From a bacterium (GTDB taxonomy: Bacteria > UBA8248): a stretch of 64,000 bases of DNA. The stretch covers positions 768,001-832,000 of the forward strand of contig OZ242260.1 of assembly GCA_965207065.1 (NCBI GenBank). Direction: 5' to 3'. Below, one piece after another: positions 1-64,000 of this stretch. Below the pieces are notes generated by a model. The model was given only the letters and a program-made list of their open reading frames with translations. It made no database searches and had not been told where the DNA came from. Made by a program: the position numbers and the translations under genes. Position 1 is the stretch's first letter. Each line of letters starts with the position of its first letter.

Positions 1-2
1 TG

Positions 3-941
3 ACCGGCCTGGATTCGCTGGAATACTCGCTCAAGTCGGGGCGCGAAGGCGGCATCACCGACCCTGAATACCTCAAAAAAGTAGAGGCGTTCGCCGAATG
101 GTGCCGGAAGCAGCCGAATGTGAGCCACGTGCGGGCCTTCTCGGACATCATGAAGCGCCTGAACAAGAACATGCACGGAGACGACCCGGCTTTTTTCAAA
201 ATCCCGGAGGACCCCAAACTCGCCGCGCAATATCTGCTGCTCTACGAATTTTCGCTTCCGTTCGGCATGGACCTCAACAACCGCATCGACGTCGCGAAGT
301 CCACGACGCGCATGACCGTGGTGATCCGCAGCCTCTCCTCCAAGGACCAGCGTGATTTCGACGGGCATGCGCAAGCCTGGCTCCGCGCCAACATACCCGA
401 ATTCGCACAGGAAGCGTCGGGCATCACCATGGTCTTCGCTCACCTCACGCTCAGAAACATCCACAGCATGCTGCGCGGCACGATAATCGCCATGGCCCTC
501 ATTTCATTGATCTTGATCCTGGTCTTCAAAAACGTGCGGCTGGGCCTCATCAGCCTCGTGCCCAACTTCATTCCCGCCGCCATGACCTTCGGCTTGTGGG
601 GCCATCTGGTCGGCCGCGTGGGACTCGCAGGCTCCGTGATGACAGCGATCGCATTCGGGATCATCGTGGACGACACGATTCACTTTTTGAGCAAGTATCT
701 GAGACATCGCCGCGAGGGCCTCTCCGCGACCGAGGCCGTGCGCGCCGTCTTTCACACCGTGGGCCACGCGCTATGGACGACGACAGCGGTCTTGTCACTC
801 GGTTTTCTGGTGTTCGCCTCATCGGGGTTCGAGGTCAGCTGGGCGCTCGGCCTGATGGTGGCTATCACGCTCGTCTTCGCCCTGCTGGCGGATTTCCTGC
901 TTCTGCCGACACTGCTGATGCTTCTCGACCGGAAAGAGTAA
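3..941 (+). CDS. MMPL/RND-family transporter, C-terminal part (5' end outside the window)
   Basis: Frame open from nt 3 (TGLDSLEYSLKSGREGGITDPEY...); GIIVDDTIHF RND motif; aligns closely with the C-terminal half of 4723..7008. Confidence 0.85.
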   Translation, partial: TGLDSLEYSLKSGREGGITDPEYLKKVEAFAEWCRKQPNVSHVRAFSDIMKRLNKNMHGDDPAFFKIPEDPKLAAQYLLLYEFSLPFGMDLNNRIDVAKSTTRMTVVIRSLSSKDQRDFDGHAQAWLRANIPEFAQEASGITMVFAHLTLRNIHSMLRGTIIAMALISLILILVFKNVRLGLISLVPNFIPAAMTFGLWGHLVGRVGLAGSVMTAIAFGIIVDDTIHFLSKYLRHRREGLSATEAVRAVFHTVGHALWTTTAVLSLGFLVFASSGFEVSWALGLMVAITLVFALLADFLLLPTLLMLLDRKE

Positions 942-1314
942 TATAATGTATGTTCGTCTCATACATGGACAAAGGGGTTCGAGATCGTGGGGGAGTCTTC
1001 TCTACAACAACAGTAAATGAATCAGGAAGTGTAAAACTCATCCGGGAATCGGATGTAATATTTCTGGCATTAATATTAATTTTGAACATATTATATTCTG
1101 GACATTCCAAAGAACACATAAGTAGGAGTGAAAAAAATAGTTGCAGGCCAGCCAAATAGGCAACGAGGGGTCTTGACGGCTTTTCAGTAGTGTTGCTCAT
1201 CGCTTCGTTCGAGCGTGACTCAATGAGCAGACGGTCAGGTCTTCCGCGAATGAATTCACTCTTCGTCTCACCGAAGATTCGCAGAAGCTCTGAATTGCCA
1301 ATCGAGAGAACCCG

Positions 1315-1482
1315 ATGCCCCTACGAGCACCATCAGCTTACGTCGAAGAATACGAGAAGCAAACACGTCCATACAATCCAGAACTGGCGCACAACTATAT
1401 CCGCCACACCACCATGGGCCAAACCGAACTGGACCCGGCGATGGAGGAAACTGTGAAGGAGCAAAAGAGGAGGAATCTCTAA
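1315..1482 (+). pseudogene. 55-aa ORF copying the N-terminus of the downstream oxygenases (truncated paralog or leader ORF)
   Basis: Hand translation MPLRAPSAYVEEYEKQTRPYNPELAHNYIRHTTMGQTELDPAMEETVKEQKRRNL matches PSAYVEGYENKARPHDQELADLYIRHTTIGDPVLDPIMEE of 3471..4643; its TAA overlaps the next ATG (TAATG). Confidence 0.75.
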
Positions 1483-2648
1483 TGCAATGTCCGGCAGCGT
1501 ATAAGGACAGCCTTTCCAGGTGTTCCGACGACATGAAGGATGCGGCCGAGAACTATATCGCGCACACTACGATCGGGGATCCGGAGCTCGATCCGATCAT
1601 GGAGGAGCTCTCCTCGATACCGACCAATGACCTCCACCGGTTTATCGAGGCCGGCATCGAACAACAGGACCAGGTCTTTCGCGCCGCGCCACGGTGCTTG
1701 CGCGATTTCTTCGACAACCTCGAAGAACCCGCCTGGGTGGACCACAAAGCATTTACACCCGGGGTACGCGCGTTTCAGAACAATGTCGTCAAGGTATTCG
1801 CGGCCTTCGTGGCCGGCGTGCTGATCGACGGCTTCTCGACCCGAATCTCCAAGTCGTTCGTCCAAACGGGCCGTATCTTCGACAACGGGGTCGCGCGGCT
1901 CCAGCAGAACAACCGCCAGCAGGTCGAGATATTCTGGCCCGGTGGACTCTTGCGCGAATCCGACGGCTGGAAACTATCGGTCCGGATCAGGTTCGTTCAT
2001 GCCCGCGTGCGCTACCTGCTGGCCCGCTCGGGCGAATGGGATGTCGGGGTTCACGGCACACCGATCAGCGCCGCGCATCTGGGCTACTCGCTCGCGTGTT
2101 TCTCGGCCAGGACCCTGAAACATTCGACCACCCTGGGCGCCCGCTATACCCGGGAGGAACGCGAGAGCTTCTGTGCGGTCTGGCGCTACGCCGGCTACCT
2201 GATGGGCATCCCGGAAAGCATCATGTATCAGGGCGAGCAGGACGCATTGAAGATGTACCGCGTCGGCATGGCCTGCGAACCGGAACCCGATGAGGACGCA
2301 ATCGTCATGTCGAATGCCCTCATCAATTCAGCGCCCCTGGTCGCCGGCATCACGGATAAGATCGAACGGGCCGAACTCGTCCGGAACATCATCTATCCGG
2401 TGTCGCGGCTGCTGATAGGGAACACGATGGCCAACAAGCTCAATTTCCCGAAAAGCTCCAGGTTCAAGATGATGCGCGCGTTCCTCGAGTTCCGCTTCGA
2501 CAACGCGTTCACGTTGTTCAAGGAGCGCATTTTCCGGAAGGGTGGATCCAACCTTATCACGGCGTTTGGCGCATCCCTCTACAGCAACGCCGGCACCAGC
2601 TACAAGCTGCCCGACCACGTTCATGCAGAACGATCCTCGGAGTGGTAG
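1482..2648 (+). CDS. Lcp/MpaB-like (rubber-oxygenase catalytic domain, DUF2236) heme oxygenase, copy 1
   Basis: RIRFVHARVR (heme-His motif), W..G.PIS and WRYAGYLMGI motifs; AGAGGAGG RBS; no Tat signal seen. Confidence 0.75.
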   Translation: MQCPAAYKDSLSRCSDDMKDAAENYIAHTTIGDPELDPIMEELSSIPTNDLHRFIEAGIEQQDQVFRAAPRCLRDFFDNLEEPAWVDHKAFTPGVRAFQNNVVKVFAAFVAGVLIDGFSTRISKSFVQTGRIFDNGVARLQQNNRQQVEIFWPGGLLRESDGWKLSVRIRFVHARVRYLLARSGEWDVGVHGTPISAAHLGYSLACFSARTLKHSTTLGARYTREERESFCAVWRYAGYLMGIPESIMYQGEQDALKMYRVGMACEPEPDEDAIVMSNALINSAPLVAGITDKIERAELVRNIIYPVSRLLIGNTMANKLNFPKSSRFKMMRAFLEFRFDNAFTLFKERIFRKGGSNLITAFGASLYSNAGTSYKLPDHVHAERSSEW

Positions 2649-2720
2649 TAGATTTTCCATCCAGGGCAGGCTGGGAGGAAACTGAACAGCGCCCTGCATC
2701 GCGAGGTCGACCGGGTCACG

Positions 2721-3122
2721 CAGGGAGACGGTTTAATCGTCGATCCGCTCGTTGATGACGCGAGCGCCCTGAGCAACGCCGATCTCGCGCGCATTCGGAA
2801 AATTGCGTTGAGCTCGGCGGATCTCGCCGGGCGTCTGGCCTCCCTTGACGGACGAGTGGCCGGACTCGCTATCAATTTCGTAAAGCCAGACAAGAAAAGC
2901 AATATGGTGGCCGAGGCCGTGCGCGCCGTCTTTCGGACCGTGGGGCACGCACTCTGGACGACGACCGTGGTTTTGTCGCTCGGTTTTTTGATGTTCACCT
3001 TATCGGGCTACGAGGGAAGTTGGACACTCGGTCTCATGGTTTCGATCACGATCGTCTTTGGGCTCCTCACCGACTTCCTGCTTCTGCCACCCTTGCTGAC
3101 GACACTCGACCGGAAGGATTGA
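2721..3122 (+). pseudogene. Internally deleted MMPL/RND transporter remnant
   Basis: QGDGLIVDPLVDDASALSNADLARIRKIAL...GRVAGLAINF (N-terminal periplasmic part of 4723..7008) fused in frame to EAVRAVFRTVGHALWTTT...LDRKD (its last ~65 aa); no start of its own. Confidence 0.8.
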
Positions 3123-3470
3123 CGGGGCGCGCTCGTCCCGCCCGCGCGGCATTGGGCCCAAGAGCGCGAGCAAATCCTCGCCTGTAGAATTGCGGGTGAA
3201 AGGGGCTATCGCAAAAACCTATTCCTGAATCTTCTGCTGCATTACCTTGATGAAAAAAAATTAAACGTGTTACATTCAAAGCGTTGCGACAAGAGGGTTA
3301 AGAAATTAGCATAAAGCTATCGTTACCCAGTGATGTAGAGGTGGGGAAACCACGAGTCCATTCTGTGGACTGACGAGTTAACGAATCGACTATTATCGTG
3401 CCGGTCTCATGGCCCTTGATAGTCTGTTGAACTCGGAGTCCAGAGAATACTCCTTTGGGAGCATGGACTC

Positions 3471-4643
3471 ATGGCAACTCCGGTAATCCCATCTGCCTAC
3501 GTTGAAGGCTACGAAAATAAGGCGCGCCCTCACGATCAGGAACTGGCGGACCTCTACATCCGGCACACCACCATCGGCGATCCCGTTCTGGACCCGATCA
3601 TGGAGGAGATATCCTCCCTCCCTGCCTATGATTTGCACGCGTTCATCGAGGCCGGCATAGAGCAGCATGACGGCGTTCTGAGGGATGCGCCGCAACCCCT
3701 TCGCGATTTCTTCTGGAATTTCGAAGAGCCAGCCTGGCTTGATCACGAAGCCTTCCGTCCCGGGATTCGTTGTTTCAACGTCAACGTCGATCTCATGCTC
3801 GTCGCGTTCGTGACGGGTGTGCTGGTGGAGGGTTTCTCGACGCTCATCGCCAAGTCCTTCAACAAGACCGGGCGGACGGCGGCAACCCCCAGGCGCCTCA
3901 TGCAGAACAACCGCCAGTTGATGGAGATATTCTACCCCGGCGGGCTGCTAAGGAACGGCGACGGCTGGAAGCTCTCCACGCGCGTCCGGTTCGTGCATGC
4001 GCGCATCAGAAGTCTACTGGCGAAATCAGGCGACTGGGACTTCGAGGCCTGGGGCGCGCCGCTGAGCGCGGCGAACCTGGGGTTGGCCATCTCCATCTTC
4101 TCGATGCAACTGCTCAGATACTCGAAACTCGTGGGAACGAGCTTCAGCATCGAGGAACAGGAGAGCGTACTCGCCGTCTGGCGCTACGCCGGCTATCTCA
4201 TGGGGATACCCGAAACCATCCTCTACACAGACGGGGCGGACGCGGAGAGGAAACACGACATCGCCTATATGTGCGAACCCCCTCCGAGCGCGGATTCGGT
4301 CGACATGGCGAACGCGCTGATCAGGGCCATTGCGCCGGTTGCGGGCGTAACGGACCCGAAGGAACAGGAAGACTTGACGGATCTGGCCTATCGCCTTTCC
4401 ACGGCGTTGATAGGGCAGGAACTCGCGGGTCAGTTCGGGTATCCGAAGCACTCCCGCCTCACCACGATGCTGACGCTTTACATTTTCCGGACGAAACAAC
4501 GCCTCCTGCGCTTTCTGCATAGCAAACAAATCGTCAAGTCCCAGAATTTTTCGCAGCTTCTCAAGATTTCGGTGTACGACGAGGGTGGAATCAGCTACCG
4601 GATGCCCGACCGAGTCAAAGCGTCGGAATCAAGCAAGTGGTAA
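3471..4643 (+). CDS. Lcp/MpaB-like heme oxygenase, copy 2
   Basis: RVRFVHARIR, WG.PLS and WRYAGYLMGI motifs; full-length paralog of 1482..2648; GGGAG RBS. Confidence 0.75.
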   Translation: MATPVIPSAYVEGYENKARPHDQELADLYIRHTTIGDPVLDPIMEEISSLPAYDLHAFIEAGIEQHDGVLRDAPQPLRDFFWNFEEPAWLDHEAFRPGIRCFNVNVDLMLVAFVTGVLVEGFSTLIAKSFNKTGRTAATPRRLMQNNRQLMEIFYPGGLLRNGDGWKLSTRVRFVHARIRSLLAKSGDWDFEAWGAPLSAANLGLAISIFSMQLLRYSKLVGTSFSIEEQESVLAVWRYAGYLMGIPETILYTDGADAERKHDIAYMCEPPPSADSVDMANALIRAIAPVAGVTDPKEQEDLTDLAYRLSTALIGQELAGQFGYPKHSRLTTMLTLYIFRTKQRLLRFLHSKQIVKSQNFSQLLKISVYDEGGISYRMPDRVKASESSKW

Positions 4644-4722
4644 GCGATGTCCGTAATCAGATGCGCCCTGATGGTTCAGCCCCTATCCACACCGTGCCCG
4701 TGACCAAGAGGCGATAACTATC

Positions 4723-7008
4723 GTGCAACTGGATCGCTATATCGATGCCGTTATGCGTCATCGGTGGCTGGTAGTTGCGCTGGCCTTATCGATAATGATC
4801 ATCGCAGGGGCGGGCGGGCGCTTCATCACCGTTGCGAACGATTACCGCATTCTGTTCAGTGAAGACAATCCTCATCTCCTCGCTTTCGACGCGCTGGAGA
4901 ATACCTTTTCCTCATCCGACAACGCGCTTATCGCCATTGCGCCCAAAGGCGGTTCGGTTTTCACCAAGGAGGCGCTCGGCGTGCTCGAGGAGTTGAGCAA
5001 AGCCGCGTGGAAGACGCCGCATTCGAGCCGGGTCGACTCCCTCACGAACTATACCCACAGCCGCGCGGAGGGGGATGACCTGATCGTCGAGCCGCTCGTC
5101 GAAGACGCGGGTTCGCTTACAGAAACAGCCGTCTCGAGAATCCGGAAGATCGCGCTGGGCGCCACCGAAATCGCCGGACGCCTCGTCTCCCGTGACGGAC
5201 GCGTGGGCGGGCTGACGATCACTTTCAATCTGCCCGAAAACCAGGACCTCGCGGTGCGCGAGATAACCGATTACCTGAACGTGGTTCTCCAGAAGGCGCA
5301 CGCGAAACATCCGGACATTGCCTATTACATGACCGGCACCGTCGTCGTAAACCGGTCTTTCCAGGATGCCCCACAGGCCGAAAACAAGGTGCTGTTGCCG
5401 ATTGTGCTACTCGTCATCGTGAGTCTCACGATTATTCTCCTGCGCTCGTTTCTCGGCACTTTGGCGATCATGACCGTTATCATTTTCCCCATCGTTACCG
5501 CAATGGGATTCGCCGGCTGGGTCGGTGCGGTATTCAGTCCCACCAACGCCGGCGTGCCCGTCATCATCATGGTGATAGCTATTGCAGATGCTGTCCACAT
5601 CGTTTCGAGCACTCTTTTCGGCATGAGACGCGGTCTGGAAAAAGATGCCGCGATTGCGGAATCGATCCGCATCAACGCCTGGCCGGTGTTTCTCACCTCG
5701 CTCACGACGGCGATCGGTTTCCTGAGCCTGAACACCTCGGATTCGCCGCCCTTCCACGTCCTGGGCAATTGCGTGACGCTCGGCGTTTTGTGCGCTCTCG
5801 CCTACTCCCTGACGTTGCTGCCGGCGTTGCTATCGATTCTCCCGTTGCGCGCGCCTCGCCGCCGCACGAAGGGGTTAGACTTGTTCGAGCGCTTTGCCGA
5901 CTTCGTCATCTCCTGGCGCAAATTTCTGCTCGTGTTCTTCTCTCTGGCGGTGATTCTTCTGCTGACGGGTATCCCCCGCATCGAGCTGGGCGATGATCTC
6001 ACAAAATTTTTCGACGAGCGCTACCGTGTCCGCCGCGATACGGATTACATCTCCCAACATCTGACCGGCTTCGACAAGCTCGAATATTCCCTGAAAGCCG
6101 GGAGAGAGGGCGGTATTACCGATCCCGTATATCTGCGCAAGGTCGAGGCCTTCGCCGAATGGTACCGGCAGCAGCCGAAAGTGACCCACGTCCAGGCATT
6201 CCCGAACGTTCTGAAACGCCTCAACAAGAACATGCACGGCGACGACCCGGCCTTCTACAGGATCCCCGACGATCCGAAGCTCGCCGCGCAATATCTGCTG
6301 CTTTATGAGTTTTCCCTCCCCTTCGGCATGGACCTCAACAACCGCATCGATGTCTCTAAATCCACAACGCGCATGACCGTTACGATCAGGGACGCGACGT
6401 CGCGCGACCTGCGCACACTCGACAGGCGCGCACAGGCATGGCTCAGCGCCAATGCGCCCGGTTTCGCGCAGGAAGCATCCGGGCTGAGCGTCATCATGGC
6501 TCATGTCTCACAACGAAATATCAACAGCATGTTGAGCGGCACCATCATCGCCATGGCCCTCATTTCGCTCATCCTGATCTGGGTCTTCAAGAATCTCCGC
6601 ATCGGACTCATAAGCCTGCTGCCGAATTTCATCCCCGCGCTCATGACCTTCGGCCTGTGGGGCCATGTCGTCGGCCAATTGGGCCTGGCCTCCTCGGTTG
6701 TGCTCGGCGTTACCTTCGGAATCATCGTGGACGACACGATCCACTTCCTGAGCAAATATCTAAAGGCCCGGAGAGAGGAGGGACTCTCCGCACCCGAGGC
6801 CGTTCGCTATACCTTCCGCGCCGTGGGCCATGCGCTGTGGACTACGACCGTGGTCTTGTCAGCGGGCTTTCTGGTGTTCACCGCGTCGGGGTTCGAGCCC
6901 ACCCGGGTGCTTGGCCTCTTGGTAACGATCACGATTATCTTCGCGCTCCTGGCCGATTTCCTGCTTCTGCCAACCCTGCTGATGGCCATTGACCGGAGAA
7001 ATTCATGA
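4723..7008 (+). CDS. MMPL/RND-family (HpnN-like) lipid transporter
   Basis: 761 aa, two repeats of TM + periplasmic + TM bundle; IAIADAVHI and GIIVDDTIHF motifs. Confidence 0.85.
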   Translation: MQLDRYIDAVMRHRWLVVALALSIMIIAGAGGRFITVANDYRILFSEDNPHLLAFDALENTFSSSDNALIAIAPKGGSVFTKEALGVLEELSKAAWKTPHSSRVDSLTNYTHSRAEGDDLIVEPLVEDAGSLTETAVSRIRKIALGATEIAGRLVSRDGRVGGLTITFNLPENQDLAVREITDYLNVVLQKAHAKHPDIAYYMTGTVVVNRSFQDAPQAENKVLLPIVLLVIVSLTIILLRSFLGTLAIMTVIIFPIVTAMGFAGWVGAVFSPTNAGVPVIIMVIAIADAVHIVSSTLFGMRRGLEKDAAIAESIRINAWPVFLTSLTTAIGFLSLNTSDSPPFHVLGNCVTLGVLCALAYSLTLLPALLSILPLRAPRRRTKGLDLFERFADFVISWRKFLLVFFSLAVILLLTGIPRIELGDDLTKFFDERYRVRRDTDYISQHLTGFDKLEYSLKAGREGGITDPVYLRKVEAFAEWYRQQPKVTHVQAFPNVLKRLNKNMHGDDPAFYRIPDDPKLAAQYLLLYEFSLPFGMDLNNRIDVSKSTTRMTVTIRDATSRDLRTLDRRAQAWLSANAPGFAQEASGLSVIMAHVSQRNINSMLSGTIIAMALISLILIWVFKNLRIGLISLLPNFIPALMTFGLWGHVVGQLGLASSVVLGVTFGIIVDDTIHFLSKYLKARREEGLSAPEAVRYTFRAVGHALWTTTVVLSAGFLVFTASGFEPTRVLGLLVTITIIFALLADFLLLPTLLMAIDRRNS

Positions 7009-7036
7009 TGCGCCTTTCACGAGTGAGGACCCAATC

Positions 7037-8410
7037 ATGTCACGATCGACGCAAAGAGATACCTATGAAACGAAAAGAGTAGTCATTATTGGAGGAGGTG
7101 CGGCCGGGCTAAGCGCCGCTTACACACTCAAGAAGTACGGCATCAAAGCCGTCTTGTTCGAGGCTGGTGATCGCGTGGGCGGTCGCCTGGGCGGCGACAG
7201 GGTGGACGGTTTTTCCCTGGACGAGGGCGCGGACTTCTTCTGTTCCTCCTACGACGTTGCTTTTCGTATATGCGAGGAACTGGGATTGCCCCTGATTCGA
7301 TCGGATATGGACCTCGGCTGGTACAGAAACGGCCAGTGGATACGGACGACGCCAATCAAGTCCCTTCGCACTGCCGTCCAGAACATACCGGCATTCTGGA
7401 AGCTGGGGTTGTTATCTACCGGGTTCCTGATGCTGGCCAGGGCGGTCAAGGCCGACTCGGAATACCTGAATTTCGCCAGCGACTCGCGACTCGTCGAGCT
7501 CGACGGGGAGGAGAACGCCGGGGGCTACATGAAGAGAATGCGCTTGTCCGAATCCTTGAAAACGACGTTGCGGGGATTTCTGGAGATGACGATGGGCGAT
7601 GTCGATGAAATGGGCGCTGCGTACATCCGGACGTATCTCGCGGAAATGCTCCTGAAGTCCGACCAGATATACGTGCCCGAAAAAGGAGCCGGGGAACTGA
7701 CTCACGCCTTGGCCGATGCCTGCGGAGCCGAGGTCCGTGTCTCGACACCCGTCAACAAAGTCATCGTCCAGGACGGCGCCGTAAGAAGCGTGTTGCTGGA
7801 CGATGGTCCCATCGAGGCGGACGCGGTCATTTGCGCGACTTCCGCCTCGATGGTAAGTGGAATCATTCCCGACCTGCCGAGCAAAATTCGAAGCGCGCTC
7901 GGCACGGTACAATACTCACGCGGATGCCGGGTGGTGATCGGCCTCGACCATCGCCCGCTTCCCGAAGGATGGAACGGCGCGTTGTATCCCGAGGACGAGA
8001 CGCCCCTGCTGCTGGACCGGTCCATCAACCTGCCCGCTGCCGCGCCGCCGGGCAAAAGCACCCTCGACCTGCTCGTCGGCCGTGACCGCGCCGAAGAATT
8101 GTTTCCTCTTGACGATGAGGAAATCAAGCGCCGGATGCTGGCAGACGCGCGCCGGAACCCCCCTCCCGGCTCCAATCTCCCCGGCGACGACGAGGGCTTG
8201 TTCACCCGCGTGTACCGCTGGCCGGAGGCCGTGTGCATGGGCTTGCCCGGCATGTTCAAGGCGGTAGCGGAAATGCGTCTTCAACTCAAACGCGATGTCC
8301 AGAATCTCTTTCTTGCGGGCGACTACATGCGGATTCCCTGTGTGAACGGCGCCCTGGCCAGCGGCGTCGACGCAGCCGAAGAGGTTGTGGCGTTGCTTTC
8401 AGATCGTTGA
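7037..8410 (+). CDS. FAD-dependent oxidoreductase (amine oxidase / protoporphyrinogen oxidase-like)
   Basis: IIGGGAAGLSAA...FEAGDRVGGR dinucleotide-binding motif; C-terminal LFLAGDY...GALASG; ATG at 7037 after GAGGA. Confidence 0.8.
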   Translation: MSRSTQRDTYETKRVVIIGGGAAGLSAAYTLKKYGIKAVLFEAGDRVGGRLGGDRVDGFSLDEGADFFCSSYDVAFRICEELGLPLIRSDMDLGWYRNGQWIRTTPIKSLRTAVQNIPAFWKLGLLSTGFLMLARAVKADSEYLNFASDSRLVELDGEENAGGYMKRMRLSESLKTTLRGFLEMTMGDVDEMGAAYIRTYLAEMLLKSDQIYVPEKGAGELTHALADACGAEVRVSTPVNKVIVQDGAVRSVLLDDGPIEADAVICATSASMVSGIIPDLPSKIRSALGTVQYSRGCRVVIGLDHRPLPEGWNGALYPEDETPLLLDRSINLPAAAPPGKSTLDLLVGRDRAEELFPLDDEEIKRRMLADARRNPPPGSNLPGDDEGLFTRVYRWPEAVCMGLPGMFKAVAEMRLQLKRDVQNLFLAGDYMRIPCVNGALASGVDAAEEVVALLSDR

Positions 8411-8486
8411 AGGCGACGTGCAATTTCCAGTACGGATTTTCGTCGTCTGGGCCGATTGCCGGGAGTGAATAAAGAAACTCCCGAGA

Positions 8487-10781
8487 CTACGACCTCTTCT
8501 TCAGGAGCGCCATGGCGACCCTGTCCGGCGTCAGGGGCAGGTCGTGGAACCGGACGCCCGTGGCGTCATGAATCGCGTTGGCGATGGCCGCCGCCGTGGG
8601 CACGGTCACCTGCTCCCCGACTCCCTTGGCCCCGTAAGGGCCGTTCGAATAGCCATCCTCCACGATGATGGACGCCACCCGGTCCGGCATGTCCTCGACC
8701 GTGGGTGCGAGATAGCCGTGCATGTCGGGGTTCTGCATCAGACCCTCGCGCTGAACGACCTCCTCCATCATGCAGAAGCCGACCCCCATGTAGACGCCGC
8801 CCTCGATCTGCTGCTCCACGCCCATGGGGCTGATGGCCCGGCCCACGTCGTGAGCGGCCCAGACGCCGGTGACCTCCACCTCGCCCGTCTCCTCGTCCAC
8901 GAGCACCTCGGCCACCTGGCTGCCGAACCCGTAGATCTCATACGGCTCGCCCAGGCCCGTCTCCTTGTCGGTTTTCGCGGGCGGCGGAATGCTGTCCGCG
9001 GCGCCGATCTGCTTGAGTTCGTCGGCGACATACGCCTTCGCTATTTCGGCAAGCGTGATCCGGGTTTCCGCATGCGAGCGCGAGCGAACCACGCCGCCGC
9101 GAAGCTCCAGATCCGCAGGGTCCGCCTCCAGCAGAATCCCGCCCAGGCGCAGCAACTCCTCGCGCGCCTTGATGGCGGCGTTGTAGACCGCCTTGCCGCC
9201 CTGCATGGTTATGCGCGAACTCGAACTCGTGCCGCCGAAGGGGTCGATGGCGGTGTCCACGCTCTCCATCAGGAACTCGGAATAGGGAATGTCCAGCGTC
9301 TCGGCGGCGATCTGGCAAAGCACCGTCTTGCTGCCCTGGCCGAAATCCACGACGCCCGCGGCCACCTGCACCTTGCCCTCCGCCGTGAGGAAGACGTGCG
9401 CCTCGGCCGGGGAATACGCGTTGCCCGTGCCGTAGAGGCAACTCGCCACCCCGCGACCGCGCAAGCGGCCGTCTTTGGTTCTTCCGTTTCCCCCGCTTCC
9501 CCAGGATGAGGCCCGCTCCACTTCCTTCAGCGTATCGAGAAAGCCCACGCTCTCGGGCAAATGCTGGTTCCAGGCCGTCCTGGCGCCGACGCGCAGCCCG
9601 TTCACGCGCCTGATCTCGATGGGGTCCATTCCCAAAACCCTGGCGAGTTCGTCCATCTGCTGCTCGCCCGCGAAGTGGACCTGGGGGCATCCCGGCCCGC
9701 GCATCTGACCCCCGTAGGGGTGGTTCGTGTGCACGCAGTGGACGTCCACCTTCACGTGGGGCGCCTGGTAGGGTCCCGCGGCATGGTAGGTCGCGCGCTT
9801 GAACGCAGGCGGGTTGTCCCCCCCGTTCGCCACGTACGCCCCCTTGTCCAGCCACACTTCCACCTGAACGGCTACGAGACGTCCGTCCTTCGTCGCTCCC
9901 GTTTTCGAGCGGATGAAAGAGGCGTGGCGCTTGGTGGAGGCTATCATGCTCTCCTCGCGCGAATAGACAAGCTTCACGGGCCTGCCCGCGGCGCGGGCGA
10001 GGACGGCGGCGCGCAGGCACACGTCGAGGCTCGCCTCGCTCTTTCCGCCGAAAGCCCCGCCGGTGGTCGTCTGGACGAAACGAACCGAACTCTCGCCCTT
10101 GAGGCCCAGTATGCGGGCGACGTTCTGCCGCACCAGGAAGGGCTGCTGGGTCGAACCCCAGATTTGAACCCCGCCGCCGGGGTTGGGGCTCGCGCAGGCC
10201 GCCTCCACTTCGAGATAGAGGTGATCGATGGAGGGCGTGGAGTACTCGTTCTCGACGATGACGTCGGCCTTCCCGAAGCCCTCCTCGACCTCCCCTTTCC
10301 GTATCTTCGCCTGGTTGAGCACGTTGCCGCCGGGGAAGATGACTTCCGCGTCTTCTTCCATCGCCGCGCGTGGACAGGAGACGACGGGCAGTGGCCGGTA
10401 TTCGACCTGTATCAGCCGCGTCGCCGCCTCGGCCGCCTCTGGCGTCTCCGCCGCGACGAGGGCGACCACCTCGCCCATGTAGCGCACCCTGTCGTGGGCG
10501 ATGACGGGCATGGCCCGATTATGGGCGGTGATGCAGGGATGGTCGGCCAGGTCGTCTCCCGTGAGAACGGTGACGACGCCGGGGACGCGCAGCGCCTCGC
10601 TCGCATCGACCGAAACAATCCCGGCGTGCGCGTGTTCGCTGCGGAGCGCCTTGCCGACCAGCATTCCCGGAAGCTGGAGGTCGTCGAGATAATCCGCTGT
10701 GCCCGCCGCCTTTTCGGGGTCGTCCAGAAAGGGAAGGGACTCGCCGACTACGGCGCCGCCCATGTCTTTGGCTTCCGCCAT
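8487..10781 (-). CDS. Xanthine dehydrogenase / aldehyde oxidase family molybdopterin-binding subunit
   Basis: GGAFGGK, MRGPGCPQ, DFGQG, QQIEGG and GAKGVGE motifs. Confidence 0.9.
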   Translation of the reverse strand: MAEAKDMGGAVVGESLPFLDDPEKAAGTADYLDDLQLPGMLVGKALRSEHAHAGIVSVDASEALRVPGVVTVLTGDDLADHPCITAHNRAMPVIAHDRVRYMGEVVALVAAETPEAAEAATRLIQVEYRPLPVVSCPRAAMEEDAEVIFPGGNVLNQAKIRKGEVEEGFGKADVIVENEYSTPSIDHLYLEVEAACASPNPGGGVQIWGSTQQPFLVRQNVARILGLKGESSVRFVQTTTGGAFGGKSEASLDVCLRAAVLARAAGRPVKLVYSREESMIASTKRHASFIRSKTGATKDGRLVAVQVEVWLDKGAYVANGGDNPPAFKRATYHAAGPYQAPHVKVDVHCVHTNHPYGGQMRGPGCPQVHFAGEQQMDELARVLGMDPIEIRRVNGLRVGARTAWNQHLPESVGFLDTLKEVERASSWGSGGNGRTKDGRLRGRGVASCLYGTGNAYSPAEAHVFLTAEGKVQVAAGVVDFGQGSKTVLCQIAAETLDIPYSEFLMESVDTAIDPFGGTSSSSRITMQGGKAVYNAAIKAREELLRLGGILLEADPADLELRGGVVRSRSHAETRITLAEIAKAYVADELKQIGAADSIPPPAKTDKETGLGEPYEIYGFGSQVAEVLVDEETGEVEVTGVWAAHDVGRAISPMGVEQQIEGGVYMGVGFCMMEEVVQREGLMQNPDMHGYLAPTVEDMPDRVASIIVEDGYSNGPYGAKGVGEQVTVPTAAAIANAIHDATGVRFHDLPLTPDRVAMALLKKRS

Positions 10782-11183
10782 GGCATGCTCCCAATGAGAA
10801 GAGAACCAAGAAATGATAAGTCGCTGAATGAGCCGTCAATCTACATGCTCGGGCGTCGTTTGTCTATGAAATCGGGGGGTCAATTCCGAGCGAGGAGGGA
10901 GGAATTGCAAGCCGGTGTGTTACTTATCCGCAAGCGATCGCTTCTTACGAAACCGGCTCGAATACGAGTTCCGGCACGATCACCTCCCAGGCGTCGCATC
11001 GTATGGAGTCGTGATACTCCGGTTTGGAAGCCTCACGGCTCCACCCGGTGACGGCCCACACTTCGGCGGAGCGGCAACGGGTTCCGGGCGGCGGCTGGAA
11101 ACCAGCGGCGAGGCTTTCATCCTTGGGGAACAGCCTCGATGAGGGAAGGGAGTGCGCGGCTATATCAAGGGACAGTGGAACTA

Positions 11184-11633
11184 TTAGCTAGCTCTCCCGT
11201 TCGGCAAATTGTCCTTTTCGCTGTCGAAAAATTCACGAATTGTGGACAGAACATCGTCGGGGCGCTGTAGATGGCACTCCCAAACGGTCAAGACCCTCCA
11301 ACCGTCGGCTTCCAGAGAAGCAGCGTTTTCCCGATCTCGAATCCGGGTTCGCTCCAGCTTTGGTTTCCAATAAGCAAGATTAGACTTCGGCAGCCCCGCT
11401 ATCGGGCAATTCGGATCCGGATGCCAATGCCAGAAACAACCATTGACGAAGATCACCGCACGGTGGCGAGGAAGAACCAAATCAGGCCTCCCGGCCATTC
11501 CGCGCCGATGAAGCCGAAAACGATATCCAAGGCGGTGAACCATTGAGCGGACTATTCGTTCGGGTTTCATATCCTGCGAACGAATCCGGGACATGCACCA
11601 AGATCGATCTTGCGGACTCAGATTGTCTGCCAT
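11184..11633 (-). CDS. vsr: Very short patch repair endonuclease
   Basis: MSRIRSQDMKPE, GRPDLV, FVNGCFWH and GWRVLTVWEC Vsr motifs. Confidence 0.92.
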   Translation of the reverse strand: MADNLSPQDRSWCMSRIRSQDMKPERIVRSMVHRLGYRFRLHRRGMAGRPDLVLPRHRAVIFVNGCFWHWHPDPNCPIAGLPKSNLAYWKPKLERTRIRDRENAASLEADGWRVLTVWECHLQRPDDVLSTIREFFDSEKDNLPNGRAS

Positions 11634-11639
11634 TTCAAA

Positions 11640-12401
11640 TCACTGCGCTGCGACCCCATTGACGGCGAGTTCGGCCTCCTCCCGCAACAATCGGTCAAGG
11701 GCTGTATCCGGCAGTGCATCTAACAGCACAACACCGCCTCTGCGGTTTAGGGCAATCATCCAGTTTCGAAAGACGTCTCGTTCAAACAACTCGCCACCGT
11801 TCGCCCAGTGCTCTCGCATCACTGCATATATAGCGCGCAGAAGCTTTTGGTTCATCGATACCGACGGGCGTTCAATCAGCGCCGAACGAACATCTTGTCT
11901 ATGCAGAAGTATGGTCAGGAATTCGCCTGGATGCTCGGGGTCAACATCGTGGGCTATCTTTCCTAGCCACCATAATCGCGAAACCCCGTTATCTCGAATC
12001 ACCGCCCTGTTTCCCGCTGCGAAGAAGTGATTTAGAACTTCGCGGACTGCCTGCTCATTGTCGTCCGGGCGCTGCTTCAGCCACCGCGCAGAAACATATT
12101 GCGGGCAGTCAAAGTGGCACAGATAAACCCACATCCGTTCAATGGACGCCTGATGCGGGGTCAGATCTCGCAATGCGTTGTAGGCAACCAGTGCGTTAAA
12201 AACATCGGTTGCCGAGGGCTGTGGATCATCGACGGAAAGTTTTTCGGCAAGCTCCGGTGCTTCGATTGTTGACTCCCTAGAACCGCCGAACGAAGCCGGA
12301 TGAATAGAGTTGACCGGATCGTAATACCAATCAAGACGATGTTGGACGGTTCGCCTAAGGCTTTCGAGCGTATTGATCGTGCAATAGCGGAGTTTCATCA
12401 T
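11640..12401 (-). CDS. Uncharacterised protein (resembles DUF6339 family)
   Basis: 253-aa ORF with ERMWVYLCH and RDNGVSRLWW motifs, recalled from DUF6339 proteins (not searched); ATGA overlap with the upstream gene. Confidence 0.6.
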   Translation of the reverse strand: MMKLRYCTINTLESLRRTVQHRLDWYYDPVNSIHPASFGGSRESTIEAPELAEKLSVDDPQPSATDVFNALVAYNALRDLTPHQASIERMWVYLCHFDCPQYVSARWLKQRPDDNEQAVREVLNHFFAAGNRAVIRDNGVSRLWWLGKIAHDVDPEHPGEFLTILLHRQDVRSALIERPSVSMNQKLLRAIYAVMREHWANGGELFERDVFRNWMIALNRRGGVVLLDALPDTALDRLLREEAELAVNGVAAQ

Positions 12402-13264
12402 GAATTATCCATCTCGGCACGCTCAATCAGCGGCATCCTCGGAAAGGGGGAGTCAAGCACCTTTTGGGCGTCAACTAGGCGGTTCGAATTATTTTCCCCC
12501 AAAGGTGAACACCCCACAGCTTCAAGGCGCTGGTCGAGAGAGGAAAACCACCGAAACTCTCGATAAACTTCGGAGTCTTGGTCGACTTCATTTAATACGG
12601 CTATCAATGCGGGCAAATAGAGACCATTCATAAGGTATTGCCCTTCAGGTTGGTTGCCGACATGTTCCCGCGCTATGCCATATTGCCGGGAATCTGCATC
12701 TGACATCACAATATAAATACGATCTTCTTCCAGTTCATATTTCCAACGACCGTCTGCAATATTCGAGCGGGATTTGTGTGAAAAAATTGAACCAAGCGGC
12801 GCTTCATCTGCCGTATCGATCCAGTAGTCTTTAGGAACGTCTTCAGCAAGTACGGCACCCGGCTCGATGTCAAATTTCCGTCCGGCAAAATCAGAGTGCC
12901 ATCCTTCCGCGTAAAAATCTAAAAGAGCCTCGATACACACCAAGAATGGGGCAAACTCCACTCGGCCCGATAGGAAGCCTGCGGGGAACGAGTGTTGGAT
13001 ATTTGGTTGGCTTGACTGTAAGAGTTGCCGACAGTGCGTCTGCGAAGACCTGATCAGCAGCGCAAACTGCGCCTTGTTCTGCTTCAAGAGTTCAAGGAGA
13101 CTTGGTTCGCTGAGTTCGAAGAAAGCATCCACTTTGACCGCAGTGCTCTTTATGGTGCGCTTAACTTCAATTTCGACTTCAAACTCCGTGCGCGGGTAGT
13201 CGTCGCCGTAGCTGGATGGCCGTAAAACTGGATGCGGCCAAGCTTTGCCGGGATCGAACTTCAT
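12398..13264 (-). CDS. Hypothetical protein
   Basis: 288-aa ORF starting with KAWPHPVL; 4-nt ATGA overlaps at both ends. Confidence 0.7.
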   Translation of the reverse strand: MKFDPGKAWPHPVLRPSSYGDDYPRTEFEVEIEVKRTIKSTAVKVDAFFELSEPSLLELLKQNKAQFALLIRSSQTHCRQLLQSSQPNIQHSFPAGFLSGRVEFAPFLVCIEALLDFYAEGWHSDFAGRKFDIEPGAVLAEDVPKDYWIDTADEAPLGSIFSHKSRSNIADGRWKYELEEDRIYIVMSDADSRQYGIAREHVGNQPEGQYLMNGLYLPALIAVLNEVDQDSEVYREFRWFSSLDQRLEAVGCSPLGENNSNRLVDAQKVLDSPFPRMPLIERAEMDNS

Positions 13265-15231
13265 ACCTCATTCCCTTCCGTTGTCAGAGCAGCAGACAGA
13301 CGCCAAGCCCTGCCGTCAATCGGTTCGTCAGCAGTGATTTCAATCACGGTTCGCTGGCCTTTCTTTACGCGAACCCGATCAAGCGAAATATCTGGAGTTA
13401 CTGCACGAACGTCATTGCGTGGTATCGGAGATGAATCGCCGGCCTCAGCGAGAATCAAACGGGCAATTCCGTCAGCTTCAGACAAGAAGCTAAGCTGGGA
13501 ACAATTTTCCCGTCCTGCAATCGGAAGGATCCGGACTGCCGAAACGGGAATGCCCTGCCGATTGCTGCTTCCTCCGCGTGTTCCAGTACCGCCTCGACCT
13601 CCTCCGTCCCCCTGTCCTCCGTCACCCTCACCACTACCGTTTTTGCCAGTTCCCGCGCCTCCCTCGTTGCCAATATCTTCGCCGTCGCCCTCTGTGTTTG
13701 AGCCGTCATTTTCCGGCAACCTAGGCGGCACGGGTCTGCGGACCGGTTTGAGTGAAATAGTTACCTTATCTCCAAAGCCTGGTTCGCTATCACCTTCGTC
13801 CTTCTCGGAGCTGGAATCATCGAAAGATTCTTCTGGTTGGTAATCTGGCAGGTACTGTGAGAGTTCTGAGAGTACAGTCCTTCTTCCTCCCTCCGGTGGG
13901 CCAGCATGTTTTCTGATCTCGCTGCGAACCCAAGCGGTTATACGTTTGAGCGCCTTACGGCCTCGCTCTTGTTCTTCTTGAGGCAGTCGTTCTGGTTCGA
14001 ATTGATCGTGTTTTGGATTCTCCATCCTACGCAGGAGCTCATTTCCTTCCGGGTCTTCAAATACACAAAGCGCTGCAAAATCACGAAATCCAGGAAACCG
14101 TAGCAACCCATTTTGTCGGGTAGTCACTAGCATTCCAGTGTTGCGTATGAACGCAACCTTGCCGGGCAACCCATCATCTGTACGAAGCCAAAGCTTGCAA
14201 TGTCCGAGATCGACGTCTTGTTTTTCCACAATTGGCTCACCTTTTGATAATTCCCAAAAGATTTGAGCATCCTGCAGCGTATTGTCAGTTACGGTCTCCG
14301 AGTTCTCCGGGTCATCCGCTTCGATCAAATGCTGGAACCAATCGTCAATGGTGTTACGTTCTATCTCCATGAGATCGGTGAGGTCATCTGGCTCCACGAG
14401 AACAGTCAACCGTCCCGTTCCAATTGCAAAGAAAAAATTTTCAATAACGCTCGCCGCTATGCGATTGCGCCAGTTTTCAGTTTCCCGAAAACCCATAATT
14501 GTCAGGCATGCGCCTTGTTGCGGAAGGCGGGCTTTGTTGAGTACGCGAAATTGGGCTGGGATTTGTTCTGTTAATTCTAAACCTAGTAACTCTCGACACT
14601 CTTTCTTGAATCCATAGAAACCCGTACCTTGCGTTTCGTTTCCACCCGCGTCGCGGTGCGACATGAGAACTGATTTTCCCTGGAATTTTTCCTGATTCTT
14701 GCCGTTCTCAGAAAAATAGGTCCAATAAAAAACCGTCCTCAGCTTCGAGACCGCAAATGGAGCATACTTTCCGATGCCATGTGAACCTCCTGCGCCTTGT
14801 CCTGCCAACTCCGGTTTGTAGCTGACTCCTTGCTTCTTGACGAGATTACTCCAGTGTTCGCCTCGCAGCCCCGTCGTATTGCGGTCAGATACTCGCAGAC
14901 AAGGAATTTTTTTCGATTTTATACTCCGTTCCGCTTCTTGCAGAGGTGCTACAGCAATCGTATCGTTGCTGTCTTTAGCAATTTGCAAACATGCGACAAT
15001 CGCACTTGCGAGTTCGCCCCGGCCAACGATTTCAGGATCTAGGTCAACCAGTTCAAAAGACACATACACCGGGCTGTCTAGCGAAAGACGGGCATCGAGA
15101 GAATTCTGTATCGCCTCTCGTGCGAGACTCGCCAAGGGGGCTCCAGTAAAATGAGCTATGCCTGGGTCATTAAAACCTGCACTCATGCCACCGTTCGTTG
15201 GCGGAAAATGCCAACCGATAGATTCATTCAT
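13261..15231 (-). CDS. GHKL (Bergerat-fold) ATPase-like protein with an acidic/Gly-rich C-terminal linker
   Basis: REAIQNSLDA (N box), VSDRNTTGL (G1-like), GGSHGIGK (G2 box); low-complexity D/E/G tract near the C-terminus. Confidence 0.7.
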   Translation of the reverse strand: MNESIGWHFPPTNGGMSAGFNDPGIAHFTGAPLASLAREAIQNSLDARLSLDSPVYVSFELVDLDPEIVGRGELASAIVACLQIAKDSNDTIAVAPLQEAERSIKSKKIPCLRVSDRNTTGLRGEHWSNLVKKQGVSYKPELAGQGAGGSHGIGKYAPFAVSKLRTVFYWTYFSENGKNQEKFQGKSVLMSHRDAGGNETQGTGFYGFKKECRELLGLELTEQIPAQFRVLNKARLPQQGACLTIMGFRETENWRNRIAASVIENFFFAIGTGRLTVLVEPDDLTDLMEIERNTIDDWFQHLIEADDPENSETVTDNTLQDAQIFWELSKGEPIVEKQDVDLGHCKLWLRTDDGLPGKVAFIRNTGMLVTTRQNGLLRFPGFRDFAALCVFEDPEGNELLRRMENPKHDQFEPERLPQEEQERGRKALKRITAWVRSEIRKHAGPPEGGRRTVLSELSQYLPDYQPEESFDDSSSEKDEGDSEPGFGDKVTISLKPVRRPVPPRLPENDGSNTEGDGEDIGNEGGAGTGKNGSGEGDGGQGDGGGRGGTGTRGGSSNRQGIPVSAVRILPIAGRENCSQLSFLSEADGIARLILAEAGDSSPIPRNDVRAVTPDISLDRVRVKKGQRTVIEITADEPIDGRAWRLSAALTTEGNEV

Positions 15232-16279
15232 TTAAGGCCACCTCACGAATTAGAATCTCTGCGCACAAACTCCCCACCAAACGTGCAAGGCCAACGCAAA
15301 CTGCATTTCCCAGCAAACGATACTGTTCACTCGAAGGCATGTCAGGAAAAAGTTCGTCTGTGCCGTCAAAGCCCTGAAACCGCGCCACCTCATTGATGCT
15401 TAAACGCCGGATCCCCCACTGATCACGAACAAACGGAACATTATGCCCTCCTATTCCCATGTTCGCTGTCAGTGTCGGGCATAGCCCCAGTTTTTTTTCT
15501 CGAACGTATGAACGCCTTAATTGGTAGATGTTCGCATCCGACTCACCTTCATCCATCGCTTTGGCAATCATCTTGAAATAGCGGTTGTCAGGGGGCAGAT
15601 AAGTTCCATTCTCACCAGGCTTCTTGCGGTTGACAAAATCTTCGAGAGGGCGCTTCGTAGCCCCTAATCCGTTAGAAGTGAGAGGAGGCGAGAATGGGTT
15701 GTAAGTAAATCTCCTTTTTGATGCCGCGACCATGAATAGCCGTTCGCGATCCTGCGGCAAATTAGTCGCTTCTTTTACGTTTATGGTCCAACACGACTCC
15801 TCTCGAAACCAGTACCCGGCCCGGCGCAATGCGCGGCGAATCTGATCAAACCAAGCCCCTTTTTCTCCGTGGAGGATGTGGGGCACATTCTCCAAAAGTA
15901 TCAACGAAGGCCGCTTCTCCGGCGGATACTCCTCGATCAGGCGCGGAATCTCGAAAAATAGCGCCCCCCTTGGGTCTTCGAATCCCAAGCGGCCTCCCGC
16001 CTGAGAAAAACTCTGGCAAGGAAATCCCGCAGCTAACAAATCAACTTCATTTAAGCCGTCCGCCTGGACAGACAGCTCACGCACATCCTTGTTGATCACG
16101 GGAACGCCGGGGAAGCGGTACTGGAAAGTAGCACATGCAAATTCATCATTGTCGCTGGCCCAGCGAATCGCAAAACCAGCTTTAACCAGCCCGGACGCAA
16201 ACCCCCCCATGCCGCTGAATAAGCAACCTGCAGTTATTGCGCCGGCTTCGGCAGGCGACGAAGCGCCGTCCACCCTCAT
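15224..16279 (-). CDS. dcm: DNA (cytosine-5)-methyltransferase
   Basis: FSGMGG (I), GFPCQ (IV), ENV (VI), QDRER (VIII) and GNAV (X) motifs; start most likely ATG 16279 rather than 16441. Confidence 0.92.
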   Translation of the reverse strand: MRVDGASSPAEAGAITAGCLFSGMGGFASGLVKAGFAIRWASDNDEFACATFQYRFPGVPVINKDVRELSVQADGLNEVDLLAAGFPCQSFSQAGGRLGFEDPRGALFFEIPRLIEEYPPEKRPSLILLENVPHILHGEKGAWFDQIRRALRRAGYWFREESCWTINVKEATNLPQDRERLFMVAASKRRFTYNPFSPPLTSNGLGATKRPLEDFVNRKKPGENGTYLPPDNRYFKMIAKAMDEGESDANIYQLRRSYVREKKLGLCPTLTANMGIGGHNVPFVRDQWGIRRLSINEVARFQGFDGTDELFPDMPSSEQYRLLGNAVCVGLARLVGSLCAEILIREVALNE

Positions 16280-16655
16280 GGCGAACGGCCCTGATGCGAC
16301 CGGAGAGTTGCCATGTCGTAATTGGTCCTCACCTAATCGGAGCCTGCGGATCGGCTCGCGCCGTGAACGAGGACATGCGTTCGAATGTATCGCGGGGAAA
16401 CGTTCGTCGAAGGGACGAGTCGAAGGGTAAAACGGTCTCACCGGCTGCGGTCGCGCCGATGGCTGGGCCTTCCGTTTCCGCCTGTAATTCGGGCGTGTTC
16501 CTCGTGATGAGACAGATTATACCCACGAAAATCGTAACCGCGCAAGAGGAGCGCCGTCGCGCCGGCTGTGTGATACTGAGGCGGTGGAACCATCGCCCGA
16601 CGGGAAGAACGGCCCTTCGCGGGCGCATCGACGAACGCCGAAATGGAACAACGGG

Positions 16656-17402
16656 ATGCTTGACGCCGCCACCATCATCGCCATCGCCGGAACCTTTCTG
16701 CTCGCAGGCGCGGTCAAAGGGGTCATCGGCCTCGGCCTTCCCACGGTGAGCCTCGCCGTTCTGGCGGTGGCGCTCAACCTGACGAACGCGATGGCCCTGC
16801 TCCTCGTGCCTTCGTTGGTGACCAACGTCTGGCAGGCGGTGGTCGGCGGCCACGGCTGGTCGCTTCTGCGCCGTATCTGGCTGTTCCTGCTGGTGGCGGC
16901 GGTCACCGTGCGGCTGGGGGCGTCCGCGCTGACGCGCGTCGATTTCTCGCTGCTGACCGCGCTCCTCGGGTTGCTGCTCGTGGCGTACGCCGCCGCGAAC
17001 CTGCTCGGGTTGCGATTCCAAGTCCAGGCCCGCCATGAAAAATGGATGGGCCCGCTGGCCGGACTCGTGAACGGCGTTCTGACGGGCATGACGGGGTCTT
17101 TCGTCGTGCCGGGAGTGATGTACTTACAGGCGCTCGGCCTCTCGCGCGACGCGCTGATTCAGGCGATGGGAATGCTCTTCACGGTATCGACGCTGGCGCT
17201 CGGGTTCGCGCTTCAGGCCAACGACCTGCTGCGGATGGAGCACGGCGTCCTCTCCACCGTGGCCCTTGCGCCGGCGGTGGCGGGCATGGTCATCGGGCAG
17301 CGAATCCGGAGCCGGCTCTCAGAGCAGCTGTTCCGGAAAATCTTCTTCCTCTCCCTCCTCGCGCTGGGCGCCTACCTCGCCTCCCGCGCGTTCGGGGGCT
17401 GA
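16656..17402 (+). CDS. Sulfite exporter TauE/SafE family membrane protein
   Basis: AGAVKGVIGLGLP N-terminal motif, GVLTGMTG internal repeat, about 8 TM segments. Confidence 0.8.
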   Translation: MLDAATIIAIAGTFLLAGAVKGVIGLGLPTVSLAVLAVALNLTNAMALLLVPSLVTNVWQAVVGGHGWSLLRRIWLFLLVAAVTVRLGASALTRVDFSLLTALLGLLLVAYAAANLLGLRFQVQARHEKWMGPLAGLVNGVLTGMTGSFVVPGVMYLQALGLSRDALIQAMGMLFTVSTLALGFALQANDLLRMEHGVLSTVALAPAVAGMVIGQRIRSRLSEQLFRKIFFLSLLALGAYLASRAFGG

Positions 17403-17580
17403 AAGAAGCAGACTGCTCACCGGCGAATCAGGGCGAAGGGCGCTCTTGAGCCCCGATGAATCCGGCTCGTCCCGTGAGGAGGCGGGGCGCATTTGCTCGC
17501 ATCTGCCCGTGGCGGCGAAGTTCCGGCTCAGGTATGGTGTCGCTTCGCAATGAAATCGATAAGGAAAAATGAATTTCCGT

Positions 17581-17737
17581 AAATATCGATAAAATCAGAT
17601 AAATTAACGGGGTAATTCGATAAATTTCTGAAAATTAAATTGTTGGGAAAAGACGCCGCCGAACCGCGACGCAGGGGAATATTGCCATGGCCCGCGGCTC
17701 CCGCGATAACTGCGAATGCGGGGAAATGCGGGGAAAT
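17581..17737 (+). repeat. Dispersed non-coding element, copy A (inverted relative to 21381-21560)
   Basis: Hand alignment to the reverse complement of 21381-21560; shared blocks TCGATAAA, AGATAAATT.ACGGGGT.ATTCGATAAATT, GGAAAAGA, CGCAGGGGAAT and twin GCGGGGA. Confidence 0.8.
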
Positions 17738-17764
17738 GCACACTCGACCGGAGGAATCCAGAAG

Positions 17765-18436
17765 ATGCAGGAACGAGGAAATCCGGCGCGCGCGCTGTTT
17801 CCCGAAATACCGCAAGTCGTTGATTTATATGAGCGAGAAACGGAAGGCCTCCCCGAGGAGGTATTGCGCAGAACGAGAGAGGAGAAGAGCTGGGGCCTGT
17901 GGTCCATCCGGGATCAGGCGAGCCACGTGGCTTCTCTACCCTACCGGTGGCTGCTGATTCGCTGGGGGAAAATACTCTTCGGAGACGACCTCCCGCGCGA
18001 TAAGGAACTCTTCGAGCGCTTCGACGGGCGAATGATGAAAGAGGCGTATTGCCCGCAGATTCAAGACCTTATCGGCGTCATGCGGGACTCGTTCGCTCTC
18101 GCCTGGGAGGTGTTGGGAGCCGAGACGACCGAATCCATCCGCGACGGGAGACATATCACAGAGCGGGTGCCGCACGGCAAGATACGGCCCGGAACCGGCG
18201 AGGACGTGCGCGAATGGCGCGAAAACGTCACCCTCAAGGCCCATGACACCGGCGTTTGGATCGACCCCGACGATGCGGAGCTGTTTCACTTCAACCTCGA
18301 ATACACGTTCCGACACATGCTCTGGGAAGCGTATGCGCATCTCAAAACCATCCAGATGCACAAGAAAGAGGAAGGCCTGGAGCCGCTCGTCCAGATACCG
18401 CAAGAGGGTTACATCCGTGTGCTGAGATGGGAATAA
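17765..18436 (+). CDS. Hypothetical protein, DinB/YfiT-like four-helix fold
   Basis: GGAGG RBS before ATG 17765; WSIRDQASHVAS and HMLWEAYAHLKTI His pattern typical of the DinB superfamily. Confidence 0.55.
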   Translation: MQERGNPARALFPEIPQVVDLYERETEGLPEEVLRRTREEKSWGLWSIRDQASHVASLPYRWLLIRWGKILFGDDLPRDKELFERFDGRMMKEAYCPQIQDLIGVMRDSFALAWEVLGAETTESIRDGRHITERVPHGKIRPGTGEDVREWRENVTLKAHDTGVWIDPDDAELFHFNLEYTFRHMLWEAYAHLKTIQMHKKEEGLEPLVQIPQEGYIRVLRWE

Positions 18437-18503
18437 AAACAATATAAACAAACAGTTTCGGGAATAGCATCTTTCGCATCCAAACCCTGGAGGACATTCT
18501 AAG

Positions 18504-19067
18504 ATGGTCGAAAGCATCAATTATCCCTGGCATGAAAGCTCTGTGCCCGGCGAGCGGCCGATCGATAAACCCGAACTTCCAAAAGACGGTTATGAGATCA
18601 CCATGCTCGCAAAGACGGAAACGATGGACGATGGACAACTCAAAATCGGGCGATTCCGGCACTTTGAAGTTTTCAGCGACGAACCGCCACGCATCGGAGG
18701 AGAGGACAGGTATCCACAGCCTCTCACTTACATCGCCATGGGAGTCGGCTTCTGACTGTTGACCCAGCTTGGGCGGTACGCCCATATGACGAAAACGACA
18801 TTCGAGAAGGCCACCTGCCGCGTGGAATTCGATTATTTCCTGAAAGGTTCCGTCCTCAAGGGCGATGTGAATTCTGGATGCCGGAGGGTGCGCACGCATT
18901 TCAAAGTCGAATCGAACGAGACGGAAGAGAAAATCCTGAACATCATTCAATTGGCGAAACAGGGCTGCTATGCCGAGCAGATGGTTCAGACGGCCGTTCC
19001 GCTCACGAGCACGGTTGAGTTAAACGGAAAAAACCTTGAACTGAAAGGAATTACGGACACGAATTGA
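18504..19067 (+). CDS. OsmC/Ohr-family selenoprotein (Sec at UGA 18753-18755)
   Basis: ORFs 18504..18755 and 18759..19067 are in one frame; DEPPRIGGEDRYPQP...GVGF-U-LLTQ puts the UGA at the OsmC catalytic Cys; second Cys in QGCYAEQ; hairpin just downstream. Confidence 0.8.
18770..18784 (+). promoter_or_regulatory. Putative bacterial SECIS apical stem-loop
   Basis: TGGGCG-GTA-CGCCCA hairpin with a G-containing loop about 20 nt after the in-frame UGA. Confidence 0.6.
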
Positions 19068-19085
19068 CGCGGACGAGAGGGTTTC

Positions 19086-19161
<76 letters not shown>

Positions 19162-19341
19162 AGTATGTGGAGCAATCAACGGACAACCAAGGGTTGTTCC
19201 TTATCGACTCATTTGCCCCAAAAGGCAAGAGTTTCCATGCCTTTACGGGAAAGACGGGATTCTAAAACGCCCCAACCCGGGCGTCAACACGAAAACGCTT
19301 TTCGCTCTTGATGTGAAAGGCCTCCTCCCCATGGCAGGAAG

Positions 19342-20355
19342 ATGGTAAAACAGCCTCCATTTCCAGTGGGTAAACTTCCGCCAGATGTACTGGATAATCT
19401 GCTCAAGAGCGCAAGTTCGCACCCGCGTCTTGTAGTGGGTCCAAAGATTGGAGAAGACGCGGCCGTCATCGACATGGGAGACCGCTATCTCATCGCGAAA
19501 TCAGACCCCATCACGTTTGTGGAACACCACATCGGCCGCTATGCCGTACACGTAAACGCGAACGACATCGCCTGCATGGGCGCTACTCCTTTGTGGTTCC
19601 TGATGACCCTGCTTCTGCCGGAAGGACGCGCTGATGAGGCGATGATAAGCCGTATCTGGAAAGAGGTGGAAAATACTTGCGACGATTTGGACATCACCAT
19701 ATGTGGCGGACATACGGAGATTACCTCGGGACTGGAATTTCCGATTCTTTCGGGCCACATGCTGGGGGAAGTATCGAAGGAGAATCTGGTACGCGGCGCA
19801 GACGCACAAGTAGATGATTTAATTCTGCTTACGCGTCCCATACCTGTGGAGGGAACGGCTATCCTGGCGGATGCGAAATACGATTTTCTGAAAAACCACA
19901 TGGATGTCGAGATCTTGGAAAATGCGAAAAAGACCCTGGAATCTCCCGGCATCAGCGTGGTGGCGCAAGCTTTGGCGGCGGCCGGTACAGGCCAGGTGCA
20001 CGCGATGCACGACCCGACCGAAGGAGGGCTGGCCACCGGCATCCATGAAATGGCGGAGGCCGCCGGCCTGGGAGCCATTGTTGAGGAGAACAACATACCC
20101 ATTTCCTTTGAAGGGGGGAAGATTTGCAAGGCATTGAATCTGGACCCTTTAGGTGTCATTACATCGGGAGCGCTTTTGCTGGCGGTTCCGGCGGAAGGGG
20201 AAGAAACCGTTCGGGAAACGCTCATGGCGACGGGTGCAATGGGTGTGCAAATCGGCAGGTTATGCGCCCCTGATTCAGGAGTTGTGATTCAGCGCGACGG
20301 AAAAACTTCTCCGCTTAGGCGTTTTGATTCCGACGAAATTTCAAAAGTGCTGTAA
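19342..20355 (+). CDS. AIR synthase-family protein (PurM/HypE/ThiL/SelD superfamily)
   Basis: GEDAAV, SDPITF, NANDIA, GGHTE and MHDPTEGG motifs. Confidence 0.85.
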   Translation: MVKQPPFPVGKLPPDVLDNLLKSASSHPRLVVGPKIGEDAAVIDMGDRYLIAKSDPITFVEHHIGRYAVHVNANDIACMGATPLWFLMTLLLPEGRADEAMISRIWKEVENTCDDLDITICGGHTEITSGLEFPILSGHMLGEVSKENLVRGADAQVDDLILLTRPIPVEGTAILADAKYDFLKNHMDVEILENAKKTLESPGISVVAQALAAAGTGQVHAMHDPTEGGLATGIHEMAEAAGLGAIVEENNIPISFEGGKICKALNLDPLGVITSGALLLAVPAEGEETVRETLMATGAMGVQIGRLCAPDSGVVIQRDGKTSPLRRFDSDEISKVL

Positions 20356-20365
20356 GGGAGCGAGG

Positions 20366-20950
20366 ATGAAACGAGCCATGGAGGGTGTGCTGCTCGATTT
20401 TGACGGCACGCTCACGAAACCCGCCTTTGACTGGCCCGTCATGAAAGAGGAGATGGGATTGCTCGACGGGGAGGTATCGATACTGGATTATCTCCCAACG
20501 CTCTCTCCCGAAAGAGCGCGTGAAATATCGGATATCCTTGAAAAACATGAACTTAAAGCCGCCGATATCGCGGAGGCCAACGATGGCTCGCATGCTTTGA
20601 TTGCGTACCTGCGAACCAGAAAAATCCCCTTCGGCGTCGTTACGAACAATGCGGAGCGGCATGTTCTGAAAATGGTGAAAAAAATAAATATCTCTTTCGA
20701 AGTCCTGATCACCCGGGATATCGGCTACTGGAAGCCGGACCCGAGACCCATGCTCGCAGGCGCCGAGGCGATCGGCGTATCGCCTGAAAAATGCGTCGTC
20801 ATCGGCGACGGGAAATACGACATGATGGCCGCCAAAGCGGCGGGAATGTTGTCGGTCCACCTGACGGAACGCTCCTCGATTCCCAGTGATCTGACGCTTC
20901 GCAGCCTCCGGGATGCGCCTGCCCTGCTCAAACAACTGATTGATAAATAA
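20366..20950 (+). CDS. HAD-family hydrolase
   Basis: LLDFDGTL motif I, VTNN, KPDP and IGDGKYD. Confidence 0.9.
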   Translation: MKRAMEGVLLDFDGTLTKPAFDWPVMKEEMGLLDGEVSILDYLPTLSPERAREISDILEKHELKAADIAEANDGSHALIAYLRTRKIPFGVVTNNAERHVLKMVKKINISFEVLITRDIGYWKPDPRPMLAGAEAIGVSPEKCVVIGDGKYDMMAAKAAGMLSVHLTERSSIPSDLTLRSLRDAPALLKQLIDK

Positions 20951-21380
20951 AGACTTGGGGCACGCCCTTTTGGGACATGCCCCATGGTGGAAGGAATCCG
21001 CCCAACTCGGGCGAATCGTTTGGCGAGATGTCAGTGAATCAGCATCGGGGGACCCTTCAACTGACCACCGGGGAGAAAAGGCTCCTCTTTTGCAAGGCGC
21101 CCATTGAGGGCAAAAGGTACACACCCTTATATATTGCACAAATCGTGCCAAAGAAGAACATTCTACGGCTAAAAACAAAACAAGCGCATAATGATAATGA
21201 TATCAGTCAGATACAATTTCTACACAGCGCGATAATCTCAGGATATACGCCCCTCAGGTTCCGGCGGGCGGCATCACACTTTGACTATTATTCGGGAACG
21301 GGAGGCCCCGGTCTGACAATATGTCAATCCAGGACCCGGATGAGTTCCGCCGAAGCCGGAAATTATGGCAGTTATATGAT

Positions 21381-21560
21381 AATTCCCCGCAACTCCCCGC
21401 TTTTGCCGTCATCGGGGCAGGCACGGACCGTGGCAGAATTCCCCTGCGCCGCGCGATGCGGTTGCATCTTTTCCGAAGAAAACCTCATCATTTAATTACC
21501 GGAAAACCTCGTGAATTTATCGAATAACCCCGTGAATTTATCTATATTTATCGAAATTAT
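21381..21560 (-). repeat. Dispersed non-coding element, copy B
   Basis: Reverse-complement homolog of 17581-17737 with two short insertions. Confidence 0.8.
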
Positions 21561-21719
21561 TATTTGCATTAAATGGCCTTTCATCATTTCTGAATAAGCC
21601 CGGCGACCCTGCCCTTCTTTCATCTTGCCCCCCCGGTCTCGCCCAGCCCCTGGAACCTCATCGCGATGCTCACCCCTGCATATCGCCTGAACCGAGGCCA
21701 CCCATCGGGACCTTCCCGA

Positions 21720-22010
21720 TTATCGAAAGCGGCTCTTGCGGTAGACGCCGCCCAGACCCAGGAGAAGCCGGATCTTCGAGGCCTTCGATTCGAGCTTCTC
21801 ACCCGACCCGTCGACAGCCGTCTCCGCATCGTCGACCCTCTGCTCCAGGTCCAGTGAATCACGCAGGGAGAGCGCCCAGCCCTCGAAGGCGCGCCCGATC
21901 CCGGAGACAACGCCCACGCCGCCCTTGATGCGCGCCGTATCTCAGACCGAGACCCGTGCGTCCACCGAATCGGTGAACGCATCCACCGAAACCCCAGAGT
22001 TCGCGTCCAT
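21720..22010 (-). pseudogene. Probable autotransporter beta-barrel remnant
   Basis: One frame with an internal stop at 21942: VSVDAFTDSVDARVSV*DTARIKGGVGVV...LSLRDSLDLEQ...SGEKLESKASKIRLLLGLGGVYR, alternating beta-strand pattern; family assignment from recall only. Confidence 0.4.
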
Positions 22011-22377
22011 CCCATCAATTGCTGACAGGAGCGCTCTAGGATGTGCGAGAGTCTGAATTGTTTCGCTTGCGTTATGATTACATCTTTTTGAAAGCAACCC
22101 ACAAAGAAAATCCAAAAGAATATCCACAATGGTTTCCATAATCTAAAAAGACTTCACCGCCGATGGAAACGCCCGAAGGTCTATAAACAGGCTAACATTA
22201 TCAACGAACTCGTTATCCTGCTGGTCCACTTCAGGCTATCGAACGTTATCTGCCTGCCAAGCGCTGGTCGCCTCTCTCCTGCGCGTCCACTGGCGGGCAT
22301 TTTCTCATCGACGACGAAACATCCTTTGTACTCCAGGAACGTTTCGCACGGTATCTCCCGCTCTGTGCCATGAACAG

Positions 22378-22518
22378 CTCGGACCGGAGAGGGCCGGGAC
22401 GGTGCTTGAAACGCTCGGACAATCGCTGACCCGCGAAGAGCGCGGGGAAATGGCTTATGTCAGCGCGCAGATGCCGGGGTGGCTGGTGGAACCCGTGAGT
22501 CGACTGGCGCATGGCTGA
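22378..22518 (+). pseudogene. C-terminal fragment of a type IV TA antitoxin (DUF6088-like)
   Basis: LGPERAGTVLETLGQSLTREERGEMAYVSAQMPGWLVEPVSRLAHG*; stop overlaps the toxin start (ATGGCTGA). Confidence 0.5.
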
Positions 22519-22980
22519 GCGCTATCTGAATCTCTCGCCGTGACCGTCGGGAAGTGCTTGAATTCGCCGCCGGCGTGTCAGGAAGACCGGCGTATCTGCT
22601 TGAGAAGGACATCCGGGTCGTCCGGGCTATCCAGACGCTCTTTGGAGTTCCCATAGGCGCGCCGCTCCTCTTCAAGGGCGGCGCCTCCCTGTCCAAGGCG
22701 TATCGTGCCATTGGACGTTTTGCCGGGGATTTCGACCTGAGACCCTATGACAACCGGGCGCTCGCACCCGACCTCGTGGGCGGCAGGCCGTGTGCGCTGC
22801 CGACAAGTAAGAGCCAGGAACAGCGATGGACGAGAGAGGTCCGTCGGCGTTTACCGCCTGGATGCATGACGAGGCCGTCCCGTTCCTGGAGAAGGGGCTC
22901 CATGCAGCAGGGGCGGACGACGGGACCAGGGTCGAGGACGGCGAACTCTTCTTCCACTATGCGCCGCGGACGCCGACTGC
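22511..22980 (+). pseudogene. Frameshifted, truncated AbiEii/AbiGii nucleotidyltransferase toxin
   Basis: LLEKDIRVV and LLFKGGASLSKAYRAIGRFAGDFDL (AbiEii FKGGTSLSK..I.RFSEDID motif, degenerate); frameshifts after MAERYLNLS and after DFDL. Confidence 0.75.
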
Positions 22981-23047
22981 GGCGTGATTCTGGGCAGGCG
23001 CACGGGGATTCACTGGAGCCGCCGGTTCGCGCGCCGGGGCTGGGTAC

Positions 23048-23296
23048 GTGAACGCCGGGGCCATGGGGCGTCCGGCCATCTACGGGCGAACATGCGTCTG
23101 GTATGCTACGCTATCCACGGGCGCGGACCGGCTGGAAGTGGGGCATGTTCCGGTCCGCTACGATCACGAGGCGCTGGTTCGCGAAATGGCGGGAGAGGGC
23201 ATCAGTGAAGAGTTCGTCACGACGATTCGCACCGGGTGGTGGACCACCAGCCTGGAGCCCCCGCCGGGCAGGGAACGGGCTCGCGGGCGCTACTGA
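23048..23296 (+). pseudogene. C-terminal fragment of a metallophosphoesterase-family protein
   Basis: NAGAMGRP...VWYA...YDHEAL..EM..EG.SEEFV.TI.TGWWTT; N-terminal catalytic motifs absent. Confidence 0.5.
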
Positions 23297-23344
23297 GGGT
23301 CCGTGGTCCCGGCTTTCCTCCGGTACGCCAACCGGGAGGCGCCG

Positions 23345-25171
23345 TTGAGTGCTCACATCGCCTATCTGGACGGACCGCGCCTGCGCCGGTCTCTGGTCGC
23401 TGCCTGCGAGTATACCCGCCAGCAGCGGCAGGAATTGAACCGCATCAACGTCTTTCCGGTGCCCGACGGCGACACCGGCACCAACCTGGGCCTTACCGTG
23501 GAGGCCATCGCGGACCGCCTGCGGCGCAACTGCGACCGGGCGGTTTCCGCCGTCGCGGACGATGCAGCCGAAGCGGCGCTGCTGGGTGCGCGCGGCAACA
23601 GCGGGATGATGCTGTCGCACTTCCTGCTGGGCTTCGCGGCCCACCTGAAGGGACGCGAGCGCGTGGGCCCGCGTGGGTTCGCCGAGGCGCTGGGCGGGGG
23701 CATCGACAACCTCTACAACGCGCTCGACAACCCGGTCGAGGGCACCATTCTGACCGTCATCCGGGACACCGCGAACGCTGCGAAGGAGAGCTCCGCCACG
23801 GACTTCGTCCTCTGCGTCGATCGCTTGGTGGACGCCGCGCGCGAGTCGCTCGAGCACACGCCCTCGCTGCTCCCGGTGCTCAAGGCGGCGGGGGTGGTGG
23901 ACGCTGGCGGCCGCGGTTTCGTGCACATGCTGGAGGGCGTGCTCCTGCTCATCAACGGGGACCCGATCGTCGCCTCCGGAGACGAGACGGATTACGCGCA
24001 GGTCCCGGCGACCGTCGCCGAGGTCGAGTATCCCGAGAATGAAGAGCAGTACCGCTACTGCACCGAGGCGTTGGTGCGCGGCGAGGGGCTGCCGGCGTCC
24101 GCGATCGTGCGTGAGGAACTGCGCCGCCATGGCGATTCCATCATCGTGGTCAGCACCGACACCCTGCTCAAGGTGCACGTGCACACGGACGGTCCTGATG
24201 GAGTCTTCTCCTACCTGCGCACGCTGGGCAGGCTCGCCACGAAGAAGGCCGAGGACATGCGCGCCCAGCACGCGGCGGCGCGCCACGGCGGGGGCGGCCA
24301 TCAGACCCTGGTGCGGCGTCCCTTCGCGATCGTGACCGACAGCGGCAACGATCTCCCCGAAGACATCATCCGCGCCCACGGCATCCACGTGGTCCCGGTC
24401 GTGCTGGTGGACGGAGACCGCCCCCTGCGCGACGGTATCGACATCACCGCGGAGGAATTCCACGAGAAGATGCGCGACGCCGGCGGAGAACTGCCCACAA
24501 CCTCGCAGCCTCCGCCGCAGGCCTTCCTGGACGGCTTCGCGCGGGCCGCCGAGGACGGCGACCAGATCATGGGCGTCGTGCTTGGAAGCGGCGTGTCCGG
24601 CACCTTCGGTTCTGCGGAAGCGGCGGCGCGGACCTTCGACAAGGTGCCGGTGCACCTCTTCGACTCCTGCGGAGTGTCTATTCTCGAGGGGCTGCTTGTG
24701 CTGAAGGCGGCGGAACTGGCGGAGAGCGGAACGAGCGCCTGCGAGATCCTGGCCGAACTCTCCCGCGTGCGCGCGCAGTCCGGCATTTTCGCCACCGTGG
24801 ACACCTTCGACCGCCTGCTGCACTCGGGGAGGGTGGGGAAAGGCCAGGCCTGGTTCGGGGGCATGCTGGGGGTGAAGCCCATCCTGTCGCTGACCGAGGA
24901 GGGGAAGGTCGTTCCGGTCGGCAAGGTGATCGGCCGCAATAAGGTGCTTCCGGCGGTTCTCGGTCTTCTGGAGGACCGCATCCCGGCCGGTACAAAGAAA
25001 CTCCGCTTCGGCGTGGTGCACGTCGGGTGCCCGGAGATCGTCGAGCAGGTCTCGGCCGCCCTCCACGCGCGCTACGGCGACGTGGACATCCTCGGCGGCC
25101 CCACGGCCCCGATCTTCGCCACCCACCTGGGACTGGGCGCCTGGTGCCTGGCCTACATGGTCGAGGACTAG
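23345..25171 (+). CDS. DAK2 (FakA-like) - DegV (FakB-like) fusion, fatty-acid kinase
   Basis: LNRINVFPVPDGDTGTN, GARGNSG, PVEGTILTV, VVDAGG, YCTE and KVHVHT (DAK2/FakA), then IVTDS, PTTSQP, SGT and SGRV (DegV); start TTG 23345 or GTG 23303. Confidence 0.88.
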   Translation: MSAHIAYLDGPRLRRSLVAACEYTRQQRQELNRINVFPVPDGDTGTNLGLTVEAIADRLRRNCDRAVSAVADDAAEAALLGARGNSGMMLSHFLLGFAAHLKGRERVGPRGFAEALGGGIDNLYNALDNPVEGTILTVIRDTANAAKESSATDFVLCVDRLVDAARESLEHTPSLLPVLKAAGVVDAGGRGFVHMLEGVLLLINGDPIVASGDETDYAQVPATVAEVEYPENEEQYRYCTEALVRGEGLPASAIVREELRRHGDSIIVVSTDTLLKVHVHTDGPDGVFSYLRTLGRLATKKAEDMRAQHAAARHGGGGHQTLVRRPFAIVTDSGNDLPEDIIRAHGIHVVPVVLVDGDRPLRDGIDITAEEFHEKMRDAGGELPTTSQPPPQAFLDGFARAAEDGDQIMGVVLGSGVSGTFGSAEAAARTFDKVPVHLFDSCGVSILEGLLVLKAAELAESGTSACEILAELSRVRAQSGIFATVDTFDRLLHSGRVGKGQAWFGGMLGVKPILSLTEEGKVVPVGKVIGRNKVLPAVLGLLEDRIPAGTKKLRFGVVHVGCPEIVEQVSAALHARYGDVDILGGPTAPIFATHLGLGAWCLAYMVED

Positions 25172-25631
25172 GGACTAGCTCGGCGAGGGGGTAGCACACA
25201 TGGGCCGCCAGGCGGGCGAGGTGCGTCTCCTGGGACGTGGGGCTGGTCATCACGATGTGCAGATCAACTGCCATGCCGCCATTCCCTGAACGTCACCGCG
25301 CGGAACCACGCCCATCACGGGACGAATGAACGGATGCGAAGACGCTCCGACAGGAATGCTCCAGGTTGCGCACGAGTTTGAATTCACCCGCTACCGTTTC
25401 GATTACATATTGCAATAACCGGGTCTCAATCGAAACTCGAAAAAACCAATACCCGAAATGTTTTCAATAAATTATAAGGATTCCCCGCCCGTCGGACATC
25501 CCCCACTGTCTCTCAACGGGCGCAGGGCGCTCTCACAATTTTATTCCTTAGATTTTCGCCGGAAATCAAATTTGCACCCGCTAGGTTCACCCGAGGAAAA
25601 GTCCCTTGCCAAGTAGAGTTGGACTGGCGGT

Positions 25632-26873
25632 TTACGCATTGCCTTCCAATTCGATGCGCTTGAAGTAGTAGCTGTCTTCGGCCGTCACGACCAGCCCCTC
25701 CGTCGAGGCATTGCGGATCGCCGTAACCTCGATCTGGTACTTCAAGCCGTAATGCGAAATTTTCCCCAATCCGGCTTCGACGGAATTCCTGGCGGGAAAC
25801 GGGAAAGCGAAGAAGTTCCTGTAAAGGGCGTTGTAGGCGTCATAGTCACGGAAATCGGTCAGCGTCACCTGCGATTGCGCGACGTCCAACACCTCCATGT
25901 CGAACTCCTTCAGTAGGTGTTCCACATTGGCAAGGACGTTTCGCGTCTGCTTCTGGATGTCCCCTGGATCGCGCACGCCACCTTCGTCATCCACGCTGAG
26001 GATTCCGTTGGAAATCATCATCTCACCGGCCAGGACGCCTCGGGCGTTTCCGGGCCCCGTCCGATATTCCTTCTCCCCAAGGTATGCGGTCGGCTCTATC
26101 ATTACGTCGGCTTCGAGAATCGGCAAAGGCGCCGTCACGGTCGTCGTGATTGGTATCGGCTCCCCAAATGCGTCGGCGATGGCCGCATCTACAGCCTCCA
26201 CGTCTCTCATGTCACGGACGAACACCCGCAGGCGAATGATGTCCCCTAGGGATCCGCCGTTTTCAGCCAATATGTCTCCAATTCCCTGGAGAATGGCTTC
26301 GGCCTGCGCCTTTGAATTCCCCGGCGAGACGACTTGACCTTCGGCGTCGATCGGCAGCCGCGCGCTCAGGCACAACAGGTCGCCCATCCTCCTCCCGGCG
26401 CAGGAAGGCGCATACTCATGCGCCTGCTTCACCGCCGGCAGGAGTGGTGTGGTTTCTACGGCGCCGGCCAGCCCCTCGATTTCCATGATCATCGACGGCA
26501 TATACAGGCCGTAGCCGACGAGCGTGTCAGCCGGTTCGGCCGGGCCGCGGTGCTTCTCGTACGCTTTGACGAATGGCCCGATCTCTTTCCAACCCTCGAG
26601 GAAATGATTCAGACGAAGAACGTCACGCCACTTGCCGCCGGCAATCTCAACGGAGAGTTTCAGAGACTCGATGGCCTGGCGCGTCTGGGCTTCCATGTCG
26701 GCCCGACCGGGCGTTTCTCCGGCCATTCGGCCATTCGGGACGCCATCGACAATCAACGCTTCCGTCGTGATGCCCGGCATCCCGCCAAGAAAGATGTAAC
26801 CCCCCGCCCGAAACGCGTAACAGTAAGGTCCAGATGGAGGAGGCAGTCTCGGATCTTGTATTGTCCTGGGCAT
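25632..26873 (-). CDS. RidA/YjgF/UK114-family protein with three tandem domains
   Basis: Three repeats: QTRQAIE..MEIEG, QAEAILQ..VMIEP, QTRNVLAN..FPARNSV..YQIEV. Confidence 0.8.
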   Translation of the reverse strand: MPRTIQDPRLPPPSGPYCYAFRAGGYIFLGGMPGITTEALIVDGVPNGRMAGETPGRADMEAQTRQAIESLKLSVEIAGGKWRDVLRLNHFLEGWKEIGPFVKAYEKHRGPAEPADTLVGYGLYMPSMIMEIEGLAGAVETTPLLPAVKQAHEYAPSCAGRRMGDLLCLSARLPIDAEGQVVSPGNSKAQAEAILQGIGDILAENGGSLGDIIRLRVFVRDMRDVEAVDAAIADAFGEPIPITTTVTAPLPILEADVMIEPTAYLGEKEYRTGPGNARGVLAGEMMISNGILSVDDEGGVRDPGDIQKQTRNVLANVEHLLKEFDMEVLDVAQSQVTLTDFRDYDAYNALYRNFFAFPFPARNSVEAGLGKISHYGLKYQIEVTAIRNASTEGLVVTAEDSYYFKRIELEGNA

Positions 26874-26990
26874 ACTCGGATCCTCCTGTTATGAGACTCG
26901 TGATGACCGCTCGTCACAGTTCACACGCATATCGCTTTTGGTTGGCGTCTTCGTCGTCTCGCATCGGCCGCAACACACGACTTCAAAATG

Positions 26991-27695
26991 TTACCCCCCG
27001 AGGTAGTGGCGTATCAGGTCGCCGTCCCCGACAAGATTGGCGGTGGGCCCGGCCATGGAGATATTACCGTCGCGCAATATGTACCCGTAGTCGGCGACCG
27101 AGAGCGCCAGATGAACATTTTGCTCGACCAGAAGAATCGTCATCCCGCTCTCCTTCAGTTGCATGATGATTTCGCCCAGGCGCTCGACGAGGATCGGCGC
27201 AAGCCCTGAGGAAGGTTCATCGAGCAGCAGAAGCTTCGGCCGCGAGATCAGACCGCGTCCGAATGCGACGAGCTGCTGTTGCCCGACACTGAGCGCATTA
27301 CCCTTGCGCCTCAGCCATTGGCGAACCTCCGGAAACCGTTCGTAGATAGCCTCGAAGTCGTCCTTCGATTTCTCTTGGCGACGCCGCGCGTAAGCGCCGA
27401 GCCTCAGGTTCTCCATAACCGTCAGAGGCGCGAAGATGCGGCGGCCCTGCGGCACAAGAGAAATGCCCATTGGAACGATTTCACGAGGTTCCATGCCACA
27501 GATTTCCTTGTCCTCGAATCGAATGCTGCCGGCGCTCGCCTTAACGGCGCCGACGATCGTTTTCAGCGTTGTCGATTTTCCCGAGCCATTGCCGCCAAGC
27601 AGGGTAATGACCTTGCCGGCGGGAACTTCGAGCGATACCCCGCTCAGAACCTGTACGGGGCCATACGAGGCCCAGATATTCTCAAGCGTCAACAT
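26991..27695 (-). CDS. livF: Branched-chain amino acid-type ABC ATPase (LivF-like)
   Basis: GGNGSGKST Walker A, VPQGRRIF, LLLDEPSSGLAP. Confidence 0.88.
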   Translation of the reverse strand: MLTLENIWASYGPVQVLSGVSLEVPAGKVITLLGGNGSGKSTTLKTIVGAVKASAGSIRFEDKEICGMEPREIVPMGISLVPQGRRIFAPLTVMENLRLGAYARRRQEKSKDDFEAIYERFPEVRQWLRRKGNALSVGQQQLVAFGRGLISRPKLLLLDEPSSGLAPILVERLGEIIMQLKESGMTILLVEQNVHLALSVADYGYILRDGNISMAGPTANLVGDGDLIRHYLGG

Positions 27696-28461
27696 ACTTC
27701 ATCGCCTTGCCCAGATAGGCCTCGATTACATTCGGATCCTTGCGAACCACCTCGGGTGTCCCCTCGGCGATCTTCTCGCCGTGATCGAGAACCGTGATAC
27801 GGTCGGAAATACTCATCACCAGGCGGATGACGTGCTCTATCAGCAATATACTCGTCTTCCCGTGAGATCGCAGGTTACCCAGAATTTCGGTGAGCCGCTC
27901 GTACATCACCGGACTTAAACCCGCGGCCGGTTCGTCCAGCAGGATAAGCAGCGGCTCGGAAACCAGCGCGCGCGCGAGTTCCAGCATGCGTTGTTGGCCA
28001 AACGACATCCGGTTTGCCGGCCGGTTGGCGAGATGAGCGAGACGCACGGATTCAAGCGCCTCATACGCCCTGTCCCTGATCTCAGAATCTTCCCGTACGA
28101 CCCGAGGCGGACGAAAGATCCCGCCGATAACACCGCTTCGGCTCTTGCCGTGATAGCCGACCATGACGTTCTCGAGCCCCGTCATTTCCGAAAACACCTG
28201 GAGGTCCTGAAAGGTGCGCGAAATTCCCAGGCTTGCCATGTTGTATGCCCTGGTCGAACTGATCTTCTGGCCGTTAAAGACGACCTCACCCGACTTCTGG
28301 CGCAAAAACCCCGTGATCGCGTTGCAAAGAGTCGTCTTTCCCGATCCGTTCGGACCAATCAGTCCATGTATCTCACCATTGCCAATTTCGAGCGATACGT
28401 TCGATAGAGCCGTAAGCGCCCCATAATTCACGGTCAGATCATCTATCTTAAGAACTGACAT
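27682..28461 (-). CDS. livG: Branched-chain amino acid-type ABC ATPase (LivG-like)
   Basis: GPNGSGKTT, RTFQ, LDEPAAGL, VIEAYLG. Confidence 0.88.
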   Translation of the reverse strand: MSVLKIDDLTVNYGALTALSNVSLEIGNGEIHGLIGPNGSGKTTLCNAITGFLRQKSGEVVFNGQKISSTRAYNMASLGISRTFQDLQVFSEMTGLENVMVGYHGKSRSGVIGGIFRPPRVVREDSEIRDRAYEALESVRLAHLANRPANRMSFGQQRMLELARALVSEPLLILLDEPAAGLSPVMYERLTEILGNLRSHGKTSILLIEHVIRLVMSISDRITVLDHGEKIAEGTPEVVRKDPNVIEAYLGKAMKYVDA

Positions 28462-30406
28462 TGTTTTTCACCGGATTGGCGGCCAGGATTTCGTTCTGCT
28501 CCGAGCTGACGGCCGAGACGTCAGGAGTTCCTTCCTTCCGTCTGAATGCGGACAGCAACCGGTGGACCAGGTCCGCCAGTCCCCCCGGCAAGAACATCAT
28601 GAACGCGACCAGAAGCAGTCCGAAGATCAGGATTCGGTACTCCGCAAGCGTACGCAGCATTTCCGGAACCCCAAGGACGAAGAACGCCCCGATAACGGCT
28701 CCGGCGAAACTGCCAAGACCGCCAATCACGACCATCGTAAGGAATGCGATCGACTGCAGTATAGTGAAGGAATCCGGACTGATATAGGAGAAGAAGTGAG
28801 CATACAGAGAACCTGCAATCCCGGCGCAACCGGCGGCGATGCAGAAGGAGAGCGTCCGGTACCAGGCAACATTCACTCCCATGGAGATTGCAGCCAGTTC
28901 ATTCTCACGGGCCGCGACCAAACCACGGCCATAGCGTGACCTTATCAGGCGCTGCAGCGCTACGAAGACGACCACCAGGACGGCTATCGTCAGGAAATAG
29001 AAAGGTGCGCCTTCCCCGAACACAAAGGAGCCGATGGACGGTTTTCGAATGCCGCTGATGCCCGACATCCCGTTTGTTACGGCCTTCCAGTTGATGAACA
29101 CGAGATGCATAATCTCGCCAAAACCCAGGGTTGCGATGGCGCAGAAATGAGTCGGCAGCCTCAAAATTGGTCCGAACAGCAAGGCGAATACTGCAGCGAC
29201 AATCGCAGCCGCAATCATTGCGGGGAGGAACGGAACGCCTAAGTATACGGTCAAAATCGCCGAAGTGTAGGCGCCAATTCCCAGGAACGCCGCATGACCG
29301 ACGATAATCGCACCGGCGTATCCGATCACGAGCTGCAATCCGAGGGCGCCCGTGGCATAGATCAGGATGAGGGTAACGAGGTAGACCTCATATGTATCGA
29401 GGAGCAACGGCAGCAGGAAGGCGAGGACACCGAGCGCGGCGCTCATGGCGTACCTGAGACGGGCGGCTTGCTTGTCGTTCAACTCGAACAAGTCCGCTAT
29501 GGATTGTCGTCCGTACCGGAACACCAGGCTCCCGCCACGCGGCATACGAGGAATCGCCACGAGCATCAGCACGATGATGGTGACCCCAAAAGCAATCCCG
29601 TTCTTGTAAGCGGATGAAATATAACCCGCGGCGAAAGTCTCCAGCAGGCCGAGAATGGGACCGCCAATCATCGTACCGAGTATGTGAAACTGCCCCAGCG
29701 CCGCACCGGCGAATGATCGAGGTCCCTGCAGCCAAAGGTCCTGCGCGACAAAAAACAATGGTGCGATGAGGACGCCAGCAGCGCCTGCCAACATGGAACT
29801 GATACCGAAAGTCATCGTGACGACGCGATCGAAACTTACACCCAGAATTTCCGCCGTGTATGAGTCATACGCCGACGCCCGCCACGCGATGCCGGGAAGC
29901 GTTCGCTCAAAGAAGTAATGCAGACCGAGCATTGAAAGGATGGCAAGGGCGATAATCCAGATATGCTGAATGCTCATCGGCAGCCCGGCCACGACAAGAT
30001 GGCCTACCTGGCCGACGGATACCGGGTAACGCAGCGGCGCGGCCCCCCATATCAGCTGCGAGACCAGCCGAAGGCATATCCCAATCCCGATTGTTGCGAT
30101 TATCAAATTCAAGAGCGGCGATTGCCGCATTCGAATCGGGCGCAGGGCTACGCGCTCGATCAGCATGCCCAGAATGCCCGTCAGGATGCTCGCTACGATG
30201 AATACGGCCAGATAAGGCAGCGGTGTTACCACCAGGAGGGTATATCCGATGAAGGCGCCTGACATCACGAGTTCGCCCTGTGCGAAGTTGACGAGCTCGG
30301 TGGCCCGCAACATCATCGTGAAGCCAAGAGCGATCAGGGCGTAAACGCAGCCGACCGCCAGCCCGCCGACAACCTGCTGCGTGACGATATGTAAATCTAT
30401 CCCCAT
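28448..30406 (-). CDS. Fused LivH-LivM ABC permease
   Basis: N-half YALIALGF..VNFAQGE (LivH); C-half GHAAFLGIGAY, ATLGFGEI, GGLGS (LivM). Confidence 0.85.
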   Translation of the reverse strand: MGIDLHIVTQQVVGGLAVGCVYALIALGFTMMLRATELVNFAQGELVMSGAFIGYTLLVVTPLPYLAVFIVASILTGILGMLIERVALRPIRMRQSPLLNLIIATIGIGICLRLVSQLIWGAAPLRYPVSVGQVGHLVVAGLPMSIQHIWIIALAILSMLGLHYFFERTLPGIAWRASAYDSYTAEILGVSFDRVVTMTFGISSMLAGAAGVLIAPLFFVAQDLWLQGPRSFAGAALGQFHILGTMIGGPILGLLETFAAGYISSAYKNGIAFGVTIIVLMLVAIPRMPRGGSLVFRYGRQSIADLFELNDKQAARLRYAMSAALGVLAFLLPLLLDTYEVYLVTLILIYATGALGLQLVIGYAGAIIVGHAAFLGIGAYTSAILTVYLGVPFLPAMIAAAIVAAVFALLFGPILRLPTHFCAIATLGFGEIMHLVFINWKAVTNGMSGISGIRKPSIGSFVFGEGAPFYFLTIAVLVVVFVALQRLIRSRYGRGLVAARENELAAISMGVNVAWYRTLSFCIAAGCAGIAGSLYAHFFSYISPDSFTILQSIAFLTMVVIGGLGSFAGAVIGAFFVLGVPEMLRTLAEYRILIFGLLLVAFMMFLPGGLADLVHRLLSAFRRKEGTPDVSAVSSEQNEILAANPVKNNVSS

Positions 30407-30499
30407 TTCACCGTTCCGCGTCGTTCGTATTGACCCCGCATCGCCCGGGCAACCTTCAGTTCCTTATTGACCATATCCGAATTTCACAGCCGCCGGGAT

Positions 30500-30642
30500 G
30501 GGGTTTCCGCCGCGGCGGGTTTTCATTGCAGGCCATCTGTCAAGGCGGAGATTTTTGGGGAACAGGTTGCTCGGCGCGGCAACCCCGCCATTTGGAACAC
30601 AATGCATCACCCGTGACTGACTACCTCCACGCCGATCTTCAA
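30500..30642 (-). mobile_element. Degenerate IS1380-family transposase C-terminal remnant
   Basis: Reads LKIGVEVVSHG*CIVFQMA-VAAPSNLF..L.DGL, resembling the IS1380 tail (KIGAKVVSHGRYVTFQMAEVAVPR.LF..IL.LIDGL) as recalled; stops and frameshifts. Confidence 0.55.
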
Positions 30643-30684
30643 GCGATGGGGCCATCTACCCTCGAGTCGCCGGCCCGAAAACCA

Positions 30685-30724
30685 CTCACGGCAGTCCGGT
30701 TGCAGGCAACCGGACTGCCGTGAG
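30685..30724. terminator. Perfect 19-bp inverted repeat downstream of the substrate-binding gene (terminator or mRNA stabiliser)
   Basis: CTCACGGCAGTCCGGTTGC-AG-GCAACCGGACTGCCGTGAG. Confidence 0.7.
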
Positions 30725-30737
30725 CTGGAAATAGACG

Positions 30738-31922
30738 CTATCGACCGAGAGAACGCCAAAACTCTCCATCGGCATTGCCGCTATCGACAATTTCCCCGAT
30801 GATCGGAGCCCAGTCGCCGTCTCCGTTTTTAGAAAAATAGACGTTGCCCAGGATACCGCTGTAGCTGTTCTTCGCGCTGGTGAGATTGCGCGTGAACGCG
30901 CCTATCTGTTTGCTGTCGGGAACGTAGCCGTTGGCCTTGACAGCCTCGAATACGATGCCTACCGCGTCATAGAACTCGCCGGCCCAGGGGTCGGGACGTT
31001 CATTGAATTTCGCGATGTAGGCCTTCATGAAGGGCGCCAGACGCTTGTCGGCGCTTACGGGGATGAAGGTCGTGGCGAACACCATACCCTCTACGTGCTT
31101 GCCGCCGAGTTCCACGAACTTCGGATTCCCGCCGATGGTATCGCCACCGAGAAGCCGAACCTTCATGCCGAGTTCTTTCACCTGGCGGGCAATGATGGCC
31201 TGCTCCTGGAATCCCGTCGCCATGATGACCGCATCCGCGCCCGCGGCCTTGATGCGGCCGAGTTGGCCCGTGAAGTCCTTGTCGCCGCGCGCATATTCCT
31301 GTTTCGCCGCGGGCTTGAGCCCAAGCGATTTCAATACAGCGGCGGTACTGGCGGAAAAGGATTTACCGACCTCCTCATTGGACGAGAGGATGGCGATCTT
31401 TTTCAGACCAAGATTCTTAACGGCGTAATTGACGGTTGCGATATTCAGGCCCTTGGTCGGAATGGCAACCCGGAAGATCCACTTGGAACCCTGCTGGGTG
31501 ATAGGCCCCGCAACACTCGTCGTGTATTGCGGAATTTTCGCCGCTGCGGTGATCGGAACGATGGCGAGCGTACAGGTGCTTTGCCAAGCGCCGAGGAGCG
31601 CATGAATCTTGTCGCGCGCGATCAGCTTGCGTGCCGCCGAGACCGAGACGTCGCATTTGGATTCGTCATCCTCGGCGATGATCTCGATCTTGACCTTGTC
31701 CTGCATCTTGTTCAGTTCTTCGGCCTTCAGTTGAGCCCCCTTTAGCTGGAATTGACCACCGAACGCAAGATCGCCGGTAAGAGGGCCGAGCACGCCCAGC
31801 CGCAATACTTTCGCAGCCTCGGCGCGACCGCCGAAGGGCGTGAAAACCAAGACTGCCAGAGTGAATACTAGAACTGTTGCGGAAATTTGAATCTGACGCT
31901 GGATAGGGATTGTGTAGCGCAT
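30738..31922 (-). CDS. LivJ/K-like ABC substrate-binding protein
   Basis: Signal peptide (AEA-AK), LGVLGPLTG, EDDESK, DFTGQL. Confidence 0.88.
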   Translation of the reverse strand: MRYTIPIQRQIQISATVLVFTLAVLVFTPFGGRAEAAKVLRLGVLGPLTGDLAFGGQFQLKGAQLKAEELNKMQDKVKIEIIAEDDESKCDVSVSAARKLIARDKIHALLGAWQSTCTLAIVPITAAAKIPQYTTSVAGPITQQGSKWIFRVAIPTKGLNIATVNYAVKNLGLKKIAILSSNEEVGKSFSASTAAVLKSLGLKPAAKQEYARGDKDFTGQLGRIKAAGADAVIMATGFQEQAIIARQVKELGMKVRLLGGDTIGGNPKFVELGGKHVEGMVFATTFIPVSADKRLAPFMKAYIAKFNERPDPWAGEFYDAVGIVFEAVKANGYVPDSKQIGAFTRNLTSAKNSYSGILGNVYFSKNGDGDWAPIIGEIVDSGNADGEFWRSLGR

Positions 31923-32355
31923 CTTGAACCTCCTTTGAAAAGAGATTGACTAGCGCGTATGAAACCTTCGTATTTCTATATGATGGCAGGAATGATTTGA
32001 TGGAAATGATTGTCTTTAATGTATCAGATGAATATGCAAGTGTCTACGAGCAAAATCCGGAAGCGGTTTTCTGGATACTCATCCCGGTCCCGCGGGGCAG
32101 CGGGGCGCGACTGTAAACAAGTCCTTCCGTGTCGGGCTTTGGAGAAGGATTATGCAATGTTCCGACTGAGACTCGCCGGAAGGCGCAGGAAATATACGGA
32201 CCGCCAGTCCGTCGGAAAAGTTCGGGCTTACGCCGGTCCCGGGTCGGGATGGGCGGAGAGAAGCAGACCAGCCGTTTAAGATCCCAAACAGCGCGCATTC
32301 ACTTCCCCTCAGGAGAGAGAGGCGGTCGTGATGCTTCAGGTTTTGCGTGTGGTTT

Positions 32356-33858
32356 CTAGATGAACCCGGCGACGGTGCCCTTCGCCGCGTCGAGGAAGCT
32401 GCCCGGGAAGATGCCCAGCAGAAGCGTCGCCACCACCAGCACCACCAGGGCGAAGAAAAGAGAGGGCGCGCTCGACAGGCTCATCACCTCCTGGCCCTCG
32501 CCCCGGTTCTCCATGTACATCACCATGATGATGCGCCCGTAGTAGTACATCGAGACCGCGCTCATCACGAGACCGATGACGGCCAGCCAGTAGTACTCGT
32601 TCTGAACCGCCGCGGCGAAGAGGTAGAGCTTGCCGACGAAGCCGGCCGTCGGCGGGATGCCGCCGAGCGAGAGCAGGAACACCACGAAGGCCATCCCCGC
32701 CCAGGGGTGCGCCTGCCCGATTCCCTTCCAGTCCTCGATGTTGTCGCCCCGGTAGCCGTCGCGGCACACGAGAATCAGCATCCCGAAGGCCCCGAGGTTC
32801 GTGAACAGGTAGGCGAGCAGGTAGAACGCCACCGCGCTGATGCCGATGTCGGTGAACGTCACCTTGCCGTCCACCACGCTCATGGTGGCCACCACGCCCA
32901 TCAGCACGTAGCCCGCGTGCCCGATGCTCGAGTACGCCAGCATGCGCTTCAGGCTTGTCTGGGCGATGGCCGCCACGTTCCCCCACACCAGCGTGAACGC
33001 CGTGAGCGCCCACAACAGGGTGTTCCACCTGTCAGCCATGGCCGGTAACGCCACGAAGAATATCCGCATCAGGGCGGCGACGGTCGCGAACTTGACGGCC
33101 ACGGACATGAAGCCCGTAATCGGCGTCGGCGCGCCCGTGTAGGCGTCGGGCAGCCACATGTGGAACGGCGACAGCGCCAGCTTGAAGCCGAAGCCCGCGA
33201 CCAGGAGAATGAGGCCGAAAATCATCATCGGGTTCTGCGCGATGGCGGCGCCGCCTTCGCCCGAGAACGCCGCCGCGATTCCGCGAATCGAGGTCGTTCC
33301 GGTGAACCCGTACGTCAGTGCCATGCCGTAGAGGAGTACGCCCGAGGCGAAAGCGCCCATGAGGAAATACTTGAGGCCCGCCTCCCGGCTCAAGGGGTCG
33401 TGCCGCATGAACGCCACGAGCACGTAGATGCTGATGCTCATGGTCTCGAGTCCCAGATAGATCGAAATCAAATCGTTGCCAGAGGCCATCACGAGCATGC
33501 CGAACACCGAGAAGAGCAGCATGGCGTACAATTCGCCGAAGTTGATCTTCTCCACCTTGGCGTACTGAAGCAGCAGCAGGATGGAGATGGCCGTACAGAG
33601 CAGCACGCTCACCTTCACGAACACGCTCAGGTTGTCGACCACGTAGAAGCCGCTGAACGTCGTTCTCGCGCCCTCGCCCCATTGCCCGAAAGCGACGAGC
33701 GCGAGAATCACGACCCCCACGAACGCCACGACGCCCACGCGCGACTTGTTCTCGAGCGACACGAACAGGTCGAGAATCAGAACGGCGCATACGAGTATGG
33801 CCAGCCCTATCTCGGGAAGGGCCAGGGACAAGGCGATGTCGGGAATCACCACTTGCAT
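32356..33858 (-). CDS. nuoN: NADH-quinone oxidoreductase subunit N (cluster 2)
   Basis: EAGLKYF, FKLALSPFHMWLPDAY, KRMLAYSSIGH. Confidence 0.95.
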   Translation of the reverse strand: MQVVIPDIALSLALPEIGLAILVCAVLILDLFVSLENKSRVGVVAFVGVVILALVAFGQWGEGARTTFSGFYVVDNLSVFVKVSVLLCTAISILLLLQYAKVEKINFGELYAMLLFSVFGMLVMASGNDLISIYLGLETMSISIYVLVAFMRHDPLSREAGLKYFLMGAFASGVLLYGMALTYGFTGTTSIRGIAAAFSGEGGAAIAQNPMMIFGLILLVAGFGFKLALSPFHMWLPDAYTGAPTPITGFMSVAVKFATVAALMRIFFVALPAMADRWNTLLWALTAFTLVWGNVAAIAQTSLKRMLAYSSIGHAGYVLMGVVATMSVVDGKVTFTDIGISAVAFYLLAYLFTNLGAFGMLILVCRDGYRGDNIEDWKGIGQAHPWAGMAFVVFLLSLGGIPPTAGFVGKLYLFAAAVQNEYYWLAVIGLVMSAVSMYYYGRIIMVMYMENRGEGQEVMSLSSAPSLFFALVVLVVATLLLGIFPGSFLDAAKGTVAGFI

Positions 33859-33892
33859 CGGAAAGACTCCATCAAATCAAGCGAAATCTCGT

Positions 33893-35443
33893 TCATTTTT
33901 TCTCGAGCTTCGTCAGTTTACCGAGCGCGGCCTTTTGCGGGACCTCCGCCGCGTTCACCATCTTCACGACCTTCTTCACGCTCGCCTCCATCCTTCCGAG
34001 GAACGGCTTGGGATACAGGCCGATCCAGAACATCAGGATGACCAGCGGCAGAAGGTAGAGAACCTCGCGCGCGTTGCAGTCGGTGAGCTTCTCGTTCTCC
34101 GGATTATCCAGCGTACCGAAGAATACCCGCTGGAATAGCCAGAGCATGTAGGCCGCCCCCAGGACGATGCCGATGACGGCGAACGCCGCGTACACGTAGC
34201 TCTTCTTGAACGCGCCGATCAGGATCAAGAACTCGCCCACGAACCCGTTGAGCCCCGGCAGACCGATGCTGCTCAGCATCGTGATGGCGAAAAGCACCGT
34301 AAAGACCGGCACGACCTTCGAGAGGCCGCCATAATCGGAGATGAGGCGCGTATGACGCCTCTCGTAAACGACGCCCACCAGAAGGAACAAGGCGCCCGTG
34401 CTGATCCCGTGGTTGATCATCTGTAGCTGCCCGCCGAGCACGCCCTGTTCGTTCAAGGCGAACACGCCCAGCATCACGAAGCCCAGGTGGCTCACGGAGG
34501 AATAGGCCACCAGTTTCTTGATGTCGGTCTGCGCCATGGCCACCAGCGCCCCGTAGATGATGCCGATGATGGAGAGAAGCATCATGAAGGGCACGAAAAC
34601 ATGGCTCGCCTGGGGGAGTAGCGGCAGGGCGAAGCGCACGAAACCGTAGGTTCCCATTTTCAGGAGGATGCCCGCCAGAATCACGCTGCCCGCAGTGGGC
34701 GCTTCCACGTGCGCGTCCGGCAGCCAGGTGTGGAAGGGGAACATGGGGACCTTGATGGCGAATCCGATGAAGAACGCCAGGAATATCCATATCTGGAGCG
34801 AAAGCGGTATCTTCGGCCCCACGCCGTACAACTCGACCAGGTCGAACGTGAGGGTTCCGGTGCCCATTTTCAAGTTGGCGAAGTAGAACGCCAGAATTCC
34901 CAGCAGCATCAACACGCTGCCGAACAGCGTATAGAGGAAGAACTTGATCGCCGCGTAGAGCTTCCTCGGCCCGCCCCACACGCCGATGAGGAAATACATC
35001 GGCACCAGGGTAATCTCGAAGAACACGTAGAAGAGGAAGATATCAAGCGCGATGAAGGTGCCCAGCATGCCGGTCGCCAGCAAAAGGAGGCAGACGTAGT
35101 ATTCTTTCTCGCGCTCCTCGATGGCGGTGAACGAGCATACGACCCCTATGATCATCGTGAGCGTGGTGAGAAGAACGAGCAGCACGCTGATCCCGTCGAT
35201 GCCGACGAAATAGCTCACCCCGATGGTGGGTATCCAGCTCACCTTCTCCACGAACTGAAAGCCGGCTTCGGACTGATCGAACCTGAACCAGAGGGGAAGC
35301 GAAATCAGGAAGTCCAAGACCGCCACCGCCGTGGCGAAACCCTTGATGGCTTTCGTCTGCTCTTTTTTCATGAAGAGCATGATAATCACCGCGCCCGCCG
35401 CGGGCAGGAAGGTGATCATCGTAAGAAGCGGCATGTTACTCAT
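33893..35443 (-). CDS. nuoM: NADH-quinone oxidoreductase subunit M (cluster 2)
   Basis: AAIKFFLYT, FPFHTWLPDAHVEAPT, KKLVAYSSVSH. Confidence 0.95.
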   Translation of the reverse strand: MSNMPLLTMITFLPAAGAVIIMLFMKKEQTKAIKGFATAVAVLDFLISLPLWFRFDQSEAGFQFVEKVSWIPTIGVSYFVGIDGISVLLVLLTTLTMIIGVVCSFTAIEEREKEYYVCLLLLATGMLGTFIALDIFLFYVFFEITLVPMYFLIGVWGGPRKLYAAIKFFLYTLFGSVLMLLGILAFYFANLKMGTGTLTFDLVELYGVGPKIPLSLQIWIFLAFFIGFAIKVPMFPFHTWLPDAHVEAPTAGSVILAGILLKMGTYGFVRFALPLLPQASHVFVPFMMLLSIIGIIYGALVAMAQTDIKKLVAYSSVSHLGFVMLGVFALNEQGVLGGQLQMINHGISTGALFLLVGVVYERRHTRLISDYGGLSKVVPVFTVLFAITMLSSIGLPGLNGFVGEFLILIGAFKKSYVYAAFAVIGIVLGAAYMLWLFQRVFFGTLDNPENEKLTDCNAREVLYLLPLVILMFWIGLYPKPFLGRMEASVKKVVKMVNAAEVPQKAALGKLTKLEKK

Positions 35444-35466
35444 AGTTCCTCCAAAACCTCATCGCA

Positions 35467-37488
35467 TCAGCGGAAAAGGTACGCGCTCAGCATCACGAAG
35501 ATGCCCAACAGCATCACGAAAAGATAATTCTGAACCATGCCGGATTGCAGGTATTTGAATACCTGGGAGAAGAAGCGGATGAAGCTCGCCGTGCCGTTCA
35601 CCGCGCCGTCCACCGTCCGCAGGTCGAAAATGCCCGAGAAGCGGCTCGACACCATAGTGATGAGCGAACTGCCGTTCACCGCCCCGTCCACCACCTTCGC
35701 ATCGAAGGTCCACAGGCCGCGCATGAGCTTGTAGGTCGGCTCGACGATGCAGGCCTGGTAAATCTCGTCAACATAGTATTTGCCGAGGAGCAGGTAATAG
35801 ATGCCCGGTATGCTCCTGTACAGGCGCCTCGGCGCTCCGGTGTCCTTGACGTACATGTACCACGCCAGGGCGATGCCGCCCACGGCGACTGCGATGGCCA
35901 GGATGATCAGAAGCACCACCGCCGGGCCGCTGTGCCCGCCGCCGGCCGCGGCGTTCATCAGGTGCACGCCCTGGTCCATGGCGTGGCCGCCCGCCGGCAT
36001 CTTCGCCAGCGAGGGCGCGAGGAAGCGGTGTATCCAGCCGCCCTCGGGCGGGAAGCCGGGAATCACGCCGCCGATGACGCTCAGGACCGCCAGGATGATG
36101 AGCGGAACCGTCATCGTGGGGGGTGATTCGTGAATATGCTCGCGGGCGTGATGGTCGACGCGCATCTCGCCGTGAAACGTCATGAAGATGAGCCGGAACA
36201 TGTAGAAGGCCGTCATGAAGGCCGCGACGGTGCCCATGATCCAGACCGTGTAGTGTCCCGTGAAGAAGGCGTTCGCCAGAATCTCGTCCTTGCTCCAGAA
36301 GCCCGCCAGAGGCGGAACGCCCGCGATGGCGATCGCGCCGATCAGGAACGTCCAGTACGTGATGGGCATCTTGTCCTTCAAGCCGCCCATGTAGCGCATG
36401 TCCTGCTGCTGTTCCTCGGGCGCATGGTGAAGCGCGTGGATCACGCTGCCGCTGCCCAGAAAGAGCAGGCCCTTGAAGAAGGCGTGCGTCATCAGGTGGA
36501 AGATGGCGGCCGTGAAGGCGCCCACGCCCAGCGCCATGAACATGAAGCCGAGCTGGCTTACCGTGCTGTAGGCGAGCACGCGTTTGATGTCGTTCTGCAC
36601 CAGGCCGATGCTCGCGGCGAAAAGCCCCGTGAGCGCGCCGACGACGGCGATGACGCTCATCGCGTCCGGCCCCATGACGTAGATGGGGCTCGTGCGCGCG
36701 ACCATGTAGACGCCCGCCGTCACCATGGTGGCGGCGTGGATGAGGGCGCTGACGGGGGTCGGGCCTTCCATGGCGTCGGGCAGCCAGACGTAGAGCGGAA
36801 TCTGCGCGCTCTTGCCGACGGCGCCGACGAACAGCAGAAGGCCGACGGCCGACGCCATCGCCGCGCTCATCTCGGGAGCCGCCTGGAAGACTTCCGTGTA
36901 GGTGAGGCTGCCGGTCAGCGTCCAGATGAGGAACATGCCGAGCAGGAAGCCCGCGTCGCCGATTCGGTTGACGATGAACGCCTTCTTGCCGGCGTCTGAT
37001 GCGGATTGCTTCTCGTACCAGAAGCCGATGAGCAGATAGCTGCAAAGGCCCACGCCCTCCCAGCCGACGAACATGACGAGATAGTTGTCCCCCAGCACCA
37101 GCAGGAACATCGAGAGCATGAACAGGTTGAGATAGGTGAAAAAGCGCGGATAGCCCGGGTCGCCGTGCATGTAGCCCACGGCGTAGACGTGCACCAGAAA
37201 GCCCACGCCCGACACCACGAGCAGCATGATGGTGCTCAGCGGGTCGATGAGGAAGCTCATGGAAACGCTCAGGCTTCCCGCTTCCACCCACGTCCAGAGC
37301 GGTATGGTGTGGCTGCCGCCCGCGCCGAATATCATCTGCCCGGCGATGCCCAGCACAACGAGAAACGACAGCCCCGCCATGCCGGAGGCGATGGGGCCCG
37401 CATTCTCGCCCACGTGCTTTCCGAACAATCCGTTGATCAGGACCCCGATCACCGGAAAAACGGGAATGAGCCAAGCCAGTTCGATCAT
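35467..37488 (-). CDS. nuoL: NADH-quinone oxidoreductase subunit L (cluster 2), lateral helix extended by 26 aa
   Basis: GKSAQIPLYVWLPDAMEGPTPVSALIHAATMV, THAFFK; FD...VDGAVNG duplicated at 26-aa spacing. Confidence 0.95.
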   Translation of the reverse strand: MIELAWLIPVFPVIGVLINGLFGKHVGENAGPIASGMAGLSFLVVLGIAGQMIFGAGGSHTIPLWTWVEAGSLSVSMSFLIDPLSTIMLLVVSGVGFLVHVYAVGYMHGDPGYPRFFTYLNLFMLSMFLLVLGDNYLVMFVGWEGVGLCSYLLIGFWYEKQSASDAGKKAFIVNRIGDAGFLLGMFLIWTLTGSLTYTEVFQAAPEMSAAMASAVGLLLFVGAVGKSAQIPLYVWLPDAMEGPTPVSALIHAATMVTAGVYMVARTSPIYVMGPDAMSVIAVVGALTGLFAASIGLVQNDIKRVLAYSTVSQLGFMFMALGVGAFTAAIFHLMTHAFFKGLLFLGSGSVIHALHHAPEEQQQDMRYMGGLKDKMPITYWTFLIGAIAIAGVPPLAGFWSKDEILANAFFTGHYTVWIMGTVAAFMTAFYMFRLIFMTFHGEMRVDHHAREHIHESPPTMTVPLIILAVLSVIGGVIPGFPPEGGWIHRFLAPSLAKMPAGGHAMDQGVHLMNAAAGGGHSGPAVVLLIILAIAVAVGGIALAWYMYVKDTGAPRRLYRSIPGIYYLLLGKYYVDEIYQACIVEPTYKLMRGLWTFDAKVVDGAVNGSSLITMVSSRFSGIFDLRTVDGAVNGTASFIRFFSQVFKYLQSGMVQNYLFVMLLGIFVMLSAYLFR

Positions 37489-37495
37489 GATTCCC

Positions 37496-37798
37496 CTACC
37501 ACTTCAAAAGGTTGATTTCGTCCACGTTGACCATCGTGCGGTCGCGGTTGAGCGCAATGAGTATCGCAAGTCCCACGGCCGCCTCGCACGCCGCCACGGT
37601 GATGACGAAGATGGCGAACACCTGGCCCGTCATATCCGCCAGGTGGCGCGAGAAGCCCACGAAGGTCACGTTCACGGCGTTGAGCATCAACTCGATGGAC
37701 AACAGGATGATGATGGCGTTGCGGCGCATCAGAACGCCCATCGCGCCGATGAGGAACAGGACGGCGCCCAGGACGAGAAAATGAGTCATCGGTATCAT
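37496..37798 (-). CDS. nuoK: NADH-quinone oxidoreductase subunit K (cluster 2)
   Basis: RRN...[16 protein letters not shown]. Confidence 0.95.
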
Positions 37799-37816
37799 TG
37801 CGGGTTCTCTCTCCCT

Positions 37817-38326
37817 CTATCGCTCTATCGTGCGCTTCGCGAGGACGATGGCGCCGATCATCGAGGCCAGCAGGAGGACGGAGGCCACCTCGAAGGGAAA
37901 CAGGAATTTCGTGTACAAGACCGCGCCCAGGGCTTCGACGTTGCCCGGCGTGGCTCCCAGCGACCACTCCCACTGCTTGGGCGCCCCGAACTCCACCTCC
38001 CCCAGCACGGCCCATATTTCCAGCCCCAGAAGCACGGCCGCCACGAGCACCACGACGCCCTGGCGGTGCCACTGCCGCATCCGCACGGCCACCTCCACGT
38101 TCATCAGCATGATCGAGAACAGGTAGAGCACCATGATGCCGCCCGCGTAGAGCAATATCTGCACCGCCGCCAGAAACTCCGCTCCCGCCAGCACGAAGAC
38201 GCCCGCCAGGAAGAAGAACGTCAGCACCAGCAGCAGGGCCGCGTGAATCACGTTCGCGCGCGTGATCATCAGCAGGGAGGTCAGGATCATCCCGCCCGCG
38301 AACATATAGAAGAAATAGATTTCCAC
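37817..38326 (-). CDS. nuoJ: NADH-quinone oxidoreductase subunit J (cluster 2)
   Basis: AEFLAAVQILLYAGG, PFEVASVLLL. Confidence 0.93.
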   Translation of the reverse strand: MEIYFFYMFAGGMILTSLLMITRANVIHAALLLVLTFFFLAGVFVLAGAEFLAAVQILLYAGGIMVLYLFSIMLMNVEVAVRMRQWHRQGVVVLVAAVLLGLEIWAVLGEVEFGAPKQWEWSLGATPGNVEALGAVLYTKFLFPFEVASVLLLASMIGAIVLAKRTIER

Positions 38327-38345
38327 CCTGCGTCTCTCCCGCTGG

Positions 38346-39317
38346 TTACAAGAACAGGTACTTCAGGAATCCGGTCAGGAAAATGTTGAGCATCACGAGC
38401 GGGAACATGAACTTCCATCCCACGCGCATCAGCTGATCGTAACGGTAGCGCGGCAGCGTCGCCCGCAGCCATATGAACACGAACATCAAGGCGCCCAGTT
38501 TGAGGCAGTACCAGACGAAGCCGGGGAGCGGAATGAAATCCGGCCCATCCCATCCGCCGAAAAACAGCACGATGCCAATCGTCGATATGACCATCATGCT
38601 GGCGTACTCCGCCAGGAAGAAGAACGCGAACTTCATCCCGCTGTATTCGGTGTGAAAGCCGGCCACGAGTTCGGTTTCCGCCTCGGGCAGGTCGAAGGGC
38701 ACCCGGTTCGTCTCCGCAAGCGCCGCGATAAAGAAGACGATAAAGGCCAACGGCTGATAGAACACGAACCATACGTCGCGCTGCGCGTGTACGATCTCCT
38801 GCAGGTTCAGGGAACCGGCGAGCATCAGCGGCCCGATGACGGAGAAGCCCAGGAATATCTCGTAGCTCAGCATCTGCGCCGCGCTCCTGAGCGCGCCCAG
38901 AAGCGAGTATTTGCTGTTCGAGGCCCAGCCCGCCATCACCACGCCGAACACGCCGAGTGAGCTGATCGCCAGAACGAAAAACAGCCCGATGTTGATTTGC
39001 GTGATATAGAACGTCGCGCTGAAGGGCAGCACCGCATAGACGACCAGTGCGGGCACCAGCACCATCACGGGGGCCAGGACGAAAACAACGCGGTCCGCCT
39101 TGTCGGGGATGATGTCTTCTTTGAAAAACAGCTTGAGCCCGTCCGCTATCGGCTGAAGGAGCCCGTGCCAGCCCACGCGCATCGGCCCCAGGCGCAACTG
39201 TGCGTGGGCGATCACTTTTCGCTCGACGTAGATCATATACGCCACCACGAGTTGCACCACGTTGACCACGATGAATATCTTTATCGCGGCGACCGCGACT
39301 TCTAGCGCCATGTCCAA
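38346..39317 (-). CDS. nuoH: NADH-quinone oxidoreductase subunit H (cluster 2)
   Basis: [31 protein letters not shown]. Confidence 0.95.
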
Positions 39318-39329
39318 CGAAACGACTCC

Positions 39330-40472
39330 TTACCGATCACACTCGCCCAACACGATGTCGATGCTTCCGATGATGGCCACCACGTCCGCGACCAACTGCC
39401 CGATGCACAGCTTCTTGAGCCCCCCCAGGTTGATGAACGAGGGCGGGCGGATGCGGACGCGATAGGGCGTCGTCGTCCCATCGCTCACGATGTAGAAGCC
39501 GAACTCGCCCTTGGGGTTTTCGATGCTGTGGTATATCTCGCCCTCCGGGGGCTTGATGGTTCGCGGCGTCTTGCAGGTCACCGGCCCGCCGGGAAGCTGG
39601 TCCAGGCACTGCTGGATGATGCGGGTGCTCTGGCGCAACTCCTCGATGCGCACCAGATAGCGGTCGTATATGTCGCCGTTCTCGCCGACGGGAACGACGA
39701 AATCGAGATAGGGATACGCCGCGTATGGCTTGGCGCGCCTTAAGTCCCAACGCACGCCGCTGCCCCGGATGATCGGGCCCGTCAATCCTAAGTCCATCGC
39801 ATCCTCGGCGGAGATGATGCCCACGTCGCGCGTCCTCTGCAGCCAGATGCGGTTGTTCGTGAGCAGCGTCTCGTAATCATCGATCCGGCTCGGGAAAATA
39901 TCGATGAACTCCTGCGTGAGTTGCAGGAACTTGTCCGGCACGTCCTCGTGCAGACCGCCCAGGCGGAAGGCGTTCACCGTCAGTCGGCCGCCGAACGCCG
40001 TCTCGAAGAGATCGAGCACCATCTCGCGCTCTCGGAAGCACCACAGGAACACCGTCATCGCCCCGATGTCGAGAGCGTGCGTGGCGAGCCAGAGCAGGTG
40101 GCTGGCGATGCGGGAGAGCTCCCCCACCATCGAGCGGATGTACTGCGCCCGCATGGGGATCTCCCAGTCGAAGAATTTCTCCACCGCCGTGACCCACGCG
40201 AGATTGTTCGAGGGCGCCGCGATGTAGTCGAGGCGGTCCGTATAGGGGATGAACATCGTGTAGGTGATGTTCTCGCCGATCTTCTCCGTGCCGCGGTGCA
40301 GGTAGCCGATGTCGCAGTCGAGGTCGTTCACCGTCTCGCCGTCGAGTTTCAGGATCACCCGGAGCACCCCGTGCGTGCTCGGGTGCTGGGGACCCATGTT
40401 GATGACGAGTTCTTCGGTCCCGTGCAGGGTGCTCTGCTGCTCGATACGAGACGTGTTCGCTACGCCGACCAT
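39330..40472 (-). CDS. nuoD: NADH-quinone oxidoreductase subunit D (cluster 2, short form)
   Basis: NMGPQHPSTHGVLR, GYLHRGTEK, DIVLGECDR. Confidence 0.95.
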   Translation of the reverse strand: MVGVANTSRIEQQSTLHGTEELVINMGPQHPSTHGVLRVILKLDGETVNDLDCDIGYLHRGTEKIGENITYTMFIPYTDRLDYIAAPSNNLAWVTAVEKFFDWEIPMRAQYIRSMVGELSRIASHLLWLATHALDIGAMTVFLWCFREREMVLDLFETAFGGRLTVNAFRLGGLHEDVPDKFLQLTQEFIDIFPSRIDDYETLLTNNRIWLQRTRDVGIISAEDAMDLGLTGPIIRGSGVRWDLRRAKPYAAYPYLDFVVPVGENGDIYDRYLVRIEELRQSTRIIQQCLDQLPGGPVTCKTPRTIKPPEGEIYHSIENPKGEFGFYIVSDGTTTPYRVRIRPPSFINLGGLKKLCIGQLVADVVAIIGSIDIVLGECDR

Positions 40473-40501
40473 TCCCTCATTTCCTCAAAAAGTGCGTTGC
40501 T

Positions 40502-41092
40502 CTAATCGCCGATTTCCTTGCGCTTCGGCTTGGTGTAAATCCGCTCTCCCCGACCCTCGAGCGGATAGTCCTTCCGCATCGGATGGCTGCCCCAGTTGTC
40601 GGGCAGAAGTATCCGCCTGAGATCCGGATGACCCTCGAATTCGATGCCGAACAAATCGTAGATTTCACGCTCCATCCAGTCCGCGCTGCTCCATACGCCC
40701 GAAACCGTAGGCATGGCCTGGCCTTCCTTGATCCGCACTTTCAGGCGAAGCCTGCGGTTATGTTCGATGCTGTAGAGCTGATACAGCACCTCGAAGGGAT
40801 TTTCGGCCTCCGGGTAGTGCACCGCCGTCAAGTCGGTGAGGAGTTTGAAGAGCGTATCGCCGTGGTCGCGCAGATGCGTGGACACGGCGACGATGGAGTC
40901 GAGTCCCACGACGAACGTCGCCTCGTCCTCATCGTCCTGATAGGCGCTCTGCTCCAGAACTGCGCCCGGAAACGCCGATTCCACCACTTCCTTCAAATCC
41001 TCGCCGGGCGGAGTCTTCACGGCTTCGGCGGGCTCATCGGCATCCGGAGCGCCGTTCGTCTGTTCGCTGTTTTCCTCTACCTCGTCCGGCAT
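40502..41092 (-). CDS. nuoC: NADH-quinone oxidoreductase subunit C (cluster 2)
   Basis: EREIYDLFGIEFEGHPDLRRI, HPMRKDYP. Confidence 0.95.
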   Translation of the reverse strand: MPDEVEENSEQTNGAPDADEPAEAVKTPPGEDLKEVVESAFPGAVLEQSAYQDDEDEATFVVGLDSIVAVSTHLRDHGDTLFKLLTDLTAVHYPEAENPFEVLYQLYSIEHNRRLRLKVRIKEGQAMPTVSGVWSSADWMEREIYDLFGIEFEGHPDLRRILLPDNWGSHPMRKDYPLEGRGERIYTKPKRKEIGD

Positions 41093-41118
41093 CTTCTTCC
41101 CTTGTGCGCCGCAGGTTG

Positions 41119-41595
41119 TTACCGGCGGATGTATTTTTCCTGTTCAATTTTTTTCTGAAGCTGCATGACGCCCCACATCAAGGATTCGGGCCTGGGCGGG
41201 CAACCCGGAATGTAGACGTCCACCGGGATGATTTCATCCACTCCCTGCATCACCGCATAGTTCGCGTACGGGCCGCCGCAGGTGGCGCAGTTGCCCATCG
41301 CGATCACCCAGCGCGGCTCGGGCATCTGGTCGTAGACCTTGCGAATCGCATCACCCATCTTGTGGGTGACGGTGCCCGCCACGATGATCACGTCGGACTG
41401 GCGCGGCGTGGCGCGGAAGATCACGCCGAAACGGTCGAAATCGTAGCGCGCAGCGCCCGAGGCCATCATCTCGATGGCGCAGCACGCCAGGCCGAAGGTC
41501 ATCGGCCAAAGCGCGCTCTTCCTCGCCCAGGCGACCAGGCTGTCGACTTTCGACGTGACGAAATTATCGCTGAACTTGCCCTCGACTATGCCCAC
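41119..41595 (-). CDS. nuoB: NADH-quinone oxidoreductase subunit B (cluster 2)
   Basis: [28 protein letters not shown] start at 41595 overlapping the nuoA stop. Confidence 0.93.
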
Positions 41596-41987
41596 TCCAA
41601 CGCTCCTTTTCGCCAAGCGTAGAAATAACCCACCAACAGGATGGCGATGAACAGCATCATCTCGATGAATCCGAACAGCCCGAGTGCGTCGTAGCGCACC
41701 GCCCAGGGGAAGAGGAACAAGGCCTCCACGTCGAAGAGCAGGAACAGTATGCCCAGCAGGTAGAACCGGATGGAGAAGCGCTCGTGCGCCTCCATCAGCG
41801 GGGGCATGCCGCACTCATAGGGGGAGTTCTTCTCGGAGTCGGGGTTGTTCGGGCGGACCAGCATCGCGAAGATCAGAATACTCGCCGCGAGGGCGGCCGC
41901 CATGAGCGTGATCAGGAAGATGGGGACGTAGGGATTGATGACCTGATAATCCCTGAAAAACGCGCCTACAACCTCCATGGCATCCAT
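41586..41987 (-). CDS. nuoA: NADH-quinone oxidoreductase subunit A (cluster 2)
   Basis: [23 protein letters not shown]. Confidence 0.93.
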
Positions 41988-42157
41988 GCGTGGTCCCCCA
42001 CAAAATACAGCATACCCCAAGAGTCATGAGAATGCGCCGCCTTCATCGTTGCCGCATGGCGGTCATTCCCCTCGAAAACCCCTGGATCAAAAGCATGATA
42101 TCGAACGAACCGCCATGATTTATATCATGGCGGCAATCGAAAAACCAACCCCTGAGG

Positions 42158-43636
42158 TCAATTAAAAAAGACCGTGGATCGATGGGCGAAATCCAGCACC
42201 GAGGAGGGGAAAATCCCCAATTGCAGGGTGGTCGCTACGGCGAGCACGAGCGCCGCGACCGCGTAGGACCAGCCCGGATGCGGCGCGCGCTTCACCACGC
42301 CGCCTTGCGGTTCGCGCATGTACATCACCACGACGAGCCTCAGGTAATAATACACGGCCACCACGCTGTTGAGCACCGCTATCACGGTCAGCCAGACGTA
42401 GCCGCCGTTCAGCGCTGCGCTGAACACGTGGAATTTCGCCACGAAACCCCCGGTGGGCGGAAGGCCGGAGAGCGAGACCATGAACACGGCCATCGCCGCC
42501 GCGAGACCTGGCCGGAAAGAGGCCAGACCCGCGAGGTTATCCAGCTTCGTGCCGCCGTCCTCGCGCATGTTCGAGATGAGGGTGAGCACGCAGAAAGCGC
42601 CCATGTTCATGAAAACGTAGACGAGCATGTAGTACAGGAACCCGCTCGTGGCCAACTCGGCACTCGAGCGCGACGCCACGAGCGCGACCATGAGATAGCC
42701 GGCGTGGGCGATGCTCGAATAGGCGAGCATCCGCTTCACGCAGGACTGCCAGATGGCGACGAGGTTCGCCAGGCTCATCGTGAGCACGGCCATCACCCAA
42801 AAAACCGTATCGAAGCTCCCGCCGGCGTCGCCCGCGGAGAGAAAAACCCGGAAAAACGCGGCGAAAGCCGCCGCCTTCGGACCCACGGACATGAACGCCG
42901 TCACCGCGGTGGGCGCGCCCTCGTATACGTCCGGCGTCCACATGTAGAAAGGCGCCGCGGCCACCTTGAAGCCCAGCCCAACCACCATGAAGCCCAGGCC
43001 CATCAGGAAGGCTGCCCCTCGCGAGGCGGGATTCTCGTGAAGCCGCGTGGCGATTTCTATCAGGTCGACCGACCCCGTCGCGCCGTAGACGAGCGCCATG
43101 CCGTAGAGCAGGAAACCCGAGGCGAACGAACCGAGCAGAAAGTATTTGAGCGACGCCTCGTTGCCCTCGGGACGCGCGCGCAGATAACCCGCCAGGACGT
43201 AGAGCGACAGGGAGAACACTTCCAGGCCCACGAAGATCATCAGCAGGTTCCGCGTCGCCGCCATGAGCATCATGCCGGAGGTGGCGAAGAGGATGAGGCC
43301 GAAATACTCGCCCGCCGGCGTATCGTCCAGCTCCCGCTGGGCCGCGGCGATGAGCACCGAGAAAATGCTCGCGAACAGGATGACGACGTAGAGAAACTGC
43401 GTGAACCCGTCGAAGAGGTACATGCCGCCGAACGACGCGGCCAGGCCCGGCAGCGCGCGCGCGCCGAGCGTCACCCCCAGGGCGGCGGCCAGCGTCATCA
43501 GCGTGATGATGATGATGACGGAGCGCTCCCCTTTTGCGAGAAAAACGTCCCACATCAGAACCAGCACCGCCCCGAATACCGGCAGGATCACCGGCAGCAG
43601 GTATCCCCAATGGATGGTGGGATGAACGATTTCCAA
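42158..43636 (-). CDS. nuoN: NADH-quinone oxidoreductase subunit N (cluster 1)
   Basis: EASLKYFLLG, WTPDVYEGAP, KRMLAYSSIAH. Confidence 0.95.
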   Translation of the reverse strand: MEIVHPTIHWGYLLPVILPVFGAVLVLMWDVFLAKGERSVIIIITLMTLAAALGVTLGARALPGLAASFGGMYLFDGFTQFLYVVILFASIFSVLIAAAQRELDDTPAGEYFGLILFATSGMMLMAATRNLLMIFVGLEVFSLSLYVLAGYLRARPEGNEASLKYFLLGSFASGFLLYGMALVYGATGSVDLIEIATRLHENPASRGAAFLMGLGFMVVGLGFKVAAAPFYMWTPDVYEGAPTAVTAFMSVGPKAAAFAAFFRVFLSAGDAGGSFDTVFWVMAVLTMSLANLVAIWQSCVKRMLAYSSIAHAGYLMVALVASRSSAELATSGFLYYMLVYVFMNMGAFCVLTLISNMREDGGTKLDNLAGLASFRPGLAAAMAVFMVSLSGLPPTGGFVAKFHVFSAALNGGYVWLTVIAVLNSVVAVYYYLRLVVVMYMREPQGGVVKRAPHPGWSYAVAALVLAVATTLQLGIFPSSVLDFAHRSTVFFN

Positions 43637-43638
43637 AG

Positions 43639-45195
43639 CTATTTCACCTCGACTCTTTGCACATAAGCGAGCGCGCTCTTTTGCAATTTCCGCTCAGGCG
43701 CCTTCTCCACGCGCAGCACCCGGCGGTTCACCTGCGTGAGCCAGGCCTTGGCCGACGGCTCGATGCGGTTGAACAACGGTTTGGGGTAAAGCCCGATCCA
43801 GAACATCAGCGCCACCATGGGCAGCATGACGAGCCACTCGCGCCTGTTCATGTCGGCGAGCCCCAGGTTCGCCCGCACGCTTACCTCGCCGAACAGCACG
43901 CGCTGGAGCATCCAGAGCATGTAGACCGCCGAGAGAACCACGCCGGTGGCCGCGATTACGGCGAACCAGGCGTTGCGCTCGAACGCGCCCAGCAGAATCG
44001 TGAACTCGCCCACGAACCCGTTCAGCCCCGGGAGGCCGATGCTGCTCAGCGCCGTGATGATGAAAAACGTCGAGAACACGGGCATCACCCGAAGGAGCCC
44101 TCCGAATTCATCGATTTGCCGCGTGTGCCTCCTCGAATAGATGAAGCCCACGATCAGGAAGAGCGCCCCGCTGCTGATGCCGTGGTTCACCATCTGGATA
44201 ACGCTCCCCGAGGCGCCCAGGAGGTTGAAGGAGAAAAGCCCCAGCATCACGAAGCCCAGATGGCTCACCGAGGAGTAGGCCACGAGCTTTTTCACGTCGG
44301 TCTGCACCATGGCCATGAGCGCCCCGTAGATGATCCCCACCAGCGCCAGGCATATGATGAGGAACGCGAACTCGCGCGCCGCCGTCGGGAACAGCGGCAT
44401 CGCCAGCCTCATGAAGCCGTACGTGCCCATTTTCAGGAGGACGCCGGCGAGGATGACGCTTCCCGCCGTGGGCGCTTCCACGTGGGCGTCGGGCAGCCAG
44501 GTGTGAAACGGGAAAATCGGCACCTTGATGGCGAAGGAGATGGCGAACGCGGCGAACAGCCACGGCTGGAGGGCGGCGTCCACCGGTTCTCTGATATGCG
44601 CCAGGATGTCGAACGTGCCGACCCCGCTCGTGAAATACAGCCAGATGATCGCCACGAGCATCAGCACGCTTCCGGCCATGGTGTACAGGAAGAACTTGAC
44701 GGCCGCGTAAATCCGGCGTCCCCCGCCCCAGACCCCGATGATGAGGTACATCGGAATCAGCATCCCTTCCCAGAAGACGTAGAACAGGAAGAAATCGAGC
44801 GCGAAGAACACACCGAGCATCCCCGTCTCCAGGAACAGCAGGGACATGTAGTAGAGCCTGGTCTTTTTCCGCACGTCCTCGAAGGAGAAAAGAATCGCGA
44901 CGGGCGTCAGGATGGTGGTCAGCATCACGAGCAGCAGGCTGATGCCGTCAACGCCCACCTTGTAGGAAATCCCGAATCTCGGGATCCACGCCGCTTCTTC
45001 GACGAACTGCATATCCGCGAAACCGGGCCGGAAGCCCATGTACATCACGGCCGAAAGAGCGAACGTGACCAGCGACACCGCCAGCGCGAACGCGCGTATG
45101 CCTCCGCTCCCCTTGCGCTCACCCTCTCGCGCGAACAGGAGCAGCAGACCGCCCAGCATGGGCAGGAACAGTATCGACGTGATTATTCCAGGCAC
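43639..45195 (-). CDS. nuoM: NADH-quinone oxidoreductase subunit M (cluster 1)
   Basis: FPFHTWLPDAHVEAPT, KKLVAYSSVSH. Confidence 0.95.
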   Translation of the reverse strand: MPGIITSILFLPMLGGLLLLFAREGERKGSGGIRAFALAVSLVTFALSAVMYMGFRPGFADMQFVEEAAWIPRFGISYKVGVDGISLLLVMLTTILTPVAILFSFEDVRKKTRLYYMSLLFLETGMLGVFFALDFFLFYVFWEGMLIPMYLIIGVWGGGRRIYAAVKFFLYTMAGSVLMLVAIIWLYFTSGVGTFDILAHIREPVDAALQPWLFAAFAISFAIKVPIFPFHTWLPDAHVEAPTAGSVILAGVLLKMGTYGFMRLAMPLFPTAAREFAFLIICLALVGIIYGALMAMVQTDVKKLVAYSSVSHLGFVMLGLFSFNLLGASGSVIQMVNHGISSGALFLIVGFIYSRRHTRQIDEFGGLLRVMPVFSTFFIITALSSIGLPGLNGFVGEFTILLGAFERNAWFAVIAATGVVLSAVYMLWMLQRVLFGEVSVRANLGLADMNRREWLVMLPMVALMFWIGLYPKPLFNRIEPSAKAWLTQVNRRVLRVEKAPERKLQKSALAYVQRVEVK

Positions 45196-45230
45196 TCGCC
45201 CCTAACGCTCCTCAAAGAATCGAAAAATCA

Positions 45231-47135
45231 TTACCGGGCCGTGAGGTACAGCAGAATCACGAGCGCGCCGACCAGCATCGATACGGCGTAGCTCTTCACG
45301 TAGCCCGTCTGGAGACGCCTCAGGACGCCGCCCAGGGATTGCACGAAAAAACCCGCGCCGTTCACGGCCGCGTCGACCAGACCGTCCTCGAACGCTCGCC
45401 AGCACCAGATCGACGCCCGCTTTACCGGTTGAATGATCAAGGCGTCGTATATCTCGTCCACGTAATACTTGTTCACCAGAAGACGGTGGATTCTCGGCCA
45501 GAGTTCCGCGTACGCGCTGCCGCCGTCGTTTTTGAGCACATAGAGATTGTAGGCCGCGTATATTCCGATGAAGGCGACCGCGAGCGAGAAGACCATCATC
45601 AGTATCTCGAACACCACCTCATGGTGCGCCTCGCCGTGACCGCCGAAAACAGGAGCGAGGAAATCGCCGAATACGTTCGCCCCCGTGATGATGGGAATCC
45701 CCACCCAGCCGCCGACAATGGAGAGCGCCGCCAGCGCCTGAAGCGGAAGCGTCATATTGGCCGGAGATTCATGGACTTTCTGCTGCTCCTCCAGGCTCAG
45801 GCTGCAGGTGCCGAAGAATACGCGGAACAAGAGCCTGAACATGTAGAACGCCGTCATCAACGCGCCGGCCGCGCCTGCGAGCCACAGGAGCACCCCGCCG
45901 CGCTCGGCCGTCATGGCCGAATAGAGAATGGCGTCCTTGCTGAAAAAGCCGGCGAAGGGGAATACGCCTGCGATGGCCAGTGCGCCTATGAGGAAGGTGT
46001 TGCTCGTTCGCGGGAGGGCCGCGTGGAGTCCGCCCATCCTGCGAAGGTCCTGCTCTCCGTCAAGCGCGTGAATCACGCTCCCCGCGCCCAGGAACAGGAG
46101 CGCCTTGAAAAACGCATGAGTCATCAGATGGAAGATCGCCGCGGAAAACGCGCCCACGCCGCATGCCAGGAACATATAGCCCAGTTGGCTCACTGTGCTG
46201 TAGGCGAGCACCTTCTTGATGTCGGTCTGCACCAGGGCGATGGACGCCGCCATCAACAGCGTGAGCGCTCCGATGACCGCCACCACCAGCATCGCCGTCG
46301 ATGAGAGTTCGAAGAGCACGTGCGCTCTCGCCACCATGTAGACGCCCGCCGTCACCATCGTAGCCGCGTGTATCAGGGCGCTGACCGGGGTGGGGCCTTC
46401 CATCGCGTCGGGCAGCCAGACGTAAAGCGGAATCTGCGCGCTCTTGCCCGTGGCGCCCGCGAAGAGCAGCAGGCAGATTATCGTCGCCGCCGCGCTCTCG
46501 GGGCCGAGCAGTTGAGGGGCCTTCGAGAACACCTCCGCGAAATCCAGCGAGCCCACGACGCTGTAGATGTAGAAAAGCGCAATCAGGAAGCAGAAATCAC
46601 CCACCCGGTTCACGATGAACGCCTTCTTGCCGGCCTCGGCCGCCGCCTTGCGCTCGTACCAGAAGCCGATGAGCAGGTAGCTGCAAAGACCCACCGCCTC
46701 CCAGCCCACGAACATGACCACGAAGTTGTCGCCCAGAACGAGCGTCAGCATGGAGAGCGAGAAGAGGTTCAGGTAGATGAAATAGCGAACCACGCCGCGG
46801 TCGCCGTGCATGTAGCCCATCGAGTAGAGGTGGATCAATGTCCCGACGCCGGTGACCACGAGCGCCATCACGGCCGAGAGCGGATCCAGCGAGAAGCTCG
46901 CCTGGATTTCGAAGGCGCCCACGGGAATCCACTCGAACAGGACGGCGCGGATGAGCCGCCCCTTCTCGGGCATCGCCAGAAGGCGGAGCCAGCTCACGAG
47001 CGAGGCCGCGAACGCGAGCGCCAGCGCCAGCGTCGCGGTCCAGCCGGCGAACTTCTCCCCGCGCTTCCAGCCGAAGAGCAGGTTCACCAGAACGCCGATG
47101 AGAGGGAACGCCAATATGAGGGTCAGACTATCCAT
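45231..47135 (-). CDS. nuoL: NADH-quinone oxidoreductase subunit L (cluster 1)
   Basis: WLPDAMEGPTPVSALIHAATMV; a single VDAAVNG in the lateral helix. Confidence 0.95.
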   Translation of the reverse strand: MDSLTLILAFPLIGVLVNLLFGWKRGEKFAGWTATLALALAFAASLVSWLRLLAMPEKGRLIRAVLFEWIPVGAFEIQASFSLDPLSAVMALVVTGVGTLIHLYSMGYMHGDRGVVRYFIYLNLFSLSMLTLVLGDNFVVMFVGWEAVGLCSYLLIGFWYERKAAAEAGKKAFIVNRVGDFCFLIALFYIYSVVGSLDFAEVFSKAPQLLGPESAAATIICLLLFAGATGKSAQIPLYVWLPDAMEGPTPVSALIHAATMVTAGVYMVARAHVLFELSSTAMLVVAVIGALTLLMAASIALVQTDIKKVLAYSTVSQLGYMFLACGVGAFSAAIFHLMTHAFFKALLFLGAGSVIHALDGEQDLRRMGGLHAALPRTSNTFLIGALAIAGVFPFAGFFSKDAILYSAMTAERGGVLLWLAGAAGALMTAFYMFRLLFRVFFGTCSLSLEEQQKVHESPANMTLPLQALAALSIVGGWVGIPIITGANVFGDFLAPVFGGHGEAHHEVVFEILMMVFSLAVAFIGIYAAYNLYVLKNDGGSAYAELWPRIHRLLVNKYYVDEIYDALIIQPVKRASIWCWRAFEDGLVDAAVNGAGFFVQSLGGVLRRLQTGYVKSYAVSMLVGALVILLYLTAR

Positions 47136-47147
47136 GATTCCTTAGCT

Positions 47148-47450
47148 CTATAGCTTCAGTAGATTGATCTCGTCCAGGTCGGTGGATTCACGGTTTCTGT
47201 ATATCAGCACCACGATGGCCAGGCCGATAGCGGCTTCCGCCGCGGCCACCGCCATCACGAAAAACACGATCATCTGGCCCGCCATCGAGTCCAGGAAGTG
47301 ACCATAGGCCACGAACGCCAGATTCGCCCCGTTCATCATCAACTCGATGCACAAGATGACGACGATGGCGTTTCTGCGCACCACGACGCCCACGACTCCT
47401 AAAGAGAAGAGAACCGCGCTCAGAATCAGGTAATGCTCAAGCGGCGCCAC
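47148..47450 (-). CDS. nuoK: NADH-quinone oxidoreductase subunit K (cluster 1)
   Basis: [19 protein letters not shown]. Confidence 0.95.
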
Positions 47451-47462
47451 GTCCCACTCCTC

Positions 47463-47981
47463 CTAGCGGCTTCGCCTGCTCGCCAGCACCACGGCGCCGA
47501 CGATGCCCACGAACAACAATACGCCCATGGCCTGGAACGGCAGGACGTAATCCGTCAACAACAGGTTTCCGATAATCTGCGTGTTGCCCAGCTCACTCAC
47601 GCGCTCCGGGGGAAAACTTCCCTTTTTGCCCGTCATGAGGGAGGTGGAGAGGAATATCTTGAGCAGCACGCTGAATACGGCGAGTCCCGCGATGGCGCCC
47701 AGCATCTTCTGTCCGGGCAGGCGCAGCTCTTTTTGCTCCTCCCGGCCCAGGTTGATCAGCATCACCACGAACAGGAATAGCATCATGATCGCGCTGGCGT
47801 AGATGATCACCTGAACGATGGCGACGAACTGCGCGTGAAGCGAGAGATACAGCCCGGCAAGGCCCAGGAAGGTCAGGATCAGGGCGAGCACGCTGTAGAG
47901 CGGGCTGGGAAACGCGACGACGGCTATCGCGCCCACCGTCGTCACCACCGCCAGGAAATAAAAGAACAGGGAACTGGCCAC
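47463..47981 (-). CDS. nuoJ: NADH-quinone oxidoreductase subunit J (cluster 1)
   Basis: AQFVAIVQVIIYASAI, YVLPFQ; lies between nuoI and nuoK. Confidence 0.93.
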   Translation of the reverse strand: MASSLFFYFLAVVTTVGAIAVVAFPSPLYSVLALILTFLGLAGLYLSLHAQFVAIVQVIIYASAIMMLFLFVVMLINLGREEQKELRLPGQKMLGAIAGLAVFSVLLKIFLSTSLMTGKKGSFPPERVSELGNTQIIGNLLLTDYVLPFQAMGVLLFVGIVGAVVLASRRSR

Positions 47982-48026
47982 TACCGCCCTTCCTCCAGCG
48001 GGCGGGCGCCCGCTTCAAATCGAACC

Positions 48027-48506
48027 CTAGACATACGTGAGCAGGTTTTTCTCGTCATAGCGGGCATGAAGCTCCGGATAATCCTCGGTCCGCTCCACGA
48101 TCAAATCGCCCTTCTCGTAGAGGAACTTGCCCCGGTCGTCCTGACAGAATTCATACTCGTTGCCCAGCACGACCGCGCCGACCGGGCAGGCTTCTTCGCA
48201 ATATCCGCAAAAGATGCAGCGAAGCTCGTTGATCTCGTAAATGCTGGCGTAGCGCTCGCCCTTCGAAGTCGGCGCCTCGGGGTCGTTCTCCTCAGATTCC
48301 ACATATATGCAATCTACCGGACACGCTGCCGAGCAGAGCTTGCACCCCACGCAGCGCTCCAGGCCGTCCTCCCAGCGCAGCAGCTTGTGGAGGCCGCGGT
48401 AGCCCACGGGCATCTCCTCCTTGACGTCGGGGTACTGCACGGTCACGCGGTTTTTGAAGGAATGCTTGAGCGTCAGCCACAATCCCCTGCAAATCTCGCC
48501 TAACAT
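48027..48506 (-). CDS. nuoI: NADH-quinone oxidoreductase subunit I
   Basis: CVGCKLCSAACP and CIFCGYCEEACP, two [4Fe-4S] motifs. Confidence 0.96.
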   Translation of the reverse strand: MLGEICRGLWLTLKHSFKNRVTVQYPDVKEEMPVGYRGLHKLLRWEDGLERCVGCKLCSAACPVDCIYVESEENDPEAPTSKGERYASIYEINELRCIFCGYCEEACPVGAVVLGNEYEFCQDDRGKFLYEKGDLIVERTEDYPELHARYDEKNLLTYV

Positions 48507-48533
48507 GAATCCTCCCCCCTTTCGATCGGCCCG

Positions 48534-49514
48534 CTAGCCCAGGAAAACGACGGCGGCGGCCGTGAGCATCACGTTCAGGATGGACAGCGGCAGAAGCACC
48601 TTCCATCCGAAACCCATCAGTTGGTCATAGCGCAGGCGCGGCGTGGAGGCGCGCAGCCACATGAAGAAGAACATGAACGCCAGCACCTTGATCAGGAACC
48701 AGAGGACGGGCGGCAGCAGCGGTCCGCGCCATCCGCCGAGGAAAAACGTCGCCCCCACCGCCGAGAGCGTGATCATGCTGCAGTACTCGGCGATGGAATA
48801 AACCGCAAAGTGCATGCTGCTGTATTCGGTATGAAAGCCGCCCGTGAGTTCGCTCTCGGCCTCGGGCAAGTCGAAGGGCGCCCGGTTCGTCTCCGCCAGC
48901 ATGCAGATGACGAAGAGCAGAAAGCCCAGGGGCTGCAATACGATGTAGGGCATACCGGCCTGGGCCTCGACGATTCCCTTCAAGCTCAGGGTGCCCGAAA
49001 TCATGACCACGCCCAGAAGCGACATGCCCAGCGAGAGTTCGTAGCTTATCAACTGGGCGGCGGAGCGAAGCCCGCCGATGAGCGGATACTTGCTGTTCGA
49101 CGCCCATGAGCCGAGCACGATGCCGTACACGCCGATGCCCGCCATGGCGAAGATGTACAGGATGCCGACGTTCACGTCGGCCACCACCAGGTCCACCTTC
49201 TGGCCGAACACGGTCACGGAATCGCCGAAGGGAACCACGGCGAAGGCGGCCAGCGCCGGAATGAGCGTGACGGCGGGCGCCAGGACGTAAATCACCTTGT
49301 CCGCCTGAGCGGGAATGATGGTTTCCTTGAACATGAGCTTGATCCCGTCGGCGATGGGCTGCAGAAGCCCCAACGGTCCCACGCGGTTGGGACCCACGCG
49401 CACCTGTATGAGCGCGAACACGCGCCGCTCCATCCAGGTCATGTAGGCGGCGAGAAGCAAAAGCCCGCCGAAGCCCACGAGCACTTTCCCGAGAATGATG
49501 AGCAGCCAAATCAT
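48534..49514 (-). CDS. nuoH: NADH-quinone oxidoreductase subunit H (cluster 1)
   Basis: [29 protein letters not shown]. Confidence 0.95.
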
Positions 49515-52112
49515 CTATGCGCCCACCTCTTGGGGTTTCTCCGTCTTGCGCACCTGAATCTCCACCCCCTGGCGGCCTGTCGCGCCGACAGCGTTGAGGA
49601 CCGAGCCCCCGTGCGCGCGCAAAAAACCCTCCGGCGCGAAGGCGACGCCCACCGGCGCGTTCTTGTCTACGTGTGCGGGAAGCTGAACGACCTCGCCGCC
49701 CACTTCGAATTCCACGAGTTCACCTTCCGCGAGGCCCAGGCTCTCCGCATCGCTCGGCGACAGGGCGAGGGCGGCGGCCGGCATATCGGCCAGATGATAG
49801 GCCGAGGCCGCATAAGCGCCCGAGAGCCACAAGACGGGCGTCAGCAGCATCCTCAAGCCCGGCTCCTGCGCCTCTTTCTCTGGGATCTGCGCGAGCTGAT
49901 AGGCGCGCCGCCCCTCTCGTCTTAAATGCAGCCCCTCATCGGGAACCCGGCCGAAGGCGTCCGCGTAATCACTGATGAGCGAGCGCGCCTGAATCCGTAT
50001 CTTGTCCAGCGAATTCGCCCGCAAGGGCCGCTCCATCGCTTTGGCGATATCGGCGAAGGCCCGCCAGGCGTCGGGGACCATCTTGTCGATCATCGGCTTG
50101 AGCGCGCGCGGGAGAGACTGCGCCCTGCGCTCCAGGTTCGTGACGCTGCCCGTTTCCTCATACAGCGTGGGTGCGGGGATCACGACGTCCGCGTATTCCG
50201 TACTGGCGTTCAAGTGGGATGCCTGCACGACGACGAAATCGGCCTTTTCCAGCGCCTCTCTCGCCCGCGCGCCGTCGGGATGCTCGCCTACGGGGTCGCT
50301 GCCCAGAATATAAAGTCCCTTGAGTTCACCGCTCACGAGGCCGCCTAAGATGCCGTTCGCGTCCTTGCCGGCTTGCGCGCCGGGCGGCCTCCCCCACGCT
50401 TCCCCGCAGGCGGAACGCGCCGCTTCATCCGACAAATCGCCGCCGGGCAGGGCTTCGGGGTGCAGGCCCATGTCGATTGCGCCCTGTAAGTTCGGCGCGC
50501 CGGCCGCGAAGAGCATATTGGCGCGGAGCAACAGTCCCAGATTGATCGCCTCCGAAACAGCGACCTTCCCCGTCTCTCCGGGCCCTGAGAGGATGCTCAC
50601 GGGGCCATCGGCCACCTGAATCGCCCGGGCGGCGGCCATGAGGTCATCGGGCGGCACGTCCGCCTCTTCGCACAGGGGTTCCAAGTCCACGGAATCGATG
50701 AGCGCGGCGTATTCTTCCGCGTTCTCTCCCTCGGGCTTCACTCCGTCGTCCACGAGGTAAGTCGCCAGCGCGCGCAGCGTGCGCGAGATGCCTCCCAGCA
50801 CCGGCACCAGATGATGCACCCTGCCCTGAACACGAAGATCGATGCGCCTTTGGTTCACGTTGACGATAACGGCGCCCGCCCGGTGCGCCTTTCTGATCTG
50901 AAGCGCGAGTATGGGGTGCTGCGTGAACGGGTCGCTCCCCACGATAATGACGGCCTTCGAGCGCCCCAGCTCCTCGATGGAGCCCGCACCGCCCACGCCG
51001 CCCAGGGCGGCGCTTTGCAAGTCCGTCTGCACGATGTCGCGCGGATGAATCCGGCTGTCCAGGTGGTTGGTTCCCAGGACCGAGCGCATGAAGGCGCCGA
51101 ACTGATAGGCAGTCTCGTTCGTGGAAGAGGCGCCGCCCAGACCGGCGATTGCGCCGCCGCCAGACTGCTCCATGAGCGCGCCCAAGCCTCTCGCCGCCTC
51201 GCCGACCGCCTCCGCCCAGCCGACGGGCGTCAGTTCGCCGTCTTTTCTGATCATCGGCTGTGTGATGCGCCCCTCGCCGTGCGCCCCGCTCCAGCCGTAG
51301 CGCGCGACGTCGCAAATCCATGTGTCGTTGATTCTTTCGTTCTCAGCCGCTGTGACGCGTTTGATCTCGCCGTCCTTCGTCCAGACGCCCTGGCGGCAGC
51401 CCACGCTGCAGAGGGTGCAGGGACCCTGGGTTTCCCCCATCTCCCACACGCGCGCGGTGAAGCGGTATTTGTTGTCCGTGAGCGCGCCCACGGGGCAGAT
51501 GTCGATGACGTTGCCCGAGACGACGCTCGTCATGGGCAGGTCCTCATAGACCCCCACCTCGGTGCGGTCGCCGCGCTGCGCCCAGCCGAATTCCGCTCCG
51601 CCGTCGATCTCCTCGGTGAAGCGGATGCACCGGGTGCAGTGCACGCAGCGGTTCATCTCGGGCTTGATGAAGGCGCTGATCTCCTTTTGTGGATAAATAC
51701 GTCTGAACTCGTGCGTCCTGCTGATCGCCTTGCCGTAGGCCATGGTCTGATCCTGCAAGGGGCACTCGCCGCCCTGATCGCACACCGGACAATCGAGCGG
51801 GTGGTTCTTGAGCAGAAATTCGAACACGCCTTCCTGCGCCTCGATGACGCGCGGGGTCACGGAACTCACCACCATGCCCTCGGCCGCCGGCGTGGCGCAG
51901 GAGGCTTGGAGTTTGGGTATCGGCCGGCCGTTTCCGGCGTCGAGCACTTCCACGAGACAGGCCCGGCACTGGCCCACGATGGAGAGGTTCTTGTGGTAGC
52001 AAAAATGCGGAACGTGCGCGCCGATGCGGAGCGCAGCCTCCAGGACGGGCAGGCCCTTGTCCATCGTGATGCTCTGATCGTTGAATACGAATGTTACCTG
52101 CTCATTCGACAT
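49515..52112 (-). CDS. nuoG: NADH-quinone oxidoreductase subunit G
   Basis: CYH..GQCRAC, HPLDCPVCDQGGEC, CVHCTRC, and the CTLCSVGC (N7) motif. Confidence 0.95.
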   Translation of the reverse strand: MSNEQVTFVFNDQSITMDKGLPVLEAALRIGAHVPHFCYHKNLSIVGQCRACLVEVLDAGNGRPIPKLQASCATPAAEGMVVSSVTPRVIEAQEGVFEFLLKNHPLDCPVCDQGGECPLQDQTMAYGKAISRTHEFRRIYPQKEISAFIKPEMNRCVHCTRCIRFTEEIDGGAEFGWAQRGDRTEVGVYEDLPMTSVVSGNVIDICPVGALTDNKYRFTARVWEMGETQGPCTLCSVGCRQGVWTKDGEIKRVTAAENERINDTWICDVARYGWSGAHGEGRITQPMIRKDGELTPVGWAEAVGEAARGLGALMEQSGGGAIAGLGGASSTNETAYQFGAFMRSVLGTNHLDSRIHPRDIVQTDLQSAALGGVGGAGSIEELGRSKAVIIVGSDPFTQHPILALQIRKAHRAGAVIVNVNQRRIDLRVQGRVHHLVPVLGGISRTLRALATYLVDDGVKPEGENAEEYAALIDSVDLEPLCEEADVPPDDLMAAARAIQVADGPVSILSGPGETGKVAVSEAINLGLLLRANMLFAAGAPNLQGAIDMGLHPEALPGGDLSDEAARSACGEAWGRPPGAQAGKDANGILGGLVSGELKGLYILGSDPVGEHPDGARAREALEKADFVVVQASHLNASTEYADVVIPAPTLYEETGSVTNLERRAQSLPRALKPMIDKMVPDAWRAFADIAKAMERPLRANSLDKIRIQARSLISDYADAFGRVPDEGLHLRREGRRAYQLAQIPEKEAQEPGLRMLLTPVLWLSGAYAASAYHLADMPAAALALSPSDAESLGLAEGELVEFEVGGEVVQLPAHVDKNAPVGVAFAPEGFLRAHGGSVLNAVGATGRQGVEIQVRKTEKPQEVGA

Positions 52113-52129
52113 CTATCGCCTCTCCCCCA

Positions 52130-53434
52130 TCACATCGCGGCGGGATACGGGCTGCCCAGCGGACAGCGGCCCAGAGAGATGTGCGCCTCGAATTCATCGT
52201 GAAATTTCGTCAGGAACGCGCCGAACATCATGGCGCATGCATCAGACAACACGCAGATGGTGTTGCCGCGCATGTTGGGGTCTATCGAGGCGAGCGTATC
52301 CAGATCGTCGGGAACTCCCTCGCCCCGCTCCATGCGCGCCAGAATCTCGGACACCCAGCCGGTCCCCTCCCGGCAGACCGAGCACTGCCCGCAGGATTCG
52401 TGCTCGAAAAAGGCGGCGAGCCTGCCCGCTGCCTGCACCATGCACGTCGTTTCGTCCATGACGATGACCCCCCCGCTGCCGCCCATGCTGCCCGCCTTGG
52501 CCAGGGAGTCGAAATCCATCGTCACCTTGTCTTCATATACTTCCTTTGCGGTGAGGGCGGGCGCGCTCGCGCCGCCGGGTATCACCGCTTTTAGGGCAGC
52601 CCCGTTCCGCATGCCGCCGCAGTGCTCGTGAATCATCTCCTCGCACGTGAGGCCGAGCGGGAGTTCATACAGGCCCGGCTTCGCCACGTGGCCCGAGACG
52701 CAGTACATGCGGGTGCCCGAGTTCTTCTCATCGATTCCGATGCCGGCGAACCACTCCGCCCCCTTGTTCACGATGTGGGGGAGATTCGCGAGGGTCTCCA
52801 CGTTGTTGATGACCGTGGGCCGCGCATACAGGCCGATCACCGCGGGAAACGGTGGCTTCAAGCGCGGGTGTCCGCGCTTGCCCTCGAGCGATTCCAGAAG
52901 ACCCGTCTCCTCGCCGCAAATGTAGGCGCCCGCGCCGCGGTGGGTGTAGATATCGCACGAAAAACCGCTGCCCATGATGTTTTGGCCGATGTAGCCCTTC
53001 TCGTATGCCTCTGCCAGGGCCTTCTCCACCGCGCGCCAGGGAGCGACGAACTCGCCGCGGATGTAGATGTAGGCCTTCTCGATGCCCACGGCGTAGCAGG
53101 CGATGAGGATGCCCTCGATAAGCTGGTGCGGGTCGCGCAGCATGAGTTCGCGGTCCTTGAACGTGCCGGGTTCTCCCTCGTCCGCGTTGACGGCAAGGTA
53201 TTTCGGCCCGTCCACCTGGGGCACGAAGCTCCACTTCAGGCCGCAGGGGAACCCCGCGCCGCCGCGCCCGCGCAGGCCCGAGGACTTCACGAGTTCAATG
53301 ACGTCTGTGGGTTCGACGCCGCCCAGGAGCTTCCGCATCGCCTCATAACCGCCCGTGGCTTCATAGCCGGCGATATGGGGCGCGTCGGGGTTGTCGAACC
53401 GGCCCGTCACGATTTTCTCTAATACCAACGCCAT
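52130..53434 (-). CDS. nuoF: NADH-quinone oxidoreductase subunit F
   Basis: GRGGAGF, NADEGEPGTFKDR, GAYICGEET, ESCGQCSVCREG; ATG at 53434. Confidence 0.96.
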   Translation of the reverse strand: MALVLEKIVTGRFDNPDAPHIAGYEATGGYEAMRKLLGGVEPTDVIELVKSSGLRGRGGAGFPCGLKWSFVPQVDGPKYLAVNADEGEPGTFKDRELMLRDPHQLIEGILIACYAVGIEKAYIYIRGEFVAPWRAVEKALAEAYEKGYIGQNIMGSGFSCDIYTHRGAGAYICGEETGLLESLEGKRGHPRLKPPFPAVIGLYARPTVINNVETLANLPHIVNKGAEWFAGIGIDEKNSGTRMYCVSGHVAKPGLYELPLGLTCEEMIHEHCGGMRNGAALKAVIPGGASAPALTAKEVYEDKVTMDFDSLAKAGSMGGSGGVIVMDETTCMVQAAGRLAAFFEHESCGQCSVCREGTGWVSEILARMERGEGVPDDLDTLASIDPNMRGNTICVLSDACAMMFGAFLTKFHDEFEAHISLGRCPLGSPYPAAM

Positions 53435-53436
53435 CT

Positions 53437-54045
53437 TCAGACTCCTCGGCCCTGGCCTTCGCCGTCTGTTTCTTCGGCGCCTGCCAGGGCGGGCGACGCG
53501 ACTTCGTCCGCCCCGATGGGCGAGACGGACTCGCCATTTTCCAGCACGCTCAGGATATCGTTCATAATCTCGGGTGTTACGCGCTCGAAGTAGTCTTCGT
53601 TCACCTGCACGCAGGGAGCGCCGCCGCAGGCGCCCAGGCACTCGACCGCCTCGATCGAGAACTTCCCGTCCTCGCGCGTGTGGCCGGTGCGGCAATCCAG
53701 GCGGTTTTCGATATCGCGCAGCAGCCTGCCCGCTCCCATGAGGGCGCAGGAGAGGTTGTTGCACACCTGTACGTGGTACTCGCCGATAGGCTGGGTCTTG
53801 AGCATGGTGTAGAAGCTCACCACGCCCCACACCTCCATGGGGGAGACCTCGAAAATCTCGGCCACGTGCTGCATCACCGCGCTGGTGATGAAGCCCTCCT
53901 GCTCCTGGGCCAACTGGAGCGCGGGGATGAGGGCCGAGCGCTTTACCGGATACTTGGCGATGATGCGCTCTAATTCCGCGCGGTTCTCGGGCGAGAACTC
54001 GAAGCGTTCTTCCTGCCCGGAATGGGGAAACCGTATCAACGCCAA
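53437..54045 (-). CDS. nuoE: NADH-quinone oxidoreductase subunit E
   Basis: VCNNLSC and ECLGAC [2Fe-2S] motifs. Confidence 0.95.
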   Translation of the reverse strand: MALIRFPHSGQEERFEFSPENRAELERIIAKYPVKRSALIPALQLAQEQEGFITSAVMQHVAEIFEVSPMEVWGVVSFYTMLKTQPIGEYHVQVCNNLSCALMGAGRLLRDIENRLDCRTGHTREDGKFSIEAVECLGACGGAPCVQVNEDYFERVTPEIMNDILSVLENGESVSPIGADEVASPALAGAEETDGEGQGRGV

Positions 54046-54069
54046 AACGAGGCCATCCTCTATTTTACT

Positions 54070-55293
54070 CTAGCGATCTATCTCGCCCAAAACGATGTCG
54101 ATGCTGCCGATGGCGGCCACGACGTCGCCCATCAGCCCGCCCCGGGTGATCTCGGAGAGCGCGTGAAGATTCGCGAAACTAGGCGCGCGCACTTTTACCT
54201 TATAAGGACCGGGACTGCCATCGCTGATCATGTAATAGCCAAGCTCTCCCCGGGGGGATTCGATGGCCTGATACACCTCGCCCTCGGGCACGCTGTAGCC
54301 TTCGGTGAATATCTTGAAGTGGTGGATCAGCGCTTCCATGTCGTGGGCCAGCTGCTCCTTGGGCGGCGGCACCACCTTGGGGTTGTCCGCCATGAGGGGA
54401 CCCTCGGGCATTCCTTCGAGCGCCTGCATGGCGATGCGCCGGGACTCGCGCATCTCCGCGATTCGCACCAGATACCTGTCCAGAATATCGCCCCGCTCGC
54501 CCACGGGCACCTCGAAGTCGAATTCCTCATAGCCCGAGTAGGGCTCGTTCTTCCGGATGTCATACGCAACGCCGCAGGCTCTGAGCAACGGCCCCGTGAT
54601 GCCGAGCGCATAGGCCTCATCGGCCGTCATGGCGCAAACGCCCTCCGCGCGGCGTCTGTAGATGGGGTTGTTCGTGAGAAGTTCTTCATACTCGTCCACG
54701 CGGTCAGAGAAGGGTTCAAGAAACGCCCGGCAATCCTCGTAAAACGTCGGGTAGGGCTCGCGCGCGACGCCGCCCACGCGGAAATAGCTCGTCATCATGC
54801 GGACGCCGGCGACTTTCTCGAAAATCTTCAAGAGCTGCTCGCGCTCCCGGAAGCAATAGAGAAAGACCGTCATCGCGCCCAGATCGAGCGCGTGGGTGCC
54901 CAGCCAGACGAGGTGGCTGTTCAGGCGCGTCATCTCGGCGAGCAGAACGCGAAGATACTTGCAGCGGCGGGGAACCTCCATATCCAGGAGCTTCTCCACG
55001 GCCAGCACGAAGCCGAGGTTGTTCGACATGGGCGCCAGGTAATCCATGCGGTCGGTCATGGGGAGGGCCTTGTTGTAGGTTCTCTCCTCCATGTTCTTCT
55101 CGATGCCGGTATGCAGGTAGCCGATGATGGGCTTGCACGTGAGCACCGTCTCGCCGTCGAGCTCGAGCACCACGCGCAGAACACCGTGGGTGCTCGGATG
55201 CTGCGGCCCCATGTTGAGCGTCATGGTCTCGGTCTGGATGGGACCGAGCATGTCGCTGTCGAGTGGGTCCGTGCTTTGCGCTTGCGTGGCCAT
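54070..55293 (-). CDS. nuoD: NADH-quinone oxidoreductase subunit D (cluster 1)
   Basis: NMGPQHPSTHGVLR, MEALIHHFK, DIVLGEIDR. Confidence 0.96.
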   Translation of the reverse strand: MATQAQSTDPLDSDMLGPIQTETMTLNMGPQHPSTHGVLRVVLELDGETVLTCKPIIGYLHTGIEKNMEERTYNKALPMTDRMDYLAPMSNNLGFVLAVEKLLDMEVPRRCKYLRVLLAEMTRLNSHLVWLGTHALDLGAMTVFLYCFREREQLLKIFEKVAGVRMMTSYFRVGGVAREPYPTFYEDCRAFLEPFSDRVDEYEELLTNNPIYRRRAEGVCAMTADEAYALGITGPLLRACGVAYDIRKNEPYSGYEEFDFEVPVGERGDILDRYLVRIAEMRESRRIAMQALEGMPEGPLMADNPKVVPPPKEQLAHDMEALIHHFKIFTEGYSVPEGEVYQAIESPRGELGYYMISDGSPGPYKVKVRAPSFANLHALSEITRGGLMGDVVAAIGSIDIVLGEIDR

Positions 55294-55311
55294 CAATGGC
55301 TCCCGTGATCC

Positions 55312-55884
55312 TTATTCCGCCGCCCTGGGCTTGCCGGCAGGCGTATCCCTGAACGTGAACGCCACCGGCTCGGCGGAGATGTCGAAATCCTTGCGGTGGG
55401 GGTGCCCCTCGAATCCCTCGGGTGTGAGGATGCGCTCGAGGTCGGGGTGCCCCTCGAAGGTGATTCCCAACAGGTCGTACGCCTCGCTCTCATGGAGCCT
55501 CGCGCCCGGCCATATTCCGCAGACGCTGGGCATCGCCGGTTCGAGATCATCCGCGCAGGGCGCTTCGAGGCGCAGCCGCCGCGATTTTTCGGGATTCAGG
55601 AGCGAATACGTCACCTTGAACCGGTAAGAAACCGGCAACTCCAGACAATCCACCCCGCAGACGAAGCTCAGCAGCTTGTAGCCTCTTTCACCGCGCAGAA
55701 AACGCGCCGCTTCGAGCAGGGCGTCCGGCGCGACCTGTGCGGATATCTGCCCGCGATGTTCCGTCGCTCCAAGGAAGCCGGCCCCGATTTTCGCCTGAAG
55801 CAAAACGAGGTCGGGGTCTTTCTTCTCGATCGGCTCCTCGGCCGGTTCTTCGACCTCCTCCTGCTCCCGTTCCTCTTCACTCAA
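55312..55884 (-). CDS. nuoC: NADH-quinone oxidoreductase subunit C (cluster 1)
   Basis: ESEAYDLLGITFEGHPDL, HPHRKDF. Confidence 0.94.
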   Translation of the reverse strand: MSEEEREQEEVEEPAEEPIEKKDPDLVLLQAKIGAGFLGATEHRGQISAQVAPDALLEAARFLRGERGYKLLSFVCGVDCLELPVSYRFKVTYSLLNPEKSRRLRLEAPCADDLEPAMPSVCGIWPGARLHESEAYDLLGITFEGHPDLERILTPEGFEGHPHRKDFDISAEPVAFTFRDTPAGKPRAAE

Positions 55885-55996
55885 CGGCTCAACCCCTCAT
55901 TCCACAAAGGTTTGTTTTACTTCACGAAAAAGCGCTCACCCCGCCCCTGAGTCGACTATCACAACTCACATGGCGTGGGGAGCCTTCTCACATCAT

Positions 55997-56494
55997 CTAA
56001 AGCGAGGTGACGCCGGAATCCTCTCGGTAGAGCGTTTCGTCCGCAATTTTCGCCTGCAGCTTCATGATCCCGTCGATGAGCGTTTCGGGGCGCGGCGGAC
56101 AGCCCGGCACGTAGATATCGACGGGCACGACCTCGTCCACGCCCTGCACGAGCGCGTAGTTGTTGAATATCCCGCCCGTGGACGCGCACGCGCCCATGGA
56201 GATCACCCATTTCGGCTCGGGCATCTGATCGTATATCTGCCGGAGCACGGGCGCCATCTTCCGCGATACCCGGCCCGCCACGATCATCAAATCCGCCTGT
56301 CGGGGCGAGGCGCGGAACACCTCGGCGCCGAAGCGCGAGATGTCGTATTTCGCAGCCGAAGTCGACATCATCTCGATGGCGCAGCAAGCCAGCCCGAAAA
56401 GCGCCGGCCACAGGCTGTTCTTACGCGCCCATTTGATGACGTCGGTCGCGCGGCCCAGCACCACCTGGCCTTCGAGTTGCTGTTCTAGTCCCAT
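55997..56494 (-). CDS. nuoB: NADH-quinone oxidoreductase subunit B (cluster 1)
   Basis: [28 protein letters not shown] at 56494. Confidence 0.95.
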
Positions 56495-56841
56495 TCGAGC
56501 GCTCCCCGGCGCCACTCGTATATCAGACTGGCCACCAGCAAAGCCATGAAAGGCAGAATCGCGATAAACCCGTATACGCCCAGGCTTTTCAGGTTCACCG
56601 CCCATGGAAACAGGAAGATGGTCTCCACGTCGAAAACGATGAACAATATCGCCACCAGAAAGAATTTCACGCTGAAACGTCCCCGCGCGTTCGATTCGGG
56701 CACGATGCCGCACTCGTAGGCGAAATCCTTCTCCACCGTGGACTTGCGCCTGCCCAGCAGGAACGTCACGCCCAGGTTCACGACGGCGAACCCGACCGCC
56801 AGCGCTATCAGAATCAATATGGGTATATATTCTTCCGGCAT
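56485..56841 (-). CDS. nuoA: NADH-quinone oxidoreductase subunit A (cluster 1)
   Basis: [24 protein letters not shown]. Confidence 0.95.
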
Positions 56842-57148
56842 TTCCCGCCCCCACGGCGCTCTAACACGCACTTTTTACTTATGCCACTTGGGATATCAAA
56901 TCGAGCGCATCTTACGGCTGGCATCCCGTGGTGTCAACAATTCGCCGCTCCATACGCCACAAACGGAAAACCGTCCCGGCTCCACAGGTCTCTCATTCCA
57001 CATCATGTCTCAATCGCGGGAATTTGTCATTTTCTTGCCCCTGAAAATAAGGTATTTTGTTCTTGCCGCCATCTGTCGCCCGGGAGAATGGCGCAACTGA
57101 ACGAAATCCCGGGACGTCCTTCCGCGCGCGGGCATGAGGGTTTGAGCC

Positions 57149-58279
57149 ATGAACGAACCGAATCCACTCACCAAGGCGCATCTCGACGCCTTGAGAAGCG
57201 AATTCGAGGAACTGAGCAGGCTCCAGGTGGGCTATCCCTGCAACCAGAGCTTCGATTACTCGGATTTGCTGCCCTTCATGGAATACAGCCTCAACAACGT
57301 GGGCGACCCCTTTCACGACAGCAATTTCCGCAGCAACACCCATGAGATCGAGCGCGAGGTCATCGCCCGCTTCGCCTCGTTGATGCGCCTGGAGCAGGAG
57401 CAGGCCTGGGGCTACGTCACCTCCGGCGGAACCGAGGGCAACATGTACGGCATCTACATGGGGCGCGAACTGTTCCCGGACGGGGTGGTCTATTTCTCCC
57501 AGGACACGCACTACAGCGTCCTCAAGATCCTGCGCGTGCTGAACGTGCGCAACATCATGATCAAGAGCAGCGAGAACGGAGAAATCGACTACGAGGACCT
57601 CCGCGAGACCATCCGCATCCACCGTGACGCGCCGGTCATCTTCATGGCGAACATCGGCTCCACAATGAAAGGCGCCATTGACGACGTGAGCAAGGTGCGC
57701 GCCATCCTGGACGATCTGGCTATCACGAACGCCTACATACACGCGGACGCCGCCTTAAGCGGCATGATCCTGCCCTTCGTCGACGACCCGCAGCCCTACG
57801 GCTTCGACGCCGGTTTCGACAGCGTCTCCATCAGCGGTCACAAGCTCATCGGCTGCCCGCTGCCCTGCGGCGTCGTGCTGACGAAGCGCGATTACGTGGC
57901 GCGCATCGCGCGCTCGATAGAGTACGTGGGCGTGCTCGACACCACGCTGCCCGGCTCGCGCAGCGGGCTTACGCCGCTCATGCTGTGGTACGCCTTCGAG
58001 CGCCTGGGGATGGACGGGTTCCGGGAACTCGTGAAGGAGATGCTGGCTGTCGCCGCGTACGCAGTCGAGAGCTTTGGCGAGTTCGGCATCCCTGCCTGGC
58101 GTCACAAGAACTCGGTGACGGTCGTTTTTCCGAGACCCCCGGCCGAGGTGATGCGCAAGTGGCAGATCGCGCCGCTGGGAGACATCGCCCACATCATCAC
58201 CATGCCGCACGTCACGCGCGAGATGGTGAACGAGTTCGTCGACGACTGCGTGAAGCATAAACACAGGCAAACGGCCTGA
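57149..58279 (+). CDS. hdc: PLP-dependent group II decarboxylase, histidine/serine decarboxylase clade
   Basis: GYP.N..FDY, NNVGDP, GGTEGN, THYS, HADAAL, SGHKLIGCPLPCG (PLP Lys). Confidence 0.8.
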   Translation: MNEPNPLTKAHLDALRSEFEELSRLQVGYPCNQSFDYSDLLPFMEYSLNNVGDPFHDSNFRSNTHEIEREVIARFASLMRLEQEQAWGYVTSGGTEGNMYGIYMGRELFPDGVVYFSQDTHYSVLKILRVLNVRNIMIKSSENGEIDYEDLRETIRIHRDAPVIFMANIGSTMKGAIDDVSKVRAILDDLAITNAYIHADAALSGMILPFVDDPQPYGFDAGFDSVSISGHKLIGCPLPCGVVLTKRDYVARIARSIEYVGVLDTTLPGSRSGLTPLMLWYAFERLGMDGFRELVKEMLAVAAYAVESFGEFGIPAWRHKNSVTVVFPRPPAEVMRKWQIAPLGDIAHIITMPHVTREMVNEFVDDCVKHKHRQTA

Positions 58280-58291
58280 GGAGGATTCTGG

Positions 58292-58684
58292 ATGAATCGA
58301 ATCATCATCACGGTGCGCGACGAGGTCGGCGTCATCGCGGATATCAGCAAGGCGCTGGCCGATGAATCCATCAATATCGAGGCGATCAACACCGAGGTCG
58401 CGGGCGAGAAAGGCGTCGTCATCCTCACCACGAACGAGCCCGACCGCGCCCTGCGCGTGCTCATGAACGCGGGCTTCCGCGCGATCTCGGACGAGGCGAC
58501 GGTCATCAGGCTGCGCGACGAGCCGGGCGCTCTCGCCAAGGTGGCGGAGAAATTCAAGGTCGCGGGCGTGAACATCCAGAGCATGCACATCCTGAACCGC
58601 CACGCCGGTTACGCGAACGTCGCCCTCACCGCGGATGACGACGCGAAGGCCAAGGTGCTGTTAGAAAACGAGGACGTTCTCTGA
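58292..58684 (+). CDS. ACT-domain protein (tandem ACT)
   Basis: DEVGVIADI..L....INIE and DEPGALAKV......VNIQ. Confidence 0.85.
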   Translation: MNRIIITVRDEVGVIADISKALADESINIEAINTEVAGEKGVVILTTNEPDRALRVLMNAGFRAISDEATVIRLRDEPGALAKVAEKFKVAGVNIQSMHILNRHAGYANVALTADDDAKAKVLLENEDVL

Positions 58685-58713
58685 GGATTCGCGTGAGGGG
58701 CATTCCCGGTTTT

Positions 58714-58871
58714 GTAGGGACAGGCCCCCGTGCCTGTCCGAGGCCGCGACCTGTCTTTAAGAGGTTGTGGGGTTTTGTTCTTCATTCCGGCGAAAGCCGG
58801 AATCCGGAACCGATCAGGAAAGAAAATCCAAAGGGCGGCCTCAAAATCACTCCACCCTTGAGGGGGAGTGA
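58714..58871. repeat. Cluster of three REP-like palindromes between convergent genes
   Basis: GTAG-GGACAGGC-CCCCGT-GCCTGTCC; ATTCCGGC-GAAA-GCCGGAAT; TCACTCCACCC-TTGA-GGGGGAGTGA. Confidence 0.65.
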
Positions 58872-58970
58872 ACCTCAAAAGCGTTCGCGCAACCAAAATT
58901 CGTTTCCCGGAAGTTTTTCAACAGCCTATTAAGGAAAAATGGGAAGGGAAACGCATCACCCCGGAAAACT

Positions 58971-59840
58971 TCACCCCGCCAGGATCAGAAGAACGATTCC
59001 CGCCAGGATCACCACGCCTCCCAGCATCGTTTCGCGGACGCGGTCACGCTCCTTGAAGAAAACGTAGCCGATACCGATGGCCAGGAGAATCTCGATCTGC
59101 TTCACCGATTCCACGTAGGAGGTGAGCGTGAGGCGGTAGGCCTCCGCCTGGGCGAGGCTCGTGATGAAGGCGAACAGCCCCAGGGATACGAAGCCTTTCC
59201 AGAGCCTGGGCGCGTGCTTAAAGTGCTCGGCGGATTTCCACAAGGTCAGCGGCAGCACGACGAGCGATGCCGCCGCATAGGTGGCGAACGTGCCGAAGGT
59301 GGCGTCTGAGAGCACCGCCGCCTGCTTGAAGGTGATCACCGAGGGCGCGTACAGCAGCGAGGCGAGCACGGTGTAGCGCATCCCCTTGTCGGTGAAGAGC
59401 GCGCGGACGGGCTCGAACCAGCCGATTCGCGCGCGAGAGACGTTCAGCCCGTAGACGCCTGCGAGGGTGACTAAAATACCCACGAGCCCCCAGGCCGAGG
59501 GCGCCTCGCCCAGCGTGATGAAAGCGAGCACCACCAGCCAGATGGTTGCGAGCTTCCACAGCGAGGTCACCACGCCCATCGAGCCGTACAGGAGCGCCTT
59601 CGAGAGCGCAAGCGTGGCCGAGGTCTGCAGGAAGCCGAAGAGGACGCAAAACCACCAGAAGCCGGGCTGTAACTCGGGCACGCCCCGCATCCACACCGCC
59701 ACGGCCGCGAAGGGGAGCAGGAACGCGAACCGCCCCAGCACGTTGATGTACTCATCGAGCTTGTGGCCGATAGATTTCATCGCCGCGTTTCTGAGCACCT
59801 GCGCGAGAGCCGCAATGACGGCGAGCGTCACCCAGTCCAT
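58971..59840 (-). CDS. EamA/DMT-family transporter
   Basis: 289 aa, about 10 TM segments in two repeats; LGE and FKE motifs. Confidence 0.8.
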   Translation of the reverse strand: MDWVTLAVIAALAQVLRNAAMKSIGHKLDEYINVLGRFAFLLPFAAVAVWMRGVPELQPGFWWFCVLFGFLQTSATLALSKALLYGSMGVVTSLWKLATIWLVVLAFITLGEAPSAWGLVGILVTLAGVYGLNVSRARIGWFEPVRALFTDKGMRYTVLASLLYAPSVITFKQAAVLSDATFGTFATYAAASLVVLPLTLWKSAEHFKHAPRLWKGFVSLGLFAFITSLAQAEAYRLTLTSYVESVKQIEILLAIGIGYVFFKERDRVRETMLGGVVILAGIVLLILAG

Positions 59841-60046
59841 GTCATTCTCCTATACTCCCTTGCCACGTGAAACCAGCGCCATTTCTACGCGCACTTTAGG
59901 CTTAAGTCCAACAGCGAGGGGTTTCCAGGCTCTTACGAAAGACGCCCTCCCAATGCGAAGTGAAATCCCTCTCCCGTCTGACACGGACTCGCGCGGTGTG
60001 CTAATCTGGCGATGCTGATTCTATCCCCGGAAAGGAGTTTTTTCTC

Positions 60047-61075
60047 ATGATCCGCGACGACGTATTCGTATTCGACAACGTGGTGCACATGTACGACTAC
60101 TCGGATGAGAACCTCGTCTCGGAGCAAAGCGAATACGACCGCCACTACCACGTGAGCAAGGTGCTGCGCCGTAGGCGAACCGCGCCCACGGACGTCTACG
60201 CGAACTGGCACCCGGTGGAGGGCTTCAAGCGCCGCTGGAGCGTGGAGGACATGGGCCGCCTCGTTTTCGAGGATTCGGGCACCGACATGGCGATGGCCCA
60301 GGCCGTACCCCTGTTCGACCTGTATAAAGACGGCTTCGCGCCCGTGAAGGCGCAGTACGCCTTCGCGCAGGCCTATCCCGAACGCTGCCTGTTCTGCGGG
60401 GCCGTGGACCCCATGTACCCCAGCGTGGCTGCAGCGTGCGAGGAGATGGAGCGCCAGGTGAAAGAGTGGGGAGCGAAATCCATGAAAATCTACAACGCCC
60501 ACGTGGACGGGAAATCCTGGGCGTGCGACGACCCCGAAATCGCCTACCCCCTCTATGAGAAAGGGCGCGAACTCGGCATCGAGGTATTCCAGTTCCACAA
60601 GGGAAACCCCATCACGCGGGCGAAGCTGCGCGACTTATCGCCGCTCGACATCGAGGGCGCGGCCCTCGATTTTCCCGATCTGCTCTTCGGCATCCACCAC
60701 CTGGCGGTGCCCTACTTCGAGGAAGTCGTCTGGATGGCGAACCGCTACGAGAACGTCTTCCTCGTGCTCTCGGGCATCGGCCATACGCCCATGGTCGCGC
60801 CCAGGACCTTCACCGAGTGGATGGGCAGATTGTTGCGCGACGTGGGCTCCGAGAGAGTGCTCTGGGGTTCCGAGATGGCGCTTCTGGGGAACGCGAAGCC
60901 CGTTATCGAGTGGATATGGGAGATGGAAATCCCCGAATCCATGCAGGATGACTACGGCTATCCGCAGATCACCGAAGAGGACAAGCGCAACATTCTGGGC
61001 CTGAACCAGGCGCGCATCTTCGGCGTGGACGTGGAGGCCAAAAAGCAGGAACTCTGGAGCGGAGCGGCTCGATGA
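60047..61075 (+). CDS. Amidohydrolase_2-family protein
   Basis: DNVVH, YPLYEK...FHKG, IHHLA, RVLWGSE, DKRNILGLNQARIF. Confidence 0.85.
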   Translation: MIRDDVFVFDNVVHMYDYSDENLVSEQSEYDRHYHVSKVLRRRRTAPTDVYANWHPVEGFKRRWSVEDMGRLVFEDSGTDMAMAQAVPLFDLYKDGFAPVKAQYAFAQAYPERCLFCGAVDPMYPSVAAACEEMERQVKEWGAKSMKIYNAHVDGKSWACDDPEIAYPLYEKGRELGIEVFQFHKGNPITRAKLRDLSPLDIEGAALDFPDLLFGIHHLAVPYFEEVVWMANRYENVFLVLSGIGHTPMVAPRTFTEWMGRLLRDVGSERVLWGSEMALLGNAKPVIEWIWEMEIPESMQDDYGYPQITEEDKRNILGLNQARIFGVDVEAKKQELWSGAAR

Positions 61076-61410
61076 ACGAGCACGACGCCCTCGTAACCGA
61101 CGTCCAGGACATTATCGAGACGCAGATTCGCCCGCTACTCAAGATTCACGGCGGGGGCATCACGCTCGATAGCGTGAGCGAAAAAGGCGAAGTATCGCTG
61201 CGCTTCGAGGGCGCGTGCCGCGGCTGCATGCTCAAGAGCGTCACCTACGCCCTGGGCGTGCGCCAGAAGCTCATGCAGCACCCCGGCGTCACGGACGTCG
61301 CGGTCGAGGGCGTCCGAATTTCGGATCACGCCATCAAACGGGTGGAGAAATTCTACTCCGGCTATTCGTTTTGGGTGGGGCAACCGCTCAAAGACCAATC
61401 ATCGTCTTGA
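61072..61410 (+). CDS. NifU/NfuA C-terminal-domain Fe-S carrier
   Basis: IRPLLKIHGGGI and FEGACRGC (CxxC); ATGA overlap with the amidohydrolase. Confidence 0.85.
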   Translation: MNEHDALVTDVQDIIETQIRPLLKIHGGGITLDSVSEKGEVSLRFEGACRGCMLKSVTYALGVRQKLMQHPGVTDVAVEGVRISDHAIKRVEKFYSGYSFWVGQPLKDQSSS

Positions 61411-61427
61411 TCGCATCGCGCTACCAG

Positions 61428-62696
61428 ATGAGCAAAGAACTGCGCCTGTGGTACGGATGGGTGATCCTCCTCAGTGTCTTCATGATCCTGACGGTGACCA
61501 TCGGCATCAGAAACTCCATCGGCGTTTTCTTCAAGGACATCTCTGGCGAGTTCGGCTGGAACCGCGCGGAGACAGCCGCCGCCTTCACCATGGGCATGCT
61601 CGGCCAGGCGATGGTCGCCCCCTTCGCGGGCTGGGTGCTCGAGCGTTTCAACATGCGCTGGGTGATCGGCGCAGGCATCCTCGTGAACGGAGCGGCGCTC
61701 ATCATCGGAGCCTATATCGGCGCCCTCTGGCAATTCTACGCCATGTATTTTCTGCTATCGGTCGGCTTCGCCTTCACGGCCAACCTGCCGCAGGTGCAAC
61801 TGCTCTCGAACTGGTTCGTCTTGAAGCGCGGCCTCGCCATGGGGTTTTCGCACGCAGCCCAGGGCTTCGCGCCCATCGTGAACATCTTCACCCCCCTGCT
61901 CATCGCGGCACTCGGCTGGCGGGGGAGCTATCTCGCGCTGGCGGGAATCGTGCTCCTCCTCGTGCTGCCCTTCGCCGTGACGACGCTGCGCGACCACCCC
62001 AGAGAGAAGCGAACCGCTCCCGACGCGCCTTTTCTCACGTCTGAGGAGTTCTCCCGCGCCCGCGCCAGGGCCGCCGTTATCATTCCTGCAGATAAAGAAA
62101 CGGAAACTGTATCCTTTACTTTTTTCTTCACCCGCAGGTTCATGCTGATCGGAGGAATATACGGCAGCATCGCGTATGTCTTCACCGCCGTTCTGGTGCA
62201 TTTGATCCCCCACGCGACGGACCAGGGCTTCTCTCCCTCGGGGGGCGCCGCGCTCTTCGCCCTTTACGGGGCGGCCCTCGTCGTGGGAAACGGGCTGAGC
62301 GCGATTTCGGATCGCATCGGGAGGCTCCCCACCTACATGGTGGGCGTGGTGTGCGGCGTGGCCGCGAGTTATCTCCTGGCCGCCTTCACGCGCGCATCGC
62401 ACGAGTGGCTGATATACGCGGGCGCGATGGGGGTGGGTTTCGCCCTGGGTTTCGTCCGCCCCACGGCGTCCTCTCTGTTGGCGGATCATTTCGCGGGGCC
62501 GGGATTCGGTCTCGTGAACGGGTGCGCAATGATGGTCTTCTCGCTCATTGGCGCACTCGGCCCCCTCGTGACGGGGATGCTTTTCGACGCCAGCGGAAAC
62601 TATTATTCGGGTTTTCTCCTCGTGGGCGGCATGTTCATCGTTGGCGCGATTTTCGTCGTGAGCCTCTCGCGTATGCCGCGCGAAGAGCGCGCTTAG
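61428..62696 (+). CDS. MFS transporter
   Basis: WYGW N-terminus, NWF..KRGLA, SDRIGR; about 12 TM segments; ATG at 61428. Confidence 0.88.
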   Translation: MSKELRLWYGWVILLSVFMILTVTIGIRNSIGVFFKDISGEFGWNRAETAAAFTMGMLGQAMVAPFAGWVLERFNMRWVIGAGILVNGAALIIGAYIGALWQFYAMYFLLSVGFAFTANLPQVQLLSNWFVLKRGLAMGFSHAAQGFAPIVNIFTPLLIAALGWRGSYLALAGIVLLLVLPFAVTTLRDHPREKRTAPDAPFLTSEEFSRARARAAVIIPADKETETVSFTFFFTRRFMLIGGIYGSIAYVFTAVLVHLIPHATDQGFSPSGGAALFALYGAALVVGNGLSAISDRIGRLPTYMVGVVCGVAASYLLAAFTRASHEWLIYAGAMGVGFALGFVRPTASSLLADHFAGPGFGLVNGCAMMVFSLIGALGPLVTGMLFDASGNYYSGFLLVGGMFIVGAIFVVSLSRMPREERA

Positions 62697-62700
62697 GACC

Positions 62701-63969
62701 ATGAACGTCATGCGGGACGAATCGCGCCTCTGGTACGGCTGGGTGGTGCTGGCCGTGGTCTTTCTCGTCATGATTTCGCTCATCGCCATTCGCGCCACCA
62801 TCGGGCCCTTCTTCAAGGAAATCTCGGGTGAGCTGGGCTGGAGCCGGGGGGCGACGGCGGCGGCTTTTTCCATCGGCATGCTGGCCCAGGCGATCATCTC
62901 GCCGCTGGCGGGCATCTTTTCCGACCGCTGGAGCATACGGGCGTCGATGTCGGCGGGGGTCGTGGTATTCGGCCTCTCGCTTCTCATCGGGAGCCAAATC
63001 TCCTCGCTCTGGCATTTTTATCTGATGTACATCGGCCTGTGCGCAGGCTTCGCCGCGAGCACTTGGATCGCCCAGGTGCCCACGCTCTCGAACTGGTTCG
63101 TGATAAAAAGAGGGCTCGCCCTGGGCATTTCCAACACCTGCCAGGGAGGGGCCTTCTGCCTGAATATAGCGACTCCCTACCTCATCACGGCCCTGGGCTG
63201 GCGAATGAGCTATCTAGCGCTGGCGGGTGTAACCCTGCTCATCGTGCTCCCCGTCTGCATCATTTTTCACAGGGACCACCCATCGGACAAAGGCACCATC
63301 GCCGACGCTCCTTTCGTCCTGGAACTGCCGGAGGAGCAAACTCCGAAACCAGCGCCTCCATCCGCCGATGAGCCGCCGGTCTCCATGTACAACCTGCCGT
63401 TTTTCTTCTTCATGGGTTCGTTTCTGCCCATGGCGTACACCTTTGCGGGGATGCTCGTCCATCTGGTGCCACACGCCACGGATCAGGGCTTCTCGCTCGA
63501 AACCGCGAGCGTTCTGTTCGCCATCTGGGGCTTATGCCAGGTGGGAGCGAACCTCATCAGCCCGGTCTCGGACCGCCTTGGCCGGGTGCCGACGTTCCTC
63601 ATCGGCGTGGTTCTCGGGATCGCCTCCGTCCTGGTTCTGGCCAACTTCGAGCAGGGCGACCCCCAAATCCGCTTCTACCTGGGCACGATCGCCAATGGTC
63701 TCGCCCTGGGGCTCATGCGGCCTACCGGCTCGGCCATCCTGGCGGATTATTTCGAAGGCCCGGGCTTCGGGCGCGTGAACGGCGTAGCGATGATGGGCTT
63801 CGCCCTCTGGGGTTCGGCAGGGCCATGGACCACGGGTTTCCTCTTCGACCTGCACGGCTCCTACCTTTGGGGACTTTCGGCCTTCGCGCTCATGTTTTTC
63901 CTCTGCGGCTTCTTTGTCGTGTTGCTCGGCTGGGTGAAAAGAGATAAGAGAGGGGCGTCTCCAGCCTGA
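62701..63969 (+). CDS. MFS transporter, tandem paralog of 61428..62696
   Basis: Same WYGW, FFKEISGE.GW, SNWFV.KRGLA and HLVPHATDQG motifs. Confidence 0.88.
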   Translation: MNVMRDESRLWYGWVVLAVVFLVMISLIAIRATIGPFFKEISGELGWSRGATAAAFSIGMLAQAIISPLAGIFSDRWSIRASMSAGVVVFGLSLLIGSQISSLWHFYLMYIGLCAGFAASTWIAQVPTLSNWFVIKRGLALGISNTCQGGAFCLNIATPYLITALGWRMSYLALAGVTLLIVLPVCIIFHRDHPSDKGTIADAPFVLELPEEQTPKPAPPSADEPPVSMYNLPFFFFMGSFLPMAYTFAGMLVHLVPHATDQGFSLETASVLFAIWGLCQVGANLISPVSDRLGRVPTFLIGVVLGIASVLVLANFEQGDPQIRFYLGTIANGLALGLMRPTGSAILADYFEGPGFGRVNGVAMMGFALWGSAGPWTTGFLFDLHGSYLWGLSAFALMFFLCGFFVVLLGWVKRDKRGASPA

Positions 63970-64000
63970 ATCATGGAACCCCGAATTCGAGGATACGCAT

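Follow-up and report, generated by a model that had tools for sequence, protein, structure and literature searches.

A horizontally acquired cassette of a C5-cytosine methyltransferase, the catalogued candidate trio PDC-M33, and a Vsr endonuclease

The five genes at positions 11184 to 16279 on the minus strand of the window, as we call the whole 64-kb stretch of DNA that was analysed, are on balance probably a mobile restriction-modification-like defence cassette in which a trio of the type PDC-M33 is the effector arm. The locus is genuine and of interest, but it does not amount to a new discovery, as the three proteins encoded between a C5-cytosine DNA methyltransferase (MTase) and a Vsr endonuclease, here termed A, B, and C, are catalogued as a candidate anti-phage system. 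With the PDC-M33 models of PADLOC-DB v2.0.0 (PDLC04582, PDLC04583, and PDLC04584-04587), A matches PDC-M33A at an E-value of 1.4e-104 (residues 1-636 on profile positions 1-603 of 627), B matches PDC-M33B at 4.3e-42 (residues 7-275 on 6-273 of 289), and C matches the PDC-M33C model PDLC04586 at 1.6e-42 (residues 2-244 on 1-240 of 247) and three further PDC-M33C models as well. The three genes are adjacent on one strand, and divergent and plasmid-type relatives of the trio likewise match PDC-M33 models. As the same three proteins are matched over essentially their whole lengths, the gene set is already catalogued, and the statement of the preliminary description that it matches no named system finds no support. 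The PDC candidates were introduced in bioRxiv 10.1101/2024.01.29.577857, the accessible part of which traces the models to genes that lie inside BREX, DISARM, and Type I RM loci and calls the PDC systems untested; a literature search found no published experiment on PDC-M33. A full match to a described system, which the preliminary description had named as speaking against its proposal, thus exists in part, as the entry matched is only a catalogued, untested candidate. Going by the model names, this entry comprises three genes, to which the cassette and most of its relatives add the MTase and Vsr.

The preliminary description had reported five co-oriented, coupled genes that are more AT-rich than their flanks and lie between metabolic genes, and this was borne out by the open reading frames and by the junctions, which were read letter by letter. 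All five reading frames are intact and translationally coupled: the stop of the MTase gene overlaps the start of the gene for A by 8 nt (common letters ATGAATGA), the A/B and B/C junctions are 4-nt overlaps sharing ATGA, and a gap of 6 nt separates C from Vsr. The GC content of the cassette (0.518) is lower than in any of 118 windows of 5.1 kb that were slid along the 64-kb stretch (minimum 0.519, median 0.609), and as the GC content is itself heterogeneous farther off (0.51-0.59 at 17.5-22.5 kb), the cassette stands out most clearly from the two adjoining genes, which have values of 0.669 and 0.673. The cassette has been horizontally acquired; in this genome it sits outside any defence island, among genes for a molybdopterin-binding dehydrogenase subunit, a TauE/SafE exporter, and an amine oxidase.

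The two outer genes are readily assigned. The MTase (15224..16279, minus strand; 351 aa from the ATG at 16279, or 405 aa from an alternative GTG start at 16441) matches Pfam PF00145 (DNA_methylase, 4e-53) and TIGR00675 (dcm, 8.9e-56), both above cut-off, as well as PADLOC MTase_II (4.4e-68), and its closest solved full-length relative is M.HaeIII (3e-21); it is presumed to be the self-marking (modification) subunit. Vsr (11184..11633, minus strand, 149 aa) matches the Pfam family Vsr (2e-25) and TIGR00632 (1.4e-39, 135 bits at a cut-off of 97.85) and aligns through residues 9-126 with the E. coli Vsr structure 1cw0 (E 1.4e-21). Enzymes of this kind repair T:G mismatches that arise from deamination of 5-methylcytosine, and the cassette Vsr is the sole one found in the genome (a single PF03852 match).

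Protein A (13261..15231, minus strand, 656 aa) appears to be a very divergent GHKL-type ATPase, a class that is defined by an N-box of the type ExxxNxxD, a G1 box DxGxG, and a G2 box GxxGxG. The preliminary description had derived this assignment from the motifs REAIQNSLDA, DRNTTGL, and GSHGIGK, all of which are present in the translation: 67 diverse members and a sister family all keep the N-box residues E39, N43, and D46, the variant G1 box D116-R-N118-T-T-G121-L aligns to the canonical L-D-N-G-I-G-L of the sister family, and the G2 box reads G149-S-H-G152-I-G154-K155. D116, N118, G121, G149, G152, and G154 are invariant too, and the Bergerat-motif residues of the family are kept down to 22% identity, as judged from three alignments of the A family, which comprises 7339 clusters at E<=1e-3 and 2277 at E<=1e-30. 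Established families do not capture the protein: A has no Pfam or NCBIfam match, none of 33 close family members matched curated GHKL family models at E<=10, HATPase_c_3 (PF13589) found only four of the 67 diverse members (best E 0.013, below cut-off), and in this genome the same model detects MutL and other GHKL genes and misses A. Direct hhalign comparisons of A with GHKL proteins gave probabilities of 2-11%, as against 96% for a MutL versus MORC-like control. The link is made by the sister family, to which A is related at 99.5% in profile-profile comparison and which in turn reaches genuine GHKL proteins at 83.3% (E 8.6e-6); the combined profile of A and its sister does so at 73.6% (E 2.9e-5). 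The sister ATPase matches, below the respective cut-offs, models of the sacsin N-terminal domain (8.8e-8, its best NCBIfam match), HSP90 (5.7e-6), and Topo VI-B (4e-4), so that the assignment of the 656-aa protein is supported only transitively, through an Hsp90/Topo VI-B/MutL-type connection. The middle domain of A contains invariant R363, R401, and E404-x3-H408, the latter as E404-N-P-x-H408, which was considered in relation to paraMORC2 (Iyer et al. 2008), and a Gly/acidic-rich linker (about 470-560) joins it to a small C-terminal domain.

Protein B (12398..13264, minus strand, 288 aa) belongs to no Pfam family. Its AlphaFold2 model (pLDDT 78.5, pTM 0.54) predicts an FN3/Ig-like beta-sandwich at about 11-156, with strands to about 187 and then a C-terminal helical region; the Foldseek matches, the best at 1.3e-3, are all Ig/FN3-like, and a wide VIA-align search against FN3-type domains gave Z 6.4-7.9 with an rmsd of 2.4-3.4 A over 77-99 residues. 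The residues of B that are invariant across the superfamily are only structural ones, and B is presumed to be an adaptor or scaffold. Protein C (11640..12401, minus strand, 253 aa) matches Pfam DUF6339 at 1e-42, as had been proposed from its sequence. It is predicted with confidence as a mostly helical fold (pLDDT 87.2, pTM 0.85) that finds no solved match, the best Foldseek E-value being 1.0 and the best wide VIA-align hit (Z 6.3, rmsd 3.4 A over 85 residues) lying within helical-bundle noise. W91, H96, Y102, W144, and W145 are invariant in C, R106 and Q169 nearly so, and in one related locus (L037) the C homologue is fused to Zn_ribbon_Top1, i.e. to topoisomerase-type DNA-binding zinc ribbons (1.6e-16); C is presumed to be the DNA-contacting subunit. 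An assignment of C as a HEPN RNase, a superfamily with a conserved R-x(4-6)-H motif, was considered for the R120-x4-H125 of the close family and rejected, as neither L037-L039 nor the C' proteins of the sister trio described below conserve R120. That the locus has no recognisable restriction nuclease, as noted at the outset, is supported for B and C by the fold searches of the predicted models, which recognised no nuclease fold in either. Pfam, NCBIfam, and PADLOC searches of A, B, and C for PD-(D/E)xK, HNH, GIY-YIG, and PLD endonucleases returned none. No acidic residue of B or C is invariant across the superfamily.

The cassette behaves as an accessory, mobile element. With patterns from A, 39 related loci were gathered from many phyla, and as they were found via A and are related to each other, their counts are not independent. 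The expected companionship with C5-MTases is seen in 37 of these loci and that with Vsr in 29 of them (10 have no Vsr), both within the unit; the order MTase-A-B-C-Vsr is conserved in 26, 34 have a closely related MTase immediately upstream of A and co-oriented with it, and in 27 a co-oriented Vsr follows C. The identities of MTase and A co-vary (Spearman 0.82, n=23, kin not being independent). Even the most divergent loci hold a C5-MTase, L038 and L039 (25-29% identity) in another position or orientation, and on a Deinococcus plasmid an annotated Dcm and Vsr are found 2.4 kb upstream of an A-like trio. A full-strength match is present in only two of 23 genomes of this genus (G000 and G021). 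IS transposases break the cassette in six of the 39 loci, inactivating A, B, or the MTase, and distant relatives occur on 24 plasmids and in two phage records. Among nearest-neighbour ORFs, 16 of 136 gave specific defence-type PADLOC hits, in 11 of 35 loci, which is a raw count that carries no background control.

A sister A'-B'-C' trio has another partner. In all four congeners examined it follows a PAPS-reductase-like gene, which weakly matches SspD and BrxP models (BrxP of BREX at 2.5e-4), and it is accompanied by neither MTase nor Vsr; two of these four operons contain a GmrSD_N-type gene. Since the partner in the sister system is a PAPS-reductase-like gene in place of a methylase, the trio acts like a portable effector module that is combined with various DNA-modification genes, and an effector that reads such modifications would be expected to swap partners in this way.

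In the defence cassette favoured here, the C5-MTase would mark host DNA as self at the sites it recognises, and Vsr would mend the T:G mismatches that result from deaminated 5-methylcytosine. A, B, and C, presumably made in fixed proportion from their overlapping reading frames, would act together, as a putative complex: by analogy with MutL, Topo VI-B, and MORC, A may form ATP-dependent dimers that clamp or loop DNA, B, with its FN3-like sandwich and helical tail, could be the adaptor, and C may contact DNA through its invariant Trp/His/Tyr cluster, after which unmodified DNA would be cut or disabled. The candidate catalytic centre would be first of all the invariant E404-x3-H408 / R363 / R401 set in the middle domain of A, and second C. 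The preliminary description, with its putative ATP-driven restriction or sensing module, is thus supported in part: the single cassette, the GHKL type of A (transitively), and the linkage to MTase and Vsr find support, and its "unmatched" claim does not. Rather unlikely, in our estimate, is that the trio excludes or silences unmodified DNA without cleavage, for instance through ATP-driven clamping or compaction or by blocking replication. Non-cleaving exclusion is thought to apply to BREX and eukaryotic MORCs, and it would agree with the outcome that B and C show no recognised nuclease fold and no invariant acidic residues, as it would with the weak BrxP match of the sister partner gene. According to a published abstract, MORC-type GHKL ATPases compact DNA, and the origin of the PDC models in genes located within BREX, DISARM, and Type I RM loci, as given in the accessible part of the preprint, points the same way; but the invariant residues in the middle domain of A could be a catalytic site, and the GmrSD_N-type gene inside two of the four sister operons hints at a nucleolytic outcome.

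Selfishness, a clearly improbable main role, would mean that the cassette is chiefly an addiction element whose A-B-C proteins kill cells that have lost the methylation, while protection from phages is slight. The mobile, AT-rich, and patchy nature of the cassette suits this, and the IS insertions in six of the 39 loci are expected of a costly element, but all five genes are intact in this genome; and as classical Type II RM systems are both defence and addiction, addiction is compatible with the defence cassette favoured here and does not replace it. That MTase-Vsr and A-B-C are functionally separate, the trio being a stand-alone abortive-infection or sensor system that co-travels in defence islands, is very improbable: PDC-M33 is defined in PADLOC by three models only (A, B, and C), and the MTase is found outside its canonical upstream position in L019, L038, and L039, but the 8-nt overlap of MTase stop and A start, the upstream MTase of 34 loci with its co-varying identity, the C5-MTase within even the most divergent loci, and the different modification-type gene at the MTase position of the sister system all argue for one unit. 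The least probable of the explanations is a dedicated repair or methylation-maintenance module with no defence function, in which A would be a MutL-like stimulator of Vsr at T:G mismatches and B and C accessory. It draws on the functional interaction of MutL with Vsr in E. coli (reference 18 of Iyer 2008, PMC2292703, as cited in the accessible part of that paper), on the position of Vsr at the end of the operon in 27 of 39 loci, and on the cassette Vsr being the only one in the genome; but the trio lacks any Vsr in 10 loci, the sister trio does without both MTase and Vsr, a MutL is encoded elsewhere in the genome (match at 4339097-4339384), and patchiness, frequent IS disruption, and plasmid carriage better fit an accessory conflict system.

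Among other named systems, RM-like operons with a GHKL ATPase, a cytosine methylase, and Vsr have been described earlier (Iyer, Abhiman & Aravind 2008, PMC2292703); in the accessible part of that paper, however, MORC/paraMORC operons are typically equipped with SF-II helicases and with recognisable nucleases of the RE-fold, HNH, or HKD type, none of which are in the cassette according to Pfam and PADLOC. Tiamat, according to the accessible text of bioRxiv 10.64898/2026.09.30.754977, is a single-gene system of a GHKL ATPase and a PD-(D/E)xK DNase. It resembles A as a GHL-type ATPase in defence, often beside methylases, the same speculative clamp-then-cut model would be applicable, and the preprint places sacsin, the best match of the sister ATPase, next to Tiamat; but Tiamat has its own C-terminal nuclease and works alone, whereas A has no recognised nuclease domain, always occurs with B and C, and is not matched by the PADLOC Tiamat model. 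The Mza type (mzaABCDE, with a MutL-like ATPase, Z1, AIPR, and a methylase) shares a GHKL-type ATPase and a DNA methylase in a multi-gene cassette, and was rejected, as the five proteins contain no Z1 or AIPR Pfam family at E<=0.1 and A, B, and C match in PADLOC, which presumably includes Mza models, only those of PDC-M33. With classical Type II RM systems the cassette has in common a C5 DNA methyltransferase, and with Dcm-Vsr pairs, such as E. coli dcm-vsr, also Vsr, but here three extra genes lie between the two, in one coupled operon.

The cassette consists of five genes that are all on the minus strand and, as the preliminary description had claimed, all present with intact reading frames, namely those of the C5-MTase (15224-16279), the 656-aa protein A (13261-15231), the 288-aa protein B (12398-13264), the 253-aa protein C (11640-12401) and Vsr (11184-11633). 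Read letter by letter, the junction of the MTase gene and A is ATGAATGA, an 8-nt overlap, the A/B and B/C junctions are ATGA each, and a 6-nt spacer separates C from Vsr. With a GC content of 0.518, the cassette lies below all 118 sliding 5.1-kb windows of the 64-kb stretch (their median 0.609), and as the two adjoining genes have 0.669 and 0.673, it is indeed more AT-rich than its flanks. Also the metabolic character of the neighbours had been recognized correctly, as a molybdopterin-binding dehydrogenase subunit, a TauE/SafE exporter and an amine oxidase are encoded around the cassette, which is outside any defence island in the window. No noteworthy direct or inverted repeats flank the cassette ends, no tRNA gene adjoins it (the closest, tRNA-Phe, is 2.6 kb off), and a promoter/terminator scan stayed at shuffle level, with 5 and 8 sites versus 3.8 and 7.6 expected. 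A perfect TATAAT is found at 16516-16521 (minus strand), 237 nt 5' of the putative MTase start codon ATG 16279 and 75 nt 5' of an alternative GTG at 16441, and the consensus scan calls no promoter there. Between the TauE gene and tRNA-Phe (19086-19161), there is a 249-aa ORF (17687-18436, plus strand) that has no Pfam family and lies in a stretch with a lowered GC content of 0.588.

The two outer genes can be assigned unambiguously by sequence. The MTase matches DNA_methylase (4e-53) and TIGR00675, the latter over its cut-off, with M.HaeIII as nearest full-length solved relative, and Vsr matches the Vsr family (2e-25) and TIGR00632 (over cut-off) and aligns with residues 9-126 of E. coli Vsr. 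The gene set had been thought to resemble no named system, and this does not hold, as A, B and C match near full length the PADLOC-DB models PDC-M33A (1.4e-104), PDC-M33B (4.3e-42) and PDC-M33C (1.6e-42), respectively. The PDC (phage-defence candidate) names were introduced for 145 untested candidates, selected because their genes lie inside loci of BREX, DISARM or Type I restriction-modification (RM) systems (10.1101/2024.01.29.577857). A later test of eight PADLOC candidates left M33 out, as far as the available text of that study goes (PMC12881386), and the portions available of the literature on HEPN, Tiamat and cold-seep candidates contain no description of an A-B-C trio. A full-text literature search found nothing on PDC-M33 or DUF6339, and nothing was found in print on the mode of action of PDC-M33-type ATPases. 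The theme of a GHKL ATPase together with a cytosine methylase and Vsr was already described in 2008 (Iyer et al., PMC2292703). With this cassette, the catalogued, untested candidate PDC-M33, which falls inside this 2008 theme, gains another intact member, and as it is one more intact copy of an already catalogued cassette, the value of this particular copy is modest.

For the linkage of the genes, a profile of A was run against species-representative genomes, which gave 39 related loci, and the five proteins of the window were then mapped onto these loci, which are mostly from MAGs (Dehalococcoidia, Acidimicrobiales, Poribacteria, Entotheonella, Binatia, Acidobacteriota, Proteobacteria). A closely related MTase is encoded immediately 5' of A on the same strand in 34 of the 39 loci, and any C5-MTase within the locus in 37, which bears out the expected co-occurrence of the trio with methylases; of the two loci that lack it, one (L027) is truncated at the 5' end and the other (L037) is on a contig beginning 115 nt before A. 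B and C follow downstream in 36 loci, or in 37 if a PADLOC match to B in L038 is counted, Vsr is found downstream on the same strand in 27 and anywhere in 29, and the full order MT-A-B-C-Vsr is present in 26/39. The identities of A and MTase correlate (Spearman 0.82, n=23), which, as the loci are related to one another, shows co-inheritance and not independent events. Even the most divergent versions, with 25-29% identity (Saccharibacteria, Bacteroidales, Flavobacteriaceae), are still recognized as PDC-M33 A/B/C by PADLOC, and a C5-MTase is kept in divergent loci, downstream in L038 and as a divergently oriented MTase-Vsr pair in L039. On a Deinococcus plasmid, an A-like gene is followed by two hypothetical genes, and 2.4 kb upstream there are genes that the depositor labelled 'DNA cytosine methyltransferase' and 'very short patch repair endonuclease'. 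From the locus counts and these divergent and plasmid versions it follows that the functional unit is MTase plus A, B and C, and that Vsr is a frequent, dispensable fifth gene. In L014, an MT-A-B-C cassette without Vsr is closely preceded (2722-5205) by another C5-MTase, which is unrelated (33% identity), by a Vsr (41%) and by an ORF that resembles a Type II REase.

In four genomes of the same genus, a sister trio A'-B'-C' is encoded by genes that match in order and length (A' 672-686 aa, B' 279-281 aa, C' 286-289 aa; L053 5353-13267, L054 4179-10966, L055 4431-11217, L061 5752-13379). Its proteins match PDC-M33A/B/C and DUF6339 weakly but specifically, and immediately 5' of the trio there is a gene for a 446-452-aa protein; neither an MTase nor a Vsr is encoded. 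The arrangement is the same in 4/4 genomes, three of which were covered by family libraries and one by tblastn alone. The partner protein matches Pfam PAPS_reduct (E 0.008-0.024, weak), PADLOC SspD (E 4e-8 to 9e-8) and in one case BrxP (E 2.5e-4), which weakly suggests a PAPS-reductase fold. A GmrSD_N-type gene is inserted in two of the four sister loci, and in two an ORF of about 960 aa of no known family follows. Such an exchange, with a different modification-type gene in the place of the methylase, would be expected if A-B-C is an effector module keyed to DNA modification.

The sister family is also what connects A to the GHKL ATPases. None of the curated Pfam GHKL families was found in 33 close members of A, even at E<=10, and A is missed by a HATPase_c_3 search of this genome that does find MutL and other GHKL genes. 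Neither A nor B has a Pfam or NCBIfam family; a PDB sequence-profile search with A matched solely on a Gly-rich linker (E 0.03-0.45, noise), and an ESM Atlas search gave only clusters labelled 'hypothetical protein'. Among 67 diverse A members, HATPase_c_3 is the sole recurrent Pfam family (4/67, best E 0.013), and direct hhalign comparison of A with four MutL and eight HATPase_c_3 proteins, all from this genus, gave probabilities of 2-11%, the control of MutL versus MORC-like proteins being 96%. The link becomes apparent in two steps, as A scores 99.5% (E 3e-23) against the sister family and the sister family 83.3% (E 8.6e-6) against the GHKL proteins, and a combined profile of A and sister proteins reaches 73.6% (E 2.9e-5) against the GHKL proteins. 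The sister proteins match the NCBIfam models of the sacsin N-terminal ATP-binding domain (8.8e-8), the HSP90 family (5.7e-6) and Topo VI subunit B (4e-4), and two of the three scanned match HATPase_c (0.006-0.01), all below curated cut-offs. The Bergerat-motif residues E39, N43, D46, D116, N118, G121, G149, G152 and G154 of A are invariant down to 22% identity, and its D-R-N-T-T-G-L aligns with the canonical L-D-N-G-I-G-L of the sister. The first strand of A and its G1 box are separated by a helical insert of about 45 residues, which is probably the reason why the profiles miss the protein. The proposed assignment of A as a GHKL ATPase thus stands on its motifs and on the link through the sister family, but no curated model detects the protein, and A is very probably a highly divergent member of this group. 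Outside the ATPase region, invariance extends to R363, R401, E404 and H408, which with regard to the paraMORC2 group of Iyer et al. is a lead and no proof of membership. The congeners G002, G009, G011 and others encode, in addition to MutL, several HATPase_c_3 proteins of 650-800 aa, with up to 6 matches in G002, and these are possibly other MORC/paraMORC-type defence ATPases.

As to B and C, the preliminary description had seen no recognizable restriction nuclease in the cassette, and also family and fold libraries recognize none in these two proteins. In the AlphaFold2 model of B (pLDDT 78.5), helices come after a beta-sandwich region of FN3/Ig type, and all domains listed by Foldseek (best E 1.3e-3) and by a wide VIA-align (Z 6.4-7.9, rmsd 2.4-3.4 A, 77-99 residues) are of the Ig/FN3 type. 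C is a DUF6339 protein by family search, and its confident, mostly helical model (pLDDT 87.2, pTM 0.85) has no structural match, with a best Foldseek E of 1.0 and a best VIA-align Z of 6.3 over 85 residues, a value that the tool itself counts as noise where helical proteins are concerned. In PDB sequence-profile searches, B had no match and C one chance match. Superfamily-wide, with the sister system included, only structural residues are kept in B, and in C only W91, H96, Y102, W144, W145 and two hydrophobic positions, with R106 and Q169 nearly so. As there is no invariant acidic residue in either protein across the superfamily, neither looks like a metal-dependent nuclease. The idea of a PD-(D/E)xK fold was rejected for B, as fold searches listed only Ig/FN3-like sandwiches and no acidic residue is invariant, and HEPN was rejected for C, as R120 of its R-x4-H is not conserved and no HEPN structure is among the listed fold matches. 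In a Saccharibacteria contig (L037 2855-4396), a 514-aa DUF6339 protein carries two C-terminal stretches of Zn_ribbon_Top1 fingers (1.6e-16), and this fusion of a C homologue to topoisomerase-type zinc ribbons points to a DNA contact of C.

PDC-M33-type ATPases are found in many bacterial phyla, on archaeal plasmids and in a few phages, with 2277 clusters at 50% identity scoring E<=1e-30. A full-strength PDC-M33A match is present in 2/23 genomes of the genus (G000, G021) and in none of the 18 searched outside it, and distant relatives of A occur in 24 plasmid and 2 phage records, every one annotated as hypothetical protein. DDE transposases (DDE_5, DDE_Tnp_1, IS66, DDE_3) break A, B or MTase in 6/39 loci (L009 9797-11155, L010 10284-11264, L011 6657-7835, L028 6481-7923, L033 6406-7218, L020 8931-10316). 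Split A matches in L016, L018 and L029 suggest frameshifts.

It can be counted as established to which families the genes belong, that they are linked, that their reading frames are coupled, that the partner gene is swapped and that the cassette behaves as a mobile one, and the best-supported reading is that the cassette is an RM-like system. A, B and C would form a complex, DNA would be clamped by an ATP-driven action, self and non-self would be told apart by methylation, and a destructive step against DNA would follow. A complex prediction of A(1-450) and C with B as partner speaks neither for nor against binding, as its score did not fall when chain 1 was replaced. The chief rival is the same logic without cleavage, namely a BREX- or MORC-like exclusion. 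The trio might also be a MutL-like helper of Vsr, but any Vsr is absent in 10/39 loci and the sister system has neither MTase nor Vsr, which makes this role unlikely. The trio architecture is joined to two or more unrelated enzymes of DNA modification, a C5 methylase in this cassette and one of weakly assigned PAPS-reductase fold in the congeners, and a rather doubtful, wider reading is that A-B-C could be a modification-agnostic, ATP-driven DNA-surveillance engine with a hitherto unseen effector chemistry. C would then be a new modification reader or a new nuclease fold, for which its confident fold without solved match and the invariant Trp/Trp/Trp/His/Tyr cluster are named as basis, and the invariant ExxxH of A would complete the active centre as its second half.

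If, according to the RM-like reading, the trio does the killing in a methylation-keyed immunity, it has in B or C no nuclease known to current family or fold libraries, and solving it would add a new effector mechanism to RM biology and a bacterial model of MORC-like ATPases that read epigenetic marks. The large, widespread and mechanistically blank PDC-M33 family is still a good experimental target, to which the present analysis contributes a quantified five-gene unit, the transitive GHKL link of A, the list of superfamily-invariant residues, and a sister system with a PAPS-reductase-like gene instead of the methylase.

The neighbourhood scan covered 136 ORFs, chosen at 35 loci as the nearest two on either side, which are 150 flanking ORFs less 14 (8 of L038/L039, 6 of which were scanned separately, 4 of the degraded L036, and 2 duplicate B/C of L020). 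A PADLOC match at E<=1e-5 was obtained for 23 of them, and 16 of these, in 11 loci, are by our own judgement of a specific defence type, as a raw count: DRT reverse transcriptases, DruA, mad2/3/8, DrmD, BilD, REase_II, MTase_II, PDC-M07A and AriA/PtuA-like ATPases. The remaining 7 are generic (oxidoreductase, HIT, helicase core, cysteine desulfurase, one weak RmrA). In L038, A-B-C-MTase is directly followed (10873-15697) by a 194-aa ORF that belongs to no known family and by genes for an AAA_5/PDC-M26A ATPase and for a protein with DUF2357 and PDDEXK_7; this is a McrBC-like module, which makes this locus a small defence island. The Dehalococcoidia locus L020 has a second, partial B-C copy (3975-5380) about 3 kb upstream of its main, IS-disrupted cassette, and BilD- and DRT-related ORFs downstream. 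On a Lactococcus lactis plasmid (NZ_CP065734.1; L063 1-7920), a distant A-like 655-aa hypothetical gene has as neighbours an IS6 transposase, the gene of a protein kinase and a Type II RM module of the AlwI family that includes two adenine methylases.

Follow-up and report, generated by a model that had tools for sequence, protein, structure and literature searches.

How many proton pumps does a complex I have if its NuoL carries the long lateral helix that goes with two NuoM proteins, and its operon encodes just one? Normally, the antiporter-like genes are counted to infer how many protons complex I moves for each pair of electrons. In 2M complex I, reportedly described by Chadwick et al. 2018 (ISME J 12:2668), the lateral helix (HL) of NuoL has an insertion of about 26 residues. 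A NuoL with such an insertion is encoded in the window that we analysed, which is 64,000 nt of contig OZ242260.1, from a bacterium of the UBA8248 lineage. This complex may use one pump protein twice; if it does not, the longer clamp has a role that has not yet been described.

The window contains two complex I clusters, both on the minus strand. Cluster 1 (42158..56871) has a complete 14-gene set, nuoA-N, including a NuoL with a short HL (45231-47135) and its own nuoM (43639-45195). Its end lies 137 nt upstream of cluster 2. According to a profile search, cluster 2 begins with nuoA-B-C-D-H-J-K (37496..42020), with nuoA at 41586-42020, nuoB within 41119-41814, nuoC at 40502-41092, nuoD at 39330-40472, nuoH at 38346-39317, nuoJ at 37817-38326, and nuoK at 37496-37798. 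The next gene, nuoL (35467..37488, 673 amino acids), scores 757.3 bits against NF005141 (cut-off 556) and 754.8 bits against TIGR01974 (cut-off 407.5). As a preliminary description of this locus had stated, the operon has only one nuoM: after nuoL come just nuoM (33893..35443, 516 amino acids; 643 bits against TIGR01972, cut-off 264) and then nuoN, the last gene of the operon (32356..33858, 500 amino acids; 438 bits against TIGR01770 vs. 151 bits against the NuoM model). On the 3' side of nuoN are unrelated genes for a Liv-type ABC transporter. The long NuoL is not an MrpA: the best MrpA model gives 329 bits (vs. a cut-off of 937), the match stops at residue 480, and the MrpA models do not identify an MrpB-like C-terminal domain in it. 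Among the ribosome-binding sites of nuoL, nuoM, and nuoN in cluster 2, nuoM's is the best match (GGAGG, a 5-nt spacer, and ATG), which is too weak for a claim about synthesis.

Cluster 2 has nuoABCDHJKLMN and lacks nuoE, nuoF, and nuoG; it also lacks nuoI, and because nuoH and nuoJ abut, there is no room for it. Cluster 2 encodes a complex I of the 11-subunit type that has no NADH module, and its putative nuoI lies at another genomic site. A second nuoI that is over the cut-off (122 bits, cut-off 113) lies outside both clusters (G000:C1:1211234-1211605), downstream of trxB, and we infer that it belongs to the cluster-2 complex. The flavoprotein that is encoded upstream of this nuoI was considered as an alternative module for electron input and rejected, as it is an ordinary thioredoxin reductase (358.7 bits for TIGR01292, cut-off 343.45). 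An 11-subunit complex I-like enzyme without NuoEFG is reported for Desulfitobacterium hafniense (PMC11238625). Like that enzyme and cyanobacterial NDH-1, the cluster-2 complex has no NADH-oxidising module, and its partner could be ferredoxin; unlike them, it has an unlinked nuoI and a lengthened lateral helix.

What makes this NuoL longer? The preliminary description had reported two similar segments exactly 26 residues (78 nt) apart, and translation confirms both their spacing and their positions: FDAKVVDGAVNG is residues 595-606 (35671-35706) and FDLRTVDGAVNG is residues 621-632 (35593-35628). The NuoL of cluster 1 (634 amino acids) was said to have one copy, and it does (FEDGLVDAAVNG). A repeat search identified a direct repeat in the DNA (35592-35614 and 35670-35692, or a spacing of 78), with identity at 22 of 23 nt. 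When the protein is matched against itself, its best 12-residue stretch has 9 of 12 residues identical, which was reached in 0 of 200 shuffles of the residues (the maximum was 8, in 4 of the 200). Translation and the repeat search together define an in-frame tandem duplication of 26 residues within HL: unit 1 is residues 595-620 (35629..35706, minus strand; FDAKVVDGAVNGSSLITMVSSRFSGI) and unit 2 is residues 621-646 (35551..35628, minus strand; FDLRTVDGAVNGTASFIRFFSQVFKY). Over the full units, identity has dropped to 10 of 26 residues and 41 of 78 nt; the duplication is therefore old, with just the core, D-x-x-V-V-D-G-x-V-N-G, kept. Across 35 NuoLs from two phyla that have a long HL and one nuoM, the positions D, V-D-G, and V-N show a conservation of at least 90% in both copies of the motif.

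Otherwise this is an ordinary NuoL. It has the same fold as canonical NuoL/Nqo12/ND5 (E. coli 3RKO, T. thermophilus 4HE8, and P. denitrificans 8QBY), and it keeps the KYYVDEIY start, the D-x-x-V-x-D-G-x-V-N-G motif, the LQ[TS]G end, and transmembrane helix TM16, but it has one extra motif-plus-spacer unit. Both units align onto the single motif of Paracoccus NuoL (8QBY chain L 651-661), and motif 1 lies at the canonical distance from TM15, as does motif 2 from TM16. If alpha-helical, the lengthened HL is about 39 Å longer. In a profile alignment, the repeated core maps onto P564-L565-N566 of E. coli NuoL (E = 3e-5, a weak match that has a gap of 4 residues close by). These residues are the kink of HL and are closest to NuoM in 3RKO, according to the relevant passages of Belevich et al. 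(PMC3274701). As judged from these alignments, the duplication is an ancient, conserved, in-register copy of a 26-residue segment that holds the putative NuoM-contact kink.

The lengths of HL fall into two classes. Among 121 NuoL open reading frames, 105 could be measured (16 could not): 69 have an HL of 50-53 residues, 36 have an HL of 76-77 residues, and none lie in between. At 76 residues, the HL of cluster 2 is as long as in three operons from Acidobacteriota that have adjacent nuoM-nuoM genes. These operons have the same 26-residue repeat, and an alignment check gave the same position as well as the same length, which upholds the earlier claim that the insertion lies within the lateral helix. 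Across the phylum, the usual layout is a tandem of a 14-gene cluster 1 with a short HL and then a 10-gene cluster 2 with a long HL and without nuoE, nuoF, nuoG, or nuoI. All 18 of the 18 genomes from the phylum that were examined in detail keep the long HL, and the long HL with a single nuoM is also common in Acidobacteriota. Loci with a long HL tend to lack the NADH module: NuoG is encoded upstream at 0 of 29 loci with a long HL and one nuoM, 0 of 3 2M loci, and 20 of 24 short-HL loci, although these loci are related and hence not independent. The absence of the NADH module is shared with the three nuoM-nuoM operons and with the clade-3 type of Nitrospira. The preliminary description included neither the loss of nuoE/F/G/I, nor the spread of these operons across the phylum and many Acidobacteriota, nor the mention of a similar case in a passage of PMC9040806 (see below).

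The preliminary description had also raised the possibility that the insertion loops out. Instead, the AlphaFold2 model of the cluster-2 NuoL monomer continues as one long helix. The model has helices at residues 522-548, 570-645, and 652-672, which correspond to TM15, an extended HL, and TM16. The HL (35554..35781, minus strand) is predicted to be a single continuous helix of 76 residues, and the C-terminal anchor helix TM16 corresponds to 35473..35535 (minus strand). The mean pLDDT is 86.6; along HL, pLDDT declines from about 85 to 65, and confidence in the duplicated part of this monomer model is moderate (65-72). For a true 2M NuoL, AlphaFold2 predicts an unbroken helix of 78 residues. The model matches solved NuoL chains with Z = 52-54, and phmmer matches to solved chains have E = 1e-155 to 1e-131. 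A long-HL NuoL was not detected among the matched solved structures, and all of the profile matches are collinear without the extra unit. A prediction with two copies of NuoM (residues 1-498) gave no answer (score 0.00) and counts neither way.

If the longer clamp reaches a second NuoM, which gene encodes it? The preliminary description had proposed a search for an orphan nuoM. The complete genome has none: just two nuoM genes are over the cut-off, one in each operon, which rules out an orphan nuoM as the second M. Nor is there an adjacent pair of nuoM genes in any of 51 genomes from the phylum. The only other antiporter-like genes in the genome are a distant Mrp-like pair. This pair is absent from two small genomes of the same phylum (G010 and G011, 95% complete, in 2 and 6 contigs), which have a cluster-2-type operon with a long HL and no cluster 1. 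Each of these genomes has exactly 3 antiporter-like genes, with one nuoM; no match to NuoF was found in either; and their sole nuoI is the orthologue of the unlinked nuoI described above. The four-pump length of the clamp is conserved even in genomes that hold three such genes in all.

These two genomes also bear on the earlier suggestion that the complex borrows NuoM from cluster 1. The two operons lie so close together on one strand that they may be co-transcribed, and the two NuoMs are 55% identical. As a general mechanism, however, borrowing is not supported: G010 and G011 have no cluster 1 to borrow from, and a genome from Acidobacteriota (G097) likewise has one nuoM together with a long-HL NuoL. 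Furthermore, the NuoMs that partner long-HL NuoLs group in a clade that is separate from the cluster-1 NuoMs (SH-aLRT 99). We consider borrowing to be very improbable. Alternatively, the fourth position might be filled by something other than NuoM, such as a second copy of NuoN or NuoL or an unrelated membrane protein that is encoded elsewhere. The geometry favours a fourth position and is silent about its occupant, but the duplicated motif is the NuoM-contact motif, and there is no conserved extra gene in or after the operon. (The one candidate after nuoN, an 84-amino-acid open reading frame at 32044-32298, was ruled out, as tblastn gave no match to it in 18 related loci.) A filler of this kind seems quite unlikely.

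What we propose instead is that the longer clamp spans four antiporter-like positions, in the order L-M-M-N. Since there is no further antiporter-like gene, the one nuoM gene would supply both of the middle subunits. The duplicated HL would hold them with its two NuoM-contact motifs. Such a complex could move a fifth proton per two electrons, which would suit ferredoxin or another low-potential partner, whichever way the electrons run, and it would be the homomeric (one-gene) form of the known complexes with two nuoM genes. The evidence that points this way is that the insertion has the same place and length as in 2M operons, the two length classes, the mapping to the kink, the conservation of both motifs, the unbroken predicted helix, the lack of a spare gene, the loss of the NADH module, and two further observations. 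First, no membrane subunit of cluster 2 besides NuoL is enlarged relative to cluster 1 (NuoM has 516 vs. 518 amino acids, NuoN 500 vs. 492, NuoJ 169 vs. 172, NuoK 100 vs. 100, and NuoH 323 vs. 326). Second, one genome of the Bryobacteraceae has an unlinked nuoM paralogue that is sister to the nuoM of its long-HL operon (SH-aLRT 100), so a second, specialised M can arise from the one-M state. Against L-M-M-N, the two nuoM paralogues of true 2M operons are strongly diverged, on long separate branches, which suggests, as far as the trees can tell, that the two M positions have different needs; also, the models are of monomers and of moderate confidence in the duplicated part, and the match to E. 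coli is weak. To our knowledge, one polypeptide at two positions has no precedent in the complex I / Mrp family. On balance, we give L-M-M-N a little less than an even chance. With the same reservation, the NuoEFG-less subfamily from this phylum and many Acidobacteriota may be a four-pump enzyme with one NuoM at two adjacent positions, and a living one-gene precursor of the two-nuoM complexes.

A longer clamp need not mean a fourth pump. In a complex with three pumps, the clamp could sit in a shifted register, with motif 1 on NuoM as usual and motif 2 on the homologous site of NuoN. TM16 would then be anchored further along by roughly the width of one subunit, next to NuoK/J/A and near NuoH, where it would staple the EFG-less membrane arm, and no extra proton would be pumped. 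Geometrically, such a model without a fourth subunit, in which the TM16 anchor moves along by one unit, is consistent with itself. It fits with G010 and G011, which carry genes for L, M, and N only, and with the stability of this state over the phylum and many Acidobacteriota without duplication of the gene. Also, NuoN is a paralogue of NuoM, so it could bind a copy of the M-contact motif, and E. coli often tolerates small insertions in HL, according to a passage of PMC3274701. Yet TM16 would need a new docking site, and NuoJ, NuoK, NuoA, and NuoH of cluster 2 are unchanged in size. An extension equal to that of the true four-pump operons would be a coincidence. No such anchor is seen in solved complex I, and the TM16 of our model is covered by 0 of the 50 structural alignments listed to solved NuoL/ND5 chains. 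We think that a shifted register is somewhat unlikely.

Finally, the extra unit could be neutral, a tolerated and functionless bulge that is left over from, or a step towards, the two-nuoM state. Phylogenetic trees give this idea some support. (One of the two NuoL trees and the first NuoM tree were built with FastTree only.) The backbone of the NuoL tree is not resolved, and by parsimony the state of HL changed at least 4-5 times, with 2 changes forced by well-supported branches. A single clade of the 15 long-HL one-M NuoLs was rejected (p-AU = 0.017; the group was named after the first tree had been seen, and two short-HL NuoLs, L111 and L112, nest beside another NuoL, L067). A relic would not be expected to have its length fixed at 76-77 residues and both motifs conserved over two phyla, or to be retained in every genome that was examined in detail, and the predicted continuous helix argues against a loop. 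Furthermore, no 2M member lies within the clade of partner NuoMs (0 of 38 rows). Overall, a relic is improbable.

Returning to the proposal that NuoM is used twice, how does cluster 2 compare to known complexes with a long HL? Unlike 2M complex I, cluster 2 has no second nuoM, whether in its operon, in the rest of the genome, or across the phylum, and neither its NuoL nor its NuoM groups closely with the 2M proteins that were sampled for the trees. Our picture of 2M complex I comes from papers that cite Chadwick et al. (PMC6606698, PMC7117926, PMC9040806, PMC11636273, and PMC12342949). In literature searches that did not take in Chadwick et al. 2018 itself, the sole mention of a long HL with one nuoM is in PMC9040806, by Yu et al. 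2022: Complex_I_1 and Complex_I_2 of Ca. Manganitrophaceae have an insertion in HL and, as in cluster 2, no extra pump gene, which that passage notes as curious and leaves open. The long HL is thus not tied to a visible extra gene, which counts against L-M-M-N and also fits a neutral relic. As described there, those complexes have canonical gene content and order, whereas cluster 2 lacks nuoE, nuoF, nuoG, and nuoI; their genomes also hold an extra-pump complex that could lend a subunit, whereas some relatives of cluster 2 have three antiporter-like genes in all. PMC9040806 also describes Green complex I of rhizobia and Complex_I_3 of Ca. Manganitrophaceae, which have additional MrpD-like genes and an HL insertion that would span more than three pump positions. 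The L-M-M-N proposal shares this idea of a bridge, but cluster 2 has no extra MrpD-like gene.

In summary, the insertion itself was known from 2M complexes, and a long HL with canonical gene content is in print (in the passages of PMC9040806 cited above). What seems to be new is the type of operon, with a long HL, one nuoM, and no nuoEFG, that is found across a phylum, including in genomes with just three antiporter-like genes. If NuoM is used twice, then H+/e- ratios that were inferred from genomes are incorrect for many environmental bacteria, and the number of pumps is not readable from gene content alone. It would also be the first case in the complex I / Mrp family of one polypeptide in two positions, and it would offer a one-step route to the two-nuoM complexes, with duplication of the helix first and duplication of the gene later. 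If NuoM is not used twice, then the lateral helix has a binding mode that is absent from solved structures. As for traces of this sequence in public data, sequencing runs that are labelled as RNA, from sponge and other metagenomes, contain 12-20% of the sampled words.

Two complex I gene sets follow one another, head to tail, on the minus strand of the window. Cluster 1 (42158-56871, -) has the full complement of 14 genes (nuoA-N), with nuoE, nuoF, nuoG, and nuoI among them. Cluster 2 begins 137 nt past the cluster 1 stop codon and has 10 genes in the order nuoA, B, C, D, H, J, K, L, M, N, with nuoL at 35467-37488 (673 amino acids), nuoM at 33893-35443, and nuoN at 32356-33858 (all on the minus strand). 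There is no nuoE, nuoF, nuoG, or nuoI within cluster 2, and its nuoH and nuoJ abut, so there is no space for nuoI between them. The 14-gene and 10-gene operons (32356-56871, -) are possibly one 24-gene transcription unit. Unrelated Liv-type ABC transporter genes lie downstream of cluster 2; one ORF of 652 amino acids (28448-30406, -) is a fused branched-chain amino acid permease that matches LivH at residues 8-284 and LivM at residues 310-625.

The preliminary description reported a 26-residue repeat in the cluster-2 NuoL, and both translation and a DNA repeat search confirm it. Residues 595-606 (FDAKVVDGAVNG) recur at residues 621-632 (FDLRTVDGAVNG), an offset of 26 residues, and the DNA has a direct repeat (35592-35614 and 35670-35692) with a spacing of 78 and 22 of 23 nucleotides identical. 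The protein's self-match of 9/12 over 12 residues was not reached in any of 200 shuffles. Across the full 26-residue units, identity is 10 of 26 at the protein level and 41 of 78 at the nucleotide level. This low identity implies that the duplication is old, and the near-identical DNA core is due to conserved residues. The cluster-1 NuoL (634 amino acids) has a single copy of the motif. From KYYVDEIY to the first copy is 25 residues in the cluster-2 NuoL vs. 26 in cluster 1, and from the second copy through LQSG is 18 residues in both proteins. Given this canonical flank spacing, the cluster-2 NuoL is a canonical NuoL with one additional motif-and-spacer unit. Roughly 13 more residues are in a low-confidence loop ahead of TM15 (residues 500-518). 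This loop is rich in Gly, His, and Ala (residues 496-520; 35929-36003, -), has pLDDT below 50 at residues 500-518, and is missing from the cluster-1 NuoL.

The insertion had been placed within the lateral (clamp) helix of NuoL, and profile alignments and a predicted structure agree. When we compared the protein to solved structures with phmmer, both copies (residues 599-609 and 625-635) aligned to the same residues, 651-661, of NuoL from Paracoccus denitrificans (8QBY chain L). A profile of 68 short-helix C-termini gave collinear matches to solved NuoL, ND5, and NdhF chains, including a weak match to E. coli NuoL (3RKO chain L, 531-611; E = 3e-5). In the alignment to this profile, E. coli D563-P564-L565-N566 falls on the x-x-V-D of the V-D-G-x-V-N-G core. 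According to Belevich et al. 2011 (PMC3274701), P564 is the kink of the amphipathic helix at the NuoM contact, and L565 and N566 are the NuoL residues nearest NuoM in 3RKO. This mapping points to the duplicated unit being the NuoM-contact segment; as it comes from a weak profile match, it may shift by a few residues.

The AlphaFold2 model of the cluster-2 NuoL (from a 104-sequence alignment; mean pLDDT 86.6) has a single unbroken helix of 76 residues (570-645), along which pLDDT drops from about 85 to 65, followed by a predicted TM16 at residues 652-672. The NuoL from locus L105, which has a true two-nuoM operon, is predicted to be similar, with a helix of 78 residues (596-673) and then TM16. 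The core of the model matches solved chains with Z of 52-54. Structural alignments that have an rmsd of 1.5-2.2 Å stop at model residues 585-597, and TM16 is not covered in any of the 50 structural matches listed. The main alternative to an extra pump position is an enzyme with three pumps, in which the second motif would bind NuoN and TM16 would be anchored one unit further along. We consider this somewhat less likely than the four-position reading given below.

We measured the length of the lateral helix, from the V-D-E motif to Q-x-G, for 121 NuoL ORFs. The helix had 50-53 residues in 69 of these and 76-77 residues in 36, with none in between (16 were not measurable). Among 35 long-helix NuoLs with one nuoM, conservation at D, V-D-G, and V-N is 90% or higher in both copies of the motif. 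That the duplication is a neutral relic is less likely than the three-pump alternative.

Complexes with two nuoM genes and a lengthened NuoL have been described (PMC6606698, PMC7117926, PMC9040806, PMC11636273, and PMC12342949). Of 101 Acidobacteriota genomes sampled, 93 had a match to NuoM (a tally that includes two unpublished genomes, which inform no other result), and three have adjacent nuoM genes, in the order A B C D I H (J) K L M M N. In the NuoLs of these three operons, the helix belongs to the 76 class and the 26-residue repeat occurs at an identical position. The cluster-2 NuoL shares this repeat and length, but its operon has just one nuoM. A long helix with a single nuoM is also common in Pyrinomonadaceae, Bryobacterales, and other Acidobacteriota. 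One of these Acidobacteriota, G097, has one nuoM, and its antiporter-like genes are limited to L, M, and N. In two complete chromosomes (G004 and G005), the nuoM count equals the operon count. A Bryobacteraceae chromosome (G003) has an extra unlinked nuoM (locus L120; G003:C1:5510610-5512061), with no nuoL or nuoN nearby. It is sister to the nuoM in the long-helix operon of this chromosome, and the two may encode a two-nuoM complex in trans. In Ca. Manganitrophaceae, the NuoL insertion also occurs in two otherwise canonical complexes, and its meaning was left open by Yu et al. 2022 (PMC9040806). The present case adds that the long helix is phylum-wide, that its operon lacks nuoE, F, G, and I, and that its NuoM type is common to many Acidobacteriota.

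The preliminary description suggested looking for an orphan nuoM. A six-frame search of the window's genome (a single contig of 4.48 Mb) with a NuoM model found none: the two matches above the cut-off are the operon genes, and the lower-scoring ones are the L and N genes and two Mrp-like genes at 2.67 Mb. This Mrp-like pair (G000:C1:2672864-2677402, -; an MrpD-like frame of 607 amino acids and an MrpA-like frame of 808) is the genome's only other set of antiporter-like genes and is present in two close relatives (G001 and G002). The number of nuoM in 51 genomes of the phylum is exactly two in 45, one in four, and zero in one; the remaining genome has four, on two contigs and with the same scores, probably because of a duplicate in the assembly. 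The tandem arrangement of the operons is kept in nearly all of these genomes; two nuoM on the same contig are about 9.7-10 kb apart, and none of the pairs listed are adjacent.

The complex had also been proposed to borrow NuoM from cluster 1. We examined 13 of the 51 genomes, four close relatives, and the window, and all have a cluster-2-type operon whose NuoL has a long tail (104-105 residues, counted from KYYVDEIY through the C-terminus). The short tail of the cluster-1 NuoL (79-84 residues) is found in 11 of the 13 and is missing from G010 and G011 (2.1 Mb, 95% complete, in 2 and 6 contigs), which have the cluster-2-type operon only. These two genomes have exactly three antiporter-like genes (L, M, and N), which counts against borrowing as a general explanation and makes it one of the less likely readings. 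Any fourth position in them must be filled by the product of L, M, or N; that another protein occupies the slot is likewise less probable. In such genomes, the gene inventory leaves two options: NuoM is doubled, or the clamp has a new role.

G010 and G011 have no match to NuoF and one nuoI each, distant from the operon. The window's genome has a second nuoI above the cut-off, outside the window (G000:C1:1211234-1211605, -), which is 55% identical to the G010 nuoI and 40% identical to the cluster-1 nuoI. It is a 182-amino-acid ORF with two [4Fe-4S] sites (locus L103, 7109-7657), directly 3' of a true thioredoxin reductase gene. The gene preceding nuoI in G010, where it is the genome's only nuoI, is also a true thioredoxin reductase. 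From these sequences, we infer that cluster 2 and the unlinked nuoI may form an 11-subunit complex without the NADH module. A second NuoF-like gene lies outside the window (G000:C1:3382350-3383534, -; 456 bits, under the NuoF cut-off), next to a 923-amino-acid frame that carries an Fe-S motif. It is also conserved in two other genomes, G009 and G044, and is missing from G010 and G011; it may be a diaphorase of the hydrogenase or formate dehydrogenase type or an alternative input module. At loci that showed nuoD and nuoH or nuoJ upstream of nuoL, NuoG was upstream in 0 of 29 with a long helix and one nuoM, 0 of 3 with a long helix and two nuoM, and 20 of 24 with a short helix (because of the relatedness of these loci, the counts are not independent).

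Thus, the NuoM-contact segment of the clamp helix carries an ancient and conserved duplication of fixed length, in a complex without nuoE, F, and G. There is no gene for a fourth pump. Our tentative reading, which is possible but far from assured, is that the clamp spans four positions and that a single NuoM fills two of them. In its favor, the change is identical to that in true four-pump operons; the spacing on both flanks is canonical and both motifs are conserved; none of the cluster-2 membrane subunits is enlarged; G003 has its NuoM paralogue; and the long helix is associated with loss of the NADH module. The long clamp would hold L-M-M-N, with one nuoM product at both middle positions. 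A lower-potential electron partner could pay for the fifth proton, by an energetic argument that PMC6606698 credits to Chadwick et al. and Lucker et al.

In phylogenetic trees, the NuoM partners of long-helix NuoLs from this phylum and Acidobacteriota fall together on one side of a branch (support of 100 with FastTree, 111 rows; SH-aLRT 99 with an IQ-TREE mixture model, 52 rows), separate from the cluster-1 NuoMs and from both NuoM paralogues of true 2M operons (with two nuoM genes), which have long, separate branches. The unlinked nuoM of G003 is sister to the operon NuoMs of Bryobacterales (SH-aLRT 100). The phylum's cluster-2 NuoLs make up one clade (SH-aLRT 99), and the true 2M NuoLs lie far from them, grouped with a long-helix NuoL from the second nuo operon of an Actinomycetota MAG (L042, 19692-21689; the locus ends at nuoL). 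The backbone of the NuoL tree is weakly supported, and monophyly of the 15 long-helix NuoLs with one nuoM was rejected (p-AU 0.017), which implies that the helix state changed more than once. Two short-helix NuoLs (L111 and L112, from G137 and G149) group with the long-helix NuoL of L067 (SH-aLRT 96), and their NuoMs fall among the short-helix partners. The duplication may have been lost, the operon may be a mosaic, or the tree may be in error.
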